64,000 nucleotides of DNA, taken from an uncultured beta proteobacterium. GTDB taxonomy: Bacteria; Pseudomonadota; Gammaproteobacteria; Burkholderiales; Burkholderiaceae_D. This document shows, one piece after another, positions 1 to 64,000 of this stretch. Where the stretch lies: the NCBI GenBank assembly GCA_942492925.1, contig OW818641.1:480461-544460 (forward strand). The letters are read 5' to 3'. Below the pieces are notes generated by a model, which was given only the letters and a program-made list of their open reading frames with translations, did no database searches and was not told where the DNA came from. Numbering within the stretch: the first letter of the stretch is position 1; each line of letters opens with the position of its first letter. The position numbers and the translations under genes were made by a program.

Positions 1-600
1 CTGGCGACCGGCGAAGTGTATATGCGCGTGGCACAAGCCGAGACGATTTTCACGTCCCTGCTCTCGATGCTGGGTTTTGGCCGCTTCAAGTTGCATGTCG
101 CGCCGGTGTGGTCGTATCTCGACTATCTGGTGGAGCAAGCCGATGCGGAAATCCGCACGACACCGCAAGCCGATGTGAAAGCGGCGGAAGCGCGCCGCAA
201 ACGCATTGCGCGGCTGCGCTGGGTGTTGCGCAATCTGATCGCAAAGCCGATTTACGAAGCCGCGGGATTGTCGTTGCCGGAATCGGCGGGCGAACACATG
301 AAGGTTGCGGAAGAAGTCTTGCCGACCTTGCGTCCCTTCGGCGAACTGGCTCCGTATCTTGGTGAAGTCATCGGCAGCTTGCGACATGGCTCGGATTTGA
401 TTTTGAACGTTGCCCCGACAAGCTGCATGGTGTCCACGATGAGTCAGGTCTTCACGCCGAAGTTGCGACAAGTTGGGTGTGGCGAGGGGCACGTGCAGCA
501 TCTCTTTTCGGCGGATGGGGAAGTGAACGAGGAATTGCTGTCGCTCGCGTTGCTCAAGTCGATGGGGCCCGAGGTGTTGGCGAGGCGGGGGTTGCGGTAA
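1..600 (+). CDS. C-terminal fragment of a conserved protein of uncertain function; the 5' end lies outside the window. It may be related to acyl-CoA dehydratase/activase-type proteins.
   Basis: The frame is open from nt 1 (LATGEVYMRV...) to the stop at 598-600. Composition is protein-like. An ...LILNVAPTSCM... motif is reminiscent of HgdB/activase-related families, but this was recognised from memory only. Confidence 0.5.
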   Translation: MATGEVYMRVAQAETIFTSLLSMLGFGRFKLHVAPVWSYLDYLVEQADAEIRTTPQADVKAAEARRKRIARLRWVLRNLIAKPIYEAAGLSLPESAGEHMKVAEEVLPTLRPFGELAPYLGEVIGSLRHGSDLILNVAPTSCMVSTMSQVFTPKLRQVGCGEGHVQHLFSADGEVNEELLSLALLKSMGPEVLARRGLR

Positions 601-611
601 ACCTTTTCGCC

Positions 612-634
612 CCCTCTCCCCTCGCGGGAGAGGG
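612..634. repeat. REP-like perfect palindrome (CCCTCTCCC-CTCGC-GGGAGAGGG) just after the stop of the upstream CDS
   Basis: A 9-bp perfect stem with a 5-nt loop was read directly. It is followed by a G-rich tract rather than a T-run, so it looks like a REP-type element rather than a classical terminator. Confidence 0.6.
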
Positions 635-671
635 TTGGGGTGAGGGGGGTATGAGCAGGCGTTTCCAGTAA

Positions 672-930
672 TTTGAACGTGCCGGGGGTGGCCCGGCGGC
701 CACATCCTTTTCTTGTCTCGCCAAGAAAAGGATGCAAAAGAAGGCGACCGCGGCGCCGCTGAATGCTCCGCTGTCGTGAAGGAAAAAGCGGGAAACAAAA
801 GAAACTCGCTGCGCTCAAACAACTTTTGTTTCTGATCCGCTTTTCCCTCCCCGCCAGCGGCAGCGTCGCAAGCGGATACAAACCCAAGCGGTAGAAATAA
901 ATTGAAGTCTACTCCCCCCTTAGCTCATTA
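672..930 (+). repeat. Copy A of a ~260-bp structured intergenic repeat; copy B is at 15478-15755
   Basis: It aligns by eye with 15478-15755 along its whole length. It contains hairpins H1 (GCCGGG...CCCGGC), H2 (703-734) and H3 (784-844). It ends about 25 nt from the comM stop codon. Confidence 0.8.
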
Positions 931-955
931 GGCAAAGCAGCTTGCAATCAGTACG

Positions 956-2473
956 CTATCGTTCCATTAGCGCCCGTCGATACTGAATGGCTTCGGCGAC
1001 GTGCGTTTGGGTCACTTTGTCCGAATCGGCGAGATCGGCAATCGTGCGTGCGAGTTTGAGCACGCGATGGTAGGCGCGCGCTGACCAGTTCAGCCGTGTC
1101 ATCGCACTGCGCAACAATTTTTCTCCGGCGGTATCCGGCTTGCAGTGTCGGTCGATTTCTTTCGTGCTCAGTTGACTGTTGGGGCTGTTCTGACGCGCCT
1201 GCTGTACCTCAGAAGCGCGTGCAACGCGCGCTGCAATGGTGGCTGACGACTCGCCATCGGCCTGCAACATCAATTCATCCTGAGAGAGCGCGCCGACGTG
1301 AATCTGCATGTCGATGCGGTCGAGCATCGGGCCGGAAATGCGATCCTGGTAGCGTGCAACTACGTCGGGTGTGCACCGGCATTTTCCCGAGGGGTGGCCG
1401 AGATGGCCGCATGGACAGGGATTCATCGCGGCGAGCAACTGGAAACGCGCCGGAAAATCGGCTTGTCGCGCGGCGCGCGAAATGGTGATAAGACCGGATT
1501 CCATCGGCTCGCGCAAGACTTCCAGCACCTTGCGTTCGAATTCCGGCAATTCATCCAGAAAAAGTACGCCGCAATGCGCGAGCGAAATTTCGCCGGGGCG
1601 CGGTGTGCTGCCCCCGCCAACGAGCGCGACGCCCGACGCCGTGTGATGGGGCGCGCGATAGGGGCGCGTCTTCCAGCGCGACACATCGAATCCCCCGGTC
1701 AGCGATTGCACGGCCGCAGACTCCAGTGCCTCCTCCTCCGTCATGGGTGGCAGGATGCCCGCAAAGCGCGAGGCCAGCATGGTTTTCCCGGTGCCGGGTG
1801 GGCCGACCATTAGCACGCTGTGTCCGCCTGCTGCCGCGACTTCCAGTGCGCGTTTGGCTTGCTGCTGACCTTTGACTTCTGCGAAGTCCGGGTAGAGGGG
1901 GCGGATGCGTTGAGCGTTCGGAATATGTCGGGGTAGTTTGGCATAGGCGCAGGTGGGCGCGAGTTGTGAGCAAGCTTCCAGCAAGGAGGAGGCTGGCAAA
2001 ATGGTGGCATCGCGCACGAGCGCCGCTTCGTTGGCATTGGCGTGCGGCAGGATGAAGGCGCGCTGTTTTCCGTCGCCGCTGCGCTGCATGGCATACGTCA
2101 TCGCCAGCGCACCGCGGATAGGACGCAATTCGCCGGAGAGCGAGAGTTCGCCCGCGAATTCATAGTGATCGAGCGTGTGCGCGGAAATTTGGCCGGACGC
2201 AGCGAGAATGCCGAGTGCGATCGGCAAATCGAAACGGCCGGATTCTTTCGGCAGATCGGCGGGGGCGAGATTGACGGTGATGCGTCGCGCCGGGAATTCA
2301 AAACGGGAATTCTGGATGGCGGCGCGCACGCGATCCCGCGCTTCCTTCACTTCGGTTTCAGGCAGCCCGACGATGGTCATGCCGGGCAAGCCATTCGCCA
2401 GATGCACTTCCACAGTGACTTCAGGTGCAGACATGCCATTCAAGGCGCGGCTTTTGAGGATAGCTAGGCTCAT
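956..2473 (-). CDS. comM: YifB/ComM-family Mg-chelatase-like AAA+ ATPase
   Basis: 505 aa starting MSLAILKSRALNG. It has a Lon-protease-like N-terminal domain, Walker A GPPGTGKT, Walker B LFLDELPEF and a Cys-rich CPCG...C.C motif. The longer 832-aa ORF in the track is an artefact; see the rejected list. Confidence 0.92.
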   Translation of the reverse strand: MSLAILKSRALNGMSAPEVTVEVHLANGLPGMTIVGLPETEVKEARDRVRAAIQNSRFEFPARRITVNLAPADLPKESGRFDLPIALGILAASGQISAHTLDHYEFAGELSLSGELRPIRGALAMTYAMQRSGDGKQRAFILPHANANEAALVRDATILPASSLLEACSQLAPTCAYAKLPRHIPNAQRIRPLYPDFAEVKGQQQAKRALEVAAAGGHSVLMVGPPGTGKTMLASRFAGILPPMTEEEALESAAVQSLTGGFDVSRWKTRPYRAPHHTASGVALVGGGSTPRPGEISLAHCGVLFLDELPEFERKVLEVLREPMESGLITISRAARQADFPARFQLLAAMNPCPCGHLGHPSGKCRCTPDVVARYQDRISGPMLDRIDMQIHVGALSQDELMLQADGESSATIAARVARASEVQQARQNSPNSQLSTKEIDRHCKPDTAGEKLLRSAMTRLNWSARAYHRVLKLARTIADLADSDKVTQTHVAEAIQYRRALMER

Positions 2474-2755
2474 GTTGAGGTCTATTGATTGGGTCGCCAT
2501 GCAGGCATGGCCATGCCTGCTAGTTTGAAGTAAAAATGTTTTTTTAACAATTAAAATTACACCGTCGCCATAGTCGTGGCGGGTTTGTGTGGCGGTCATA
2601 GCGTGGGCTGAAAAATAAATGACTTCATCGGTCTGGGGGTAAAAAGATAAGTGCTGACGTATTGCGTGCTTCCGGGATAAAATGATTTCTTTAAACCAAC
2701 GTTTTTTGACTTCTTTTAAACGTAATTTGGTTTTTTCAATCTCATTGGCCGAGCG

Positions 2756-3781
2756 ATGATGAGTCCTGAACGACAGCAGTTGATTCGCGCCCTCTTTGAC
2801 GAATACATCGAGATGTATGCGTCGCGCGATGATCGCTTGACCGAACGTTTCAGCGACAATTTCAGCGGTTACGCTGGCAGCAGCAGCGTGCTCGTCAAGG
2901 ATCGCGAAGAATGGATCCGGGTCACCAGGCAGGATTTTGCGCAAGTGCCACAGCGGGTGGGCATTGAACTGCAGAGTCTGTCGATGCAGGATCTGGCCGA
3001 AAACTGCGTGATGGTGACGGCGTTCTTTTATATTCATTTGCCGCTGCCAGCCAAATTCCTGTCGGACGAAATTGCCCGCCTGGTGCTGGTCTTTCAGCGC
3101 GAAGGCGAAGACTGGAAAATCGCGCACAGCGGCATTTCGGTGCCGTATCATGAGGCCGGCGAAGGCGAAATCTATCCGCTCAAGAGCATGCAGCAGCGCA
3201 ATCGCGATCTGGAAGCCATTGTGGACGAGCGCACGCAAGCCCTGAAAGAAGTCAATCAAAAGCTCGAAGCGCTCAGCAATACCGACGGTTTGACGGGCAT
3301 CGCTAACCGGCGTTACTTCGATCGGCTTTTGAGGCAGGAATGGAATCGGGCCAAACGTGCGGGGCATGCCATCTCGCTTCTCCTGATCGACGTGGATCAC
3401 TTCAAGCAGTTTAACGATGTACACGGACACTTGGCGGGCGACGCCTGTTTGCAAACCTTCGCGAAGAAAATGTCGAAAGTGGCGCGGCGCGGCGGTGAGC
3501 TGGCGGCGCGCTACGGTGGCGAAGAGTTCGTGATGCTCCTGCCCGACTCACGCGAACACGATGCGCTGGAAATGGCCCGGCGCATCCAGGTGGTGGCGCA
3601 GTCGCTGAAGCTGCCGCATATTAATAGGGGACCAGGTATGATCACGGTCAGCATCGGCATTGCCAGTTGCATTCCCGGAAAAGAAGACAATGCGGAAAGC
3701 CTGATTCACGAGGCTGATCAGGCCCTTTATCAGGCCAAAAGCGCGGGACGCAACGCTATTCGGCTGGCCTCCTGCGGATAA
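2756..3781 (+). CDS. Diguanylate cyclase with an NTF2/SnoaL-like N-terminal domain, a coiled-coil linker and a GGDEF domain
   Basis: TDGLTGIANRRYF and an RYGGEEF active-site motif are present. The N-terminal ~130 aa have the DUF4440/SnoaL-like pattern (LFDEYIEMYASRD...WKIAHSG). Confidence 0.88.
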   Translation: MMSPERQQLIRALFDEYIEMYASRDDRLTERFSDNFSGYAGSSSVLVKDREEWIRVTRQDFAQVPQRVGIELQSLSMQDLAENCVMVTAFFYIHLPLPAKFLSDEIARLVLVFQREGEDWKIAHSGISVPYHEAGEGEIYPLKSMQQRNRDLEAIVDERTQALKEVNQKLEALSNTDGLTGIANRRYFDRLLRQEWNRAKRAGHAISLLLIDVDHFKQFNDVHGHLAGDACLQTFAKKMSKVARRGGELAARYGGEEFVMLLPDSREHDALEMARRIQVVAQSLKLPHINRGPGMITVSIGIASCIPGKEDNAESLIHEADQALYQAKSAGRNAIRLASCG

Positions 3782-3886
3782 GCACCGAAGTCGTCCGCTT
3801 GCTGACGCCCAACCGCACGGGGCGTTCAGCGATACCCGGTCGTATGGTTCTAGCGCCACCCGCTGGCGCTTTCAGCCGGTTTGCCG

Positions 3887-4147
3887 TCACGTTCGCCGAT
3901 GCACGGCTTCGGGCGTCAACATTTTTTCCATTTCCGCCACCCGCTTTTCCAACACATCCAGCCTTTCGCGTATGCGGGCCAGCTGAAGCGCCTGCGCTTC
4001 GAATTCCTCGCGCGGCACCATGTCGAGCTTCGCCAATCCTTGCGTGAGTAGCGCGCGGACATTCTTTTCCAAATCCTTGGCAGGCGTGGTTTGGAGGAGT
4101 TGATTGATTTGGCTTTGAACCTGATCAATGAATTGTTTAGGGTCCAT
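3887..4147 (-). CDS. ubiK: UbiK/YqiC-family accessory factor, a small coiled-coil protein
   Basis: 86 aa from MDPKQFIDQVQ... with the ...MVPREEFEAQ...L..LE.RV..LE pattern typical of UbiK/BMFP. The start at 4147 was chosen over the upstream in-frame ATG at 4174. Confidence 0.75.
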   Translation of the reverse strand: MDPKQFIDQVQSQINQLLQTTPAKDLEKNVRALLTQGLAKLDMVPREEFEAQALQLARIRERLDVLEKRVAEMEKMLTPEAVHRRT

Positions 4148-4156
4148 GATATTCCT

Positions 4157-4201
4157 TGCACTGTTTTGATGCATAGTCGGTCGGCATGCCAGATTGGTGC
4201 A
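4157..4201. promoter_or_regulatory. Two candidate NtrC binding sites acting as an upstream activator sequence
   Basis: Site one is TGCACTGTTTTGATGCA (4157-4173) and site two is CATGCCAGATTGGTGCA (4185-4201). The consensus is TGCACCA-N3-TGGTGCA. They lie about 110-155 bp upstream of the sigma54 -24/-12 element. Confidence 0.6.
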
Positions 4202-4311
4202 TCGTCGATTCTATATGGCCTGGGTGGCGTAGGCATTGTGTATGGCTGTGAATGGTAGCGCACTCTCGAAGCCACGCGCAAAAACTTGTCGAAACCGGGA
4301 GTCAAGCGAGC

Positions 4312-4327
4312 TGGCACGACTTCTGCT
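4312..4327 (+). promoter_or_regulatory. Sigma54 (-24/-12) promoter for the porin-glnK-amtB operon
   Basis: TGGCACGACTTCTGCT matches TGGCACG-N4-TTGCW with GG and GC at the canonical spacing. It lies 70 nt upstream of the ATG at 4397. Confidence 0.75.
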
Positions 4328-4396
4328 TTATAGGGAATGAAACCGGTATGGTTCCGAATATCAACCTCTTGGCAGACATACAAATAAGGAAACGTT

Positions 4397-5483
<1,087 letters not shown>

Positions 5484-5493
5484 GAGAACGGTC

Positions 5494-7017
5494 ATGAAAA
5501 AGTTTATTTCAAGTATGTTGAGTGTGTTGGCGCTGGTGGCCGCAATTGGGTTTGCCTTGCCTGCGCAGGCCGCTGATCCGGCGCCGTCTGCATCAGCAGT
5601 GGCTTCGGCATCGGTATCCGCTTCTGTATCGGCAGCGGCCGCAACGCCCGCGGGTGATGCAGCAGCAGCCCCGGCAGCACCGGCACCGTCGCCGAACAAG
5701 GCCGACACCGCCTGGATCATGGTGTGTGCCGTGCTGGTGATCTTGATGAGCATTCCGGGGATTGCGCTGTTTTACGGCGGCCTGGTGCGATCAAAGAACA
5801 TGCTATCGGTTTTGATGCAATCGTTCTCGATTTTCGCCTTCGTCATCGTGCTGTGGTGCATTTACGGCTATTCGCTGGCCTTCACCGAAGGCACGAGTTT
5901 CGTCGGTGGATTTGACCGCCTGTTCCTGAATGGCATCTACGATTCGGCCAAGGGCAGCTTCACGACAGCGGCCACCTTCAGCAAAGGCGTGGTGATTCCG
6001 GAATACGTTTTCGTGGTTTTCCAGGGTGCTTTCGCTGCGATTACCTGCTGCCTGATCATCGGGTCGTTTGCCGAGCGCGTGAAATTCTCGGCCGTCATGC
6101 TCTTCGTGCTGATCTGGTTCACGTTCTCTTATATCCCCATGGCGCACATGGTGTGGTTCTGGACCGGCCCGGATGCGATTACCAGCGCGGAAACGCTGGC
6201 AACGGAAACGGCCAAGGCGGGCTTCCTGTTCCAGAAGGGTGCGCTGGACTTCGCCGGTGGCACGGTGGTGCATATCAATGCCGCGATTGCTGGCTTGATC
6301 GGTTCGTACATGATCGGCAAGCGCGTCGGTCTGGGTAAAGACTCCATGGCACCGCACTCGTTGACGATGACGATGATTGGCGCGTCGCTGCTGTGGGTCG
6401 GCTGGTTCGGTTTCAATGCGGGTTCCGCGCTGGAAGCGAACGACATCTCTGCACTGGCCTTCGTCAACACCTTGCTCGCGACGGCTGCGGCAACCACTTC
6501 CTGGGTGATTGGCGAGTGGGTGATCAAACGTAAACCGTCGATGCTGGGCGGCGCGTCAGGTGCTGTGGCTGGCTTGGTGGCGGTCACTCCGGCTGCTGGT
6601 TTCATCGGCCCGATGGGTGCGCTGATTATGGGTTTGCTCGCAGGGCTGGTCTGCCTGTGGGGTGTCACTGGTCTGAAGCGCCTGCTCGGTGCAGATGACT
6701 CGCTGGATGTCTTCGGTGTGCATGGCGTGGGCGGCATTATGGGCGCACTGCTCACGGGTGTATTCGCCAGTCCGTCACTCGGCGGCCAAGGGATCTTCGA
6801 CTACGTGATCAACAAGGCTTCGACCGATCCGTATTCGATCTTCGGTCAAGTGTGGGTGCAGTTCCAGGCAGTCATCGTCTGCATTATCTGGTCAGCTGTG
6901 GTTTCTTTCATCGCCTACAAGCTGGTGGATCTCGTCATCGGGCTGCGTGTGCCGGAAGAAGCAGAGCGTGAAGGTCTGGACATCACGACCCACGGCGAAT
7001 CGGCGTACCACCTGTAG
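5494..7017 (+). CDS. amtB: Ammonium transporter AmtB with a signal peptide and an Ala/Ser/Pro-rich linker
   Basis: The ATG at 5494 is preceded by GGAGAA. Amt/MEP signatures (DFAGG.VVH, GVHG.GG..G) are present across 11-12 hydrophobic segments. Confidence 0.95.
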   Translation: MKKFISSMLSVLALVAAIGFALPAQAADPAPSASAVASASVSASVSAAAATPAGDAAAAPAAPAPSPNKADTAWIMVCAVLVILMSIPGIALFYGGLVRSKNMLSVLMQSFSIFAFVIVLWCIYGYSLAFTEGTSFVGGFDRLFLNGIYDSAKGSFTTAATFSKGVVIPEYVFVVFQGAFAAITCCLIIGSFAERVKFSAVMLFVLIWFTFSYIPMAHMVWFWTGPDAITSAETLATETAKAGFLFQKGALDFAGGTVVHINAAIAGLIGSYMIGKRVGLGKDSMAPHSLTMTMIGASLLWVGWFGFNAGSALEANDISALAFVNTLLATAAATTSWVIGEWVIKRKPSMLGGASGAVAGLVAVTPAAGFIGPMGALIMGLLAGLVCLWGVTGLKRLLGADDSLDVFGVHGVGGIMGALLTGVFASPSLGGQGIFDYVINKASTDPYSIFGQVWVQFQAVIVCIIWSAVVSFIAYKLVDLVIGLRVPEEAEREGLDITTHGESAYHL

Positions 7018-7068
7018 GAGCGAAGCAAGCGTAGTAGATAAGCGATCTTCATTTTTCCTGTCCTTTGG

Positions 7069-7096
7069 AAGCGCCTCTTCGGAGGCGCTTTTTTTT
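7069..7096 (+). terminator. Rho-independent terminator of the glnK-amtB operon
   Basis: GCGCCTC-TTCG-GAGGCGC is followed by T8. Confidence 0.85.
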
Positions 7097-7227
7097 GGCG
7101 GGATTTTTGACAACGTTTGCCGTTGATATATATAAAATAGCCCCAATATTTATCGACAAATAGAGCGGAAAATCGATAGATAACGGCTAGAATCAGGAAA
7201 AATAACAAAACATTGGAAAAGGAAGCC

Positions 7228-8526
7228 ATGGTTCCCCATCTCGTCACTGCCTTGAATGGCCCTTTGCTTGATCTGGAAAAGAAAATTCTGGACGCCACTC
7301 CCGCCATTGAACGCTGGTTCCGTCTGGAATGGCAAGATCACACGCCGCCCTTCTATTGCTCGGTTGATTTGCGTAACGCCGGTTTTAAACTGGCACCGGT
7401 CGATACCAACCTGTTCCCCGGCGGATTTAACAACCTCGCGCAAGAAATGCTGCCCCTTACGGTGCAGGCAGCGATGGCCGCGATCGACAAGTATTGCCCT
7501 GATGCGAAAAATCTGCTGCTGATTCCGGAAAACCATACGCGCAATATGTACTACCTGATGAACATTGCGCGGCTGGTCAAAATTTTCCGTCAGACGGGGT
7601 TGAATGTGCGCTTGGGATCGTTGATGCCGGAGATCAAGGCGCCGACGCCCGTGGCGCTGCCCGACGGGAATATGCTGGTGCTGGAGCCGCTGGAGCGCTC
7701 GAAAAACGGACGGCGCCTTGGCGTGAAAGATTTTGATCCGTGCACGATTTTGCTGAACAACGATTTGAGCGCAGGCGTGCCGCCGATCCTCCAGAATCTG
7801 CACGAACAAACTTTGCTGCCACCACTGCACGCCGGCTGGACGGTGCGGCGCAAGAGCAATCACTTTGCCGCGTATGACGATGTGGTGCGGCGTTTTGCGC
7901 GACTGGTCGGTGTTGACCAATGGATGCTCAATCCGTTTTTCGCCAAGTGCGGCGAAATCAATTTCGCCCAGCGTTCCGGCGAGGAATGTCTGGAAGCGTC
8001 CGTCAATTCCGTGCTGGGGAGAATTCGCCGGAAATACAAGGAATACAAGATCACCGAGAAGCCTTTCGTGATCGTCAAGGCCGACGCCGGGACTTACGGC
8101 ATGGGCATCATGACGGTGACTGATGCGAGTGAAATCAAGGATCTCAATCGCAAGCAGCGCAACAAAATGTCCGTCGTGAAAGACGGTCTGGAAGTGACTG
8201 AGGTGATTGTGCAGGAGGGCGTGCATTCGTTCGAGCGCATCAACGATGCGGTGGCCGAACCGGTGGTGTACATGATGGATCGTTATGTCGTCGGCGGTTT
8301 CTATCGTGTCCATGCTGAGCGCGACATCAACGAAAATCTGAATGCGCCGGGCGCACATTTTGTGCCGTTGGCTTTCGCGCAGCAGCACGCGATTCCGGAT
8401 TTTCGCGCCACACCTGGCACCACCGCACCCAACCGCTTTTACATGTATGGCGTGGTCGCACGACTGGCGCTGCTCGCGGCAGCGGTGGAGCTGGAAAAGA
8501 CCGATCCGAATCCGGAAGACTATTGA
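7228..8526 (+). CDS. gshA: Glutamate--cysteine ligase of the betaproteobacterial ~430-aa type
   Basis: The protein starts MVPHLVTALNGPLLDLEKKILDATPAIERWFRLEWQ...FYCSVDLRNAGFKLAPVDTNLFPGGFNN. The ATG at 7228 is preceded by AAGGAAG; the TTG at 7213 is a less likely start. The stop overlaps the gshB start (TGATG). Confidence 0.9.
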   Translation: MVPHLVTALNGPLLDLEKKILDATPAIERWFRLEWQDHTPPFYCSVDLRNAGFKLAPVDTNLFPGGFNNLAQEMLPLTVQAAMAAIDKYCPDAKNLLLIPENHTRNMYYLMNIARLVKIFRQTGLNVRLGSLMPEIKAPTPVALPDGNMLVLEPLERSKNGRRLGVKDFDPCTILLNNDLSAGVPPILQNLHEQTLLPPLHAGWTVRRKSNHFAAYDDVVRRFARLVGVDQWMLNPFFAKCGEINFAQRSGEECLEASVNSVLGRIRRKYKEYKITEKPFVIVKADAGTYGMGIMTVTDASEIKDLNRKQRNKMSVVKDGLEVTEVIVQEGVHSFERINDAVAEPVVYMMDRYVVGGFYRVHAERDINENLNAPGAHFVPLAFAQQHAIPDFRATPGTTAPNRFYMYGVVARLALLAAAVELEKTDPNPEDY

Positions 8527-9491
8527 TGAAATTCGCCTTCCTCGCCGATCCGCTGGACAGTTTCAAGATTTGGAAAGACTCCACCTATGCGATGATGGTC
8601 GAGGCGACAAAGCGCGGTCATGAGGTGCATGCCTTTCAGCAGAAAGATATGGCGATGGATAACGGCGGTATCATCGCCAATGTGGCGCGCATTCATCTTG
8701 CGTCCTCTGACAGCGATCCGGCCAACTGGTACACCGCCGACGCGCCGGTATCCCAACCGCTGACGGCATTTGACGCCATCATCAAGCGCAAGGATCCGCC
8801 TTTCGACATGGAATACGTTTATGCGACGTATTTGCTCGAGCTGGCCGAGCTGCAAGGCGTGCGCGTTTTCAATAGGCCGGCCGCCATTCGCAACCACAAT
8901 GAAAAACTCGCCATCGCGCAATTCCCGCAATTCACGGCGCCCACGCTGGTGACGAGCGACGAAGCGCGGTTACGGGCCTTCCATGCGCTGCATCGCGACA
9001 TCATCCTCAAGCCGCTGGATGGCATGGGCGGCACGGGGGTGTTTCGCGTGAAAGAGGATGGCCTGAATCTGGGCGCTATCATCGAGACGCTGACCAGCCA
9101 TGGGGAGAAGACCATCATGGCGCAGCGGTATCTTCCGGAAATCGCACTGGGCGACAAACGGATTTTGCTGATTGACGGACAGGTGGTTCCTTATGCACTG
9201 GCGCGGATTCCGCAGGCGGGTGAAGTGCGCGGCAACCTCGCGGCGGGCGGCACGGGCGTGGCGCAACCCTTGTCGGCGCGCGATCGCGAGATTGCCGAAA
9301 CGCTCGCCCCCGTTCTGGCCAGACGCGGATTGCTGCTGGTCGGGCTGGATGTGATTGGCGACTGTCTGACTGAAATCAATGTGACCAGTCCCACCTGTTT
9401 TCGGGAAATTACGCAGCAAACGGGCTTTAATGTGGCCGGGATGTTCTTAGATGCGGTGGAGCGGCAAGTTACGGTAGCCGCAAGCTGCTGA
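8526..9491 (+). CDS. gshB: Glutathione synthetase (ATP-grasp)
   Basis: MKFAFLADPLDSFKIWKDSTYAMM... with the ATP-grasp region KPLDGMGG.GVFR and RILLIDG. It is translationally coupled to gshA. Confidence 0.95.
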   Translation: MKFAFLADPLDSFKIWKDSTYAMMVEATKRGHEVHAFQQKDMAMDNGGIIANVARIHLASSDSDPANWYTADAPVSQPLTAFDAIIKRKDPPFDMEYVYATYLLELAELQGVRVFNRPAAIRNHNEKLAIAQFPQFTAPTLVTSDEARLRAFHALHRDIILKPLDGMGGTGVFRVKEDGLNLGAIIETLTSHGEKTIMAQRYLPEIALGDKRILLIDGQVVPYALARIPQAGEVRGNLAAGGTGVAQPLSARDREIAETLAPVLARRGLLLVGLDVIGDCLTEINVTSPTCFREITQQTGFNVAGMFLDAVERQVTVAASC

Positions 9492-9627
9492 GAAACGACT
9501 GGGGCGGGTCAGCGTGGGCGGGGCGGTTTTGCATTCTGAGCCCATTTGTCGTATCGTTTTCCCTGTTTGACCCGGAAAAGGTATTCCGGCTGTTTGGTTC
9601 GGCATTACACGAGGTACGCTTGTAAAC

Positions 9628-10014
9628 ATGATAGGCATTCTTCTTATTACGCACGCGCCATTGGGGCACGCTTTTGTGACCACGGCCGCCCACATGTTTT
9701 CCGCCGTACAGGAGCGGGTGGAAGCCATTGACGTGGTGGCAGATCAGGACCCTTGCGAGGTGAACACGCTCGCGCGCGAAGCCATTGCGCGGCTGGACGA
9801 TGGATCCGGTGTGCTGATCATGACCGATGTTATGGGGGGCACGCCTTCCAATTGCTGCAATGCCTTGCCGCTGGCCGGGCGGGTGGAAGTCATTGCCGGG
9901 ATCAGTTTGCCGATGCTGTTGCGTGCGATTACCTACCGCGAAAACGATCTCGATACGGTTGTGGAAAAAGCCTTGTCGGGCGCTATCAACGGCGCTGTGA
10001 AGGTGCACTTGTAA
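9628..10014 (+). CDS. PTS EIIA component of the mannose/fructose family, part of a regulatory PTS
   Basis: MIGILLITHAPLG has the phosphorylatable His in the ITH context, and DVMGGTPSN is present. It is followed by ptsH and ptsI, an arrangement typical of Burkholderiales. Confidence 0.85.
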   Translation: MIGILLITHAPLGHAFVTTAAHMFSAVQERVEAIDVVADQDPCEVNTLAREAIARLDDGSGVLIMTDVMGGTPSNCCNALPLAGRVEVIAGISLPMLLRAITYRENDLDTVVEKALSGAINGAVKVHL

Positions 10015-10053
10015 AACTTTGAAAAAAACCGCCAGACAGGCAAAGAAAAACGC

Positions 10054-10323
10054 ATGATTCGTACAGACATTGAAATTATTAACAAGCTGGGCTTGCACGC
10101 ACGCGCCTCGGCCAAGTTCACGCAGTTGGCCGCCAAATTCAAAAGCGAGGTTTGGCTCACGCGGAACAAGCAGCGCATCAACGCCAAGTCGATCATGGGG
10201 GTCATGATGCTGGCGGCAGGGCAAGGCGCCAGGCTGGAGATGGAAGTCAATGGCGAGGATGAAAAAGAATGCGTCGAAGCGTTACGGGCGCTGATCAATG
10301 ATCGTTTTGATGAAGAAGAATAA
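10054..10323 (+). CDS. ptsH: Phosphocarrier protein HPr
   Basis: 89 aa with the NKLGLHARASAKF active-site His motif. Confidence 0.93.
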   Translation: MIRTDIEIINKLGLHARASAKFTQLAAKFKSEVWLTRNKQRINAKSIMGVMMLAAGQGARLEMEVNGEDEKECVEALRALINDRFDEEE

Positions 10324-10333
10324 GTAAAGCAGC

Positions 10334-12082
10334 ATGGCCTCTTTCACCCTCCACGGTATCCCGGTTTCAGGTGGCGTCGCGATAGGACGTGCGCACCTGA
10401 TTGCGCCGGCTGCGCTGGATGTGCAGCACTACCTGATCGCGCAGGAGCAAGTGGAAGCCGAAGTGCAGCGACTGGAAAATGCCGTTGCCACCGTCCAGCG
10501 GGATCTGGAAACGATCTGGACGGACATGCCGAAAGATGCCCCGACGGAATTGCGCGCCTTGCTCGACGTGCATGCGATGATCCTTTCCGACCCCATGATT
10601 TCTGAAGCCCCGCTCAATACCATTCGTCAGCGACGCTACAATGCCGAGTGGGCACTGGTGACCCAGATCGATGAACTGGTCGCTCAGTTTGACGAAATCG
10701 AAGAGCCGTATCTGCGTGAGCGCAAGGCGGACATTCAGCAAATTGCAGAGCGCGTATTGAAAGCGCTGACAGGCAGTGCCAAATCATTGCGCCTTCCCGA
10801 TGACGATCCGGAGCAGGCCCAAATGGTGGTCGTCGCCCACGACATTTCACCGGCTGACATGATGCAGTTTCGCGGCCATACCTTCAGCGGATTCCTGACG
10901 GACCTGGGCGCGCAGCAATCGCATACTGCTATTGTGGCGCGCAGCTTGAATATTCCCGCCGTAGTCGGGATGTCGAATGCCTCCGATTTGATAGAGCAAG
11001 ACGATTGGGTTGTTATTGATGGTGATGCCGGCGTCGTGATTGTGGACCCCTCGCCGCTGGTGCTCGATTATTATCGCGCGCGTCAGGCGAGCTTGCAAAA
11101 AGCCAGGAAAAAACTCAATAAGCTCAAGAAAAGCGCCGCCGTCACACTGGACGGTACGCCGATCACACTGCTGGCCAACATTGAGTTGCCGGAGGATTGT
11201 CATGCCGCGATGGATGTGGGCGCCAATGGCATTGGTCTGTTTCGCTCCGAATTTCTGTTTTTGGGCCGTCCGGCGGGTGTTAGCAAGATGCCGGGGGAGG
11301 ATGAACAGTTCGAAGCCTACCGCAAGGCCGTGGAGTTGATGCGCGGCCGTCCGGTGACGATCCGCACGCTGGATATCGGCGGCGACAAGCCGCTGGATCC
11401 GGATGAACAGACGGAGCTGAACCCGGCGCTGGGACTGCGGGCGATCCGCTACTGTCTGTCCGAACCCAAAATTTTCATGACGCAATTGCGCGCGATCTTG
11501 CGCGCGTCGGCCTACGGGAAAGTGAAGCTGCTCATTCCGATGATTTCGCATGCCTTTGAAATTGATCAGACGCTGGCGATGCTGGAACAAGCGAAGTCGC
11601 AGTTGCGCGCGATGGGTGAAAAATTCGACGCCAACCTCGAAGTGGGCGCGATGATCGAAATCCCGGCAGCGGTGCTGTCGCTGCCGATGTTCATCAGCCG
11701 TCTCGACTTTTTATCGATCGGTACGAACGATTTGATTCAATACACGCTGGCGATTGATCGCGCGGACCGCGAGGTGGCCCATCTGTACAACCCGCTGCAT
11801 CCAGCTGTGTTGCAGCTGCTGTCCATGACGATTCGCGCGGGGGAAAAAAGCGGTATACCGCTTTCGGTTTGCGGCGAAGTGGCGGGCGACCCGCGCTTGA
11901 CCAAGCTGATGCTGGGGATGGGCTTGCGCGAGTTTTCCATCCAGCCGTCGCAGATTTTGGGGGTGAAGCAGGAAGTGGCAAACAGCGATTTGACCCGCCT
12001 GGCATCGAAAGCCAAAAAAATCCTGAACCTGACGGAACCGGCAGCGATCGAACACGAGGTGTATCAGCTGAAATCGCTCTAA
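10334..12082 (+). CDS. ptsI: Phosphoenolpyruvate-protein phosphotransferase (Enzyme I)
   Basis: 582 aa with the GAQQSHTAIVARSL phospho-His motif and a PEP-utilising C-terminal domain (SIGTNDLIQY, CGE.AGDP). Confidence 0.95.
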   Translation: MASFTLHGIPVSGGVAIGRAHLIAPAALDVQHYLIAQEQVEAEVQRLENAVATVQRDLETIWTDMPKDAPTELRALLDVHAMILSDPMISEAPLNTIRQRRYNAEWALVTQIDELVAQFDEIEEPYLRERKADIQQIAERVLKALTGSAKSLRLPDDDPEQAQMVVVAHDISPADMMQFRGHTFSGFLTDLGAQQSHTAIVARSLNIPAVVGMSNASDLIEQDDWVVIDGDAGVVIVDPSPLVLDYYRARQASLQKARKKLNKLKKSAAVTLDGTPITLLANIELPEDCHAAMDVGANGIGLFRSEFLFLGRPAGVSKMPGEDEQFEAYRKAVELMRGRPVTIRTLDIGGDKPLDPDEQTELNPALGLRAIRYCLSEPKIFMTQLRAILRASAYGKVKLLIPMISHAFEIDQTLAMLEQAKSQLRAMGEKFDANLEVGAMIEIPAAVLSLPMFISRLDFLSIGTNDLIQYTLAIDRADREVAHLYNPLHPAVLQLLSMTIRAGEKSGIPLSVCGEVAGDPRLTKLMLGMGLREFSIQPSQILGVKQEVANSDLTRLASKAKKILNLTEPAAIEHEVYQLKSL

Positions 12083-12096
12083 CCCGGCGGTCGGAA

Positions 12097-12122
12097 GCGG
12101 GCGTTTTGGCCCGCCGTTTTTT
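12097..12122 (+). terminator. Rho-independent terminator after ptsI
   Basis: GCGGGC-GTTTTG-GCCCGC is followed by CGTTTTTT. Confidence 0.75.
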
Positions 12123-12226
12123 GAGGTACAATGCATTGCGCCGATTTGAACCGAGGAACCCGTTTCCTTCAGCTTGCGGGCGCAGGGGATTCCCCGAATA
12201 AATGCGGCTAAAGCGAGCTTGAAACA

Positions 12227-12266
12227 AGCCCGATTTTGCCAGCCGCGATCGGGCTTTTTTGTTTTT
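12227..12266 (+). terminator. Intrinsic terminator inside the metX leader, a possible attenuator or riboswitch expression platform
   Basis: AGCCCGAT-N13-ATCGGGCT is followed by TTTTTTGTTTTT. It ends about 62 nt upstream of the metX ATG. Confidence 0.7.
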
Positions 12267-12327
12267 AATAATTGCGGGACAGCGTTAAGTAAAGCGTACT
12301 CTGTCCTCAACAGATCAGTAAACGAAT

Positions 12328-13478
<1,151 letters not shown>

Positions 13479-13482
<4 letters not shown>

Positions 13483-14069
13483 AAAAAACCTCCTTGCGCG
13501 CTGATCTGGCCTTCATTTCGCAACGCATTGCACCCAACGCGCACGTGCTCGACATCGGTTGCGGCGACGGCGTAATGCTGGAGCATTTGCACACCGTCAA
13601 AGGCTGCACCGGTTACGGCATTGAAATCGACCCGGAAAAAATTCTGGCCTGTGCGCGACGCGGCATCAATGTGATCGAACACAACATGGAAAAAGGCCTC
13701 GGTCTGTTTGCCGACGACTCTTTCGATACGGTGCTGTGTCTCTCGTCTTTGCAGATGATGAAGAATGTCGAAGGTTTGCTGCAAGATTTTGCGCGTGTCG
13801 GGCGCGAAACCATCGTGTCCTTCCCGAATTTTGCGTACTGGCCGCATCGCATCGCGCTGATGCGTGGGCGCATGCCGGTGTCCGATGCCTTGCCTTACGA
13901 TTGGTACGACACGCCGAACGTGCGCTGTGCGACGATTCGCGATTTCACCGAACTGGCCAACCGCGTTGGCCTGAAAGTGCTCGAATGCGTGGCGCTGCAC
14001 GAAGGAAAGCCGGTGCACTTCCTGCCGAACATGCGCGGCACGCTGGCTGTGTTCCGGCTCCGAAAATAA
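13479..14069 (+). CDS. metW: Methionine biosynthesis protein MetW
   Basis: 196 aa with VLDIGCGDG (a SAM-MTase-like fold) and the typical MetW C-terminus ...[10 protein letters not shown]. It is coupled to metX. Confidence 0.92.
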
Positions 14070-14084
14070 TCCTCATTCGCGGAC

Positions 14085-15326
14085 ATGACCGATAAAAAAA
14101 TAAGCTGGCGGGAGGCACTGAATTACCGCACGCTGATTTGCGTTTTTCTCGGTTTCACGTCCGGTTTGCCGCTGTTCATTCTGCTCTCGCTGTTGCAGGC
14201 GTGGCTCGCCAAGCTGGGGCTGGATGTCAAATCACTCGGCCTCTTTGCGCTGGTGATGTTCCCGTACACGTGGAAATTTCTCTGGTCGCCGCTGATGGAT
14301 CGTTTCAGCTTCGGCAAACTCGGGCGCCGTCGCGGCTGGATGGCGGTCACGCAGGTTGCGCTCTTCATTGCGATCGGCGCACTGGGCATGCTCGATCCCT
14401 TGGAGAATTTGGCGCTGGTGGCGGCGATGGCCGCGCTCATTGCGTTTCTCTCCGCCAGTCAGGATATCGTGATCGATGCGTATCGACGCGAGCTGTTGCC
14501 GGACAATGAGCAGGGGCTGGGTAGCGCGGTGCACGTCAATGCGTACAAGGTGGCGGGGCTCGTGCCGGGCGCACTGTCGCTGATTCTCGCGGACATGATG
14601 CCGTGGTCGATGGTGTTCTGGATCACGGCAGCTTTCATGTTGCCCGGTTTCATTTGCACGCTGCTGGTGAAAGAACCGGAAATTTATGGCAAGCCGCCCG
14701 CGAACATTCGCGAAGCGGTCGTGCTGCCGTTCCAAGAGTTCATCGCGCGCGATGGCTGGAAAGGCGCCCTACTCGTACTGGCCTTCATTTTCTTTTACAA
14801 GCTTGGCGACAGTCTCGCGACGGCACTCGCCACCAAGTTTTATCTCGACATGGGTTTTACCATGACGCAGATCGGCGTCATCGCCAAGACTTCTGGCTTC
14901 TGGGCCAGCATTATCGGCGGCTTGCTCGGCGGGCTGTGGATGATCCAGCTCGGCATCAATCGCGCGCTGTGGGTCTTTGGCGTGGTGCAGGCCGTGGCGA
15001 TTCTCGGCTTTTCGTGGCTCTCGCTTGTCGGTGCCGATCCGCTGGTGCTCGCGCTCGTGATCGGCGCGGAAGCGTTCGGCGTGGGGCTGGGGACCACGGC
15101 CTTTGTCGCCTACATCGCACGCACCACCGATCCGCGTTACACCGCCACGCAGTTTGCGCTCTTCACCAGTTTGATGGCAGTGCCGCGCACGTTCATCAAT
15201 GCGTCGGCCGGTTTCATTGTCGATCAGACGGGCTGGTTCATGTTTTTCAATTTTTGTTTCTTGCTGGCGATTCCCGGCATGTTGTTGTTGCCGAAGGTGG
15301 CGCCATGGAAGGACAATGGGCAGTAG
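14085..15326 (+). CDS. ampG: AmpG-family muropeptide/MFS permease
   Basis: 413 aa and highly hydrophobic, with the AmpG-type motifs GFTSGLPL and PLMDRF..GKLGRRRGW. Confidence 0.88.
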   Translation: MTDKKISWREALNYRTLICVFLGFTSGLPLFILLSLLQAWLAKLGLDVKSLGLFALVMFPYTWKFLWSPLMDRFSFGKLGRRRGWMAVTQVALFIAIGALGMLDPLENLALVAAMAALIAFLSASQDIVIDAYRRELLPDNEQGLGSAVHVNAYKVAGLVPGALSLILADMMPWSMVFWITAAFMLPGFICTLLVKEPEIYGKPPANIREAVVLPFQEFIARDGWKGALLVLAFIFFYKLGDSLATALATKFYLDMGFTMTQIGVIAKTSGFWASIIGGLLGGLWMIQLGINRALWVFGVVQAVAILGFSWLSLVGADPLVLALVIGAEAFGVGLGTTAFVAYIARTTDPRYTATQFALFTSLMAVPRTFINASAGFIVDQTGWFMFFNFCFLLAIPGMLLLPKVAPWKDNGQ

Positions 15327-15436
15327 CCCGTTGCGGCGTAGGCTAACATGAGCGTAGCGAATGTTAAGCGAAGCGGCCGGAGTCAAAAGGGCTAGGGGTG
15401 CGGCGTTCGCAAGATCCGCGAATGGATTTTGTGTAG

Positions 15437-15454
15437 GTCGGCCTTCAGGCCGAC
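15437..15454. repeat. REP-like palindrome GTCGGCC-TTCA-GGCCGAC
   Basis: A perfect 7-bp stem was read directly. It lies just upstream of repeat copy B, in the same way that the palindrome at 612-634 precedes copy A. Confidence 0.55.
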
Positions 15455-15477
15455 GCAGCATTTAAATCGTGCAGTAG

Positions 15478-15755
15478 TTTGAACTTGCCGGGGGTAGCCC
15501 GGCAGCTACTTACCTTTCTTGTCTCGCCAAGAAAGGTAAGCCAAAGAAGTCGACCGCGAGACGCGCCCTTCGGGGCTTCGCCCGCTGCCAGTGCAGCAAA
15601 AGCGGGACGCAAAAAAACTCGCTTCGCTCAAACAGTTTTTGCGTCTAATCCGCTTTTGCTTTCTGCCAGCGGCAGCGTCTAAGCGGAGGAATGCGGCGCA
15701 GTAAAGTTTGCCATTTCAGAAAATAAATCGAAGCTGAGCTAACCCCTAGGGCTTT
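15478..15755 (+). repeat. Copy B of the ~260-bp structured intergenic repeat
   Basis: It is collinear with 672-930. Hairpins H2 (15509-15540) and H3 (15598-15657) are conserved in structure but differ in sequence by paired substitutions. It ends at the stop codon of the AT-rich orphan gene. Confidence 0.8.
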
Positions 15756-16599
15756 AGCAAATTTTATGAAGCAGTTTTAGATATTCAGTTTCAGACAGTG
15801 ATGGGAAAAGGGAGTTTAAAAATTTAAGTTTTATGTTGACGCCACGAGCGGTCAATTCCACTTCATGAATGAGCAACCCTTCAAGAAAATCACGTAAGCC
15901 CTCATCAAGAGTGAGAAAGCATATTTTGAGATTGGAGTCGCAAAGCTGATTCGCTACAGCTTTTACACACGATATCTTTGAAATGATCAGTAAATCATTG
16001 AGTACATTAAATATATTGGCTGGCGTTATGTGTGGTTTCAATATATTTCTAGCTGCATTTCCTTCATGTAGGCAGGATAAACAGGCAACGACAATAGTGC
16101 TGCCTGTGTAGATTGAGTGTTTTCTCGCGAGATGGATGATTTGGCTTTCGACCACAGGTCTTTTTTGGGTGGGCACTTTGTTTTTAATTAACTTAAATGC
16201 TTCTTCTAAGAACGCAGCGTAGTTTGTCCAGTATTCCTCCCTGTATTCTGTGAATGTAGATGCGAATTTATTTTTATGAATTTGAAGGAAGTCGCAATCA
16301 GTGCGCGCAAAACTGAAAAAATGTCTAAGCGCCTCTGCTTCTTTATCTAGCGTGATTGTTTTTTCTTCGAAAGATTCCTTTTTACCTAGCTGTCCTTCAA
16401 TCAAAGAGAGGATGGGGCTAATTGCACTTGCCGGTGTATCGATTCTCCTCAGGGTGCGAAGCATTTCGAGCTTTTTTTGATCATTCGTTTCTTTTCCATT
16501 TTTTGCGGCTTTAATAAGAGAAACGATGTTGCGATCTAGGAGAAAAAGTATTTGGGCGCTTATATTGACCCCTTCTCCAATAAATGCTGGTGGCCCCAT
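15754..16599 (-). CDS. AT-rich orphan protein of 281 aa with unknown function and possible PIN-like nuclease residue spacing
   Basis: It is a long uninterrupted ORF in a stretch that is visibly much more AT-rich than its neighbours. The ATG at 16599 is only 7 nt after the yjdM stop. I recognise no family; see the findings. Confidence 0.65.
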   Translation of the reverse strand: MGPPAFIGEGVNISAQILFLLDRNIVSLIKAAKNGKETNDQKKLEMLRTLRRIDTPASAISPILSLIEGQLGKKESFEEKTITLDKEAEALRHFFSFARTDCDFLQIHKNKFASTFTEYREEYWTNYAAFLEEAFKLIKNKVPTQKRPVVESQIIHLARKHSIYTGSTIVVACLSCLHEGNAARNILKPHITPANIFNVLNDLLIISKISCVKAVANQLCDSNLKICFLTLDEGLRDFLEGLLIHEVELTARGVNIKLKFLNSLFPSLSETEYLKLLHKIC

Positions 16600-16606
16600 C
16601 AATTCT

Positions 16607-16948
16607 CTAAGCCTTCCTCACAAACTCCGACTTGAGTTTCATCGGCCCGATGCCGTCAATCTTGCAGTCGATGTCGTGATCGCCTTCGACGAGGCGAATG
16701 TTGCGCACCTTGGTGCCGACCTTGACGACTTGCGATGAGCCCTTGATTTTCAAATCCTTGATGACGGTGATGGTGTCGCCGTCTTGCAGCACGTTGCCGC
16801 TGGCATCCTTGTACACTTTCGCGACTTCTTCCGCAGGCGCGGCGGCGGTGGCCGACCATTCATGGCCGCATTCCGGGCAAACGAGGTTGGTGCCGTCTTC
16901 ATAGGTGAGGGTGGATTGGCATTTGGGGCAGTTTGGTAATTGACTCAT
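16607..16948 (-). CDS. yjdM: YjdM/PhnA-family zinc-ribbon protein
   Basis: 113 aa with a CPKC...CPEC zinc ribbon, followed by the conserved ...[41 protein letters not shown]. block. Confidence 0.92.
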
Positions 16949-17235
16949 CGTTTCATCTCAACTTCATAGGGGGTTAACGGGTTATGGATTGCCTGATCGG
17001 TCGCCTGTCGATTATTTATTGCGCGCCTTATTGATCAGCTAACGCATCATAACATCGCCGACACCCCCTTAACGTCGGGGATCTGCCTCTTGATGTGCGT
17101 TGCGGCATATATTTGTTGCGCCTCTTTCATGTGAGAGGCACAAAACGCGTAAAACCCCTCCCGAATGCAATAAAATAGCGGTTTGGCGCCATTTCAGGCG
17201 CTTGCCATTTTGAATATGCAGCCCAAGGAGACATC

Positions 17236-18435
17236 ATGACGTACCAGTTTTTGGAAATGCCGGACAAGAACGGCTACTTCGGTGAATACGGCGGCCAGAT
17301 CGTTCCGCCGGAACTCAAGGCCATCATGGATCAAATCAGCGAGGCCTACGAAACCGTTCGGCAAACCAAGGCGTTTCAGGATGAACTGGCGGATTTGTAC
17401 AAATATTATGTGGGCCGTCCGAGCCCGCTGTATTTCGCCAAGCGCCTGACGGCACGTCAGGGCGGCGCGCGCATTTTTCTCAAGCGCGAAGATTTGAACC
17501 ACACGGGCGCGCACAAAATCAATCACTGTCTCGGTCAGGCCTTGCTGGCGAAGTACATGGGCAAGACCAAAGTGCTGGCAGAAACCGGCGCAGGTCAGCA
17601 TGGCGTGGCGCTGGCTACCGCATGCGCGCTGGTCGGCTTGCCCTGCGAAATTCATATGGGCGAAGTGGATATCAAGAAAGAGCATCCGAACGTCACCAAG
17701 ATGAAAATCCTCGGTTGCAAAGTGATTTCCGTCACGCGCGGCACGAAGACGCTGAAAGATGCGGTGGACAGCGCGTTCGACGAATACTTGAAAGACCCGG
17801 TGAATTTTCTGTATGCGATTGGTTCCGTCGTCGGCCCGCATCCTTTCCCGAAGATGGTGCGCGATTTCCAGAGCATCGTGGGCAAGGAAGCGCGTGCGCA
17901 ATTCCTGGAGCGCGAAGGCCGGCTGCCGGACATCGTGACGGCTTGCGTGGGGGGCGGATCGAATGCCATCGGCATGTTCACTGAATTTCTGCCGGACGAA
18001 GGTGTGAAACTGGTTGGCGTGGAACCGGGTGGCAAGGGCTTGAATACACCGGATCATGCGGCGACGATGACGCTGGGAACCAAGGGTACGATTCATGGCT
18101 TCAAGTGTTATACGCTGCAAGACGCTAACGGTGTGCCGCTGCCCGTGCATTCGATTGCATCCGGTCTGGATTATCCGGGCGTGGGTCCGCAACATTGCTA
18201 CCTGAAAGATATCGGTCGCGCGCAGTACGAATCGATCACTGATGACGAATGTCTGGATGCGTTCATCACGCTCTCACGCACAGAAGGCATCATCCCCGCG
18301 CTGGAAAGTTCGCACGCCGTGGCGTACGCGATGAAGCTCGCCAAGACGCTGCCGAAGGACAAGACCATCCTCGTGAACCTTTCAGGTCGCGGCGACAAGG
18401 ATGCCGACTTCGTTTCGGAAAAACTGGGTTTGTAA
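17236..18435 (+). CDS. trpB: Tryptophan synthase beta chain, a stand-alone copy with no adjacent trpA
   Basis: 399 aa with ...[13 protein letters not shown]..., the PLP-lysine motif HTGAHKIN, and GGGSNAIG. Confidence 0.9.
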
Positions 18436-18451
18436 TCGACCGTCTTCAATT

Positions 18452-18491
18452 AAAAAAGCCGCCCAGGGTTAATGCCTCGGGCGGCTTTTTT
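18452..18491. terminator. Bidirectional rho-independent terminator between convergent trpB and cheV
   Basis: A6-AGCCGCCC...GGGCGGCT-T6. Confidence 0.85.
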
Positions 18492-18502
18492 ATGCGCGCA
18501 AG

Positions 18503-19480
18503 CTATGCGGGTTCCGGTTGCTTGAGTGCGGTACGTAAGGCCAGCGCCAGTTCCGGCGCATCGAATTTGGCAACGTAGGCATCCGCGCCCACATTTTTGA
18601 CGTGGGCTTCATTGGCGCTTCCTGTGAGTGAAGAGTGAATGACCACAGGGATTTGGCTGAAGCGACTGTCGCTCTTGATGTTGCGCGTGAGTGTGAAGCC
18701 ATCCATTTCCGGCATTTCCAGATCGGTGAGCACCAGCGCCACCTTGTCGGTCACCGACGTGCCTTCGGCTTCGGCTTCCTGTAAAAGGCTGTGCAGCTTG
18801 TCCCAGGCTTCTTTGCCACTCTTGGTCATGACGAAAGGCAAGCCCATCGCCCTTAATCCTTGGTCGATCATCGCGCGCGCTACTTGCGAATCGTCTGCAG
18901 CCAGGATGACCGAACCCGGTTTCATTTTTACCGTTGCGCCGGCATTTTCAGCATCAATGGCGTTGATCGAAGACGGCGACATCATGCGCAAGATGGCTTC
19001 CACATCAAGTACCTGTACCAGTCGTGGGCTGTCCAGGCTGGCGTCGAGGCGCGCAATGCTGGTCACCATGCTGTTGGCAACACCTGCTTCTGCGGGAAGC
19101 ACCTGGTTCCAGTCCAGGCGCACGATGTCATCAACCGATTCGACGGCAAAGGCTTGCGCCGTTTGCGCGAACTCCGTCACGAGCATGATGTTCAAGCCCG
19201 TTTTGGGCGTACATCCGACGACGGAAGGCAAATCAATGACAGGAAGGACGGTGCCGCGAATGTTAACGACGCCTAGCATGTTGGGCAAGGAACCGGGAAT
19301 GGCCGTGATGGTTGGCATGGCAATAATTTCGCGGACCTTGAATACATTGATCCCAAACAGTTCAGACTCTTCTTTGCTGGCGTCGCCACCCAAACGAAAG
19401 AGGAGCAATTCGAATTTGTTGGTGCCAGCCAGGTTGGTGCGCGCATTGACTTCGTCCTGAAAAGATTTTGCATCAATCAT
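18503..19480 (-). CDS. cheV: Chemotaxis protein CheV, made of a CheW-like domain and a receiver domain
   Basis: The N-terminal part has CheW-like motifs (FGINVFKVREI..., GVVNIRGTVLPVIDL). The C-terminal part is a REC domain (ILAADDS..., LVLTDLEMPEMDG, ...SSLT). Confidence 0.9.
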   Translation of the reverse strand: MIDAKSFQDEVNARTNLAGTNKFELLLFRLGGDASKEESELFGINVFKVREIIAMPTITAIPGSLPNMLGVVNIRGTVLPVIDLPSVVGCTPKTGLNIMLVTEFAQTAQAFAVESVDDIVRLDWNQVLPAEAGVANSMVTSIARLDASLDSPRLVQVLDVEAILRMMSPSSINAIDAENAGATVKMKPGSVILAADDSQVARAMIDQGLRAMGLPFVMTKSGKEAWDKLHSLLQEAEAEGTSVTDKVALVLTDLEMPEMDGFTLTRNIKSDSRFSQIPVVIHSSLTGSANEAHVKNVGADAYVAKFDAPELALALRTALKQPEPA

Positions 19481-19812
19481 TAGCGGTTACTCCTTGCAGT
19501 TCGTGCTGCGGCGTGGGCCATTGATCAAGACTTCTTCCCAAGGGGGATCTGTAAGTCCCTCTGCGGATTATAGAGGGCCGACTCCCTCGGCACTTGAGGT
19601 TAAGCAATGTTGCTCCTAGTAATCACATGCTAGGCTGGTTTCTTCTCCCGGGCAAGGCTTACTTCTGCGTGTGTGGCTTAAAGGCTTTAGGCGCTGCTAA
19701 AACCCCACAAAGCATGCGGGAAAGCAGGTTTTTTGGAATTGTGTTTAAATGAAATTGCGCTCATCGATGAATACGTAAACCCTCACCAGCATTTAAAAAG
19801 AAGGAGAAAAAC

Positions 19813-20379
19813 ATGTCGTCTCTCATCAATACCGAAATCAAGCCTTTCAAGGCCATGGCGTTTCACAACGGTCAATTCATCAAGGTGACCGAAGCCAATC
19901 TGAAGGGCAAGTGGTCCATCGTCTTTTTCTATCCTGCGGACTTTACGTTCGTGTGCCCGACGGAACTGGGCGATCTGGCGGATCACTATGGCGAGCTGCA
20001 AAAAATGGGCGTCGAAGTGTATTCGGTTTCCACCGATACGCATTTCACCCACAAGGCGTGGCACGACACGTCCGACACGATCAAAAAAATCAAATTCCCG
20101 ATGGTGGGCGACCCGACCGGTACCCTCTCTCGCAATTTTGAAGTCATGATCGAAAGTCAGGGCATGGCCGAGCGCGGCACGTTCGTGATTGACCCGAGCG
20201 GAAAAATTCAGATCATCGAAATTAACGCGGGCGGTATTGGACGCGACGCTTCCGAGTTGCTGCGCAAGGTGAAAGCAGCGCAGTACGTGGCCACGCATCC
20301 AGGCGAAGTGTGTCCGGCCAAGTGGAAGGAAGGCGACGCAACGCTGGCGCCGTCGCTGGAACTGGTCGGCAAGATTTAA
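19813..20379 (+). CDS. ahpC: Alkyl hydroperoxide reductase subunit C (2-Cys peroxiredoxin)
   Basis: 188 aa with the peroxidatic Cys in FTFVCPTE and the resolving Cys in GEVCPAKW. Confidence 0.97.
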
Positions 20380-20394
20380 CAAAACGTTTCCTGC

Positions 20395-20430
20395 GGCCCT
20401 GAACGTCATTGTTCAGGGCCTTGTCGTTTC
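20395..20430 (+). terminator. Hairpin between ahpC and ahpF, probably a partial terminator or attenuator
   Basis: GGCCCTGAAC-GTCATT-GTTCAGGGCC is followed by a T-rich tract (TTGTCGTTTC). Confidence 0.6.
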
Positions 20431-20595
20431 AAAACCGTAAAAGCAATTTGCAACATTCAAGCCCCCAGCGCAGGCTAAGGCTCAGTGAAGTTCCTTTGCG
20501 CTGCATCAATCTGGAAAGACGCCGAGATGACAGACTGGACCATACGTCATCGACATCAGTTTTAGATACGGGTCACCACAGAAAAAGAAAACATC

Positions 20596-22140
20596 ATGCT
20601 CGACGCCAATTTACAAACTCAGCTCAAATCCTATCTCGCCAATCTCAGGCGGCAGGTGGATATCACCGCGTACGTGGATGACGGCGAGGCATCCCGCGAG
20701 ATGCTTTCCATGCTGAAAGAGATTGCCGCATTGACGGACAAGATCGCCATCACCGAAAAGCGCGATCTTGCCGAACGCGTGCCGTCATTCAGGATAACGC
20801 ATGTCGGTGGCGGAAAGGGCGTGACGTTTGCCGGCATTCCGATGGGGCATGAGTTCACGTCGCTGGTCTTGGCGCTGTTGCACATCGGCGGACATCCTCC
20901 GGTAATCGAAGACCGGCAGCTTGTGCAAATCCGAGCGCTGTCTGAGCCATTGCATTTTGAAACCTACATTTCACTGTCCTGCCACAACTGTCCGGAAGTG
21001 GTGCAGGCACTGAATACGATGGCTGCACTGAATCCGGTGATATCGAATGTGATGATTGACGGCGCGTTCTTTCAGGATGAAGTCAAGCAACGCGGCATCT
21101 TGTCTGTGCCAATGATTTATTTGAACGGTCAGGCGTTCGGGCAAGGGCGCATGACGCTGGAAGAAATTCTCGCGAAAGTCGATACCGAATCGGTGGCGCG
21201 CACGGCACAAGTGCTGGCAGACAAGCCGCCTTACGATGTGCTGGTGATCGGCGGCGGTCCCGCGGGCGCATCTGCCGCGATCTACGCGGCGCGAAAAGGC
21301 ATCCGTACGGGGTTGGTGGCGGAACGATTCGGCGGACAGGTGCTCGATACGCTGGCCATCGAAAATCTGATTTCAGTCAAAGAAACCGATGGCCCGAAGC
21401 TGGCGGCCGCGCTTGAGCAGAATGTGAAAAGCGTCAACGTCGATGTCATGAATCTGCAGCGCGTTAGGGCGCTGGTGCCCGGCGACCAGATTGAAATCAA
21501 ACTGGAAAGCGGCGCTTCGCTGAAAGCGAAGACCGTGATCCTTGCGCCGGGCGCGCGCTGGCGCGAACTGGATGTTCCCGGTGAGCGCGAATATCGTGGC
21601 AGGGGCGTGGCCTATTGTCCGCACTGCGACGGGCCGTTGTTCAAGGGCAAGCGGGTTGCCGTGGTTGGCGGCGGCAACTCTGCAGCGGAAGCCACCATTG
21701 ATCTGGCGGGTATCGTGGAACACGTGACCGTGATGATTCGCGGAGAGGAACTGCGCGCGGACAAAGTGCTGCGCGAAAAAATGCTCAATCTGCCCAACGT
21801 GAGCTTGATCAGGCAGGCAACGTTTCATGAAATCACGGGCGATGGATCGAAAGTCACTGGATTGTCATACAGCGTTGCCAAGGCAAGCGAGAAAAAACTT
21901 CTGGAACTCGAAGGTGTCTTCGTGCAGATTGGATTGATTCCCAACACGGCTTGGCTGGGAGGCACGGTGAGGCTCAATGAATGGGGCGAGATCGTGGTGG
22001 ACAGTCGGGCAAACACTTCAGTGTCGGGGGTGTTTGCAGCGGGCGACGCCACGAATTCTCCCTTCAAGCAAATCATTATCGCGATGGGAGATGGTGCCAA
22101 GGCCTCGCTGAGTGCTTTCGAGCATTTGATGCGTCATTAA
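20596..22140 (+). CDS. ahpF: Alkyl hydroperoxide reductase subunit F
   Basis: 514 aa with an N-terminal thioredoxin-like CHNC, the FAD site [10 protein letters not shown], the redox-active CPHCDG and the NAD site GGGNSAAE. Confidence 0.96.
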
Positions 22141-22175
22141 AGGGCCAGACCAATCTATCTGGCCCCTTACGGCAT

Positions 22176-22346
22176 CGCTCTCAACTTCTCCCCAGGCTGA
22201 TCGAGCTGGAATTGACGGAGTCCATCATGATCGGTAACCTTGAGAAAGTGCTGAAGACCGTGCGTCGTCTTAGAATGCATGGCGTCGGGTATTCCGCGAA
22301 GCCCGTGGATGCGAAACAGTTCGGCGAGTATCTGAACCGAACCTGA
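22176..22346 (+). pseudogene. Remnant of an EAL-domain (c-di-GMP phosphodiesterase) gene carrying a large internal deletion
   Basis: The translation is ...LIELELTESIMIGNLEKVLKTVRRLRMHGV|GYSAKPVDAKQFGEYL*. The EAL start motif (ELE.TES) is joined directly to the EAL C-terminal (Q)GY.FSKPV motif. There is no plausible start codon or N-terminus. Confidence 0.55.
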
Positions 22347-22354
22347 AAAAAGAG

Positions 22355-23473
22355 TTACAGCAAAACGAGATTGTCGCGGTGGACAAGTTCCTGGTCGCCC
22401 GCGTAACCCAGGATCGATTCGATTTCGGATGACTGGTGACGCATGACAAGGCGCGCTTCCGCGCTGGAGTAATTCGTTAAGCCTCGCGCGATCTCGCGGC
22501 CGCTTTCGTCCGTGAGTGTAATTACTTCGCCGCGTCCGAATTCGCCCTCGACGGCGGTCACACCAATCGGCAACAGCGATTTGCCTTCGTCGCATACTTT
22601 GCGCGTGGCACCGGAGTCCAGTACCACACGACCCGCTGTGTGAAGATGGTCGGCCATCCATTGCTTGCGCGCGGTCAGATGACCGGTTGGCGCGAGAAGT
22701 TGCGACCCGATGATTTCGCCAGCGGCCAGACGCGACAGCACGTTTTCTTCGCGTCCCCACGCAATCACGGTATGCGCGCCAGAACTGGCGGCGCGCTTGG
22801 CAGCCAGCACTTTCGTCAGCATGCCGCCACGACCAATATTGGATCCGCTACCGCCCGCCATCGCTTCGAGCGACGCATCGCCCGCTTGCGCATTCTGGAT
22901 GAGAGTTGCATTCGGGTCCTTGCGCGGATCGGCGCTGTAAAGGCCGCGCTGATCGGTAAGGATGATGAGCGCCTCTGCTTCGATGAGATTGGCGACGAGT
23001 GCGCCGAGTGTGTCGTTGTCACCGAACTTGATTTCATCGGTAACAACGGTATCGTTTTCATTGATGATCGGCACCACACCCAGTTCAAGCAGTGTGAACA
23101 GCGTGGAGCGCGCATTCAGATAGCGCTCGCGGTCTGCCAGATCGGCATGGGTCAGTAATACTTGCGCGGTACGAATGTTGTGAACGCGAAAGCTGGTTTC
23201 ATAAATTTGCACCAGTCCCATTTGGCCGACGGCGGCGCAGGCTTGCAGTTCGTGGATGCCGGTCGGGCGTTTTTCAAACCCCAGACGCTGCATGCCTTCG
23301 GCGATGGCGCCGGAACTGACCAGCACGACTTCCTTGCCGAGCGTGCGCAGATGCGCAATCTGTTCGGCCCACTTGGCGATGGCGGCATGATCGAGGCCTT
23401 TGCCGTCATTGGTGACCAGGGTCGAGCCGACCTTGATAATGACGCGCTTCGCTTTCTGGATAACCGATTTCAT
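22355..23473 (-). CDS. proB: Glutamate 5-kinase
   Basis: 372 aa from [21 protein letters not shown]... comprising a kinase domain and a PUA domain. Confidence 0.95.
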
Positions 23474-23492
23474 GCTGTGTGTGAAGGTGGTT

Positions 23493-24647
<1,155 letters not shown>

Positions 24648-24694
24648 TCAGGCAGAGCCTTTCTATGGAAGGCTTGCGCCTTGAATGTTACTGC

Positions 24695-24952
24695 TTATGC
24701 CGGGACGACCGTCGCAAAGCGTTTGCCGCCTTCGCCTTTGACAACGAATTTCACCGTGCCATTGACCAGCGCGAACAGGGTGTGATCCTTGCCGCAACCG
24801 ACGTTTTCACCTGCTGCAATTTTGGTCCCGCGTTGACGAACGATGATGCTACCTGCATTGATGGCTTCACCGCCATAAACCTTGGTGCCCAAACGTTTTG
24901 CCTGTGAATCGCGGCCGTTGCGCGTAGTGCCGCCGCCTTTTTTGTGTGCCAT
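24695..24952 (-). CDS. rpmA: 50S ribosomal protein L27
   Basis: [25 protein letters not shown]... Confidence 0.98.
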
Positions 24953-24988
24953 GTCTGACTCCTGTGTTCCAGTGGGATCGGCCAGCGC

Positions 24989-25300
24989 TTACGCGTTGAT
25001 CGAAACGATTTGCAATTCGGTATAGTTTTGGCGATGGCCTTGGCGCTTTTGATAGTGCTTGCGGCGACGCATCTTGAAAATCTTTACCTTGTCGTGGCGA
25101 CCCTGCGCCAACACCGTAGCTTGAACCGTTGCACCATCAACCAGCGGAGCACCAAATTTTATGGTGTCGCCTGCGCCCACTGCGAGCACTTGATCAATCG
25201 TGATTTCGGATCCAATGTCTGCCGGTATCTGTTCTACTTTTAATTTTTCACCAGCGACAACCTTATATTGTTTGCCACCGGTTTTTATGACCGCGTACAT
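24989..25300 (-). CDS. rplU: 50S ribosomal protein L21
   Basis: 103 aa starting [19 protein letters not shown]. The upstream in-frame extension to 25384 is not L21-like. Confidence 0.97.
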
Positions 25301-25598
25301 GAGAAACCTCATCGAAAATGAATGAAAGAAAATTTCTTCTCCCGCCTCTTCCGCAATTTGCGACCCGAAACGGGAAAACCCCAAATTATACAGATACTTG
25401 GCAATGGAGTCAAAACCGGCTGTGCGGGCAAAAGGAGGGGGTGACCGGGGCCGATGTGAGGGAAGTATGCCTTGCCAACAGGGGTGGCGTTTGGAGAAAG
25501 CGCAAACGATGTTCGAAGGATAAGTTTGTGTGTTCCAGGGCGGTTGCGGGGGTTAAATCAGTAGTTGCTTTGCTAAAAATCCGCGATAATCCGGCTCC

Positions 25599-27149
25599 AT
25601 GAACCTCTTAAAGACGCTGGCGACCATTTCCGGTTTGACAATGTTGTCGCGTATCACCGGCTTAATTCGCGAGTTCCTGATTGCCCGGGCCTTTGGTGCC
25701 TCGGCTTTCACGGATGCCTTTTTTGTCGCGTTTCGCATCCCGAACCTCTTGCGCCGCCTCTTTGCCGAAGGGGCGTTTTCCCAGGCTTTCGTGCCGATTC
25801 TGGCGGAATACAAGAACCAGCAAGGCGATCAAGCGGCCAAAAAGCTGATTGATCATGTCGCTTCAGCTTTGGTCTGGGTGTTGCTGCTGACCTGCGTTTT
25901 GGGGATAGTGGGCGCTTCCTGGGTGGTCTATGCTATTGCCACGGGATTGCAATCTAACGCCCATGCGTTTTCTGCCGCAGTCTGGATGACGCGCATCATG
26001 TTCCCCTACATTCTGTTCATGTCGTTGGTGGCGCTGGCTGGCGGGGTGCTGAACACCTGGCGCGAGTTCAAAATTCCGGCCTTTACCCCGGTGCTGCTGA
26101 ATCTATCCTTTATCGTTGCCGCCCTGTTTTTGGCGCCGCACATGGCGCAGCCCGTGTATGCACTGGCTATTGCCGTTTTCATTGGCGGCGTGTTACAGGT
26201 CGGGATACAAGTGCCTGCGCTGATGAAAATCGGCATGCTGCCGCGCTTTTCTTTTAACCCGCTGGCACCTTTCCGCGACGCGGGCGTGCGGCGTGTGCTC
26301 AAGCAAATGCTGCCGGCGACCTTTGCGGTGTCCGTCGCGCAAATCAGTCTGATGATCAACACCAACATCGCGTCGCGATTGGCGAAGGGCAGCGTGTCCT
26401 GGCTGTCGTACGCGGATCGTCTGATGGAATTTCCCTCGGCGTTGCTGGGCGTGGCGCTGGGGACCATTTTGCTGCCGAGCTTGTCCAAAGCCAATTCAGA
26501 CGGCGATGCCGAGGAATATTCGTCCCTGCTCGACTGGGGGTTGCGGCTGACTTTCCTGCTGGCTTTGCCGGCGGCTGTGATGTTGCTGACGATTGCCACC
26601 CCATTGACGGCGGTGCTCTTCCATTACGGGAAGTTCAACGCACACGATGTAAGCATGACGAGCCACGCCGTGGTCGCTTACGGGGTGGGGTTGATCGGCT
26701 TGATTTTGGTGCGCATTCTCGCGCCGGGCTTTTATGCGAAGCAGGATATCAAGACGCCGGTGAAAATCGCGATTGGCGTGCTCATTGCAACGCAATTAAT
26801 GAATCTGTTGTTTGTGCCGCTCATCGATCACGCGGGATTGTCCTTGGCCATCGGTTTGGGCGCCTGTATCAATGCCGGGTTCCTGTTCTGGGGGTTGCGG
26901 CGGCGCGGGATTTACACGCCGGGAAAGGGTTGGCAACTGTTCTTTGTTAAGTTGACGGGCGCGCTATTCTTGCTGGCCGGGGTTGCGCTGTGGGTGGCGG
27001 GACGATTTGATTGGATGGCTTTGCAGGCCGAACCGATGAAGCGGGTGGGTGTCGTGTGCGTCTTGTTAGGGGCGTGCGGCGTCGTTTATTTTGGCGCCTT
27101 GCTCGTGATGGGGTTTCGACCCAAAGACTTCAAGCGCACCGTGTCCTGA
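25599..27149 (+). CDS. murJ: Lipid II flippase MurJ (MviN)
   Basis: 516 aa starting MNLLKTLATISGLTMLSRITGLIREFLIARAFGAS..TDAFFVAFRIPN.LRRLFAEGAFSQAFVP. Confidence 0.95.
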   Translation: MNLLKTLATISGLTMLSRITGLIREFLIARAFGASAFTDAFFVAFRIPNLLRRLFAEGAFSQAFVPILAEYKNQQGDQAAKKLIDHVASALVWVLLLTCVLGIVGASWVVYAIATGLQSNAHAFSAAVWMTRIMFPYILFMSLVALAGGVLNTWREFKIPAFTPVLLNLSFIVAALFLAPHMAQPVYALAIAVFIGGVLQVGIQVPALMKIGMLPRFSFNPLAPFRDAGVRRVLKQMLPATFAVSVAQISLMINTNIASRLAKGSVSWLSYADRLMEFPSALLGVALGTILLPSLSKANSDGDAEEYSSLLDWGLRLTFLLALPAAVMLLTIATPLTAVLFHYGKFNAHDVSMTSHAVVAYGVGLIGLILVRILAPGFYAKQDIKTPVKIAIGVLIATQLMNLLFVPLIDHAGLSLAIGLGACINAGFLFWGLRRRGIYTPGKGWQLFFVKLTGALFLLAGVALWVAGRFDWMALQAEPMKRVGVVCVLLGACGVVYFGALLVMGFRPKDFKRTVS

Positions 27150-27492
27150 ACGCTTTCCCATAACGGCACAAAAAATCATCAGGGAAAGTTCCGAGGGGGC
27201 GCCTTGGCACGAGCGATCCAGCGATAGCCCGATTCAATAGAGGTGGCGATCAGAGAGGCTTGCCTGGCGGATACACTTCCCTGCGTGCTTTGCCTTTGGC
27301 CTGGGGCCCTGCAATCGACACTGACCCGGTTTGCGTGACTGGCCCAACCCGAAACGTACCTTCCCCCAACTGCAAAAAATAAAGGCATTTCATGCCGATC
27401 ATCCCGCCACACAAGACGCCCGGTCTTTTTGTGGTGGACTGTGGCCAAACGCGCCTGTTTTTCGGATTTCAAGCCAGCGAAGATCTGGCAAC

Positions 27493-27506
27493 TTGACCTA
27501 AGTCAA
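27493..27506. promoter_or_regulatory. Crp/Fnr-type palindromic box TTGAC-CTAA-GTCAA upstream of oxc
   Basis: It is a perfect inverted repeat with a TTGA-N6-TCAA core, centred about 110 bp upstream of the oxc ATG. The same half-sites occur twice in the Crp/Fnr-frc intergenic region. Confidence 0.6.
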
Positions 27507-27608
27507 TCGAGCTTTTGCGTTCCATGCGGCATACTTGCAGAGCACTACGCCTTTTATTAATAAAAGCACCCAGCGTTTCAACAATCACTGAGAAGAGAGG
27601 ATCCTCTT

Positions 27609-29318
27609 ATGAGTAACGAGAAAGAAGTAGAATTGGTCGACGCATTTTATATGTTGATCGAAAGCCTGAAAAATAACGGCATCAAAAACATCTTTGGTAT
27701 TCCTGGTATTCCAATCACGGCGCTGACCCGTTCCTGGCAGGCTGACGGTGGCAAATACTTTGGTTTCCGTCACGAAACCAGTGCCGCAATGGCAGCAGGT
27801 GCCTCTGGTTATCTGACGGGCGTACCGGGTGTCTGCTTGACCACCCCGGCTCCTGGCTTCTTGAACGGCTTGAATGGTGCTGCTAATGCCACCCAGAACG
27901 GCTGGCCGATGCTTCTGTTGAGCGGCGCCGCTGGCCGTCGTGATACCGACCTGCAAAAGGGCGCATTCGAGGAAATGGATCAGCTGAACGCTGCACGTCA
28001 GCACACGAAGGGATCCTTCCGCGTTAACCATATCGAAGACCTCCCAATCGCAATCGCTCGCGCAGTGCGTTTGGCTGTTTCTGGCCGTCCGGGCGCTGTA
28101 TACATCGACCTGACCCACGAAATGCTGACCGGCACCTTGGCAATGGACAAGGCTCAACAACTGCTGTTCAAGCCTGTTGACCCGACACCGAAGCAACCGG
28201 CTGATCCGGCAGCTATCGCACGCGCTGTTGGCCTGCTCAAAGGCGCGAAGAAGCCAATTATCCTGTTGGGTAAGGGCGCTGCTTATGCACAATGTGACGC
28301 TGCCATCAAGTCCCTGGTAGAAGATACCGGTATCCCGTTCCTGCCGATGTCCATGGCAAAAGGCTTGATCTCGGACGCCCACCCGCTGAACGCTGGCCCG
28401 GCACGTTCCTACGTTCTGCCGGAATGCGACGTTTGCTTGATCATTGGCGCTCGCCTGAACTGGCTGCTCGGCAATGGTAAGGGCGCAACCTGGGGTAACC
28501 AACTGAAGAAATTCATTCAGGTTGAAATCAAAGCCGACGAAATCGACAGCAACGTAGCGATCGCTGCACCGGTAGTTGGTGATATCGCTTCCGTTGTGGA
28601 TCAATTGCGCGCAGGCCTGAAAGGCATGCCGAAAGCTGACGCTGCATGGGTGAGCGGTATCCAGTCCCGCGTGGAAGCAAGCAAGGAAAAACTGGCGCCG
28701 ACTCTCAAGAAAGAGACCGCACCGGGCATGATGAACTATCGCAATTCCTTGGGCGCTGTTCGTGACGTTCTGGCCAAATATCCGGAGACCATCCTGATTA
28801 ACGAAGGCGCGAACGCACTCGACAACACCCGTATGATTGTTGACCAGTATCTGCCGCGCAAGCGTATCGACACCGCAACCTGGGGCATCATGGGTATGGG
28901 TATGGGTTCCGCGATCGGCGCAACGGTTGCTACCGGTAACAGCGTTGTTGCGATTGAAGGTGACTCCGCGTTCGGCTTCTCCGGCATGGAAGTAGAAACC
29001 ATGTGCCGTTACAAGCTGCCGATTACCGTTGTTATCATGAACAACGGCGGTATCTACAAGGGTAACGAGGAAAACTCCGGTGGTTTCGACGATCCGTCGA
29101 TCTCCAGCTTCACGCCGGGCGCACGCTACGACATGATGATGACGGCATTCGGTGGTGTTGGTGTTTCCGTTGACACGCCGGCTGCACTGGCTAAGGCTCT
29201 GGAAGAAGGCATCAAGTCCCGCAAGCCGACCCTGATCAACGCTATCATCGATCCGGATTCAGGTGTTGAATCTGGCCGTATCGCTAGCTTGAACATCGAG
29301 CGCAAGAAGAAGGCCTAA
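27609..29318 (+). CDS. oxc: Oxalyl-CoA decarboxylase (ThDP-dependent)
   Basis: 569 aa. The N-terminus MSNEKEVELVDAFYMLIESLK.NGI... and ...QKGAFEEMDQLNAAR...SGRPGAVYIDL are collinear with Oxalobacter formigenes Oxc as I remember it. The ThDP motif GDSAFGFSGMEVET...NN is present. Confidence 0.93.
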   Translation: MSNEKEVELVDAFYMLIESLKNNGIKNIFGIPGIPITALTRSWQADGGKYFGFRHETSAAMAAGASGYLTGVPGVCLTTPAPGFLNGLNGAANATQNGWPMLLLSGAAGRRDTDLQKGAFEEMDQLNAARQHTKGSFRVNHIEDLPIAIARAVRLAVSGRPGAVYIDLTHEMLTGTLAMDKAQQLLFKPVDPTPKQPADPAAIARAVGLLKGAKKPIILLGKGAAYAQCDAAIKSLVEDTGIPFLPMSMAKGLISDAHPLNAGPARSYVLPECDVCLIIGARLNWLLGNGKGATWGNQLKKFIQVEIKADEIDSNVAIAAPVVGDIASVVDQLRAGLKGMPKADAAWVSGIQSRVEASKEKLAPTLKKETAPGMMNYRNSLGAVRDVLAKYPETILINEGANALDNTRMIVDQYLPRKRIDTATWGIMGMGMGSAIGATVATGNSVVAIEGDSAFGFSGMEVETMCRYKLPITVVIMNNGGIYKGNEENSGGFDDPSISSFTPGARYDMMMTAFGGVGVSVDTPAALAKALEEGIKSRKPTLINAIIDPDSGVESGRIASLNIERKKKA

Positions 29319-29379
29319 GCAATTAGCGCCGACGGAAGCTGAACTGGTCTGACCAGAGAGTTTCCGGCTAGCAGGTTAT

Positions 29380-29419
29380 GCCCCCTGAGTGAAAGCTCAG
29401 GGGGCGTTGTTATTTTGTG
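29380..29419 (+). terminator. Rho-independent terminator after oxc
   Basis: GCCCCCTGAG-TGAAAG-CTCAGGGGGC is followed by GTTGTTATTTTG. Confidence 0.8.
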
Positions 29420-29437
29420 GCAGTGTATTGTTGCGCA

Positions 29438-29470
29438 TAAAAAAACCGGAACTGCAGTTCCGGTTTTTTA
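29438..29470. terminator. Bidirectional terminator between oxc and the convergent 365-aa gene
   Basis: A7-CCGGAAC-TGCA-GTTCCGG-T6. Confidence 0.85.
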
Positions 29471-29507
29471 TCGAACAAACAGGCTCAGACCAGATTTAAT
29501 TTTCCTA

Positions 29508-30605
29508 CTATACCTGCGCGCCGAGCGCTTGATCGACCCAAGCAACGACCTGGATGGCCCAGTAGGCCCGGTCAAAATCGAAGGGCGAGTGCTCTGGGTA
29601 GGCTTCCAGCACATCCTGTTCAATCGTCACGCCGAGTGCATTGAACTTGTCTGCACTGCTGGGTTCATAGACCTGGCCGGTGGCTTTGTCGATCAACTTC
29701 AGGTTCGGCAGGATAATGAAGTTGCCGTGTCTGGTTTGGGTCGTTCCGCCGAAGGCTTTGAGAAAAGGCAGCATGACGCCTTTTTGCGTAGCTTCATACA
29801 TCCATTTGTCAAACGCCTTGATCTTGTTCAGATTGTCTTCCGACACGGGCGCGTCGGTCGCAGGCAAAGCGTTATCCAGCTTCCACAGCGTATGCGCGAA
29901 AGATGAGGGCAACACTTGCTTGTGCAGGGCCGCAGCAAATCGGTTCGGGGTGACTTTCGGATTGCCCTGGTAGCCGTGTGTCGCCAAGAGCCAGACTTCC
30001 TGCATGTGTTCTTCTTCACCATAGGACGCCAGCCCGATGGGCGCGCCCAAAGCCAGCACCGAGCGCAAATCGCCATCGACGATCCATGAGTTGCTGTTCA
30101 TGATGAATCCGGGATGAAAAATAAACACCAGATCCGGTGCGGAACGATTGATACGTGAAGCCATGTATTTGCCCAGCGTCATGGGAAAGCGCTGGGGCGC
30201 TTCAAGATTGGCGACCTTGGCCGCCATGGCAGATTTTTTTGGTTGCAAGGGGAACGCATCACCACTGAAAACCTCGGGCACATTCGGATCCAGCCCTTTG
30301 CCCACCAGATCCACCGTCACGTTCATGTCGGGCTTGCCCAAAAAGAGCGGCAAAAAACGGTACCACCGCCCTTCATCGAGCGTATCCATGCCGTGTGCTG
30401 CGCCGGCGATCACCAGATCCAGTGTGGCTTTTTCTTTCAGCGCGGGCGCGTATTCGTCTATCCACAAGGAGATGGCCGCCACCGGCGTCAGCGCATAGCG
30501 TAGCGCATCGCTCGGGAAGTTTGCCAATGATCGGCCTTGCGATGATCGGAGAAAATCGCGCAGCACATAGCGCCAGTCATTGTGGGAAGTGAGGGATTTG
30601 GTCAT
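29508..30605 (-). CDS. Hypothetical protein of 365 aa with no family recognised
   Basis: It is a long ORF with typical local codon usage and protein-like composition. It begins MTKSLTSHNDWRYVLRDFL.... No signal peptide or TM segment is obvious. Confidence 0.7.
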   Translation of the reverse strand: MTKSLTSHNDWRYVLRDFLRSSQGRSLANFPSDALRYALTPVAAISLWIDEYAPALKEKATLDLVIAGAAHGMDTLDEGRWYRFLPLFLGKPDMNVTVDLVGKGLDPNVPEVFSGDAFPLQPKKSAMAAKVANLEAPQRFPMTLGKYMASRINRSAPDLVFIFHPGFIMNSNSWIVDGDLRSVLALGAPIGLASYGEEEHMQEVWLLATHGYQGNPKVTPNRFAAALHKQVLPSSFAHTLWKLDNALPATDAPVSEDNLNKIKAFDKWMYEATQKGVMLPFLKAFGGTTQTRHGNFIILPNLKLIDKATGQVYEPSSADKFNALGVTIEQDVLEAYPEHSPFDFDRAYWAIQVVAWVDQALGAQV

Positions 30606-30648
30606 CTGCTGTCTTGGTTAGGAGACGCTTGATAGGGAAGGTGCCAAG

Positions 30649-30673
30649 GAAAAACACCCCCGGCTGGGGGTGT
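30649..30673 (-). terminator. Probable rho-independent terminator after the first alpha/beta hydrolase gene
   Basis: On the minus strand it reads ACACCCCC-AGCC-GGGGGTGT followed by TTTTT. Confidence 0.65.
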
Positions 30674-30697
30674 TTGAGGGAGTCATCACCTGAAAAC

Positions 30698-31477
30698 TTA
30701 TTTTTTCAGGGCGGCCTCAAAAAATGCCGTGATCCGCTTCTGATATCGGTCACCATAACGTTCCGTCATGGCTGCCAAGTGTCGTCCCTGTGGAATCAGC
30801 TCCAGCTCTTTCGGCTCTTTTGCCTCGGCAAACAGCTTCTCTGAGTACTCGTGCGGCATGATGCTGTCGCGCGTGCCATGGATGAGCAGGAGTGGAATGG
30901 GAGCGAGTTGGGAGACATACTTTGCGCCACAGTAGGCGTCGTCCGCCTCAAAAATGAACCCCTCGCCTGGGCGTCGATCGTCCACCATGGTGGAGTAGGA
31001 ATAAAAGGGCGATTCAACGGCAACGGCGCGCACGCCTTCCGGATTGAGCGCAGCAGCAGCAATCGCCAGTGATCCCCCCAGGCTTTGCCCAAAAATGAAA
31101 ATTTTGCTGGTGTCGATGTCGGTGCGTGAACGCAGGTAGGTGATGGCAGTTACGGCGTCGTCCAGAAGGCCCTTGGGTTCCGCCGTGCCAAAGGACTTGC
31201 CAAACCCGCGATAGTCAAAAGCGAGAACGTTATAGCCTTGATCCGGTAGCCAGCCTGCAAATTGCCAGGTCGAGGCAATGTTGCCGGAGTTGCTGTGCAT
31301 ATGGATGACGGTGCCTTTGGCTTCTTTGGGGCTGGCTACCGTGGTGGCAGGAAGAAACCAGCCGGTCAGTTGTTGACCATCCTTGCCGCTGAAGCGGACG
31401 TTTTCAAAATCGAGACCAAACCGCTCCATAGGCGTGGCGCCAAGTATGTTGTCGGGATAAAAGATGCGTCTGTACAT
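30698..31477 (-). CDS. Alpha/beta-fold serine hydrolase, the downstream copy of a tandem paralogue pair
   Basis: It has the nucleophile elbow GQSLGG, an HGTRD acid motif and His in GRHL. It begins MYRRIFYPD, parallel to MYSTFYFPD in its neighbour. The longer form starting at 31519 is possible. Confidence 0.85.
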   Translation of the reverse strand: MYRRIFYPDNILGATPMERFGLDFENVRFSGKDGQQLTGWFLPATTVASPKEAKGTVIHMHSNSGNIASTWQFAGWLPDQGYNVLAFDYRGFGKSFGTAEPKGLLDDAVTAITYLRSRTDIDTSKIFIFGQSLGGSLAIAAAALNPEGVRAVAVESPFYSYSTMVDDRRPGEGFIFEADDAYCGAKYVSQLAPIPLLLIHGTRDSIMPHEYSEKLFAEAKEPKELELIPQGRHLAAMTERYGDRYQKRITAFFEAALKK

Positions 31478-31651
31478 AATGTCGCTCAAGAAAAAAGAGG
31501 TGAAAAAACGGCAGAGCAAATGGCCCTACGGCTTATATGGCATACGTCACCATGATGGAATAACTTGGGGATTGTAGCATTTCAAAATACAGTATTGGGC
31601 TATTGGCTGGGAAGGAAATCCACATGATTTGGGGGGGATGACGCGGGAGGT

Positions 31652-32425
31652 TCAGATTTTCAGGAGTGCCTGGTCAAAAAAATCGATCAGCATGTCTTGA
31701 TAGGTAGCTCCGTAGCAGTCGGTCATGATATCCAGATGCTCGCCGCCCTCAACAGTCACCAGGCGCTTTGGCTCGTTGGCTTCGGCCAGCAGCATCTCGG
31801 AGTGCGAATACGGCACGATCTTGTCAGCTGTGCCGTGAATGAGCAGCAAAGGAATCGGCGCTAGTTTGGCAACATGGGTCGTCGCGCTCCAGGTTTCATC
31901 CACGATTTGCCCCTCGCCCGGGGTTCGGTCGTCTGCCAAGGCAGTATAAGAATGGAAAGGGGCTTCGGCCAGGACGGCGTATACGCCTTTCGGGCTGGCG
32001 CCGACGGCGGCGATGGCGATCATGCCGCCCAGGCTCTGGCCGAACACGAAGAGTTTGTTTGTGTCGATGTCGGGTCGCGAACGGACGTAATCGAGCGCCG
32101 CGACGGCATCTTCGAACACGCCCTTCGGGTCCGGCTTTCCATGTGACTGGCCGTAGCCACGATAATCGAACACGAAGACGTTATAGCCACGCGCCGGCAC
32201 CCATTGCACGTATTGCCACTGCATCGTCATGTTCTGCGCATTGCCGTGCAGGTGCACCACCGTGCCTTTGGCTTCTCGTGGGGTGGCCGTGTCCAGCGCC
32301 GGAATGAACCAGCCGGAGAGTACGGTGCCGTCCGCACTTTGAAAGGAGATGGACTCAAACGCGAGTCCGATTCGATCCGGCGCGTCGTATTTGATCCGGT
32401 CAGGAAAATAAAAAGTGCTATACAT
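31652..32425 (-). CDS. Alpha/beta-fold serine hydrolase, the upstream copy of the tandem paralogue pair
   Basis: 257 aa with GQSLGG, HGTAD and GGEHLD. It is collinear with the neighbouring paralogue along its full length; by eye roughly half of the positions are identical. Confidence 0.88.
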   Translation of the reverse strand: MYSTFYFPDRIKYDAPDRIGLAFESISFQSADGTVLSGWFIPALDTATPREAKGTVVHLHGNAQNMTMQWQYVQWVPARGYNVFVFDYRGYGQSHGKPDPKGVFEDAVAALDYVRSRPDIDTNKLFVFGQSLGGMIAIAAVGASPKGVYAVLAEAPFHSYTALADDRTPGEGQIVDETWSATTHVAKLAPIPLLLIHGTADKIVPYSHSEMLLAEANEPKRLVTVEGGEHLDIMTDCYGATYQDMLIDFFDQALLKI

Positions 32426-32576
32426 GAGTGCGAATGAATGCGCAAAGTGAAAAATATAGCAGCAAAAACGGCGCGAACGGCTCTCTAAATGAGTTCTTCA
32501 AATGAAAAACCCCGACTTGGCGGGGGTGCTTGAAAAAGGTCTGCCGTGTGCTCCCCCGGATCGGGCCGTTGCCCAA

Positions 32577-32601
32577 GAAAAATGCCGCATTGCTGCGGCA
32601 T
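32577..32601 (-). terminator. Rho-independent terminator downstream of tRNA-Pro
   Basis: On the minus strand it reads ATGCCGCA-GCAA-TGCGGCAT followed by TTTTT. Confidence 0.8.
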
Positions 32602-32614
32602 TTGACGGTATTTG

Positions 32615-32693
<79 letters not shown>

Positions 32694-32703
32694 TTTGGGC
32701 GGT

Positions 32704-33684
32704 TCAGTGATTTCGACCCGCCGCGAAAGCTGATAATTGTAGCAGGGTTTCCTTGAATTGGCTATGGGGCAAGGCGGAGATGGCTTGCGCGGCAGCCTGC
32801 GCTGCTTTTTCGGCAGCCTGGCGTGTGTAGGTCAGCCCGTCAGAGGCGGCAAGGGCTTCCACGATGGCGCCAAAATGGTCAGCGTTGCCATTTTCGATGG
32901 CGTGGCGAACCAGACGACGTTGTTCTTCCGTGCCTGTTTGCATCAGCCGGATCAGGGGCAGGGTCATTTTGCCTTCGCGCAAATCGTCGCCGAGGTTTTT
33001 GCCGATATTGTCGATGTTGCCGGAGTAATCCAGCGCATCGTCGATCAACTGGAACGCCGTGCCGAATTGTCGACCATAGGTTGCGGCAGCGGCAATGCCG
33101 GATTCCGGTGCGCCCGCGACCAGCGCCCCCAGCATGGCGGCTGCCTCGAATAAGGCCGCCGTTTTGGCATGAATGATGGCCATGTAGCGCTCTTCTGTGA
33201 CGGAAGGGTCGCGCATGTTCATCAATTGCAGCACTTCTCCTTCGGCGATCACATTCGTGGCATTGGCCATGACTTGCATGACGCGCATGTTGTCGGCGGA
33301 CACCATCATTTGAAACGCGCGGGTATAAATGAAGTCGCCGACCAGCACCGAAGCCGCATTGCCAAAAAGGGCATTGGCAGTGGGTTGTCCGCGTCGTAGC
33401 GCAGATTCATCGACGACATCGTCGTGCAGCAGGGTGGCGGTGTGGATGAATTCCACCACGGCCGCCAGGCTGTGATGCAGTTCACCTTGATAACCGAACG
33501 CCTTGGTAAAAAGTAGCAAAAGGGACGGGCGAATACGCTTGCCACCCGCATTAATAATGTATTCGCCGATTTGATTGACCAGCACCACATCGGAGTGCAA
33601 TTGCGTGCGGATGATGCGGTTGACCGCTTCCATGTCGGAAACAATCGACAGGATCGGCGCGCTCCCGTTGTTGCCGGTCATCAT
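32704..33684 (-). CDS. ispB: Octaprenyl diphosphate synthase
   Basis: 326 aa with the first DDxxD-type motif in [10 protein letters not shown] and the second in LIDDALDY. Its start overlaps the glmS stop (ATGA). Confidence 0.93.
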
Positions 33685-35498
33685 TCCACCGTGACGGATT
33701 TCGCCAGATTGCGCGGTTTGTCCACATCGGTGCCGCGCACCAGCGCCGTGTGATACGCGAGCAATTGCAGCGGCACCACGTGCAGGATCGGCGAGAGCAT
33801 GCCGTAATGTTCGGGCAAGCGGATCACATGCACGCCTTCGCTCGGCATGATGCGCGAGTCGGCATCCGCAAACACGAAGAGTTCTCCGCCGCGTGCGCGC
33901 ACTTCCTGCATGTTGGACTTGAGCTTGTCGATCAAGTCGTCATTCGGCGCAATAGTAACGACCGGCATCTCTTCGGTGACGAGCGCGAGCGGGCCATGTT
34001 TCAGTTCGCCTGCCGGATACGCCTCGGCATGAATGTAGGAAATTTCCTTGAGCTTGAGCGAGCCTTCCAGCGCAATCGGATAATGCACGCCGCGCCCGAG
34101 GAAGAGCGCATTTTCTTTTTTTGCAAAACTCTCTGCCCAGGCGATGATTTGCGGTTCCAGGGCCAGCGCGGCTGAAATCGCCACAGGCAGGTGGCGCATT
34201 GCGCGCAGATGTTCGGTTTCTTGTTCGGCCGTCAGGCGCCCTTTGATCTTGGCCAGCGTGAGCGTGAGCAGGAAGAGCGCAGCGAGTTGTGTGGTGAAGG
34301 CTTTGGTGGATGCGACGCCGACTTCGACGCCGGCGCGCGTGATGTAGGACAGCGCACATTCGCGCACCATCGCGCTGGTGGCGACGTTGCAGATGGTGAG
34401 CGTCTTGTCCATCCCCTGTTCGCGCGCATGACGCAGTGCAGCCAGCGTGTCAGCGGTTTCACCGCTTTGCGTGATGGTGACGATCAGCGTGTTCGGATTG
34501 GGTACGCTGTCGCGGTAGCGGTATTCGCTCGCGATTTCGACGCTGACCGGAATGCGGGCGATGGATTCCAGCCAGTATTTGGCGGTGAGGCCAGCATAAT
34601 AACTGGTCCCACAGGCGAGAATCAGCAGCGAATCAATTTTGTTAAAAATGGCTTCTGCCTGTTCGCCGAACAAGCTTGGGGCAACGCCTTCCACACCCTC
34701 GAGCGTGTCGGCGATGGCGCGCGGCTGCTCGAAAATTTCCTTTTGCATGTAATGGCGGTACGGGCCAAGTTCCGCGGCGGCGGTGTAAGCCTGCACGGTG
34801 CGCACCTCACGCATGACGGGTTTGCCGTTGACATCGGTGATGCGGAAATCGTTCAGGTGCAGGTCGACGACATCGCCTTCTTCCAGATAAATGATGCGAT
34901 CGGTGGTGCCGGCGATGGCCAGCGCATCGGATGCGAGAAAGTTTTCATTTTGACCGATCCCGACGATCAGTGGCGAGCCGGCGCGAGCGCCGACCATCCG
35001 GTTCGGTTCATCGCGGCAGATCACGGCGATGGCGTAAGCGCCCGTCAGCCGTTTGACGGCGCGCTTGACGGCATCGCAGAGATCGCCTGCATAGAGATGA
35101 TCAATGAGGTGGGCAATGACTTCGGTGTCGGTCTGGCTTTCGAAGGTATAGCCCAGTCCCTTGAGTTCGCTGCGGAGTTCATCGTGGTTTTCGATGATGC
35201 CGTTATGCACCAGCGCGATGCGACCGCGCGAAAAATGCGGGTGGGCATTGTTCGACGTGGGCGCGCCATGCGTCGCCCAGCGGGTGTGGGCAATGCCGAG
35301 CACGCCCCCTTGCCGGGTTTCGGTGATCTGTTTTTCGAGATCGGCCACACGCGAGGTGCTCCGGGCGCGTTGCAGTTCGCCGTCGATATGCAACGCGAGA
35401 CCGCACGAGTCATAGCCACGGTATTCCAGGCGCTTGAGGCCTTCGATCAGGACGGGGGTGATGTTGCGTTGCGCAATGGCGCCGACGATGCCACACAT
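33681..35498 (-). CDS. glmS: Glutamine--fructose-6-phosphate aminotransferase
   Basis: 605 aa starting MCGIVGAI (Ntn Cys), with two SIS domains and the C-terminal ...[15 protein letters not shown]. Confidence 0.97.
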
Positions 35499-35517
35499 AG
35501 ATGATGTTCGCTAGGTA

Positions 35518-35564
35518 ATAAAGAAAACGAAACTGGCCCGATTCCGATTGGGGAACCGGGCCAG
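35518..35564 (-). terminator. Rho-independent terminator after the phosphoketolase gene
   Basis: On the minus strand it reads CTGGCCCGG...CGGGCCAG followed by TTTCGTTTTCTTTATT. A second short hairpin (AGTCCG...CGGACT) directly follows the xfp stop codon. Confidence 0.75.
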
Positions 35565-35608
35565 CTTGCTATTTTACCGTCAAAAGTCCGAATAATTGGC
35601 CGGACTGT

Positions 35609-38053
35609 TTATTTGCGACGGGGCTTTTTCTTGGGGGTATCCGCCAGTGAGCTGCCTTGCCCCCATTTCCAGTTCTGGATTTCCGGCATGTCTTCGCCAT
35701 GTTCGTGGACATAGGCCTTGTGCTCCAGCAACTTGTCGCGCAACATTTTTTGCAGATACGCGGCGCTGGAACCCAGTTGCGGCAGCCGGTCGATGACGTC
35801 CATGACCAGATGGAAACGGTCGAGGTCGTTCATCACCACCATGTCAAATGGCGTGGTGGTTGTGCCTTCTTCCTTGTAGCCGCGCACGTGCAGGTTGGCG
35901 TGGTTGGTACGGCGATACGTCAGACGGTGGATCAGCCAAGGGTAGCCGTGGAAGGCGAACACGATCGGTTTGTCCTTCGTGAACATCATGTCGAAATCCT
36001 TGTCGGACAATCCATGCGGGTGTTCGCTTTGCGGTTGCAGCGTCATCAGGTCCACGACGTTGACTACACGCACTTTCAGGCCTGGCATGTAGTCGCGCAT
36101 GATTTCGACGGCCGCTAGGGTTTCCAGGGTGGGGACATCGCCGCAGCACGCCATGACGACATCGGGTTCGCCGCCCTGATCGTTGCTGGCCCACTCCCAG
36201 ATGCCAACGCCCACCGTGCAATGCTTGATTGCTTCGTCCATCGTCAGGAATTGCAGCGCGGGTTGCTTGCCGGCGACCACGACGTTGATGTAGTGGCGGC
36301 TGCGCAAGCAGTGATCCGTCACAGACAACAAGGTGTTCGCATCCGGCGGGAGATACACGCGGGTGATGGTCGCTTTCTTGTTCATCACATGATCGAGGAA
36401 GCCCGGATTTTGATGACTCAAGCCATTGTGATCCTGGCGCCAGACGTGCGAGGACAGCAGATAGTTCAGCGACGGAATCGGCCGACGCCACGGAATCCGG
36501 CGCGAGATTTCCAGCCACTTCGCATGTTGGTTGAACATCGAATCGACGATGTGGATGAAAGCTTCATAGCAGGAGAAGAAGCCGTGGCGACCCGTGAGCA
36601 GGTAGCCTTCCAGCCAGCCCTGGCATTGATGTTCGCTCAAGACCTCCATGACGCGGCCATCGTGTGCCAAGTGGTCATCATACGGATAAATGGTTTCGGT
36701 CCACGTGCGATTGGACACTTCCATCACCGCATTCCAGCGGTTGGAATTGGTTTCATCCGGGCTGAAGACGCGGAAGTTGGTCATGTTTTGTTTCAGCACA
36801 TCGCGCATGAAAGCACCCTGGATACGGGTCGCTTCAGCCTCGACTGTTCCCGGTTTGTCGAATTTGAATTCGTACTTGCGGAAGTCCGGCATCTTCAAAT
36901 CGCGCATCAGGATACCGCCGTTGGCGTGTGGATTCGCGCCCATGCGGCGCTGGCCTTGGGGGGCGAGTTCAGCCAGTTCGGGGAGCAATGCCCCGTTTTT
37001 GTCGAAGAGCTCGTTATGTTTGTAACTCTTCATCCACTGTTCAAGCTGTTTCAAGTGGCTGGGCACTTTGGCGAGCTCGGAGAGTGGTACTTGATGCGAG
37101 CGGAAGGTGCCTTCGACTTTCTTGCCGTCGACCACCTTCGGCCCTGTCCAGCCTTTGGGCGAGCGCAACACGATCATCGGCCATTGTGGGCGTTGCGTGA
37201 ATCCTTTGGTGCGCGCGTCGTGCTGGATTTGCTTGATCTCGGCGATGATGGTGTCCATGGTGGCGGCCATCTTTTGATGCATGGTCGCTGGATCATCGCC
37301 TTCGACGTAATACACTTTATGACCATAACCGCGGAACAGGGCATCCAGTTCGTCATGGGGAATGCGCGCCAGCATGCAAGGCCCAGCGATTTTGCCATCG
37401 TTCAGATGCAGAATGGGCAGCACCGCGCCATCCGTCACGGGGTTCAGGAATTTGTTCGAGTGCCAGCTGGTCGCCATTGGACCGGATTCCGCTTCGCCGT
37501 CACCCACAACGCAAGTGACGATCAAGTCCGGATTGTCGAAGGCCGCGCCATACGCATGCGAGAGTGCGTAACCGAGTTCGCCGCCTTCATGAATCGAGCC
37601 GGGCGTTTCGGCGGCAACGTGACTGGGGATGCCGCCGGGGAAGGAAAACTGCTTGAAGAGTTTTTGCATCCCTTCTTCATCTTGCGGCACGTTTGGATAA
37701 AACTCGCTGTACGTCCCCTCGAGATAGGTGTTTGCCACCAGGCCGGGACCGCCATGGCCGGGGCCGGTGATGTAGATCATGTTGAGATCATGGTTCTTGA
37801 TCACGCGATTGCAGTGAACGTAAATGAAATTCAATCCAGGCACGGTGCCCCAGTGACCGAGTAGCCGCGGTTTGACGTGCTCGATTTTCAAAGGCTTTCT
37901 GAGCATCGCGTTGTCCAGCAAATAAATCTGGCCCACCGACAGATAATTGGCGGCGCGGAAATACGCATCCATTTTTTTCAGCATGTCGGGTGAGAGCGGA
38001 GTGGATTTGTCGGCGTTTTTTCTCGTTGTTATGGCTTGCACTTTTGAATTCAT
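35609..38053 (-). CDS. xfp: Xylulose-5-phosphate/fructose-6-phosphate phosphoketolase
   Basis: 814 aa with ...[15 protein letters not shown]....[15 protein letters not shown]...H.NR...GPGHGGP... and EGGELGY signatures. Confidence 0.93.
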
Positions 38054-38313
38054 CTTCCTGTTCCTTTTTCAGTTTGAAGAACCGGCGCAAAAAAAGCGTG
38101 TGCGCGCGTCGGGAGGGGTGAGACGACTGATGCTGTGAAACAGCAAACTGCTAGGTAGGTGACGCAAAGGGGGAAACTGCTCATTGCCAACAATACACCA
38201 TTGCGCGGCGATCGTGCAATGGGGAAATCTTTCAATCTTGATGCTGGTTAACTAGGATGCACGCCTTTGTGGCGTGTTCAAAACAGTGGAGAAATGGCGT
38301 AATGCTGAACGCG

Positions 38314-39681
38314 TTATTTTTTATTTTTTTCCGGGCGTTTCCAACCTGCTTTGGTGGTGGGTTTGGCGCGTGTGACGACCAGGGACCCTGCAGGCGCGTC
38401 GCGCGTCAACGTCGTGCCCGCGCCGATGGTGGCGCCTTTGCCGACGCGAAGCGGTGCCACCAGCTCGACGTTGGTGCCGATGAAGGCATCGTCTTCGATA
38501 ATCGTATGATGCTTGTTGGCACCATCGTAATTGCAGGTGATGGATCCCGCGCCAAAGTTGACGCGCTCGCCAACGGTGGAATCGCCGACGTAGGCCAAAT
38601 GATTGGCCTTGGCGCCAGCAGCGAGTTTGCTATTCTTGATTTCAACAAAATTACCGATGTGAACGTCTTCACCCAGCAGGGCACCGGGCCGCAGGCGGGC
38701 GTAGGGGCCGACGATGGAAGCTGCCCCGACTTCCGCTTCGTCAATATGACAAAACTCACGGATGCGGGCGCCGTTTTTGATGAGCGCGTTTTGGATGATG
38801 CAGTTCGCGCTGATAGACACACCATCGCCCAGTGTGACATCGCCCGTGAAAACGCAATTGACATCAATAAAGACATCGCGCCCACAGGTGAGCGTGCCGC
38901 GCACATCAAGGCGCGCCGGGTCGGCCAGCGTGACGCCTTGCTCCAGCAAACGGTTGGCAATGTTGCGCTGGTGAATGCGCTCCAGTTCCGCCAGCTGCAC
39001 TTTGCTGTTGACACCGAGGGTTTCCCACACGGCATCGGGTTGGGCAGACACGACCGGCACGCCGTCGCGCACGGCCATCGCAACAATATCAGTCAGGTAA
39101 TACTCTTTTTGGACATTGTTGTTGGACAGGGCGCCCAGCCATTGCTTCAGCTTCGGCGTGGGGATGACCATGATGCCGGTGTTGATTTCGGTAATCGCGC
39201 GCTCGGCTTCGGTGGCATCTTTTTGCTCGACGATGCGCGCAATGGAACCCTTCGCGCCCTTGTCCCGCACAATGCGACCATAGCCGGTCGGGTCGGACAA
39301 AGACACGGTCAAAATCCCCAGCTTGTCGTTGCCAGCGGACGCCATCAGACGGCGAAGCGACTCGGCTTTGGTTAGGGGAACGTCGCCATACAACACCAGC
39401 GTCGGGGCAGTGTTGTCCAGATGCGGCAGCGCTTGCATGACGGCATGGCCGGTGCCCAGCTGCGGGCTTTGTAGCGCGAACACGACATCGGAAGCTTTCA
39501 ACGTGGTCGGCACCTGATCCCCGCCATGACCGTAAACCACACAAATCTTTCCTGCAGACAACGTGCGAGCCGTGTCGAGCACATGCGCCAACAGGGGTTT
39601 GCCTGCAAGCGGGTGCAGCACTTTAGGCAGGTCAGATTGCATGCGCTTGCCCATGCCGGCAGCGAGGATGACGATATTCAT
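38314..39681 (-). CDS. glmU: Bifunctional UDP-N-acetylglucosamine pyrophosphorylase / glucosamine-1-phosphate N-acetyltransferase
   Basis: 455 aa from [14 protein letters not shown] (the LAAG.G.RM motif) with C-terminal left-handed beta-helix hexapeptide repeats. Confidence 0.96.
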
Positions 39682-39739
39682 GTTGTGGTCCTCAGACGAA
39701 TGGCGCACACTGGCCGAAGGGCTATGTGTGCGCTCACCA

Positions 39740-40348
39740 TCAAATTTTGCCTTGGTTTTTCAGGCGGCTGAGGGTTTCAGCCGACAAATTCAGATATGAG
39801 GCCAATTCTTTCTTGGGCATTCGATCATACAAGTCCGGATGTTTGCGCAGAAAACGGTGCACACGTCCGGGCGCGTCCAGCAAATGCAGGGTAATCGTAT
39901 GCGCCATGATGCTGCTCATGATATTGAGCACTTCCGTCTCAAAGCGTTGCTTGAGATTGGGGTAGGTTTCGATGAAGGAAACCCATTGCGGTAGTGGCAG
40001 TTTGGCGACGCGAGTTTTGGTGACAGCGATCAAACTGAACGGGGCGGGCTTGTTCAATCGCCAGGAGGCATAAGTGGCTTCCATGTTGCGCTCGCTGGTG
40101 AAGCGCAGAATCATTTCCTTGGCATTTTGGTTAGCCACAGCACGCTTGAGAATACCATCCAGAACAAAAACCACATCCAGATCGCGATCCCCTTGGTGCA
40201 ATAAACAGTCGCCCTTAACGTAATCTTCTACCATCAAAAACTGTTCTAACTCGGCCAATTCCCGAGGGTTCATGTCTTTTAAAACAGCACTTTGCGTGAG
40301 TTGAACACGAATGATGTTTTTCTCTGGATGATTCGCAATGAGTGGCAT
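39740..40348 (-). CDS. Crp/Fnr-family transcriptional regulator with a cNMP-binding-like domain and an HTH
   Basis: 202 aa. The beta-roll region is ...[23 protein letters not shown]... and the C-terminal HTH is ...[23 protein letters not shown]. The start at 40348 was chosen because the longer ORF to 40447 would begin at a TTG inside a repeated operator-like box. Confidence 0.85.
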
Positions 40349-40388
40349 AAAACTTCTCTGAACAGGGTGCAGTGCGATAGGGTATCCA

Positions 40389-40411
40389 GAAAATTGACGC
40401 GGGTCAAGAAT
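40389..40411. promoter_or_regulatory. First copy of a 23-bp direct repeat containing the Crp/Fnr-type box TTGAC-GCGG-GTCAA (40394-40407)
   Basis: GAAAATTGACGCGGGTCAAGAAT was read directly. It is identical to the copy at 40429-40451. Confidence 0.7.
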
Positions 40412-40428
40412 CAAAGGAATGAGGCGGT

Positions 40429-40451
40429 GAAAATTGACGCGGGTCAAGAAT
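40429..40451. promoter_or_regulatory. Second copy of the 23-bp direct repeat with the box TTGAC-GCGG-GTCAA (40434-40447)
   Basis: It is a perfect repeat of 40389-40411, exactly 40 bp away, in the divergent regulator-frc intergenic region. Confidence 0.7.
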
Positions 40452-40717
40452 GTAACGGTGGCGAAGCCGCTATGATAGCGATTAGCTTAAAAATATTCTG
40501 CCCTAGGAAGTTTGATTATGTTGCTATGTGGCATAGCAAGTTTGGAGGGTGGATATTATAGGTTATTTAACATCTTTCATGCTGGCATGATTAGGCGATT
40601 GATGTGCGATTGATAAGAAGTAGGTAAGACCTTCGGGAAGTGATTCCCTTGTTGTATGAACAGCGTCTAAAAACGCTTTAAAGCATAACTAACTGATTCA
40701 TTGGAGGAAGTTTAATT

Positions 40718-42010
40718 ATGGGTAAATATGCATTATCGGGCGTTCGCGTCCTCGACATGACCCACGTGCAAGCTGGCCCGACTTCGTCGCAGCTGCTGGC
40801 GTGGATGGGCGCAGACGTCATCAAGTTCGAGCCGCCGGGCACTGGCGACATCACCCGCGTTCAGTTGTGCCATCAGAAGGATGCAGATGGCAAGTGGATC
40901 GACAGCTTGTATTTCACGATGCTCAACAGCAACAAGCGTTCGATCACGGTCAACATGAAGAGCAAGGCTGGTTGTGATGCATTCGAAGCGTTGATCAAGA
41001 ACTGCGACGTCATGATGGAAAACTTCGGCCCTGGCGTTCTGGACCGTTTTGGCTATCCCTACGAAAAACTGATGTCGCTCAATCCTGGCCTGATCTATGC
41101 AACCCTGAAGGGCTTCGGCGCTACGGGTCCGTACGCACAGTTCAAGGCTTATGAGCCGATCGCACAAGCAATGTCGGGCGCAATGTCCACGACCGGTTTC
41201 CCGGAATCCCCGCCGACCATCACTGGTGCACAAGTTGGTGACACCGGTACGGGTCTGCATCTGGCAATCGGTATCTGCGCTGCGCTGTATCATCGCACGC
41301 ACAACGGCGGCAAAGGCCAAATGGTCGAAGTTGCAATGACCGACGGCGTGATGAACCTCTGCCGTGTTAAGTACCGTGACCACGGTCGCTTGATGGGTGG
41401 CAAGGGTGGTCTGTCCGAGTACAGCCGTCCGACCTTGGGTCTGACCTCTGTACCGCGCGCTGGTAATGACTCCGGTGGCGGCCAGCTCGGTAACTGCATT
41501 CCTTGCAAACCGTTCGGCCAAAACGACTATTGCTACATGGTTCTGCAAGAAGCCATCTTCCCGCAAATTTGCGAACTGATCGGCGGCGAAGCACTCAAGA
41601 ACGACGAGCGCTTCCTGAAGATTGCTGATCGTCGCAAGAACCAAAACGAACTGTGGAAGATCATCGCTGACTTCGCGAAGAACTACACCAAGTTCGAATT
41701 GTCGGCACTGTTCAACGGCAAAGACTTCCCATGCGGCCCGGTTCTGACGACCGAAGACGTATCCAAAGACGCACACGTTGCACATCGCAAGATGTGGGTG
41801 GAAGTCAAGGACAGCAAGCGTGGCAACTACTGGACCGTCGGTATGCCGGTGAAACTGTCCGAAGGCAATGTTCCGGAAATCTTGGCTGCTCCGCTGCTCG
41901 GCGAGCACACCAACGAAATCTTGACCCAGGTTTGCGGCTATTCCATGGACCAAGTCAAGAAGATGACCGAAGAAGGTGCGTTCACCGTACCGGAGCGTCG
42001 CAAGAAATAA
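40718..42010 (+). CDS. frc: Formyl-CoA:oxalate CoA-transferase (class III CoA-transferase)
   Basis: 430 aa with ...VRVLDMTHVQAGP...DSLYFTMLNSNKRSI...ENFGPG.LDR.G.... It is collinear with O. formigenes Frc as I remember it, including the Gly-rich loop GNDSGGGQ. Confidence 0.92.
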   Translation: MGKYALSGVRVLDMTHVQAGPTSSQLLAWMGADVIKFEPPGTGDITRVQLCHQKDADGKWIDSLYFTMLNSNKRSITVNMKSKAGCDAFEALIKNCDVMMENFGPGVLDRFGYPYEKLMSLNPGLIYATLKGFGATGPYAQFKAYEPIAQAMSGAMSTTGFPESPPTITGAQVGDTGTGLHLAIGICAALYHRTHNGGKGQMVEVAMTDGVMNLCRVKYRDHGRLMGGKGGLSEYSRPTLGLTSVPRAGNDSGGGQLGNCIPCKPFGQNDYCYMVLQEAIFPQICELIGGEALKNDERFLKIADRRKNQNELWKIIADFAKNYTKFELSALFNGKDFPCGPVLTTEDVSKDAHVAHRKMWVEVKDSKRGNYWTVGMPVKLSEGNVPEILAAPLLGEHTNEILTQVCGYSMDQVKKMTEEGAFTVPERRKK

Positions 42011-42050
42011 TATTGCCCTGTTTCAAAGGCAGTAGTGTTTTAATGTAGCA

Positions 42051-42076
42051 AGATGGGCGACGAAAGTCGCCCATCT
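42051..42076 (+). terminator. Hairpin after frc, a probable terminator with a weak T-tract
   Basis: AGATGGGCGAC-GAAA-GTCGCCCATCT is followed by ACTTTAAAG. Confidence 0.55.
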
Positions 42077-42152
42077 ACTTTAAAGAGCAGTAAATGCGTT
42101 GCCGGAAGAGTTGTCCGGCGGGCTACCTGAGCTCTCAACACTAAGGACGAGT

Positions 42153-43319
42153 ATGAATATTCATGAATATCAAGGCAAAGAGATACTGCGCAAGTATGGC
42201 GTAACGACGCCGCGTGGTGTTCCGTGTTTCAGCGTTGACGAAGCGGTCAAAGCGGCAGAGAGTCTCGGCGGCAAGGTTTGGGTCGTAAAGGCACAGATTC
42301 ACGCAGGCGGCCGCGGCAAAGGCGGCGGTGTGAAAGTTGCCAAATCGATCGACGAAGTCAAGAAGTTTGCATCCGACATTCTCGGCATGACGCTCGTGAC
42401 CCATCAAACGGGTCCGGAAGGCCGTTTGGTCAAGCGTTTGCTGATCGAGGAAGGTGCGGATATCCGCAAGGAACTGTATATTGGCATGGTGGTGGATCGC
42501 GGCACGCAACGTGTCTGCTTGATGGCTTCTTCCGAAGGCGGGATGGACATTGAGGAAGTGGCAGAACACACCCCGGAAAAAATTCACAAAGTATTTATCA
42601 ACCCGGAAACCGGTTTGACCAATGCCGAAGGCGAAGATCTCGCCCGCAAAATTGGCGTACCGGAAGTCGCCGTCAAGGACGCTTGCAAATTCATGCAAGG
42701 CTTGTACAAGGGATTCGACGAAACCGATGCATCCCTGGCTGAAATCAATCCGCTGGTGATTACGGGCGACAACAAGGTGATTGCGCTGGACGCGAAGTTC
42801 AATTTCGATTCCAACGGCCTGTATCGTCAACCGGCTATTCAGGCTATGCGCGATCTGGATGAAGAAGATCCGGATGAAATCGCCGCTTCCAAGTTCGATC
42901 TCACTTATATTGCGCTCGACGGCAACATCGGTTGCATGGTCAACGGCGCAGGCCTGGCAATGGCCACGATGGACACCATCAAGCTGTTCGGCGGCGCACC
43001 CGCCAACTTCCTCGACGTGGGCGGCGGTGCCACCACCGAGAAAGTGACCGAAGCATTCAAGATCATGCTGGCCAATCCGAAGGTCAAGTGCATTCTGGTG
43101 AACATCTTCGGTGGCATCATGAAATGCGACATTATCGCGAACGGCGTTGTGGAAGCTGCGCGTCAAGTTGCGCTGACAGTACCGCTGGTCGTGCGCCTCG
43201 AGGGCACGAACGTCGATAAGGGTAAGGAAATTCTGGCCAAGTCTGGTCTGCCAATCATCTCTGCAGATGGCATGAGCGATGCTGCGCAGAAGGCGATTAA
43301 CGCTGCAAAGGGTAAATAA
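42153..43319 (+). CDS. sucC: Succinate--CoA ligase (ADP-forming) beta subunit
   Basis: 388 aa starting [17 protein letters not shown] with an ATP-grasp fold and ...[10 protein letters not shown]. Confidence 0.95.
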
Positions 43320-43321
43320 CC

Positions 43322-44203
43322 ATGTCTATTCTGATCGATAAAAACACGCGCGTCATCGTGCAGGGTATCACCGGCAAGACCGGCGCCTTCCACGCAGAAA
43401 TGTCGCAAGCTTATGCGTTCGGCAAGCAATGCTATGTCGGCGGTGTGACCCCGAAAAAAGGCGGCACGACTTTCCTCGATATGCCGGTTTTCAACACCGT
43501 TGGCGAAGCCAAGGCACAAACGGGCGCCAATGTTTCGGTGATTTATGTACCGCCGCCGTTCGCGGCAGCAGCCATCGATGAAGCCGTCGAAGCTGGCATG
43601 GATATGGTGATCTGCATTACCGAAGGCATTCCGGTTCGCGACATGATTCGCACCCGCTACAAGATGCAAGGCAAGAAAACGGTTCTGCTCGGACCGAACT
43701 GCCCTGGTATCATCACGTCCGACGAAATCAAGATCGGCATCATGCCGGGCCACATCTTCAAGAAAGGCCCGATTGGCGTCGTTTCCAAGTCCGGCACCCT
43801 GACCTATGAAGCAGCCGGTCAGCTGGGCGCGCTGGGCATTGGCACCTCGACGGTGGTCGGTGTGGGCGGCGACCCGGTGAATGGCTTGAAGCACATCGAC
43901 GTGCTCAAGATGTTCAACGACGATCCGCAAACCGAAGCGGTCATCATGGTCGGTGAAATCGGCGGCAACGACGAAGAAACCGCAGCCGAGTGGGTGAAAG
44001 CCAACATGAAGAAACCGGTTGTCGGCTTCATCGCTGGTGCGACTGCGCCCCCGGGAAAACGCATGGGCCATGCTGGCGCCATCATCTCCGGCGGCAAGGG
44101 CACTGCGCAAGAGAAGATCAAAGTCATGGAAGCTTGCGGCATCCAAGTCGCACGCAACCCGGGCGAAATGGCCAAGACTTTGATGGCGGCCTGGAAAAAG
44201 TAA
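43322..44203 (+). CDS. sucD: Succinate--CoA ligase alpha subunit
   Basis: 293 aa starting [22 protein letters not shown], with SKSGTLTYE and the phospho-His motif GHAGAI. Confidence 0.96.
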
Positions 44204-44229
44204 TCTGGCTGCATCATGCTCCAGAAAAA

Positions 44230-44260
44230 CCTGCCCGAGGTTTCGGGCAGGTTTTTTTTT
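44230..44260 (+). terminator. Rho-independent terminator after sucD
   Basis: CCTGCCCGA-GGTT-TCGGGCAGG is followed by T9. Confidence 0.88.
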
Positions 44261-44304
44261 GAGTAAATGGCGCAGCAGTGAAGATATTCCCTAGAATGAA
44301 AACT

Positions 44305-45261
44305 ATGCTCTCTGAATTCGACTTGATCGCCAAATATTTCACCCGTCCGACGCCCAAGGTCACGTTGGGAGTTGGCGACGATTGCGCATTGATGACGCCT
44401 GCGTCTGGCATGCAAATCGCGATTTCCTGCGACATGCTGGTGTCGGGCACGCATTTTTTTGCGGATGCTGATCCCAAAATGCTGGGGCATAAAAGCCTGG
44501 CTGTGAATCTGTCCGATCTCGCGGCGATGGGCGCCAAGCCGATTGCCTGCACGATGGCGCTGTCGTTGTCCCAACCGGACGAGCCCTGGCTGAAAGCGTT
44601 TGCCGAAGGGTTTTTTGCGCTGGCCGATGCGCATGGTTGCGAATTGATTGGTGGCGATACGACGCGCGGCCCGCTGAATATTTGCGTGACCGTGTTTGGC
44701 GAAGTGCCGATTGGCCAAGCCTTGCGTCGTGATGCGGCGCAGGTGGGCGACGATATCTGGGTCTCCGGCACGCTGGGGGATGCGCGCCTGGGATTGGCGG
44801 GCTATCTGAAGGAAATGTCGCTGGATGACAAAACGCATCTGCAGGCGGCGAGCCGATTGCATGTGCCCACGCCACGCGTCGCGCTGGGCATCGCCTTGCG
44901 CGGCATCGCGCATGCGGCGATCGATATTTCCGATGGCTTGATTGGCGATCTCGGCCATATCTTGAAACGTTCCGGCAAAGGTGCGACTGTGGATGTGGAT
45001 GCGCTGCCGGCGGGGCCCATGCTGATGCAGCAGCCCACCGAAGTGCGTCGTCGATTCGCACTCGCCGGTGGCGACGATTACGAATTGTGTTTTACCGCAC
45101 CGGTCGGTCGTCGTGCAGCGGTCGAGGCGGCCGGAAAATCTGCGGGGGTACCCGTCAAACGCGTTGGGCAAATTGAACCGGTCGCCGGCGTACGATTGGT
45201 GGATGCGCACGGCGCGCCGGTGCAGATGCAGTCAGCTTCTTTTGATCATTTCAAGGCATGA
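44305..45261 (+). CDS. thiL: Thiamine-monophosphate kinase
   Basis: It starts MLSEFDLIAKYF and has ...GVGDDCAL... and ...GGDTTRGP.... The in-frame upstream starts at 44278 and 44296 are possible but less typical. Confidence 0.9.
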   Translation: MLSEFDLIAKYFTRPTPKVTLGVGDDCALMTPASGMQIAISCDMLVSGTHFFADADPKMLGHKSLAVNLSDLAAMGAKPIACTMALSLSQPDEPWLKAFAEGFFALADAHGCELIGGDTTRGPLNICVTVFGEVPIGQALRRDAAQVGDDIWVSGTLGDARLGLAGYLKEMSLDDKTHLQAASRLHVPTPRVALGIALRGIAHAAIDISDGLIGDLGHILKRSGKGATVDVDALPAGPMLMQQPTEVRRRFALAGGDDYELCFTAPVGRRAAVEAAGKSAGVPVKRVGQIEPVAGVRLVDAHGAPVQMQSASFDHFKA

Positions 45262-45794
45262 CCGTGGAAGTCAACATTCAAGACGACGCACCCCAAGCGG
45301 GACAACCGACGCTTCGTTTTTTGCTGTCGCATCCGGCACACTGGTTATCGCTGGGTTTCGGCAGTGGGTTGTCGCCGATTGTGCCGGGAACGGTCGGGAC
45401 ATTGGTGGGATGGGGAATCTATGTACTGCTGACCGGGCAGTGGCCCGAGATCTTTACGCCCGAGGTATGGGGTGTCCTCATCGTCGTAGGATTCGTCTTA
45501 GGTGTTTCGGCTTGCGGTCGCACGGGCCGGGACATCGGCAAAGCCGATCACGGCGCGATGGTGTGGGATGAAATCGTCGCATTCTGGCTCGTTCTGGTGG
45601 TAGTCATGCCCGCAGAGTGGCCGATGCAGCTTGCAGCGTTTGTGCTGTTTCGCGCGTTTGACATGATTAAGCCACCACCGATCCGGTTTTTTGATCGAAC
45701 CTTGAAAAACGGATTCGGGGTCATGTGGGACGATATCGTTGCGTCATTTTATGCCTTACTCGTGTTAGCGTTGTGGCGCCTGTTTGCGGGCTAG
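45258..45794 (+). CDS. pgpA: Phosphatidylglycerophosphatase A
   Basis: 178 aa, hydrophobic, with ...GFGSGLSP..PGT.GTL... and ...FR.FD..KP.PI...D motifs. It overlaps thiL (ATGA). Confidence 0.9.
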   Translation: MTVEVNIQDDAPQAGQPTLRFLLSHPAHWLSLGFGSGLSPIVPGTVGTLVGWGIYVLLTGQWPEIFTPEVWGVLIVVGFVLGVSACGRTGRDIGKADHGAMVWDEIVAFWLVLVVVMPAEWPMQLAAFVLFRAFDMIKPPPIRFFDRTLKNGFGVMWDDIVASFYALLVLALWRLFAG

Positions 45795-45810
45795 AGGGAA
45801 AGGGGTAGTC

Positions 45811-46323
45811 ATGGACGACGTTCTTGAGTTGGCGGCGCAAGTGGGAAAGATGCTGAAGCAAAAGGGCGCGCGCTTGGTCACCGCCGAATCTTGCACGGGT
45901 GGTGGTGTGGCGCAGGCCATTACCGAAATTCCCGGATCGTCCGACTGGTTTGTGGGGGCTTACGTCGCATACGCCAACGACTGCAAGACGACCATGCTGA
46001 ACGTGTCCGCGTCAGACATTATGGAACATGGTGCCGTGAGCGAAGCGGTGGCTGTTGCGATGGCGAGGGGCGCACTGTCCAAGACCCAAGCCACTGTCGC
46101 CGTGTCGACCACGGGCATTGCCGGGCCGACGGGCGGCGTACCCGGGAAACCGGTGGGCACGGTGTGGATGGCTTGCGCGACAGCGGATGTGGCGCAAGCT
46201 GAATGCCAAGTGTTTGGCGGCGACAGACAGGCCGTGCGCTTGCAAACGATTGCGCACGTATTGCGCCTGTTGCTAGGCATGGCGGAAAAAATTCCCGACA
46301 AGACGTTGGCGGAAAAAAGCTAA
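45811..46323 (+). CDS. pncC: CinA C-terminal-domain protein / nicotinamide-nucleotide amidohydrolase
   Basis: 170 aa with the ...LVTAESCTGG... signature and ...VSTTGIAGP.GG...KPVGTVW. Confidence 0.85.
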   Translation: MDDVLELAAQVGKMLKQKGARLVTAESCTGGGVAQAITEIPGSSDWFVGAYVAYANDCKTTMLNVSASDIMEHGAVSEAVAVAMARGALSKTQATVAVSTTGIAGPTGGVPGKPVGTVWMACATADVAQAECQVFGGDRQAVRLQTIAHVLRLLLGMAEKIPDKTLAEKS

Positions 46324-46350
46324 AGCGTCACCGCCTTGGCTGGTAGCCTG

Positions 46351-48024
46351 CTAGAGCCCGCGGAATTGTGCGCAGGAATGGAAGACGTCCATCGACGGCG
46401 ACACCTTCTTTTGACGACACCACTTTACCGATAACTTCAGTAATTCCTTGATGTCGCGTCCGGAAATGCTGGTGAAGTGCGCGACCAGGTCATCGACCAG
46501 TTTGTCTTCCAGCGGAAATTCAAACTGGGTAGACAGCACGCGCCAGATACGTTTCGCGTCCTCGGCTTGTGGTGGCTCGTATTGGATGATGGCGATGCAG
46601 CGCGAGGCAATCGCATCGTCCACATCTTGCGTTCGATTAGTGGTCATGAACAGCAATCCGTGGAAGTATTCCAGCGTGCGCAAGAAAGAGGCGACGACGG
46701 CATTGTGTTCGATGTCGTTCCCGCGCGTGCGGATGTACACATCGGCTTCGTCGATCAGCAGCACCGCGCCCCAGCGTTGCGCTCGCTTGAGAATGATTTC
46801 AAGGTTCTTTTCGACGTCGGCGGAGTTAATGCCCAGTTGTCCGGAGTGAACGCGATACAGCGGTCGGCCAACAACTTCCGCATACACTTCGGCCGTTAGC
46901 GTTTTGCCCAAGCCGGGCGCGCCCTTACAGAGAATGGTCGTGCCGCCGGACTTGCCTGCGACGATGTCATCCATCAATACATCCATGTCTTGCGTCAGAA
47001 TGTCGATCAAATCACGGTGATGCGGCGGCAGAATGAGTTTTTCGCGCAAGCCGGGGTCGTATCGATATTCCATCAGATTGTCGACGTGGATCCACATATT
47101 AGAATGCGTTTCCAGATTGAAGCACAGAATGAGTGGATGGGTGGGGATGGCTGAAAAATTGCGATTCTGATAGCGCCAGAAGGGCGAATCCGTGTGGGTA
47201 ACAAATTTGCGCAGCACGAGGGCTTCGTCATTGACCGCACGCATAGGCACGGATAGCGTCAAAGGTTCAGGCGAATGATATTGTTTGGTCAGATCGACTT
47301 CCAGCGCCGTCCCTTGCGCAATGAATTGCGCATTGATCTGGGGGACATATTGCATGAAGCTTTGGATAGATTTTTCGTACGCCTGTTTTAAAGTAGGCGT
47401 TTCCTTCATGTAGCCCTTCGCCGTGAGAATGTCGGCGACGCGTTCGTTGGCGACATCGTTGGCGAAAAAGAATACAGGACGATCGCTTGGGCGCGTGTAA
47501 TCGCTGCTGTTGGTGCCGATGGAGTTGGCGATCAGGTGCATGACCACACATTCCTGGCCATTGGACATTTCCTGCAATTCGATATTCTTGACCAGCCAGG
47601 GCAGCGCTTCACCGCTTTCGCCGAGGGAATAGAGCCAGCCATCTATCGCGTTGGCTTTGATGTAAGAAGCAATGGCTTGTGCCAGTACTTCCATGCTGGG
47701 GATGCGCGAATTGGCCGGATCGCGTTCCGCTTCGCGCAAGGCAGCAAAGTTGCCGGCGGCAGCATTGTGGCCGCCAGCCAGCATCTGGTTGTGCAGCCAG
47801 TCTCGGGTCTCTTCATCCAATTGGTAAAGATAAACGCTAATTTGGTTGTCATCGCGCAGGAGCAGGTGATTGGGAATATCGAGCACCCAAGGCGCTTGCT
47901 CAAAGCGGGTTTTCGCCGCCTTGACGATGAGCGTTGGCAGATGGATGGCAATGCCGTAATTGGAATCCGGTCTGGCATCGAGACCGAGAAGCGTTGAGCT
48001 GTCTTGCGTAATGAAAGGTGCCAT
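46351..48024 (-). CDS. AAA+ ATPase with an unrecognised ~330-aa N-terminal domain
   Basis: 557 aa. The C-terminal third has Walker A GAPGLGKT and Walker B LLIDEADVY, followed by ...VVASFLRTLEYFHGLLFMTTNR...DDAIASRC.... The N-terminal two-thirds match nothing I recognise. Confidence 0.85.
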   Translation of the reverse strand: MAPFITQDSSTLLGLDARPDSNYGIAIHLPTLIVKAAKTRFEQAPWVLDIPNHLLLRDDNQISVYLYQLDEETRDWLHNQMLAGGHNAAAGNFAALREAERDPANSRIPSMEVLAQAIASYIKANAIDGWLYSLGESGEALPWLVKNIELQEMSNGQECVVMHLIANSIGTNSSDYTRPSDRPVFFFANDVANERVADILTAKGYMKETPTLKQAYEKSIQSFMQYVPQINAQFIAQGTALEVDLTKQYHSPEPLTLSVPMRAVNDEALVLRKFVTHTDSPFWRYQNRNFSAIPTHPLILCFNLETHSNMWIHVDNLMEYRYDPGLREKLILPPHHRDLIDILTQDMDVLMDDIVAGKSGGTTILCKGAPGLGKTLTAEVYAEVVGRPLYRVHSGQLGINSADVEKNLEIILKRAQRWGAVLLIDEADVYIRTRGNDIEHNAVVASFLRTLEYFHGLLFMTTNRTQDVDDAIASRCIAIIQYEPPQAEDAKRIWRVLSTQFEFPLEDKLVDDLVAHFTSISGRDIKELLKLSVKWCRQKKVSPSMDVFHSCAQFRGL

Positions 48025-48092
48025 GATGGGATAGGTATCGACAGGTTTGCACGGTCAAATCATAACAGGCGAGCAAGCGATGTGCTCAAAGA

Positions 48093-48275
48093 CTAATCGC
48101 TCCACAGTTTGCCCGCAGTTGCCCAGTTTTCGCGTTTAACTTCTTGCATGATGACTTCCACACTGTCGGGGCTGACATTTAAAGTGGCGCAAGTCGCTTC
48201 GGTAATTGCTTTGACAAAAGCACGCTTCTGTTCTTGGGTGCGGCCTTCAAAAAGCTGGACGTTAATGGTTGGCAT
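48093..48275 (-). CDS. 4-oxalocrotonate tautomerase family enzyme
   Basis: 60 aa starting MPTINVQLFEGRT.EQK, with catalytic Pro1 after Met removal. It has the typical 4-OT length and pattern. Confidence 0.9.
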   Translation of the reverse strand: MPTINVQLFEGRTQEQKRAFVKAITEATCATLNVSPDSVEVIMQEVKRENWATAGKLWSD

Positions 48276-48397
48276 GAAAAATCCCCTGAGAGAAAGAAGA
48301 ATAACGGGACGGGCGTCCCTCTACCCGATGATTATAAGGCGAGCTGGGGTTGATGGTGTAATCTGCCCAAGGTTTTAGGCATTTGGGAGGGGGTGCC

Positions 48398-48447
48398 GAA
48401 AAAGCGGTGATGTGAGACAGGGAGAGGGGTCTGTTTCACATCACCGC
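48398..48447 (-). terminator. Strong rho-independent terminator after the small PXPV-repeat protein gene
   Basis: On the minus strand it reads GCGGTGATGTGAAACAG-N10-CTGTCTCACATCACCGC, a 17-bp stem with one mismatch, followed by TTTTT. Confidence 0.85.
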
Positions 48448-48552
48448 ATCCAGCGCGTCACCCCGAAGAAAATCGGGGTGCGAGGGGAAGTGGGGAGAGC
48501 CCGTGCTTTGGCGAGTCAGGCAAACGAGCCGAAAGCAGGGGTCCCCGGGGTC

Positions 48553-48858
48553 TTACCGGTAATAAGCGTGTCTGTAGCCGTGTCCGTACCCGTCGTGATG
48601 GCGATAAACGGGTGCCGAATGGTAGTAGACCGGTGTGCTGTAATACACGGGCGCGGGAGCATAGTGAACTGGTGCGGGAGTGTAGATCACGGGTGCTGGA
48701 GCAACAGGCTGCGTTGCGGCGAGTGCCGAGCCCACAATTAGCCCACCGACAGCAATGGCCGCAATGGCTGCGCCGCTGTGTGCGGATGCATTTGCGGAAA
48801 CCCCGAAGGCCGAAGCCGAGATAACAGTGGCGGCGACGATTTTTTTACCGAGTTTCAT
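48553..48858 (-). CDS. Small secreted or membrane-anchored Pro/Tyr/His-rich repeat protein (PXPV-type repeats)
   Basis: 101 aa from MKLGKKIVAATVISASAFGVSANASA (signal peptide). A Gly/Ala-rich hydrophobic stretch is followed by the repeats PAPVIYTPAPVHYAPAPVYYSTPVYYHSAPVY and a His/Tyr/Gly tail. Confidence 0.75.
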   Translation of the reverse strand: MKLGKKIVAATVISASAFGVSANASAHSGAAIAAIAVGGLIVGSALAATQPVAPAPVIYTPAPVHYAPAPVYYSTPVYYHSAPVYRHHDGYGHGYRHAYYR

Positions 48859-49253
48859 AGGGACCTCCCTTTTCATGTCACGGACTGTTTTTTTGCCTGT
48901 CCTATGGTTCCAATATAAAAGGGAATGTGTACGGGAAAATCGGGCGAAACAAAGTATTACATTTGTTGTAATTCGACGCACATCGCGGCAAGCAGTCGGT
49001 TTTTGGGAATCTTTCGCTGGGTCGAAAACGGCGAGACGGTATAGAAGGTGAGCAGAAAAGACACATGGGCTTGCCTGCCAGAGAAGGTGCTGCGTCGCTG
49101 CCATCCACGCTTGAGAAAAGCACGTCACAAAAAAGCTGCGATCTGTTGGCAATATGCGCAAGGCTTCTTCAAGATCAGGCAAATTCACGCAATCGTCGTG
49201 GTACATTGCGGGATTGACGCTGGCACGATTAACGGAAAACTTCAGGAGGGGGC

Positions 49254-50891
49254 ATGCTGGGTAGACAAAATAGATCTTCGGCGATGGGCATGGTGATGGC
49301 CGTTGTGATGATGTTTATGATGACGATCGGCGTGCCGTCCGTCAGTTTCGCTGCGGGCGCTCCCGCCAAGTCCGCCAGCTTGAGTCGACTGGACGTGGAT
49401 GCCATCCAGTTAAACGCGGACATGATGGCTTTGCATACGCGCTTGCAGGACATTCACAAGGTGCTCTGGACCACCAAAAAACTGTTGGCTGCGCCCGGCA
49501 TTCTGGCTTCCGATCTGAAGAAACTGGAAACAGAGTTGAAGTTGCTGGATGGCTTGTTGAACACCGCGCAAGCCGTGCCGCAATTCCGGGAAGATGCGAA
49601 AAAAGCCAAGCAGCAGATCGATGTCGTGCTCAAGGAAGTGTCGGCGGCGCGCGCCAGAGCGGAAGACCTGGAACATCGCGTGGAGCCTTACAAGCCGAAA
49701 ATCGAATCGGCGGACAACAAGGTTCAGAAAATTGACACCAATGCCGAGCGCTTCAGAAGATTTTTTGCGGAGCCGATGCCGACTTACACCAAGGTGGCGC
49801 AAACTTGTGTGAGCAATGCCGCACAGGATCGGATGTCCTGCATGCAGCGTGCGGTTGACGACAAGGCAAACAAGTTGGACAAGGGGGTGCAGGAAATGGA
49901 CAAGGTGGTCAAGCTGGCCCTGACCAATTTGCCGGACATTGTGCCGCTCAAGAAACTTGATGCGGATTTTGAAGCGATCGATGCGATTGGCGACAAGGTG
50001 GAAGCCATGATCAAGCGCATCCACGAGATGACCGGCGCCTTGCGCGAACTGCAAAGTCTGCTCGACAAAAAAATCGGTGCTTCCTTCCCGTATCCGGACC
50101 CCACCTGGAAAAATCCTTTGCGGGTTTCTCACTACGAAGTCAAGGTCAAGATGCGCACTATCCTGAATGGCGCCAAGGCCATCGAAGATGAAATCGAGCA
50201 CGCGTTGAGCAAAACCCTGTGGCAGGCTGCCAAAGTGTTTGGCGTCGGCAAATTGGTCAATGCGATCAAGCGTGACGCCGAAAAAGAGCTGGATGGCATC
50301 AAGAAAAAACTGCACCTGAACCAGAGTCTGCGCATTCCGGAGCTGGCCAAGCTGGAAGGCGCCTTTGGCAACATCAACGCGGCGCTGGTGAATTTTCCGT
50401 TTGATTTCAGCCTGAACTTGCCGGATTTTTCGCCGGATGCGCCGTCCTTGAATTTTGGCGGACATTTCATTGACTTGAGTGCCATCAAAAAACTGATGAA
50501 CGAACTGGCGCCGAACGGCTTGTCGGGTGCGCCCGCGAAAATCTGCACGGGCGTTTCCTATGGCTGCACCGCGGGCAGCGCATCCAGCGCAGCGCCTGCG
50601 CCACAGGCCACGCGCGCCGCTGCCGGATCTTCCGTGAGTGCGTCTACCCAACCTGCTGCAGCGAGCACGCCTCCAAGTCAAAACACAAGCACTGACACGC
50701 CCGTTCAGGCGCAAGCACGCTTCAACACAAGCACGGCGACCACTTCAGGTCACCGTGCTTGTTTTATTGGGGGCCAGCGTCTGCGCGTCAAGGCCGGGGG
50801 TGCTGTTCGAAATACGCTTTCGTTAGTTTTGAGACGACCGGAGCAAGCAGCAGCAGTGAAATCAGGTTGGGAATCGCCATCAGTGCATTGA
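49254..50891 (+). CDS. Secreted coiled-coil protein of unknown function with an uncertain 3' end
   Basis: The ATG at 49254 is preceded by AGGAGGGGG. The N-terminus is hydrophobic and signal-like (MVMAVVMMFMMTIGVPSVSFAAG). About 400 aa are helix-rich with heptad-like charge patterns, followed by an Ala/Ser/Thr/Pro-rich tail. The ORF continues through a terminator hairpin and 104 nt into the convergent gene. Confidence 0.65.
   Translation: MLGRQNRSSAMGMVMAVVMMFMMTIGVPSVSFAAGAPAKSASLSRLDVDAIQLNADMMALHTRLQDIHKVLWTTKKLLAAPGILASDLKKLETELKLLDGLLNTAQAVPQFREDAKKAKQQIDVVLKEVSAARARAEDLEHRVEPYKPKIESADNKVQKIDTNAERFRRFFAEPMPTYTKVAQTCVSNAAQDRMSCMQRAVDDKANKLDKGVQEMDKVVKLALTNLPDIVPLKKLDADFEAIDAIGDKVEAMIKRIHEMTGALRELQSLLDKKIGASFPYPDPTWKNPLRVSHYEVKVKMRTILNGAKAIEDEIEHALSKTLWQAAKVFGVGKLVNAIKRDAEKELDGIKKKLHLNQSLRIPELAKLEGAFGNINAALVNFPFDFSLNLPDFSPDAPSLNFGGHFIDLSAIKKLMNELAPNGLSGAPAKICTGVSYGCTAGSASSAAPAPQATRAAAGSSVSASTQPAAASTPPSQNTSTDTPVQAQARFNTSTATTSGHRACFIGGQRLRVKAGGAVRNTLSLVLRRPEQAAAVKSGWESPSVH
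50728..50768 (+). terminator. Rho-independent terminator located inside the annotated 3' end of the 545-aa ORF
   Basis: CAAGCACGGCGACC-ACTTCA-GGTCACCGTGCTTG is a 14-bp stem with one non-canonical C/A pair, followed by TTTTATT. It ends 20 nt before the stop codon of the convergent symporter gene. Confidence 0.75.
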
Positions 50892-52140
50892 GCGTGTCGG
50901 CAACGAGCCAGACAAAATTCAGATGGGTAACTGCGCCCACCATCACGAAGATCGTCCACAGAATCCGGTAGGGCTTTTCGACGGCCGACCCAATCAGATA
51001 CTCCCAGCATTTTTCGCCGTAATAGGCCCAGCCGAGGATAGTGGTGTAGGCGAACAGCGAGAGCGAAATCGCAAGAATGTATTGACCAAAACCTGGCAGG
51101 GCGGTTTCAAAGGCGCTGGAACTCAGTGCCGCGCCGTTTGCGCCGCTGTTCCAGACGCCGGTGACGATCACGACCAACCCGGTCATCGTACACACGATGA
51201 GCGTATCGATGAAGGTACCCATCATCCCGATCAAGCCGGACTCGACGGAACTCTTTGTCATCCCGGCAGCTTGCGCAATGCCGGCCGTGCCCAGGCCTGC
51301 TTCGTTTGAAAACACGCCGCGCGCAACGCCGTAGCGCATCGCCAGCAAGACAGCTGCGCCGGAGAAGCCGCCGGTTGCTGCCGCAGGCGTGAAAGCATGA
51401 CTGAGGACAAGCGCGATGGCATCCGGAATGCGATCGAAATACAGACCGAAGATCACAAAGGACACGACCACATACAGCGCGCACATGAAGGGGACGAGTT
51501 TTTCGGCAACCGAGCCAATGCGCCGAATGCCGCCCAGCAGGACGAGGCCAGTCAAAATCATCATGATCAGGCCGGAAAGCCAGGGGCTGACGCCGAACGT
51601 GACATTCAATACGTCAGCAATGCCATTGGCTTGCACCATGTTGCCGATGCCAAAGCCGGCGAGTCCGCCAAAGAGGGCAAACAGGGTGCCGAGCCAGCGC
51701 CAGTGTTTGCTCAGACCATTCTTGATGGCGAACATCGGTCCGCCGACTTGTTCGCCTTTGTCGTCCGTTTCGCGATAGTGCACCGCCAGCACGACTTCGG
51801 CGTATTTGGTAGCCATGCCGACGAGTGCGGTCATCCACATCCAGAACAGCGCGCCCGGACCACCGACGGCGATGGCTGTCGCCACGCCGACGATATTGCC
51901 GGTGCCAACCGTGGCGGCCAGCGCCGTCATCAGAGCCGCGAAAGGCGTGATTTCACCTTTCGCACCCGATTCGGCATGACGGCCTTTCCAGATCATGCGG
52001 AACCCGGTGCCGATGCGGAAGATGGGCATGAGTTTGAGGCGCACTTGAAGAAAGAAGCCGGTGCCGAGAATCAGCACGAGCATGGGCGGCCCCCAGACGA
52101 TGTCATTGATGGCAGAAACGATACGAACGATGAATTCCAT
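50788..52140 (-). CDS. Alanine/glycine:cation symporter (AGCS family)
   Basis: 450 aa starting MEFIVRIVSAINDIVWGPPMLVLILGTG.F... with ...GEITPF.AL.TALAATVGTGNI.GVATAI..GGPGA.FWMW. Confidence 0.92.
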   Translation of the reverse strand: MEFIVRIVSAINDIVWGPPMLVLILGTGFFLQVRLKLMPIFRIGTGFRMIWKGRHAESGAKGEITPFAALMTALAATVGTGNIVGVATAIAVGGPGALFWMWMTALVGMATKYAEVVLAVHYRETDDKGEQVGGPMFAIKNGLSKHWRWLGTLFALFGGLAGFGIGNMVQANGIADVLNVTFGVSPWLSGLIMMILTGLVLLGGIRRIGSVAEKLVPFMCALYVVVSFVIFGLYFDRIPDAIALVLSHAFTPAAATGGFSGAAVLLAMRYGVARGVFSNEAGLGTAGIAQAAGMTKSSVESGLIGMMGTFIDTLIVCTMTGLVVIVTGVWNSGANGAALSSSAFETALPGFGQYILAISLSLFAYTTILGWAYYGEKCWEYLIGSAVEKPYRILWTIFVMVGAVTHLNFVWLVADTLNALMAIPNLISLLLLAPVVSKLTKAYFEQHPRP

Positions 52141-52396
52141 GAGGGCCCTGGTTAAGCAAAAAAATGCAGTAAGAAATTGAAAGAAAGCGCGCTGTGGCTT
52201 TCAGAGGCAAATCATTTCGAAAGCGCCCATTATACGGATCTAGGATGGCGGATTGCCATGAAAACAGACGTGATGAAATGGCAATAAGTGAAAAGACAAC
52301 GGATGGTTTTTGAGAGGCGCAAGCGTATAATCGAAGGTTTTGTTCTCTTGTGCTTTGCGAGCACATCCACTTGTCCGATCTGTAAGAGCCTCCGAA

Positions 52397-53407
52397 ATGC
52401 TAGTTCACCCCATGCCCGATCCGGTTGCGATCGCGATCGGCCCGTTGTCGTTGCATTGGTACGGTTTGATGTATGTGGCGGCGTTCGCGCAATTCATTTG
52501 GCTCGGCAAAATGCGCTTGAAGCAGCCGCACATGGTTGCCATGAAATGGAAGCTGGAAGATCTGGATTCCATCGTGTTTTACGGCGTATGGGGCGTGTTC
52601 GTCGGTGCCCGGTTGGGTGAAGTGATTTTTTATCACCCGATGTATTTTCTGGCGCACCCACTGGAGATTTTCGCTGTCTGGCAAGGTGGCATGTCGTTCC
52701 ACGGCGGTTTTCTCGGTGTGGTGGTGGCGATGTGCTTGTGGGGACGCAAGCATGGCCGGCATCCGCTGGATGCGCTGGATTTCATCGCACCGATGGTGCC
52801 GCTGGGCCACGCGTTTGGACGCATTGGCAATTTCATCAATGCAGAATTGCATGGTCGTGTGGCGGACGCGTCCTTGCCGTGGGCGATGATTTTCCCCAAC
52901 GTGGATAATTTGCCTCGCCACCCTTCGCCGCTGTACCAGGCGCTAGTCGATGGGCTGTTGTTCTTCGTGCTGCTGTGGCTGTTTTCGCGCCAGGCCCGCC
53001 CACGCTGGAGCGTGTGCGGGATGTTCGTCTTGCTGTACGGCTGCGCGCGTTTTATTACGGAATATTTTCGCGAGCCGGATTACCTCGTTTCGTTTGCAGG
53101 GATGTCGGTTTCGGCAGGCCAAATGCTGTCGGTCCCGATGGTGATGGCAAGCGGCGTCTTTTTCTGGGTGGCGTACAAAAAATTCGGATACGTCAAAATT
53201 GAGGCGACGCGTCCCGAAGGCACGATTGCGGCCCAACCGGCGGAGTCATACGACTTTCGGAGCATGGCCCAGGAACGCGGCATGCGCGCGATGCACTGGA
53301 TGACCGGCCATGTATTGGCGACGATCGTGATCGTCACGCTCAGTGTGTTGCTGGGGTATGTGACATATGATTTGTTGCATGACATCTTGTCTGAGATGTG
53401 GCATTAA
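52397..53407 (+). CDS. lgt: Prolipoprotein diacylglyceryl transferase with a C-terminal extension of about 70 aa
   Basis: It has ...GPLSLHWYGLMY... and ...GGMSFHGGFLG...FGRIGNFINAELHGR... motifs. The C-terminal extension contains one further hydrophobic segment (HVLATIVIVTLSVLLGYV). Confidence 0.9.
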   Translation: MLVHPMPDPVAIAIGPLSLHWYGLMYVAAFAQFIWLGKMRLKQPHMVAMKWKLEDLDSIVFYGVWGVFVGARLGEVIFYHPMYFLAHPLEIFAVWQGGMSFHGGFLGVVVAMCLWGRKHGRHPLDALDFIAPMVPLGHAFGRIGNFINAELHGRVADASLPWAMIFPNVDNLPRHPSPLYQALVDGLLFFVLLWLFSRQARPRWSVCGMFVLLYGCARFITEYFREPDYLVSFAGMSVSAGQMLSVPMVMASGVFFWVAYKKFGYVKIEATRPEGTIAAQPAESYDFRSMAQERGMRAMHWMTGHVLATIVIVTLSVLLGYVTYDLLHDILSEMWH

Positions 53408-53491
53408 CAGGCCGTCGCGTACATCCTGCGTTGACTTGTTACGCCATCCTCCCGTAAATTAGATCCCAAAAGAAAATCAAGAGAGGGGTCC

Positions 53492-54628
53492 ATGAAACAG
53501 CTTAACCTTGGCGCGCCAACCATTTACACAGGAAGCGGATCGCTGGCTGCCCTGCGCAATATTCCCGCAACGCGCGTGTTCGTCGTTACAGGCGGATCGT
53601 CCATGTTCAAAAACGGGGCGATCGACGCCGTGCAAACTTTATTCTCAAAAAAAGGATGCGCGGTTTACGTTCATTCCGGCATCCGGAAAAACCCGGACAC
53701 GCACGCGGTCATCGCGGGGCTGGACAAAATGCGCAGCTTTGCGCCGGATGTGGTCGTCGCGATTGGCGGCGGTTCCCCTCTCGATGCGGCCAAAGTCATG
53801 ATGCTGCTCTACGAGCACCCGCATCTCGCGCTCGATACCCTTCCGCGCACGCCGCTGCCGCAAGCGCGCGGGAAGGTGACATTCGTGGCGGTGCCGTCAA
53901 CGTCCGGAACCGGGAGCGAAGTGAGCCGATCCGCCGTAGTGACGTATGCGGAACAGCAGTTGAAGGTTGCTTTTCGCACGCCCTACTTCATCCCGGATGT
54001 GGCCATTCTGGATCCCGATTTGACGATGAGCATGCCTGCCGATCTGGTGGCGGAAACCGGCATGGATGCCATGACGCATGCGATTGAAAGTTATCTCAAT
54101 CCGAATGCCGACGAATTCACCCGAACGCTATCGATCGGTGCTATTGGCGGCTTGTTTGACTATCTGCCTGTGTCTTACCGGGATAGCACGCCGGAGAGTC
54201 GGGCGAAGGTGCATGCGTATCAAAGCATGGCGGGCATCGCTTTTGCCAACTCGGGCTTGGGGATGGTGCATGGCATCGCCCATGCGCTCGGCGGACAGTA
54301 CGACATGGGGCACGGATTGCTCAACGCGATTGTCTTGCCTTACGCCTTGCAGTTTGATGTGGCGCACGACCCAGGCGTGCAGGTGCAACTGGATGGGCTG
54401 GCTCGTCAAGTGGGGAAGCACGATTTGATTCAAGCGCTCTTTGATTTGAACCAGGCATTGCAGATTCCGGGCAGCTTGCGTGAAGCCGGCGTCGCGGCCG
54501 AGCAATTTGAGCGCGACCTGGATCACTTGACGGTCAATGCCCTCAAGGGTCCGACCGCTTCCAACCCGGTCCCCATCACGCCCTCACAAATGACTGGGCT
54601 GTTGCGCCGTGTGTTTGCAGGCAAATGA
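53492..54628 (+). CDS. Iron-containing (group III) alcohol dehydrogenase
   Basis: 378 aa with the GGGSPLDAAK motif and metal-binding His residues in ...DAMTHAIE... and ...GMVHGIAHALGG. Confidence 0.88.
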   Translation: MKQLNLGAPTIYTGSGSLAALRNIPATRVFVVTGGSSMFKNGAIDAVQTLFSKKGCAVYVHSGIRKNPDTHAVIAGLDKMRSFAPDVVVAIGGGSPLDAAKVMMLLYEHPHLALDTLPRTPLPQARGKVTFVAVPSTSGTGSEVSRSAVVTYAEQQLKVAFRTPYFIPDVAILDPDLTMSMPADLVAETGMDAMTHAIESYLNPNADEFTRTLSIGAIGGLFDYLPVSYRDSTPESRAKVHAYQSMAGIAFANSGLGMVHGIAHALGGQYDMGHGLLNAIVLPYALQFDVAHDPGVQVQLDGLARQVGKHDLIQALFDLNQALQIPGSLREAGVAAEQFERDLDHLTVNALKGPTASNPVPITPSQMTGLLRRVFAGK

Positions 54629-54634
54629 ATCGAA

Positions 54635-54817
54635 TCAGGAAGGCGTGGCGGATGTTTCGCCATGCCCCATGCTGTCCAGATAAATTTTTCTAAGCAGCAG
54701 TTCAAGCGCCCTTTGCTTGGTCGAAAAAGACGGAGTGCGCAAGAAAAAATTCACCGCCTCCTCCACTTCATTGGAGGGATTCGTGCCGCCCGGCATTTCT
54801 GGTGAAGTCTTGTTCAT
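54635..54817 (-). CDS. Small hypothetical protein of 60 aa
   Basis: The ATG at 54817 is preceded at optimal spacing by AAGGAGG. The product is MNKTSPEMPGGTNPSNEVEEAVNFFLRT...KQRALELLLRKIYLD.... I cannot name a family with confidence. Confidence 0.55.
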   Translation of the reverse strand: MNKTSPEMPGGTNPSNEVEEAVNFFLRTPSFSTKQRALELLLRKIYLDSMGHGETSATPS

Positions 54818-55191
54818 GCGTTCCTCCTTGTGTTGGATTTCGTTCTCCCACGTCCTCGCGCCGATTTTTTCAGCGCCCTGTTCCATGTGGGCCAAATTCA
54901 GTGAGATTGTCGATAAGGATGCTGCCGTCCATTCATGACGGCTTCATGACAGAAACGATAGGCGCTGCCATGACCATTCTGAGACGCAATTGCCATGCCC
55001 GCCACAAATGGCGCATCAGGTGGGGGCATGACTTGGGGGTGCGTCAACAATAAAAGTTGTGACTATTAAGCTGAATACGGATAGCGCACAGTCTTGGTGC
55101 AGCCCAGAGGCAGGCTTGCGCGGGGATTCGAAAAAGTTAAAAAGCAGGGGCGCAAATACGCACCACATCGAGGCATGAAAATAATTTCCGT

Positions 55192-57546
55192 GTGGCATGG
55201 ATGTTGCTGAATAAGGGGCATAAGAAGCATAAGAAGGTGAAAAGCGTGGGAGTCCCTGTCATGCCTAGAAATTGTGATTTGCAGTCCAGTCATGTTGCGC
55301 GTGAAATCGCAACGTCGAAAAAGCTAAAGTCTGTGTTGGAACAATCCCTTCGTGTGGATCCGACTGAGGAAGCGGCATCGTTTGGCCGATGGTGGCTGGA
55401 TATCGAAACCGGGGCGCTGGTCTTGTCCGCGCTGGCCGGACGATACCTTGATGTTGCCCCGGGCCTGTATCGCAATCATGAGCGTTGCTTCTCGCAAGTA
55501 TTGCCCGATGATGCATGGACACTGACGAACGCGTTCAATTTATTGAAGCAGTCCGGGGTTGCGATGGATTGCGAAATCAGGGTGATCGATGCCATCGACG
55601 GTATGCGCTGGTTGCGTATGGCATCGCTTCCCATCATCCTTGAATCGAAAGGGATGATAGCGGGGGTGGTGATCAACGTCACGGCTACGCAACAGGCCAG
55701 CGTTCGCGAACGGCTGGGGTTCGCATCCACGCAAATTCTGGTCGGAGCGACCACCGAGTCAGAAGCGATTACCGAAGTGATCCGGGTCGTGTGCGAAAAC
55801 CTTGGGTGGGAATGGGGCGCCTATTGGGAAAAGAAAAACGAGCCAGGTGCGCCCGTGTCTCTGGTGTGCAAGCACTTCTGGCACGATCCGGCGTATGGCT
55901 TGAACGCCTTCACACGAGAAAGCCGCGAACTTCAAATCCTGCCGGGAGAAGGCGTGATTGGACGTGTCTGGCGCACAGGATGCGCCGAATGGGTTGAAAG
56001 CCTGTCCAGTCCTCATGACTGTCTCCGTCACAAAGGCGTCGTCGAATGCGGCCTGAAATCCGGGTATGCCTTCCCCGTGAGTTTTGTGAACAGCGAAGGC
56101 GTGCGCCACGTTTCAGGTGTTCTGGAGTTTTGCAGCAGTTTGCCGCGTCAGCGCGAAGCGCAGTTGCCGACTTTGTCCAGAGCCATCGGGGAGTTGGTGG
56201 CGCAAGCCATGCAAAGAATCGAGCAAACCGAAACGATTCAGCGCATGGCACGCACAGATGAAATGACCGGCTTGATCAATCGACGGCACTTCTACCATCT
56301 TGTCGGGCAAGCCTGCCAGGACGCTGAATCGAGAGAGACATCATTTGGCGTTTTGTATATCGACCTAGATCGGTTCAAACCCATCAATGACGCCTATGGA
56401 CATGATGTCGGCAATTTTCTGCTGATTGAGTTTGCAAAAAGGCTGTGTGCATTGGTGCCTGCGGGCGCTTGCGTTGGGCGACTCGGCGGCGATGAATTCG
56501 CTATTTTGTCGCCATTGAATGCCTCCTTAACCATGCTTAAAGCATTGGCCGAGAAGGTGCTCAATGCTGCTGGCGCGGCGTTTCAGCATCGCGGCGTAGA
56601 ACTATCAGTGTCAGCCAGCATTGGCATCAGCGTCTATCCCGAAAACGGCACAACGACGTCGGAACTGTTGCGCAGTTCCGATACGGCGATGTATCGCAGC
56701 AAAAACATGGGCGGCAATCTCAACTGTTTTTATTCAGGCATGATGCAGTTTGATCGCACGGCCATGATTCAGCAACTGACGATTGAATCGGCATTGCATC
56801 GCGCCTTGCTGAAGAATGAATTTTTTCTGGAATACCAGCCCGTGCTGGATAGCTTCGCAGAGAAAATCGTGGCGGTTGAAGCCCTCATTCGCTGGCGCCG
56901 CTCGGGAGGAGAAATTGTTCGGCCGGACGTGTTCATTCCGATTGCGGAGCAAAGTCATCTTATTGTGCAAATCGGGCGGTGGGTGCTGAAACAGGCTTGT
57001 CATGATTTGGCGATTTTTCATCGCGCAGGGCTGGCGGAGCTTCAGGTCAACATCAATATGGCTGTTGCAGAATTTACCCACGCTGGTTTGCCGACGCGAT
57101 TAATGGAGGTGATCAATGCGGCTGGGATTGTACCCAGCAATGTTTGCCTGGAACTGACAGAAGGCATGGTGATGCAGCACGCCGATGACGTCATTCCGAT
57201 CATGGAGCATTTGCGCAAATTGGGATTCCATATCAGTCTCGACGACTTTGGCATGGGCCATTCATCATTGTCAAGATTAAAGGCGCTCCCCATTTCCTCG
57301 ATAAAAATTGATCGATCATTTGTGCGCGGCGTGCCGTCCGTCGCAGATGATTGCGCCATTGTCCAAACGCTGTTCGATCTCGGCCACCGCATGAAATTGC
57401 AAATTGTCGCCGAAGGCGTCGAGACGGAGCAGCAACTGGCGTACTTGCGGCAGTACGGCTATCCCCTGATGCAGGGGTATTTGCTCGGGAGGCCGATGTC
57501 TGCCCAAGCGCTTATCCAACAATACCAACCCCTCGCCAGCTTGTGA
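55192..57546 (+). CDS. PAS-GAF-GGDEF-EAL multidomain c-di-GMP turnover protein
   Basis: The GGDEF region has DEMTGLINRRHF...RLGGDEFAIL. The EAL region has ...VEALIRW..., ELTEG and DDFGMGHSSLSRL..LPISSIKIDRSF. A GAF-like segment (GEGVIGRVWRTG...) sits between PAS and GGDEF. The start is uncertain: GTG 55192, ATG 55201 or ATG 55261. Confidence 0.9.
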   Translation: MAWMLLNKGHKKHKKVKSVGVPVMPRNCDLQSSHVAREIATSKKLKSVLEQSLRVDPTEEAASFGRWWLDIETGALVLSALAGRYLDVAPGLYRNHERCFSQVLPDDAWTLTNAFNLLKQSGVAMDCEIRVIDAIDGMRWLRMASLPIILESKGMIAGVVINVTATQQASVRERLGFASTQILVGATTESEAITEVIRVVCENLGWEWGAYWEKKNEPGAPVSLVCKHFWHDPAYGLNAFTRESRELQILPGEGVIGRVWRTGCAEWVESLSSPHDCLRHKGVVECGLKSGYAFPVSFVNSEGVRHVSGVLEFCSSLPRQREAQLPTLSRAIGELVAQAMQRIEQTETIQRMARTDEMTGLINRRHFYHLVGQACQDAESRETSFGVLYIDLDRFKPINDAYGHDVGNFLLIEFAKRLCALVPAGACVGRLGGDEFAILSPLNASLTMLKALAEKVLNAAGAAFQHRGVELSVSASIGISVYPENGTTTSELLRSSDTAMYRSKNMGGNLNCFYSGMMQFDRTAMIQQLTIESALHRALLKNEFFLEYQPVLDSFAEKIVAVEALIRWRRSGGEIVRPDVFIPIAEQSHLIVQIGRWVLKQACHDLAIFHRAGLAELQVNINMAVAEFTHAGLPTRLMEVINAAGIVPSNVCLELTEGMVMQHADDVIPIMEHLRKLGFHISLDDFGMGHSSLSRLKALPISSIKIDRSFVRGVPSVADDCAIVQTLFDLGHRMKLQIVAEGVETEQQLAYLRQYGYPLMQGYLLGRPMSAQALIQQYQPLASL

Positions 57547-57607
57547 TCCGATGAATCAGACAGACCTGGACGCAATCGCGATTGTATAAAACCCTTCAAC
57601 AAACCGA

Positions 57608-60166
57608 GTGAACAACATGAATGCTGCAACGACGCTCAATCTCGACAAATTTTTACCCCACATGCGCGATGTCACGCGATGCGAGCAATCGCTGCGCGAA
57701 CTGAATTTAACCTGGAGAATGATTGAATCGTCTGCCAAAATGAATTGCCCGGTTGAGGCGCGGGCCATCATCCCGACGATGTCGGCGACCCGTGAAGGAT
57801 TCGATCATCTTGAAAAGGATTTGGTGTCCAGCCTGGTGCGCGAAAAAGTGGCGAATGTGCTGGCCGAGATGGGCACCAAGGCGCAAAACGTGGTCGATAT
57901 TGTGGTGCGAAACCTCTATGAAAGAACGGCAGACGTTGGCTTTCTGGCGACGGATCGCGAGTTGTGCGCCTACGTGGCAGGCTTGAGCGACGACGGAGAA
58001 TCCGTTCGGCAGCGATTGCTGGCGTATCAAAGAAAGTACACGGTCTATGATGAAATCATGCTGCTGGATACGTCAGGCAGCGTGCTCATGCAGATTGACA
58101 GTTACATGCAAGTGGAAGGCAGCAGGGACCCGCTGATTGCGCAAACACTCGCTTCCGATAGTTATGTGGAAACTTTTCGGGCGAGCGACTTGCGTCCGAA
58201 GAAACGACAGGCGCTGATTTATTCGCGCAAGATGCATCACCCGGAAACCAATGACGTCATCGGCTTGTTATGTTTGAGTTTTAACTTTGAGCAGGAAATG
58301 GCCGATATTTATCGAACGCATCGCGATCCTGCCGAGCGATCCAACATGCTCTTGCTGGATGGAGATAATCGTGTCGTGGCCAGCGCCGATCCGCTCTGGA
58401 TACCGATTGGCGCTCACGTGCCGGTGAATCATGAAGCCAGCCCGGCTTTGCGGATGTTTGGCGGCCGCGAATACTTGGTGCGCACCTGTTATGCGGAAGG
58501 TTATCAGTCGTATATGGGGCCGCCGGGATGGCAAGGGCAAGTGATGGTGCCGGCCGAGGTGGCCTTTATCAGTGGCGGCAGCCATTCGCTCAGCCAGCTC
58601 GATCACGATATCGCAGATGGTTTGCTGTCGCACGCCAAGACGTTCTGTCCGCCGTTGTACGACATCATGCAGGCAGCCGATACAATACGTCGCGTGGTAT
58701 GGAATGGGCAGGTGATGACCGCCGGGCAATGTGGCGATTTGCTCAAACTGAAAACGATTCTGGATCAAATCAGCGAAACAGGGAATCGGAGCAATGCATT
58801 GTTTTCGCATTCCATTCAGGATTTATACGAGACCGTGCTGAGTGCCAGTTTGAATGACGTAGAATTCGCCGCGCACTTGCTGGTCGATTTGCTTGATCGG
58901 AATCTCTATGAGCGTGCGAACGATTGTCGCTGGTGGGCACTGACACCGGAATTGCGCGCAGCGCTGGCTGCGCCCGAGCAAGATACCCAAACGGTAGATC
59001 GCTTGAACCGTATCCTGGTCTACATCAACAGCTTGTACACAGTTTACGCGCGCCTGTTCGTGTATGACCGAAGCGGTCGCATTATCACCGGCACGCATCC
59101 AGATGATCGCAGCAATTCGGGAGGCGGCAGTCCGTCGATTGCCGGAGAATGCATCGATATGGAAACACTGGCACAGGTGCTGACGCTGACGACAGAGCAG
59201 GATTACCATGTGACGTCGTTCGGGCCGAGTCCGCTATATGACCATGCGCAGACCTACGTGTATCACGCTGCCATCCGGCATCCCGACCAGCCGTCGCATA
59301 TCGTCGGGGGTATCGGCATTGTTTTTGATGCTGCGCCCGAGTTCTCTGCCATGATTGCCGGTGGGCTGGGTGAGCGTACGGAAACGACAGGTTTTTTTGT
59401 GGATCGCGCAGGCCGTATCATTTCCAGCACGGACGAGAAACGTCCAGTTGGGACAATGCTGGACATCGATCCGTCGCTGCTCAAACTGGAGAGGGGAGAG
59501 AGCGCGGCGCGTATCGTGCTCCATGATGGGCACTACGCCATTATGGGGTGCAGCGCATCGAGTGGTTATCGGGAGTTCAAGGTAACAGATGGATATCAGG
59601 ATGATGTGCTGGCGGTCGTCTTCCGAACATTCGGAGAAATTCGCGTCAGTAATAGCAGTGGCTACACGCATACCCAAAATGGGACCTTGCTGATGAAAGA
59701 TCGTGCGCCGGCCCAAAACGGTGTCGAGTTTGCGACCTTTTACATCGATACGGACTTGTTCGCCATACCCGCTGAATATGTGACGGAAGCGTTTCCCGGC
59801 ACAAAGGTTACGCAGACGTCCATGAACGGCCGTCCAGAATGTATCGGCGTGTTAGCGTTGCCGCAGGAAGTCATTTGGGTATTCGATTTGGGATACCTGA
59901 TACGTGGCGCACGTTCGGCGCTCGATAGCAGAAGTCAGGTCATGGTGGTGCGGCATGGCGATCATACGATGGGCTTGCTGGTGAGCGATCTGCATGATGT
60001 GCCGGAATTCGCCCGGTCAATGATTGTAGCCACGCCGCTGGGGCAGATGAGTGAAAAAACGCTGGTGCCACAAGTGATCAAGGCCAACAACGGTGAACTG
60101 CTGATTCAGGTGATCGATATCGCTTGCTTGATCGATTTGCTGCTGACGCCGGTGGCGCAGGATTAA
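57608..60166 (+). CDS. Soluble sensor protein with two tandem Cache-like modules fused to a C-terminal CheW-like domain
   Basis: 852 aa. There is an internal duplication (NLYERTADVGFLATDRELCAY...YTVYDEIMLLDTSGSV and NLYERANDCRWWALTPELRAA...YTVYARLFVYDRSGRI). The C-terminal ~135 aa carry a CheW pattern (FATFYIDTDLFAIPAEYVTEA...GVLALPQEVIWVFDLGYLI...VMVVRHGDHTMGLLVSDLHDVPEF). No TM segment and no MCP signalling domain are present. The start is GTG 57608 or ATG 57617. Confidence 0.8.
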   Translation: MNNMNAATTLNLDKFLPHMRDVTRCEQSLRELNLTWRMIESSAKMNCPVEARAIIPTMSATREGFDHLEKDLVSSLVREKVANVLAEMGTKAQNVVDIVVRNLYERTADVGFLATDRELCAYVAGLSDDGESVRQRLLAYQRKYTVYDEIMLLDTSGSVLMQIDSYMQVEGSRDPLIAQTLASDSYVETFRASDLRPKKRQALIYSRKMHHPETNDVIGLLCLSFNFEQEMADIYRTHRDPAERSNMLLLDGDNRVVASADPLWIPIGAHVPVNHEASPALRMFGGREYLVRTCYAEGYQSYMGPPGWQGQVMVPAEVAFISGGSHSLSQLDHDIADGLLSHAKTFCPPLYDIMQAADTIRRVVWNGQVMTAGQCGDLLKLKTILDQISETGNRSNALFSHSIQDLYETVLSASLNDVEFAAHLLVDLLDRNLYERANDCRWWALTPELRAALAAPEQDTQTVDRLNRILVYINSLYTVYARLFVYDRSGRIITGTHPDDRSNSGGGSPSIAGECIDMETLAQVLTLTTEQDYHVTSFGPSPLYDHAQTYVYHAAIRHPDQPSHIVGGIGIVFDAAPEFSAMIAGGLGERTETTGFFVDRAGRIISSTDEKRPVGTMLDIDPSLLKLERGESAARIVLHDGHYAIMGCSASSGYREFKVTDGYQDDVLAVVFRTFGEIRVSNSSGYTHTQNGTLLMKDRAPAQNGVEFATFYIDTDLFAIPAEYVTEAFPGTKVTQTSMNGRPECIGVLALPQEVIWVFDLGYLIRGARSALDSRSQVMVVRHGDHTMGLLVSDLHDVPEFARSMIVATPLGQMSEKTLVPQVIKANNGELLIQVIDIACLIDLLLTPVAQD

Positions 60167-60256
60167 TGTTGAACTGCGTGCTGAAATTGTCGTGCGGTAA
60201 ACGCCATCGTCAGTTGGACGAGAGTGTTTGCCGCACGGTGATGCCAATCATCTGAA

Positions 60257-60421
60257 TCAGCGCAGGTTTACCAGACGACGCCACTCTTCGATGGAAATGC
60301 TATTTCGTTGTGCCGCTGGTTTTTCTGCGGCGGGGTCCAGCGTGCTGAGATAAACGGTTGCGCCAGCCATCAGGAAGGTGGTGGCCAGCAGGGCTGCGAG
60401 GGCGGCTTTTGCGTTCGTCAT
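60257..60421 (-). CDS. Small hydrophobic protein of 54 aa, hypothetical
   Basis: MTNAKAALAALLATTFLMAGATVYLS... has one TM or signal-like segment. It lies downstream of the kinase gene on the same strand. Coding status is uncertain. Confidence 0.4.
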   Translation of the reverse strand: MTNAKAALAALLATTFLMAGATVYLSTLDPAAEKPAAQRNSISIEEWRRLVNLR

Positions 60422-60553
60422 GATAAGGTCTCCCAAAAAATGTGCATGGAATGGCGCACACTTTATGTTGAGCAAAACCTGTGCCAACAAAAAATCTTGT
60501 GCAGGTGGTCGGGAGCAGCGGGAGCACAAACAGGCGACGAAAAACGACGGGAA

Positions 60554-60970
60554 TCAATCCGGCAATTTTGCGAACACCATGCGCAGACGGTTCTGATCGT
60601 TCGTGCGCGTGTAACTGACGTTGCTCGTCAACGTGCGAATCAGATACAGCCCCAGGCCGCCGACCGGACGTTCTTCGATGCCTAGGGTAGTGTCGGGATC
60701 GGGCAGGGAGAGCACATCGAAGGGTTTGCCGCGATCGGCAATTTCCAGGACGAAAGCGTCGTTGTTGATGGCGCAAATGATTTCGATGTCGCCTTCGCCG
60801 TGGGCATAAGCATGATGGCAAATATTGACGAAGGCTTCTTCAAGTGCGAGCAAAACGCCGAATTGGGCAGATGTGGGCGCATGGAAACGATCAAGACACG
60901 CCGTCACGAAGGCATTCGCATCGGGCAGCTGCTCGATGCGTGAGGTGAAGTGTTGCGTTTCGGCGCGCAT
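60554..60970 (-). CDS. Anti-sigma-factor-type serine kinase (RsbW/SpoIIAB-like GHKL ATPase)
   Basis: 138 aa with N-box LALEEAFVNICHHA, G1 IADRGKPFD and G2 GGLGLYLI. Its start is 5 nt after the STAS gene stop. Confidence 0.88.
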   Translation of the reverse strand: MRAETQHFTSRIEQLPDANAFVTACLDRFHAPTSAQFGVLLALEEAFVNICHHAYAHGEGDIEIICAINNDAFVLEIADRGKPFDVLSLPDPDTTLGIEERPVGGLGLYLIRTLTSNVSYTRTNDQNRLRMVFAKLPD

Positions 60971-60975
60971 GCGGG

Positions 60976-61311
60976 TCAGGCCAGGGCAGCGACGGCGGCC
61001 GCGACCGAGTCGTGCATCTTGAAAATGGACTGGAAGCCGGAGATGGCAAACACTTCCTTGACCGGCCCTTTCACGTTGGCAAAACAGACATCGCCTGACC
61101 TGGCTTTGACGAGTTTGGCCGTGACAAGCAAACCGCGTAACCCGGCGCTGCTGATGTAGCCGAGTCCGTCAAAATCGATCACGATGCGGGTATCGCCGCC
61201 GTTGATGAGTTGCGTGACTTTGCTTTCGTATTCCGATGCCGTGACGGCATCAAGTCGGCCCGTGAGTGTGACGATTGAAACATTACCCTCTTTTTTTGTG
61301 TGAAACTCCAT
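60976..61311 (-). CDS. STAS-domain anti-sigma-factor antagonist
   Basis: 111 aa with ...VSIVTLTGRLDA... and ...VIDFDGLGYISSAGLRGLL..., which places the conserved phosphorylatable Ser in its usual context. Confidence 0.9.
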   Translation of the reverse strand: MEFHTKKEGNVSIVTLTGRLDAVTASEYESKVTQLINGGDTRIVIDFDGLGYISSAGLRGLLVTAKLVKARSGDVCFANVKGPVKEVFAISGFQSIFKMHDSVAAAVAALA

Positions 61312-61348
61312 ACGGTTCTCCAGAAGTAGATATGTGGAATGGCTGTGC

Positions 61349-62440
61349 TCAGTTCATTTTCATCATCAGCGTCAGAACGTTTTTATCATCGATTTGCTGA
61401 AAGGCGATACTTTCCGTCATGTTCTTGATGATCATCAGCCCGAGGTCGTCCGGCATGTCCGTGTTTTCAACGGGGTTGCTGCCCGAGCCGGCGGATTCGC
61501 ACACGATTTCGATTTTTCTCGTGTTCTCGGAATAAGCGATTTTCATGTGCATGTGGGTTGTGTGCAGGTTCGGCGTGTACAGTTGCAGCACTTCTTCCAC
61601 GAGCAGTAGCAGGTGGTCGCGCACTTCTTTTGAGAGGTATTGCTTGTCGCAGAAGGCTTCGATTTCTGCATTCATCGCATACAAGTCGTAATCGGGTGAC
61701 GTGATATCGTAATTCAGGCTGCGTATCCGGTTGATGAATGCACGAGTTTTTTCGCGTTGCGGATTGTCGAAAATCTGTTCCGGCGACCCGATTTCATAAA
61801 TGATGCCTTCATCCATGTACAACACGCGATTTGAGACTTCCTTCGCCAAGGCCATTTCGTGCGTGACGATGGCCATCGTGATTCCCTCGCGGGCCAGTCG
61901 GCGGATAACCGACAGTACTTCGCTGACCATGGTTGGGTCAAGTGCCGACGTCGGTTCGTCAAACAAAATGATTTCGGGGTCCATCGCCAAGCAGCGCGCA
62001 ATGGCCACGCGCTGCTTTTGTCCGCCCGAGAGTTCATCCGGATAGTTGAACGCTTTTTCTGCCATGCCGACGAGGCGCAGCGTATCGAGTGCTTTTTTCT
62101 CCGCTTCCTCACGGGGTTTGCCGAGCAGCTTGATTTGGGCCAGCGTCAGGTTTTCCAGCGCCGTCAGATGCGCAAAGAGATTGAAAGACTGGAACACCAT
62201 GTTCGCCTTTTGGCGAACTTTTGGTAAATCAATATTTTTTTCCATGACGTTCACGCCGCCGATGTGAATGGCGCCGCCGCTGGGTTCGTCCAGCAGGTTG
62301 AGACAACGCAGGAAAGTGCTTTTCCCGGTGCCGGAAGGGCCGATGATGGAGACGACTTCGCCGCGCTGGATGTGGACGTTCACGTCCCGCAGTACCGTCA
62401 GGCTGCCGTATTTCTTCGAGAGATGTTCGACTTTGATCAT
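61349..62440 (-). CDS. Polar amino-acid ABC transporter ATP-binding protein (GlnQ/HisP type) with a ~120-aa C-terminal extension
   Basis: It has Walker A GPSGTGKST, signature LSGGQKQRVAIAR, Walker B ILFDEPTSALD and an H-loop THEM. Residues ~245-363 lie beyond the canonical ABC core and resemble a degenerate GHKL/SpoIIAB module. Its start overlaps the permease stop (ATGA). Confidence 0.9.
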   Translation of the reverse strand: MIKVEHLSKKYGSLTVLRDVNVHIQRGEVVSIIGPSGTGKSTFLRCLNLLDEPSGGAIHIGGVNVMEKNIDLPKVRQKANMVFQSFNLFAHLTALENLTLAQIKLLGKPREEAEKKALDTLRLVGMAEKAFNYPDELSGGQKQRVAIARCLAMDPEIILFDEPTSALDPTMVSEVLSVIRRLAREGITMAIVTHEMALAKEVSNRVLYMDEGIIYEIGSPEQIFDNPQREKTRAFINRIRSLNYDITSPDYDLYAMNAEIEAFCDKQYLSKEVRDHLLLLVEEVLQLYTPNLHTTHMHMKIAYSENTRKIEIVCESAGSGSNPVENTDMPDDLGLMIIKNMTESIAFQQIDDKNVLTLMMKMN

Positions 62441-64000
62441 GCTTTGCTCCGCAGCTTACGTTTGCGTTTCGGATCGGTGGCGCGTTCAAGGTATTCGAGT
62501 GACTGCGTCAGAATCCAGGCGATGAGAAAGTACAGGATCGCCACCATCACCAGCGGGAAGAAGGCATCGAAGGTGCGGCTGCGAATAATGTCGCTGGCCT
62601 TGGTCAAGTCCTGTACGGCGATGTAGCCGACGATGGAGGTCATCTTCACCAGCGAAATGAATTCGCCTTTATAGACCGGCAGAATTTGACGCACGGCCTG
62701 CGGCAGTACGATGTACACAAAGGTTTTCGTCTTGGTGAAGCCCATCGCAATGCCGGCTTCGGTTTGTCCTTTGTCCACGCCTTCAATGCCCGACCGGAAA
62801 ATTTCTGCCGCATAGGCGGCGAAGTTCATGCCGAAGGCGACCACCGCGACCAGAACCGGGTCGATGTTGATCGAGGCAAAGGCCACGTAAAAAATCAGCA
62901 TCAGCAAGACCAGCACGGGCGTGCCACGCAAGATGGAGATGTAGACCTTGGCCGGGATGTTCAGAAACGCTTTCTTCGACATGCGCATGAAACAGACCAG
63001 TGCGCCCAGTAGGGTGCCGAAGATGGAGGACAGCACGGCGATCAGGAAGGTCACAACCAGGCCATCCCAGATCAGGAGGTAGCGTTTTTCCAGAAGGATA
63101 TTGCTGTGAAAGCTGTTGCTGACACTTTGCAGGAAAGTGGGTTGCGACGGTTTTGTCTCGGCACCCGCGGCGGGGCTGACGATATTTTTCTTGAGGGCGA
63201 AGGCGTTCGTTCCCATTTCATAATACACATCGGAAAAGTCGATTTGCTTTTTGCGCTCTTCCGTGGCCATCAGCGTGCTGGTGACCATGTCGACCTTGCC
63301 GGTTGAAACGGCGGCGATCAGACTGCCGAATTCCATGTCGGCGAACTTGACGTCTTTTCCGAGAAAGGCGCCGAATCGCTGCACTAGTTCGACGTCGAAG
63401 CCGATTAACTGGTTATCCTTCATCATGGTGAAGGGCATGCCTTTGTCGCTCACAATCGCGACCGTGAGCGCCCCTTTGTTTTTGACGCCAGGCTTTGCGG
63501 ACGGCATCTCGGGCATGGTGGTGGCGCCCTTGGTGATCCAGCGCTCGACCATTTCGGCATGAACGCCGTTTTCCTTGATTTTTTTCAGGAAAGCGTTAAA
63601 TTGCTTGCGGATGCCGTCGTTTCCTTTTTTGAATCCCATCGCAATCGGCACCACGTAGAGGGAGTCGCCGACCTGTCCCAGTTCGGGTTCCGTGCGGAGG
63701 ACATCCACCAAGGTTTCGCGCGCGTACAAGCCTGCGTCGACTTTCCCCGACTTGACGGCAAGCACAATGTCCGGCGGCGATTTGTATTGCAGCACCGTCG
63801 CGTTGGGGAAAGCGCGCATGGCGTAACGGTCATGGTCGGAGCCGAGCAGCACGCCGATGCGCTTGTCCTTGATGTCGGCAGGAGACGCCAGCTTGATGCC
63901 ATCGCTTGGCCCCGAGGGCGGCACCTCGGTGGCGGATGCACCGGCTTTGTCACTGTCGCGCCTGACCAGCGCGGAGATGTCGTTCTCGACGTAGGGCAGG
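62437..64000 (-). CDS. Fused periplasmic substrate-binding domain(s) and polar amino-acid ABC permease; the 5' end lies outside the window
   Basis: The frame stays open to the window edge (LPYVENDISAL... upstream of the GTG at 63924). SBP-like segments include ...KRIGVLLGSDHD...AMGFKKGN... and ...LIGFDVELV...GKVDMV.S.L..T.ER. A His/Glu/Gln-type permease core follows (...GTPVLVLLMLIFY..., EAG.A.G). Confidence 0.85.
   Translation of the reverse strand, partial: LPYVENDISALVRRDSDKAGASATEVPPSGPSDGIKLASPADIKDKRIGVLLGSDHDRYAMRAFPNATVLQYKSPPDIVLAVKSGKVDAGLYARETLVDVLRTEPELGQVGDSLYVVPIAMGFKKGNDGIRKQFNAFLKKIKENGVHAEMVERWITKGATTMPEMPSAKPGVKNKGALTVAIVSDKGMPFTMMKDNQLIGFDVELVQRFGAFLGKDVKFADMEFGSLIAAVSTGKVDMVTSTLMATEERKKQIDFSDVYYEMGTNAFALKKNIVSPAAGAETKPSQPTFLQSVSNSFHSNILLEKRYLLIWDGLVVTFLIAVLSSIFGTLLGALVCFMRMSKKAFLNIPAKVYISILRGTPVLVLLMLIFYVAFASINIDPVLVAVVAFGMNFAAYAAEIFRSGIEGVDKGQTEAGIAMGFTKTKTFVYIVLPQAVRQILPVYKGEFISLVKMTSIVGYIAVQDLTKASDIIRSRTFDAFFPLVMVAILYFLIAWILTQSLEYLERATDPKRKRKLRSKA

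What the first reader, a model, noticed from the sequence alone, without database searches (positions are those of the whole stretch)
57608..60166. Soluble double-sensor protein fused to a CheW-like domain, with no MCP or kinase domain
The 852-aa ORF contains an obvious internal duplication. Each half opens with NLYER(T/A)xD....(L/W)A..(R/P)EL and then Y(T)VY..(i/l)...D.SG, the pattern that usually begins Cache/PDC-type ligand-binding modules.

The last ~135 aa read as a CheW-like domain (FATFYIDTDLFAIPAEYVTEA; GVLALPQEVIWVFDLGYLI; VMVVRHGDHTMGLLVSDLHDVPEF). I see no hydrophobic TM segment, no HAMP domain and no methyl-accepting signalling hairpin.

Sensor domains are normally wired to chemotaxis arrays through MCP signalling domains. 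A cytoplasmic ligand-binding module joined directly to a CheW scaffold would be an unusual way of feeding information into, or titrating, a chemosensory array.

The gene starts 62 nt after a PAS-GAF-GGDEF-EAL gene, so the two may be co-transcribed. A cheV gene also lies in this window at 18503-19480.
Basis: partly seen in the sequence, partly recalled or inferred. Interest (0 to 1): 0.65.

Follow-up and report, generated by a model that had tools for sequence, protein, structure and literature searches.

The report
Cytoplasmic double-Cache sensor fused to CheW
This gene encodes a soluble protein with two complete Cache-type sensor domains joined to a divergent CheW docking domain; the family is widespread but unstudied, may bring an intracellular signal to the chemotaxis receptor array without a receptor, and often lies next to c-di-GMP enzyme genes.

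Summary
ORF 57608-60166 (+) encodes 852 aa, or 849 aa from the ATG at 57617.

- It has no TM, HAMP, MCP or kinase domain.
- It carries an internal duplication (BLASTP E 2e-12).
- Its C-terminal domain is of the CheW lineage (Pfam E 2.5e-15; family profile E 1e-22 against CheW structures but only 0.01 against CheA-P5).

An AF2 model built from 55 diverse relatives is confident and compact (pLDDT 89, pTM 0.85). It shows two repeats, each a helical hairpin plus a full double-PDC dCache fold, followed by a CheW fold.

The family is real and conserved. It comprises 335 clusters at 50% identity and occurs in at least 589 species genomes, mostly Burkholderiales. In the members sampled, the sensor module occurs either alone (~665 aa) or fused to CheW, with no other output domain.

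The CheW domain keeps G57, E38 and V36. It has lost the canonical R62/G63 signature, which E. coli CheW needs for coupling but not for binding.

The genes are orphans, not in che operons. They are often adjacent to GGDEF/EAL genes of at least six architectures. The window's PAS-GAF-GGDEF-EAL pair is conserved in seven other genomes.

Best reading: an array-docked cytoplasmic sensor/adaptor linked to c-di-GMP signalling. I found no paper describing it. I rate it a new variant of a known kind.

The parts
57608..60166 (+). Whole gene for the tandem-dCache-CheW protein. It encodes 852 aa from the GTG at 57608; the likely true start is the ATG at 57617, giving 849 aa.
   Evidence: ORF list. The identical 849-aa protein P0001 is in the public collection. 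More than 120 full-length homologues share 62-72% identity.
57665..57949 (+). First helical hairpin, residues 20-114 (H20-46 and H55-114). The second helix continues as helix alpha-1 of dCache #1.
   Evidence: AF2 model md61a2215af41, pLDDT about 90 in this region.
57908..57955 (+). Family signature motif 1, RNLYERTADVGFLATD (residues 101-116).
   Evidence: One of the two most conserved 20-residue blocks in the 55-member diverse alignment (0.83; motif 2 scores 0.81). R101, L103, E105, R106 and D109 are invariant.
57869..58555 (+). dCache-like domain #1 (about residues 88-316): a long helix plus two PDC modules.
   Evidence: Pfam dCache_1 best stretch at residues 134-265. Secondary structure. 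Foldseek matches to dCache ligand-binding domains (DctB, Tlp3, Mlp37, 8w7p, 3lif) with target TM-scores of 0.6-0.73.
58604..58936 (+). Second helical segment, residues 333-443 (H333-346, H348-370, H377-443). It corresponds to the first hairpin.
   Evidence: AF2 model. The internal duplication alignment begins in this region.
58895..58942 (+). Family signature motif 2, DRNLYERANDCRWWAL (residues 430-445).
   Evidence: Mean conservation 0.81. R431, L433, Y434, E435, D439, W442 and W443 are invariant in the diverse alignment.
58859..59638 (+). dCache-like domain #2 (about residues 418-677). It ends with the conserved GYRE(F/Y)K strand. The sensor-only relatives end a little beyond this point.
   Evidence: Internal duplication. 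AF2 model. C-termini of the ~665-aa relatives.
59720..60145 (+). CheW-lineage domain (residues 705-846), divergent. G57, E38 and V36 equivalents are kept; the R62 equivalent is Pro and the G63 equivalent is Gln.
   Evidence: Pfam PF01584 E 2.5e-15. Family profile against PDB: CheW 1e-22, CheA-P5 0.01. Foldseek to CheW 2ch4_W: target TM-score 0.87, rmsd 2.2 A. Residue mapping.
55192..57546 (+). Upstream, co-directional PAS/GAF-GGDEF-EAL gene with GGDEF and EAL motifs intact. It is the probable operon partner.
   Evidence: Pfam. Orthologues (733-1002 bits) lie directly upstream of the family gene, at about -21 to +36 nt, in L010, L011, L019, L022, L040, L048 and L072. No convincing promoter or terminator was found in the 61-nt gap.
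18503..19480 (-). Orphan cheV (CheW plus receiver) in the same window. It shows that the genome has chemotaxis components.
   Evidence: Pfam CheW 7.5e-28 and Response_reg 9.2e-14. The flanking genes are housekeeping genes.

Best explanation
**What it is.** The gene encodes a cytoplasmic sensory adaptor. Two tandem dCache modules, each preceded by a helical hairpin, pack into one compact body. The arrangement may be an intramolecular mimic of the homodimer that membrane dCache sensors form; this was not checked. The body probably binds an intracellular small molecule whose identity is unknown.

**How it docks.** The C-terminal CheW-lineage domain docks this body onto the cytoplasmic face of a chemoreceptor array, at receptor tips or in CheW/CheA-P5 rings. 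The domain has lost the R62/G63 signature. In E. coli CheW that signature is needed for receptor-to-kinase coupling but not for partner binding. I therefore infer that the domain acts mainly as an array-targeting or array-binding module, not as a standard coupling protein.

**What it does there.** Ligand-dependent changes in the bulky sensor body would then have one of two effects. They could perturb array packing or kinase control. Alternatively, they could bring partner proteins to the array.

**Likely partners.** The best candidates are the c-di-GMP-metabolising enzymes repeatedly encoded next door. In this window that partner is the PAS/GAF-GGDEF-EAL gene 61 nt upstream.

**Shown versus inferred.**
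- Shown: the domain folds, the CheW lineage of the C-terminal domain, loss of R62/G63, family-wide conservation, and the gene neighbourhoods.
- Inferred: ligand binding, array docking, and any interaction with the GGDEF-EAL protein.
For: **Folds and architecture**
- The CheW-lineage domain is supported and by Foldseek (target TM-score 0.87).
- The two dCache folds are supported.
- The model is compact and confident (pTM 0.85).

**Output domains**
- In 55 diverse members the only Pfam families found repeatedly are Cache-type sensor families and CheW (dCache_1 in 49, CheW in 33). There is no MCPsignal, GGDEF or HisKA.

**Links to chemotaxis genes**
- One sensor-only relative is followed 22 nt later by a cheV (L008/L009).
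- Another sensor-only relative is preceded by a HAMP-MCP gene (L006).
- MCP genes are adjacent to the family gene in L052 and L062 and within about 1.2 kb in L065 and L085.

**CheW residue pattern**
- G57 is kept in 108/112 members, E38 in 83/112, and V36 (as V or I) in 97/112.
- R62 is kept in only 21/112 and G63 in 32/112. All five canonical controls have R62.
- Ortega et al. 2013 (PMC3828127) report that R62 substitutions leave binding to receptor and CheA intact but abolish function.

**Links to c-di-GMP genes**
- A GGDEF/EAL gene lies within about 1.2 kb in about 20 of 80 loci, in at least six different architectures and orientations.
- The window-type gene pair is conserved in seven genomes.

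**Precedent**
Against: - There is no experimental data for any family member.
- The gene is never found in a che operon. No CheA neighbour was seen, and only 2 of 80 loci have a distant hit to the CheV query (E 1e-9 and 3e-8).
- Most loci, about 60 of 80, have no GGDEF/EAL neighbour.
- Neighbourhoods in Sulfuriferula, Curvibacter and Noviherbaspirillum are unrelated to signalling.
- Loss of R62/G63 could mean that the domain no longer binds array partners at all.
- The window sequence scores below the Pfam cut-off for dCache_1 (40.2 against 45).
- The invariant residues lie in the alpha-1 helices, not in a recognised ligand pocket. Ligand binding is therefore unproven.
- I could not check whether this genome encodes CheA or MCPs.
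Confidence: 0.5

Rival explanations
1. **Chemotaxis-independent regulator of c-di-GMP enzymes.** The CheW-like fold has been co-opted as a generic protein-protein interaction module. It binds the neighbouring GGDEF/EAL protein or other non-array partners. The tandem Cache body controls c-di-GMP synthesis or breakdown in response to a metabolite, and the chemoreceptor array plays no part.
For: - GGDEF/EAL genes of several architectures recur next to the family gene.
- The genes lie outside che operons.
- The canonical R62/G63 signature is lost.
- The sensor module also exists without any CheW domain, as the ~665-aa clade.
Against: - The domain is clearly of the CheW lineage. It keeps G57, E38 and V36, which are receptor-side residues in E. 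coli CheW.
- Some family genes are adjacent to cheV or MCP genes.
- I know of no CheW-like domain with a partner outside chemosensory complexes (my own knowledge, not tested here).
Confidence: 0.2
2. **Decoy or titrator.** The CheW-like domain competes with genuine CheW or CheV for receptors or CheA without supporting kinase activation. The protein therefore down-tunes or disassembles arrays when its sensor is occupied, acting as a ligand-controlled anti-scaffold.
For: - The residues needed for coupling, R62/G63, are lost while the receptor-side residues are kept.
- In E. coli, R62 variants bind partners but do not function (PMC3828127).
Against: - Nothing in the data separates this reading from constructive docking.
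- The large, highly conserved and compact sensor body (pTM 0.85) and the c-di-GMP gene linkage suggest more than simple competition.
Confidence: 0.15
3. **Cyclic-dinucleotide receptor.** The tandem Cache body itself binds c-di-GMP or a related nucleotide. It would use the invariant charged and aromatic helix motifs, which contain R-x-x-D (ERTAD and ERAND) followed by WW. It would then report second-messenger level directly to the chemotaxis array.
For: - The invariant residues R101/E105/R106/D109 and R431/E435/D439/W442/W443 are the most conserved features of the family.
- c-di-GMP-metabolising genes recur as neighbours.
- c-di-GMP input into chemotaxis has precedents (PMC3604760, listed).
Against: - RxxD is a four-residue pattern that arises easily by chance.
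- Here it lies in a helix, unlike the I-site loop of GGDEF domains.
- No known c-di-GMP-binding domain was detected by Pfam.
- The motifs could equally form the interface between the two repeats.
Confidence: 0.1

Closest known systems
CheW, the single-domain coupling protein (e.g. E. coli CheW, T. maritima CheW; PDB 2HO9, 1K0S, 2CH4)
   Same: The C-terminal 140 residues have the same two-subdomain fold (target TM-score 0.77-0.87). The family profile matches CheW at E 1e-22. The G57, E38, V36, V88 and G99 equivalents are retained.
   Different: A 700-residue N-terminal sensor body is attached. The N60-L61-R62-G63 signature is degenerate: R62 is kept in 19% of members and G63 in 29%. The gene is not in a che operon.
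CheV (CheW fused to a receiver domain)
   Same: CheV is also a CheW-like domain fused to a regulatory domain that lets a signal (phosphorylation) act at the array. One sensor-only relative is encoded 22 nt upstream of a cheV.
   Different: The accessory domain here is N-terminal and is a ligand-binding-type dCache pair, not a C-terminal phospho-receiver. The window's own CheV has a canonical CheW domain (97 bits, with R62 present).
Array-associated CheW-like proteins with non-coupling roles: ParP of Vibrio and FrzB of Myxococcus (recalled from memory, not tested here)
   Same: These are precedents for CheW-like domains that serve mainly to integrate a protein into arrays or to stabilise arrays, and not to activate CheA.
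   Different: Neither carries sensor domains. No sequence comparison with them was done here.
dCache_1 ligand-binding domains of transmembrane chemoreceptors and kinases (PctA, Tlp3, Mlp37, DctB)
   Same: Each half of the sensor has the same double-PDC fold with a long N-terminal helix.
   Different: Those domains are periplasmic, flanked by two TM helices, present once per chain and active as homodimers. Here two copies are in one cytoplasmic chain and the TM helices are replaced by soluble helical hairpins. The family's invariant residues lie in helix alpha-1; known ligand-pocket motifs were not compared systematically.
Pch/DipA phosphodiesterase recruitment to the P. aeruginosa chemotaxis machinery (Kulasekara et al. 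2013, PMC3861689)
   Same: A GAF/PAS/GGDEF/EAL enzyme is functionally tied to chemotaxis arrays, and the authors proposed an unidentified adaptor. The window encodes a PAS/GAF-GGDEF-EAL protein directly upstream of a CheW-like-domain protein.
   Different: Orthology between the window's enzyme and Pch was not tested. Pch has a degenerate GGDEF motif, whereas the window protein has GGDEF intact. No Pseudomonas member of the family was among the 80 best loci.
Chemosensory pathways with c-di-GMP output (Wsp; the Geobacter Esn system with the CheW-family protein EsnB, PMC8835794)
   Same: CheW-family proteins take part in pathways that control diguanylate cyclases.
   Different: Those are complete MCP-CheW-CheA-response-regulator operons with receiver-GGDEF outputs. 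Here there is no kinase or receiver domain nearby.

Membership tests
CheW-like domain (Pfam PF01584) | Profile score above the curated cut-off | tested here: met
   56.7 bits against a cut-off of 23.5, E 2.5e-15, residues 708-842. 33 of the 36 long forms sampled also match.
CheW-like domain (Pfam PF01584) | Two-subdomain beta-barrel CheW fold | tested here: met
   Foldseek to 2ch4_W gives a target TM-score of 0.87 at rmsd 2.2 A; to 8c5v_E it gives 0.82.
CheW lineage (as opposed to CheA P5) | Closer to CheW than to the P5 domain of CheA | tested here: met
   The family profile matches CheW chains at E 1.8e-22 to 1.6e-17 and CheA chains at E 0.013-0.15.
Canonical CheW coupling protein | Conserved Gly57 and Gly63 (absolutely conserved in F1 and F7 CheW; PMC3828127) | tested here: not met
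   G57 is kept in 108/112 members, but G63 in only 32/112. The window protein has Gln at the G63 position.
Canonical CheW coupling protein | Arg62-Glu38 salt bridge, required for function | tested here: not met
   E38 is kept in 83/112 members, but R62 in only 21/112. The window protein has Pro. All five canonical controls have Arg.
Canonical CheW coupling protein | Single-domain protein of about 150-170 aa encoded with cheA or other che genes | tested here: not met
   The protein is 852 aa with a 700-aa N-terminal extension. No cheA was found in 80 loci with 6-kb flanks.
CheV | C-terminal receiver domain | tested here: not met
   No Response_reg hit.
Methyl-accepting chemotaxis protein | MCPsignal hairpin domain (PF00015), usually with TM and HAMP | tested here: not met
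   No MCPsignal or HAMP hit in the window protein or in 55 relatives. No TM segment.
dCache_1 (Pfam PF02743) | Profile score above the curated cut-off | tested here: inconclusive
   The window protein scores 40.2 bits against a cut-off of 45. 49 of 55 relatives match at E<=0.01, with a best E-value of 1.4e-21.
dCache_1 (Pfam PF02743) | Long helix plus two tandem PDC (PAS-like) modules | tested here: met
   Secondary structure of the confident model. Foldseek gives target TM-scores of 0.6-0.73 to DctB, Tlp3, Mlp37, 3lif and 8w7p. This holds for both halves (duplication).
dCache_1 (Pfam PF02743) | Extracytoplasmic location between two TM helices (the usual context) | tested here: not met
   No hydrophobic segment and no signal peptide-like N-terminus.
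dCache_1 (Pfam PF02743) | Binds a small-molecule ligand in a PDC pocket | not testable with these tools
The family's invariant residues lie mainly in helix alpha-1.
ParP-type array-integration proteins | CheW-like C-terminal domain plus an N-terminal ParC-interaction region | not tested
The resemblance is by analogy only.

The most novel reading that the evidence does not exclude
The family may be a ligand-gated CheW-like adaptor that physically tethers PAS/GAF-GGDEF-EAL (Pch/DipA-like) and other c-di-GMP enzymes to chemoreceptor arrays. Kulasekara et al. (2013) postulated an adaptor of this kind but did not identify it. An intracellular metabolite would then decide whether c-di-GMP turnover is coupled to the chemotaxis machinery. 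This would be a previously unrecognised way of entering a chemosensory array, in which the sensor goes straight to the scaffold and bypasses the MCP.
Probability: 0.2. Interest if true: 0.8.

Novelty: new variant of a known kind. Interest (0 to 1): 0.6.

Why it matters
**The textbook rule.** Chemotaxis arrays are thought to receive sensory input only through MCP receptors. CheW-like domains are regarded as passive couplers, or in CheV as phosphorylation-tuned couplers.

**What this family would change.** A conserved family occurs in at least 589 species genomes, and in it a complete tandem dCache sensor is wired directly to a CheW-lineage domain. If it works as proposed, some bacteria feed intracellular chemical information into the array at the scaffold level, or use the array as a platform.

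**The c-di-GMP connection.** The repeated, independently arisen adjacency to c-di-GMP enzymes gives a concrete and testable candidate for a physical link between chemotaxis arrays and second-messenger turnover. That link has been inferred in Pseudomonas, but its adaptor is unidentified.

**A structural point.** The protein is also a rare example of cytoplasmic dCache domains, possibly a single-chain pseudo-dimer. This is useful for understanding how Cache sensors transmit signals without a membrane.

Tried and rejected
**Sequence and profile searches that gave nothing**
- A single-sequence search against PDB sequences found nothing, either for the full protein or for the CheW domain alone. Only the family profile worked.
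- NCBIfam has no model for this protein.

**Structure prediction**
- The first AF2 run used 25 close homologues and gave a poor model (pLDDT 68, pTM 0.37). I replaced it with the run based on the diverse alignment.
- No PDB chain matches more than one domain of the model; the highest query TM-score is 0.24.

**Search for a conserved che operon**
- The neighbourhoods in Sulfuriferula, Curvibacter and Noviherbaspirillum are unrelated to one another.
- A CheV query found only two distant hits in 80 loci.

**Search for a split CheW gene after sensor-only relatives**
- The 135-aa ORF after the L092 gene is not CheW-like (hhalign probability 0.6%; no Pfam CheW hit).
- The ORFs downstream of the L005 gene look spurious.
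- L090 has no che neighbour.

**Other context in the window**
- The anti-sigma (HATPase_c_2) and STAS pair downstream of the window gene is convergent and is not found in any of the 80 related loci. I dropped it as a partner.
- The promoter and terminator scan of 54600-61400 found no more sites than expected by chance and nothing convincing in the 61-nt gap.

**Literature**
- Searches for Cache-CheW fusions returned nothing relevant.
- The two Vass/Bourret/Foster preprints on CheW-like domain architectures do not mention Cache. They note only rare PAS-CheW fusions.

**Tests not possible**
Full report
**1. Checking the observation**

The ORF at 57608-60166 (+) is present and encodes 852 aa from a GTG. 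The public gene call for the identical protein (P0001) starts three codons later, at the ATG at 57617, and gives 849 aa.

Pfam finds a CheW-like domain at residues 708-842, with E 2.5e-15 and 56.7 bits against a cut-off of 23.5. It also finds two dCache_1 stretches that total 40.2 bits, below the cut-off of 45. NCBIfam has no model for the protein.

The internal duplication is real. Residues 73-313 align with residues 403-668 at BLASTP E 2e-12, with 23% identity over 268 columns.

There is no transmembrane segment. The only Kyte-Doolittle peak, 2.14, lies at residue 831 inside the CheW domain. No HAMP, MCPsignal or kinase domain was detected.

The upstream ORF 55192-57546 is PAS/GAF-GGDEF-EAL and ends 61 nt before the GTG. 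The ORF 18503-19480 (-) is a CheV.

**2. Structure**

A first AlphaFold2 run used 25 close homologues and was poor (pLDDT 68, pTM 0.37). A second run used 55 diverse family members and gave mean pLDDT 89.1 and pTM 0.85. This is a compact model with a confidently placed arrangement of domains.

The order of elements in the model is as follows.

| Element | Residues |
|---|---|
| First helical hairpin | H20-46, H55-114 |
| dCache #1 (two PDC modules) | strands 147-315 |
| Second helical segment | H333-346, H348-370, H377-443 |
| dCache #2 (two PDC modules) | strands 480-677 |
| CheW fold | 705-846 |

Foldseek against the PDB matches single domains only.
- dCache ligand-binding domains of DctB, Tlp3, Mlp37, TlpA, 3lif and 8w7p match with target TM-scores of about 0.6-0.73.
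- CheW chains match with target TM-scores up to 0.87 at rmsd 2.2 A.
- No solved chain resembles the whole protein. The highest query TM-score is 0.24.

Each 'sensor' is therefore a full dCache, and the protein carries four PDC modules. I could not obtain model coordinates. The attractive idea that the two repeats form an intramolecular mimic of a dCache homodimer remains an inference from the high pTM.

**3. The family**

More than 120 full-length homologues share 62-72% identity with the window protein. All are about 850 aa and combine dCache_1 with CheW. They come from Oxalobacteraceae, Comamonadaceae, Sulfuriferula and related groups, and carry only the automatic name 'chemotaxis protein CheW'.

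I searched one representative per 50%-identity cluster using the sensor part alone (residues 1-705). This found 865 clusters at E<=1e-3 and 335 at E<=1e-30.

The hits fall into two length classes.
- Proteins of about 850 aa have the sensor followed by a CheW domain.
- Proteins of about 665 aa end about 15-25 residues after the conserved GYREYK strand that closes dCache #2.

In a distance tree of the sensor region, the short forms are mostly one clade. Named examples come from Gammaproteobacteria such as Acidihalobacter and Thiorhodospira.

Pfam scans of 55 diverse members found dCache_1 in 49 and CheW in 33. The other Cache-type sensor families (Cache_WalK, 16 members; sCache_3_2, 4) and a few weak hits in one or two members each were also seen. 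No MCPsignal, GGDEF, HisKA or other output domain was found. This sensor module is therefore not a generic interchangeable input. In the sample it occurs only alone or with a CheW domain.

The best 80 loci are essentially all Betaproteobacteria, plus one Geobacter MAG.

The most conserved parts of the family are the two helix motifs, not the CheW domain. They are RNL[YF]ERTADVGFLATD (residues 101-116) and DRNLYERANDCRWWAL (residues 430-445).

**4. The CheW-like domain**

A profile of the family's C-terminal domain matches solved CheW proteins at E 1.8e-22 to 1.6e-17. It matches CheA chains (the P5 region) only at E 0.013-0.15. The domain is therefore of the CheW lineage.

I mapped 112 long-form members onto E. 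coli CheW numbering.

| E. coli position | State in the family (of 112) | Window protein |
|---|---|---|
| G57 | kept in 108 | G |
| V36 | V or I in 97 | V |
| E38 | kept in 83 | E |
| V88 | V or I in 95 | V |
| G99 | kept in 92 | G |
| I39 | Ala in 88 | A |
| N60 | lost | A |
| R62 | Arg in only 21 | P |
| G63 | Gly in only 32 | Q |

All five canonical controls have Arg at position 62. These are E. coli, T. maritima and T. tengcongensis CheW, the window's CheV and the L008 CheV.

Ortega et al. (PMC3828127) report three relevant points.
- G57 and G63 are absolutely conserved in F1 and F7 CheW.
- R62 and E38 form a salt bridge.
- R62 substitutions leave binding to receptor and CheA essentially intact but abolish chemotaxis. 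[quoted passage not shown]

By that standard, the family's domain looks competent for docking but not for standard coupling. This step is inference.

**5. Genomic context**

The gene is an orphan. Its neighbourhoods in Sulfuriferula, Curvibacter and Noviherbaspirillum are unrelated to each other and to chemotaxis.

I clustered all flanking ORFs of the 80 loci. No cheA was found. The one strongly recurrent neighbour class is c-di-GMP enzymes.

- **Window-type pair.** Orthologues of the window's upstream gene (733-1002 bits) lie directly upstream on the same strand. By my ORF calls the spacing is -21 to +36 nt. This is seen in L010, L011, L019 (Rhodoferax), L022 (Paucimonas), L040 and L072 (Pseudoduganella) and L048. 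A disrupted copy is present in L012.
- **Methylotenera.** Five loci have a PAS-PAS-GGDEF-EAL gene transcribed divergently upstream.
- **Duganella.** Two loci have a MASE11-PAS-GGDEF-EAL gene followed by an MCP gene downstream.
- **Other loci.** L036, L063 (both sides), L021, L022 (a PAS-GGDEF gene) and L059 (a Reg_prop-Y_Y_Y-GGDEF gene) add further architectures.

About 20 of 80 loci have such a gene within about 1.2 kb, against 5 hits further out in the 6-kb flanks. The variety of architectures and orientations argues for several independent associations, not one inherited arrangement. Relatedness among the loci nevertheless inflates the raw count.

MCP genes are adjacent in L052 and L062 and lie within about 1.2 kb in L065 and L085.

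Among six sensor-only relatives examined, the results were mixed.
- One is followed 22 nt later by a cheV (L008/L009).
- One is preceded by a HAMP-MCP gene (L006).
- Four have no chemotaxis neighbour, although L093 is a 2.2-kb contig with no flanking genes. A candidate downstream ORF in L092 is not CheW-like.

In the window, the 61-nt gap before the gene contains no convincing promoter or terminator. The convergent anti-sigma/STAS pair downstream is not conserved elsewhere.

**6. Mechanism**

The best-supported reading is a cytoplasmic sensor/adaptor. A compact tandem-dCache body, presumably binding an intracellular small molecule, is delivered to chemoreceptor arrays by a docking-competent but coupling-degenerate CheW-lineage domain.

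Once there, it would either perturb array packing or kinase control, or act as a platform for partner proteins. The neighbouring c-di-GMP enzymes are the best partner candidates.

A precedent makes the last option concrete. In P. aeruginosa the GAF/PAS/GGDEF/EAL phosphodiesterase Pch needs CheA to localise and act. The authors argued that this 'likely' happens through an unidentified adaptor, noting that only CheW-like and receiver domains are known to bind CheA (PMC3861689). The window encodes a PAS/GAF-GGDEF-EAL enzyme immediately upstream of a CheW-like-domain protein. I did not test orthology to Pch, and the window enzyme has an intact GGDEF motif, unlike Pch.

Three rivals remain open.
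- A chemotaxis-independent regulator of c-di-GMP enzymes.
- A ligand-controlled decoy that titrates receptors or CheA.
- A cyclic-dinucleotide receptor that uses the invariant R-x-x-D/WW helix motifs.

None of these is excluded by the present data.

**7. Comparison with what is known, and novelty**

The two preprints that survey CheW-like domain architectures report that 16 of 111 Pfam architectures hold about 94% of the domains. [quoted passage not shown]

Full-text searches for Cache-CheW fusions returned nothing relevant. That library excludes most subscription journals, so prior work cannot be ruled out.

The protein is a member of the CheW-like domain family. It fails the defining tests for a canonical CheW (G63, the R62-E38 bridge, single-domain size, che-operon context), for a CheV and for an MCP. 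I classify it as a new variant of a known kind: a CheW-like array protein with a built-in tandem cytoplasmic dCache sensor.

**8. Verdict**

The finding is moderately to highly interesting. It is a conserved, uncharacterised architecture with a confident structural model. Its CheW domain shows a specific and interpretable degeneration. It also has an unexpected, repeated genomic link to c-di-GMP enzymes. All functional statements remain inference.

Noticed in passing
L057:3177-8517 (uncultured Hydrogenophaga MAG): Two family genes lie head to tail (3177-5756 and 5764-8517), forming a tandem pair of paralogues. Herbaspirillum rhizosphaerae UMS-37 also has two copies, on different contigs (L026 and L080).
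   Followed up: no
P0141, P0168/P0285 (Candidatus Gracilibacteria MAG): These remote family members show Trp at otherwise invariant Gly positions, for example 'IWLLVD' in place of 'IGLLVD'. This is as expected if UGA, which encodes Gly in Gracilibacteria (code 25), was translated as Trp. A CheW-fusion protein in a CPR lineage is itself unexpected.
   Followed up: no
window 60554-61311 (-): A STAS anti-sigma-antagonist gene (60976-61311) and an RsbW-like HATPase_c_2 anti-sigma kinase gene (60554-60970) converge on the 3' end of the Cache-CheW gene. This pair was not found next to the family gene in any of the 80 related loci.
   Followed up: partly
window 57608 vs 57617: The start codon is ambiguous. 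The longest ORF begins at the GTG at 57608, while the public gene call uses the ATG at 57617 (849 aa). No clear Shine-Dalgarno sequence precedes either.
   Followed up: partly
window 18503-19480 (-): The cheV gene is an orphan. It is flanked by a PLP-dependent enzyme gene (17236-18435), a peroxiredoxin gene (19813-20379) and an AhpF-like gene (20596-22140), not by che or flagellar genes.
   Followed up: partly
window 27609-29318 (+), 40718-42010 (+), 35609-38053 (-): The window also encodes a TPP-dependent decarboxylase-type enzyme, a family III CoA-transferase and a phosphoketolase. Together with the closest homologues being from Oxalobacter and Oxalicibacterium, this suggests an oxalate-using member of the Oxalobacteraceae. 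The species itself was not among the genome-collection hits; the best was 71% identical.
   Followed up: no
L059 and L061 (Duganella), about 6001-13200: Three genes lie in the same orientation: the family gene, then about 1 kb further a MASE11-PAS-GGDEF-EAL gene, then about 6-27 nt downstream an MCP gene. This is a possible three-gene module linking all three functions.
   Followed up: partly
L037, L078 and protein P0086: Family genes appear on short contigs of MAGs labelled Bradyrhizobium and Stenotrophomonas (L037, L078), and protein P0086 is labelled Bacillota. All are 59-69% identical to Burkholderiales proteins, so these are probably binning contamination and not true distribution.
   Followed up: no

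Follow-up and report, generated by a model that had tools for sequence, protein, structure and literature searches.

The window, i.e. the whole stretch of 64,000 nucleotides analysed, ends in four minus-strand genes encoding a permease fused to solute-binding domains (SBDs), a 363-aa GlnQ-type ATPase, a STAS protein and an RsbW-like kinase, denoted here as T, A, S and K. Tight packing of these genes had been claimed in a first-pass annotation, and all its elements were re-found in the list of open reading frames: the ATGA overlap between permease and ATPase genes (62437-62440), the 37-nt gap between ATPase and STAS genes and the 5-nt gap between STAS and kinase genes. An ORF of 90 aa at 60257-60529 is conserved in no related locus and probably lies outside the transcription unit.

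The permease sequence (62437-64000, minus strand; SBP_bac_3 5e-29, BPD_transp_1 6e-21) is the 3' part of a longer gene. Its ORF is listed at 62437-63924, the reading frame stays open up to base 63999, at the window end, and the portion inside the window covers residues 759-1274 in an alignment with an orthologue of 1274 aa from a related locus, L081 (76.5% identity). Both gene and operon therefore run past the window. The visible product comprises the end of one family-3 SBD, a half-SBD and one BPD_transp_1 membrane domain; in related loci, a T chain (1270 aa) may contain as many as four or five SBD repeats, of which the membrane-proximal one is only a half-domain.

In the two closest relatives, a PP2C phosphatase gene (P) lies directly upstream of the permease gene, forming a tight P-T-A-S-K operon. 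The earlier statement that the window encodes neither a sigma factor nor a PP2C is true of the window itself, but given this gene order the missing phosphatase is probably a window-edge effect. By comparison with these relatives, what the window shows of the locus is the end of a conserved module of five genes, P-T-A-S-K, with P predicted beyond the window. The P proteins of the relatives are SpoIIE-family PP2C phosphatases and membrane proteins with a periplasmic Cache or HK-sensor domain. Since such a sensor phosphatase is normally part of the module, its input is most likely periplasmic or environmental, and the proposed coupling to amino-acid transport or ATP status has to be widened, the input probably being not only these. 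The Cache domain of one P (from locus L014) lacks the Arg of the usual RPWY amino-acid-binding context, so that it is not obvious that the signal is an amino acid.

The product of the third gene, S (60976-61311, minus strand; 111 aa), is an RsbV/SpoIIAA-like STAS-domain protein (PF01740, 1e-20), which also matches TIGR00377, the anti-sigma-factor antagonist superfamily, above cut-off (5.5e-23). Its candidate phosphorylatable residue is Ser55 in YIS-S55-AGL (codon 61147-61149), presumably the counterpart of SpoIIAA Ser58. The phosphorylatable serine context, already pointed out for this protein, is widely kept: both serines of YISSAGL are at least 90% conserved in 56 operon STAS proteins and the second is invariant in a 28-row paired alignment. 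K (60554-60970, minus strand; 138 aa) is an RsbW-type serine kinase (HATPase_c_2, 2e-30; match to Bacillus subtilis RsbW, PDB 6m36, 4.7e-5). Its motifs are intact, namely E44, E45 and N49 of the N-box, D79-x-G81 of G1, and R101 and G104-G105-L-G107 of G2, all of these showing at least 90% conservation across 38 operon kinases.

The ATPase A (61349-62440, minus strand; 363 aa) consists of two parts. Residues 1-240 (61721-62440) form a GlnQ/HisP-type ABC nucleotide-binding domain (NBD; ABC_tran, 4e-34) with Walker A GPSGTGKST, signature LSGGQKQR, Walker B ILFDEPTSALD and H-loop THEM; residues 1-239 match the whole GlnQ model of 240 positions at 6e-86, under the equivalog cut-off. Without any linker, the NBD is followed by a tail of residues 241-363 (61349-61720 including the stop codon), which is an RsbW/SpoIIAB-fold domain. 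Its residues 253-358 match positions 8-125 of the 127 of HATPase_c_2 with E 1.6e-5 and 25.3 bits, just below the gathering score of 27.4. Set against the operon kinases by hhalign, the tail family matched with 97.6% probability over 121 columns (E 2.8e-12), which reproduces the motif alignment first made by eye. The AF2 model of the tail (pLDDT 90.2, pTM 0.84) has the same fold: its best 21 Foldseek matches in the PDB are UsfX, SpoIIAB, RsbW and SiaB (TM ~0.7), all of them STAS-binding kinases and several solved with their STAS partner (8ih8, 1th8, 6m36, 6kko), and no ABC transporter chain occurs among the 50 matches listed.

Catalytic motifs of the kinase fold are lost from the tail. The N-box Asn for Mg-ATP is absent in the alignment with operon kinases and kept in K, as had been noted; the G1 Asp was said to have changed to Glu, but D79 of K aligns with Ser316 and not with Glu315. 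In the ATP lid, which K retains, 11 residues are deleted and a Gly is replaced by Asp332. The tail is thus a pseudo-kinase that shares its fold with the kinase encoded nearby, and on this fold Pfam, hhalign, AF2 and Foldseek agree with the first-pass annotation. Nevertheless, the tail is a conserved domain. Mean column identity within its family is 69%, the comparison with L081 gives pN 0.18 against pS 0.76 (saturated), which indicates purifying selection, and the identity between window and L081 is higher for the tail (70.7%) than for K (60%).

At least 155 species genomes, spread over about eight phyla, encode a tailed ATPase. In 45 of the 78 loci that could be assessed, the next gene downstream is a STAS gene on the same strand. 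Among 82 loci, 57 have S, 44 have P and 43 have K, and in 64 at least one of these partner-switching genes lies within ~6 kb; in the remaining 18 the function of the tail may be independent of P, S and K, or their genes may lie elsewhere in the genome. Where the STAS gene is adjacent, 34 of 45 loci also have a kinase gene at most about 1.5 kb downstream of the ATPase gene; the other 11 have no kinase nearby. The association persists across phyla and through rearrangements (PTASK, convergent K', divergent P'K'S'TA, P downstream), some involving divergent STAS and kinase subfamilies, with K and K' both accompanying a single tail family. With the fold of the tail and this conservation, two of the possible refutations named in the first-pass annotation turn out in its favour. 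Apart from T, S, P and K, the only cluster that emerged among the neighbours in the 82 loci was an NMT1-like binding protein. Sigma factor genes do not accompany the module: one is nearby in a single locus (L078), where an ECF sigma gene directly follows the tailed ATPase.

Evolutionary distances of S and the tail are correlated (r 0.77), and remain so when those of the NBD are held constant (partial r 0.67, permutation p 0.0005), although faster evolution of both tail and STAS, relative to the NBD, can exaggerate a mirror-tree signal of this kind. Between NBD and S, given the tail, nothing comparable remains (r -0.09), and the value for K and tail given the NBD is 0.15 as against 0.56-0.67 for tail and STAS.

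With moderate confidence, we favour the explanation that a phospho-regulated S binds the tail and gates the transporter. In a T2A2 transporter, two tails would lie under the NBD dimer, at the site of C-terminal regulatory domains in other ABC importers. Unphosphorylated S would bind the tail as RsbV or SpoIIAA binds its kinase, and the complex would be stable because the tail should neither bind nor hydrolyse ATP. Bound S would alter the ease of NBD closure and hence transport. Phosphorylation at Ser55 by K would make S leave the tail, and P would dephosphorylate S-P on a periplasmic signal. If S is released and returned in this way, the output of the partner switch would be the importer itself and not a sigma factor. 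We lean slightly towards inhibitory regulation, by analogy with MetNI, ModBC and MalK-EIIAGlc and also because RsbW-type kinases fail at low ATP; S would then stay unphosphorylated and the ATP-costly importer would be shut. The ATP lid, which lies near the phospho-Ser in SpoIIAB-SpoIIAA complexes (1TH8), is deleted in the tail, and so a canonical binding mode of S is not guaranteed.

Information might instead flow outwards, with the transporter as a sensor ('transceptor') whose transport or nucleotide state makes the tail capture or release S (or K), free S or the K:S ratio controlling a sigma factor, diguanylate cyclase or other enzyme elsewhere. Fold and synteny speak for this as they do for gating, K with all its kinase motifs could double as an anti-sigma factor, the 18 loci without linked P, S or K indicate that partners can be encoded elsewhere, and L078 supplies an ECF sigma gene. 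MalK-MalT provides a precedent (PMC6906923). We nevertheless regard it as rather unlikely, for none of the genes conserved in the 82 loci is a candidate output, and the phosphatase, with a periplasmic sensor domain of its own, already serves as an input, so that a second sensory role is unnecessary, though possible.

It is improbable that the tail docks K rather than S, heterodimerising with the kinase, tethering it and modulating its activity towards S. RsbW/SpoIIAB proteins are dimers, tail and K share their fold over the whole length, and K is often close downstream. Against this, S is the steadier neighbour (57 loci against 43, and 11 with adjacent S and no K), covariation of K with the tail is weak, two kinase subfamilies occur alongside one tail family, and the two tails of one T2A2 are expected to pair with each other.

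Binding of S to the NBD itself, as MlaB binds MlaF (PMC7367683), with the tail left as a dimerisation or stability domain or as a small-ligand trans-inhibition site like those of MetN C2 and ModC, seems distinctly improbable. ABC importers often have a ligand-binding domain at the C-terminus (PMC10710835), but the fold of the tail is specifically that of STAS-binding kinases, divergence of S follows the tail and not the NBD, and loss of adenine- and Mg-binding residues makes nucleotide sensing unlikely. That the tail is a decaying fusion remnant, and P, S and K an ordinary switch for an unlinked sigma factor placed there by chance, is highly improbable: the sub-threshold Pfam match would suit it, whereas strong conservation in about eight phyla under purifying selection, survival of the association through several independent gene orders and better preservation of the tail than of K do not.

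Gating of the importer by S thus remains the reading we prefer. A dead copy of a kinase, carried by an amino-acid importer beside the usual partners of that kinase, points to an undescribed phosphorylation switch on nutrient import. In agreement with the first-pass annotation, which knew of no such wiring, no description of an ABC ATPase with a pseudo-kinase tail and a partner switch was found in the literature searched.

Components of the module have known relatives. Lactococcus lactis GlnPQ is an amino-acid importer with SBDs in tandem fusion to the permease, and the present transporter resembles it in its PAAT-family ATPase, in family-3 SBDs fused N-terminally to a single TMD and in the homodimeric T2A2 design. 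It differs in having up to four or five SBD repeats with a membrane-proximal half-domain, in the ATPase tail and in its occurrence mostly in Gram-negative phyla.

With RsbU-RsbV-RsbW and SpoIIE-SpoIIAA-SpoIIAB the module shares a SpoIIE-family PP2C, a STAS protein with conserved phospho-Ser and an intact HATPase_c_2 Ser kinase, whose fold is also that of the tail. Unlike in those systems, a sigma factor is linked in only 1 of 82 loci, the phosphatase is membrane-bound with a periplasmic Cache or HK-sensor domain, and the kinase fold occurs a second time, catalytically dead, as a fusion to an ABC ATPase. In SiaABCD of Pseudomonas aeruginosa, the same logic of PP2C (SiaA), kinase (SiaB, to which the tail also has a structural match, 6kko) and small phospho-protein (SiaC) has an enzyme as its target, not a sigma factor (PMC8457831, PMC7647112). 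Unphosphorylated SiaC binds and controls its effector, a diguanylate cyclase recognised through its own stalk, whereas the presumed effector here is a transporter with a kinase-derived receptor domain.

In MlaFEDB, too, the gene for a small STAS protein accompanies that of an ABC ATPase, MlaF, whose C-terminal extension matters for function (PMC7367683, PMC5016091). MlaB binds MlaF and is required for its function (PMC7367683), phospho-regulation has been proposed at the equivalent Thr52, and the authors found no further STAS and ABC pair in the PDB (PMC7367683, PMC5016091). The MlaF extension, however, is a short 'handshake' peptide and not a GHKL domain, MlaB sits on the NBD itself, there is no dedicated kinase or phosphatase, and Mla is an MCE lipid transporter, unlike the present binding-protein-dependent amino-acid importer. 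Finally, the tail follows the NBD directly as do the extra domains of MetNI (C2), ModBC and MalK (TOBE) and OpuA (CBS), and like these it should form a pair beneath the NBD dimer and govern NBD closure; the C-terminal domain of MalK also binds regulatory proteins (PMC10710835, PMC6906923, PMC7367683). It departs from them in its GHKL/Bergerat fold, which is not among the regulatory folds in the reviews (PMC10710835, PMC6906923, PMC7367683), and in its presumed ligand, a phosphorylatable protein instead of the transported substrate.

Four minus-strand genes make up the operon at the end of the window. By ORF calling they encode a permease with fused substrate-binding domains (T, 62437-63924), an ATPase of 363 aa (A, 61349-62440), a STAS protein of 111 aa (S, 60976-61311) and an RsbW-type kinase of 138 aa (K, 60554-60970). 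This layout agrees with that of the first-pass annotation, down to the ATGA shared by the permease stop and the ATPase start and the ensuing gaps of 37 nt and 5 nt. The permease frame remains open through to the window's final base and aligns only with residues 759-1274 of a 1274-aa orthologue, so that some 2.3 kb of the gene, and anything upstream of it, lie outside. Promoter and terminator scanning around the 3' end of the operon returned nothing above shuffled expectation.

The membrane-proximal 'SBD' of the permease (63151-63486, minus strand, ORF residues 146-257) aligns with SBP_bac_3 over only about positions 1-95 of the model's 132 and leads straight into the first transmembrane helix; this half-domain is conserved and occurs also in the related proteins P0212, P0245 and P0263. 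Located 3' of the kinase gene, a small minus-strand ORF (60257-60529; 90 aa, shortened to 54 aa if an internal Met is the start) encodes one hydrophobic helix and has no Pfam or NCBIfam match. We rejected it as an operon member, as it is conserved in none of the 82 related loci that encode a tailed ATPase. Convergent with the operon, a plus-strand gene (57608-60166) specifies an 852-aa protein of unusual architecture, with Cache-like sensor stretches (sub-threshold matches to dCache_1) and, at the C-terminus, a CheW-like domain, but devoid of an MCP signalling domain. Just upstream of it, a PAS/GAF-GGDEF-EAL protein of c-di-GMP turnover is encoded (55192-57546, plus strand).

The ATPase begins with a nucleotide-binding domain (NBD, about 240 aa) which carries, in the translation, the Walker A, Q-loop, LSGGQ, Walker B and H-loop motifs of the PAAT family and matches ABC_tran at 4e-34. 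Residues 1-239 match the NCBIfam models GlnQ (6e-86, over the complete 240 positions), TcyN (6e-84) and HisP (7e-74), with EhuA also close. All scores stay below the curated cut-offs (287.6 versus 379 for GlnQ), giving no equivalog-level identity to a characterised transporter, and the substrate is therefore not assignable from the models. Nearest named relatives of the ATPase come from Burkholderiaceae MAGs (73-75% identity), and the best 120 full-length database relatives, all 361-389 aa long, are named by their sources merely "amino acid ABC transporter ATP-binding protein" or similar. Permease and ATPase are each encoded by one gene, and in some relatives, such as P0245 (882 aa) and P0242 (569 aa), SBD, TMD, NBD and tail are joined in one polypeptide. 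Together these point to a T2A2 transporter, and the fusions confirm such a half-transporter design.

The remainder of the ATPase, a tail of residues ~241-363, starts within a few residues of the NBD end and has no linker. Residues 253-358 match HATPase_c_2 (PF13581) over model positions 8-125 of 127 (E 1.6e-5), scoring 25.3 bits where the gathering score is 27.4, and this domain is precomputed for only 14 among the best 120 full-length family members. A profile of 22 homologous tails hits the kinase of the window with 93.5% probability, and hhalign comparison of 81 tails with 38 operon-encoded kinases reaches 97.6% probability (E 2.8e-12, 121 columns). The AlphaFold2 model of the tail (pLDDT 90.2, pTM 0.84) was compared with the PDB by Foldseek. 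All of the best 21 matches are partner-switching Ser kinases (mycobacterial UsfX, SpoIIAB, RsbW, SiaB), with E down to 3e-6 and TM 0.54-0.74; histidine-kinase CA domains rank after them, and no ABC transporter chain occurs among the 50 PDB matches listed. The tail is thus predicted to adopt a SpoIIAB-like GHKL fold, as had been proposed from the bare sequence. A PDB sequence search with the tail profile yielded chance matches only (e.g. Spc25, E 0.05) and no kinase, so that kinship to SpoIIAB and RsbW becomes visible by profile-profile or structure comparison only.

Kinase motifs that bind ATP are lost from the tail. In the N-box the EE pair is kept (E282, E283), and the Mg-binding Asn falls opposite a one-residue gap beside Gln286. 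In G1, Asp79 of the kinase is aligned with Ser316. Eleven residues of the ATP lid, including kinase Arg101 and Gly104 (the first G2 glycine), are deleted, while the next one, Gly105, is aligned with Asp332, leaving LGL alone of G2. The by-eye alignment of the first-pass annotation was essentially right and had correctly recognised the missing Asn, but the supposed change of the G1 Asp to Glu does not hold, the partner being Ser316 and not Glu315. These losses are common to 81 tails, whereas in the 38 operon kinases each motif is at least 90% conserved.

The tail family has a mean column identity of 69%. Compared with an 80%-identical orthologous ATPase (locus L081), the tail shows pN 0.18 against pS 0.76, the latter saturated, and it is 70.7% identical where the true kinases share 60%. 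On these figures the tail is not decaying.

Next to the tailed ATPase stand intact partner-switching components. The STAS protein matches TIGR00377, the anti-sigma-antagonist superfamily, above cut-off (5.5e-23), and its Ser55, within YISSAGL, is kept throughout, divergent STAS proteins included; the phosphorylatable context noted at first sight is conserved in the family. The kinase matches HATPase_c_2 at 2e-30 and Bacillus subtilis RsbW (PDB 6m36) at 4.7e-5, its catalytic motifs being intact. RpoE and SigF probes, whose sensitivity is limited, detected no sigma factor in the window, in line with the earlier claim, and with probes of the same limited sensitivity only one of the 82 related loci gave a sigma-factor gene. 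This sole case, from a Chitinophagales MAG, is an ECF-type ORF that immediately follows the tailed ATPase (L078, 6559-7047, plus strand), a locus without P, S or K genes (P, sensor PP2C phosphatase).

Tail and STAS sequences meet in one protein, P0021 (140 aa, on a 590-bp ENA contig), whose beginning resembles the operon STAS (MEFQSRKEAGATILTISGRLDAVT) and whose remainder is ATPase tail (TPDYDLYAMNAEIE...). Probably it is a chimera, produced by assembly or recombination at a short similarity between STAS 'VTAPEYEK' and tail 'SSPDYDLY'. In a search for Rosetta-stone fusions of tail and STAS, the long matches proved to be T-A proteins (SBD-TMD-NBD-tail) rather than fusions with STAS.

When one genome per species was scanned by pattern and the matches were confirmed by tblastn, at least 155 species genomes proved to encode the tail, a lower bound limited by the pattern. 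The best 80 of these 155 belong to Methylococcaceae, Nitrosomonas, Nitrotoga, Methylophilaceae and Burkholderiales, and further to Chlorobiaceae, Geobacterales, Desulfuromonadales, other Desulfobacterota, Acidobacteriota, Victivallales, Rhodothermales, Chitinophagales, Melioribacter and two Bacillota (Syntrophomonas, Pelotomaculum). Searches with the tail alone are unreliable for family size: a word-indexed protein search gave 27 fragments only, and an exhaustive search of a representative library gave 477 matches, mostly fragments, presumably because full-length proteins are clustered with ordinary GlnQ.

Gene neighbourhoods link the tail to partner-switching genes. Among 78 loci with enough downstream sequence, 45 carry a co-oriented STAS gene as the immediate 3' neighbour of the tailed ATPase. 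After STAS comes a co-oriented kinase in 18 of them and, in 16, a convergent kinase from another HATPase_c_2 subfamily (Pfam 1e-22); the remaining 11 show no kinase nearby. In Methylococcaceae, Nitrosomonas and Nitrotoga, the STAS-adjoining kinase is about 164 aa long, belongs to this other subfamily and is convergent and apparently encoded alone (L010, L012, L014, L019, L032, L047 and others, at ~6760-7260 on the minus strand). The two closest relatives, L081 and L082, whose ATPases are 80% and 75% identical to that of the window, possess a tight P-T-A-S-K operon (phosphatase 616-619 aa, permease ~1270 aa with four to five SBDs, ATPase 363 aa, STAS 111 aa, kinase 135-140 aa).

Family HMMs run over all 82 loci found S in 57, K in 43 and P in 44, the last under-counted because 6-kb flanks often end before passing the long permease gene. 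At least one of the three is present in 64, so that co-occurrence around long GlnQ-type ATPases, a check named in the first-pass reading, is borne out. Linkage is not universal, the tailed transporter standing alone, with no P, S or K nearby, in 18 loci. Observed gene orders include PTASK, PTASK' (K' being the convergent kinase), PTAS, divergent P'K'S'-TA and P downstream; in P'K'S'-TA, STAS and kinase come from distant subfamilies. Since the association survives rearrangement, inherited synteny alone is hard-pressed as an explanation.

No PP2C/SpoIIE phosphatase gene lies within the window, as had been stated; the operon runs past the window end. When neighbouring ORFs were clustered, another conserved gene emerged in 41 loci. 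It lies mostly upstream of the permease and codes for a protein of ~645 aa with dCache_1-HAMP-SpoIIE architecture, a membrane sensor PP2C phosphatase. In L081 and L082 it directly precedes the permease (SpoIIE 2e-51). We rejected the idea that its Cache domain senses amino acids in the canonical way: the Arg of the RPWY-type motif usual for amino-acid binding is apparently replaced (FWDWY in L014). Directly upstream of the phosphatase gene, and overlapping it, a gene for an NMT1/THI5-like periplasmic binding protein was seen in L012 (16-1098), L034 (744-1766) and 19 other loci; its product may be a co-sensor for the phosphatase.

Which surface of the transporter would S contact? Besides the tail, a direct STAS-NBD contact of the MlaB type could be imagined, as could a tail-kinase heterodimer. 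Pairwise evolutionary distances from 46 operons bear on this choice. STAS distances follow those of the tail (r 0.77) more closely than those of the NBD (r 0.52); the tail-STAS partial correlation given the NBD is 0.67 (permutation p 0.0005), that of NBD and STAS given the tail is -0.09, and that of kinase and tail given the NBD is 0.15. Such co-variation weakly favours a specific tail-STAS relationship over both alternatives, weakly because tail and STAS share a rate of evolution above that of the NBD, and because kinases of two subfamilies are mixed in the set.

Components, fold, loss of motifs and gene linkage are observed; from them we infer S-tail binding, its stoichiometry and its phospho-dependence as follows. 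Two tails would lie beneath the NBD dimer of T2A2, and unphosphorylated S would bind a tail as it would its kinase. With no ATP site in the tail, this complex would not be resolved by phosphorylation and would serve as a stable clamp for regulation. K, the true kinase, would phosphorylate Ser55 and thereby withdraw S, which the sensor phosphatase P would give back on a periplasmic cue. We see an even chance that a widespread ABC importer class of about eight phyla carries its own receptor for partner switching, a kinase-derived pseudo-kinase on its NBD, bound by a phospho-regulated STAS protein, through which a periplasmic-sensor PP2C and a cytoplasmic kinase switch nutrient uptake on or off in seconds, post-translationally and with no need for transcription.

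Genomes abound in partner-switching modules, yet for want of a neighbouring sigma factor most of them lack a known output. The present module offers a concrete, testable one, the transporter itself, and an evolutionary route to it, in which a kinase would have been duplicated, its active site killed and the product fused to the target. To our knowledge, control after synthesis has been described for a handful of bacterial transporters only. If the proposal is true, this would be the first partner-switching system with a transporter as output, and it would shed light on how amino-acid uptake is gated in methanotrophs, nitrifiers, green sulfur bacteria and Geobacter-type organisms. Annotators have reason to drop the plain GlnQ label for tailed ATPases.

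The module shares its parts with RsbU/V/W and SpoIIE/AA/AB; unlike them, it has no linked sigma factor, and its presumed target carries an additional, inactive kinase copy as a fusion. Closest in logic is SiaABCD, where the unphosphorylated partner activates an enzyme (PMC8457831). C-terminal domains under the NBD dimer control NBD closure in MetN, ModC and MalK (PMC10710835, PMC7367683), a short list of regulatory domains which a GHKL pseudo-kinase would join as the first of its fold. One review of STAS-only proteins and one of post-translational transporter control contain nothing like the present module, and no description of such wiring was found in the searched full-text literature, as the first reading had supposed. 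MlaB-MlaF is the only described STAS-ABC pair that we found; in it STAS binds the NBD directly, phospho-control is only a hypothesis, and its authors found no other STAS and ABC example in the PDB (PMC7367683). As in MlaFB, a STAS gene is linked to the ABC ATPase gene (37 nt downstream here, adjacent in the 45 loci). Unlike Mla, the permease is BPD_transp_1 with fused SBP_bac_3 rather than MlaE, there is no MCE gene (MlaD), and the short C-terminal 'handshake' of MlaF contrasts with a 120-aa GHKL domain. If our reading is true, a dedicated kinase/phosphatase pair supplies what for MlaB was a hypothesis, the phospho-control of a STAS protein on an ABC ATPase.
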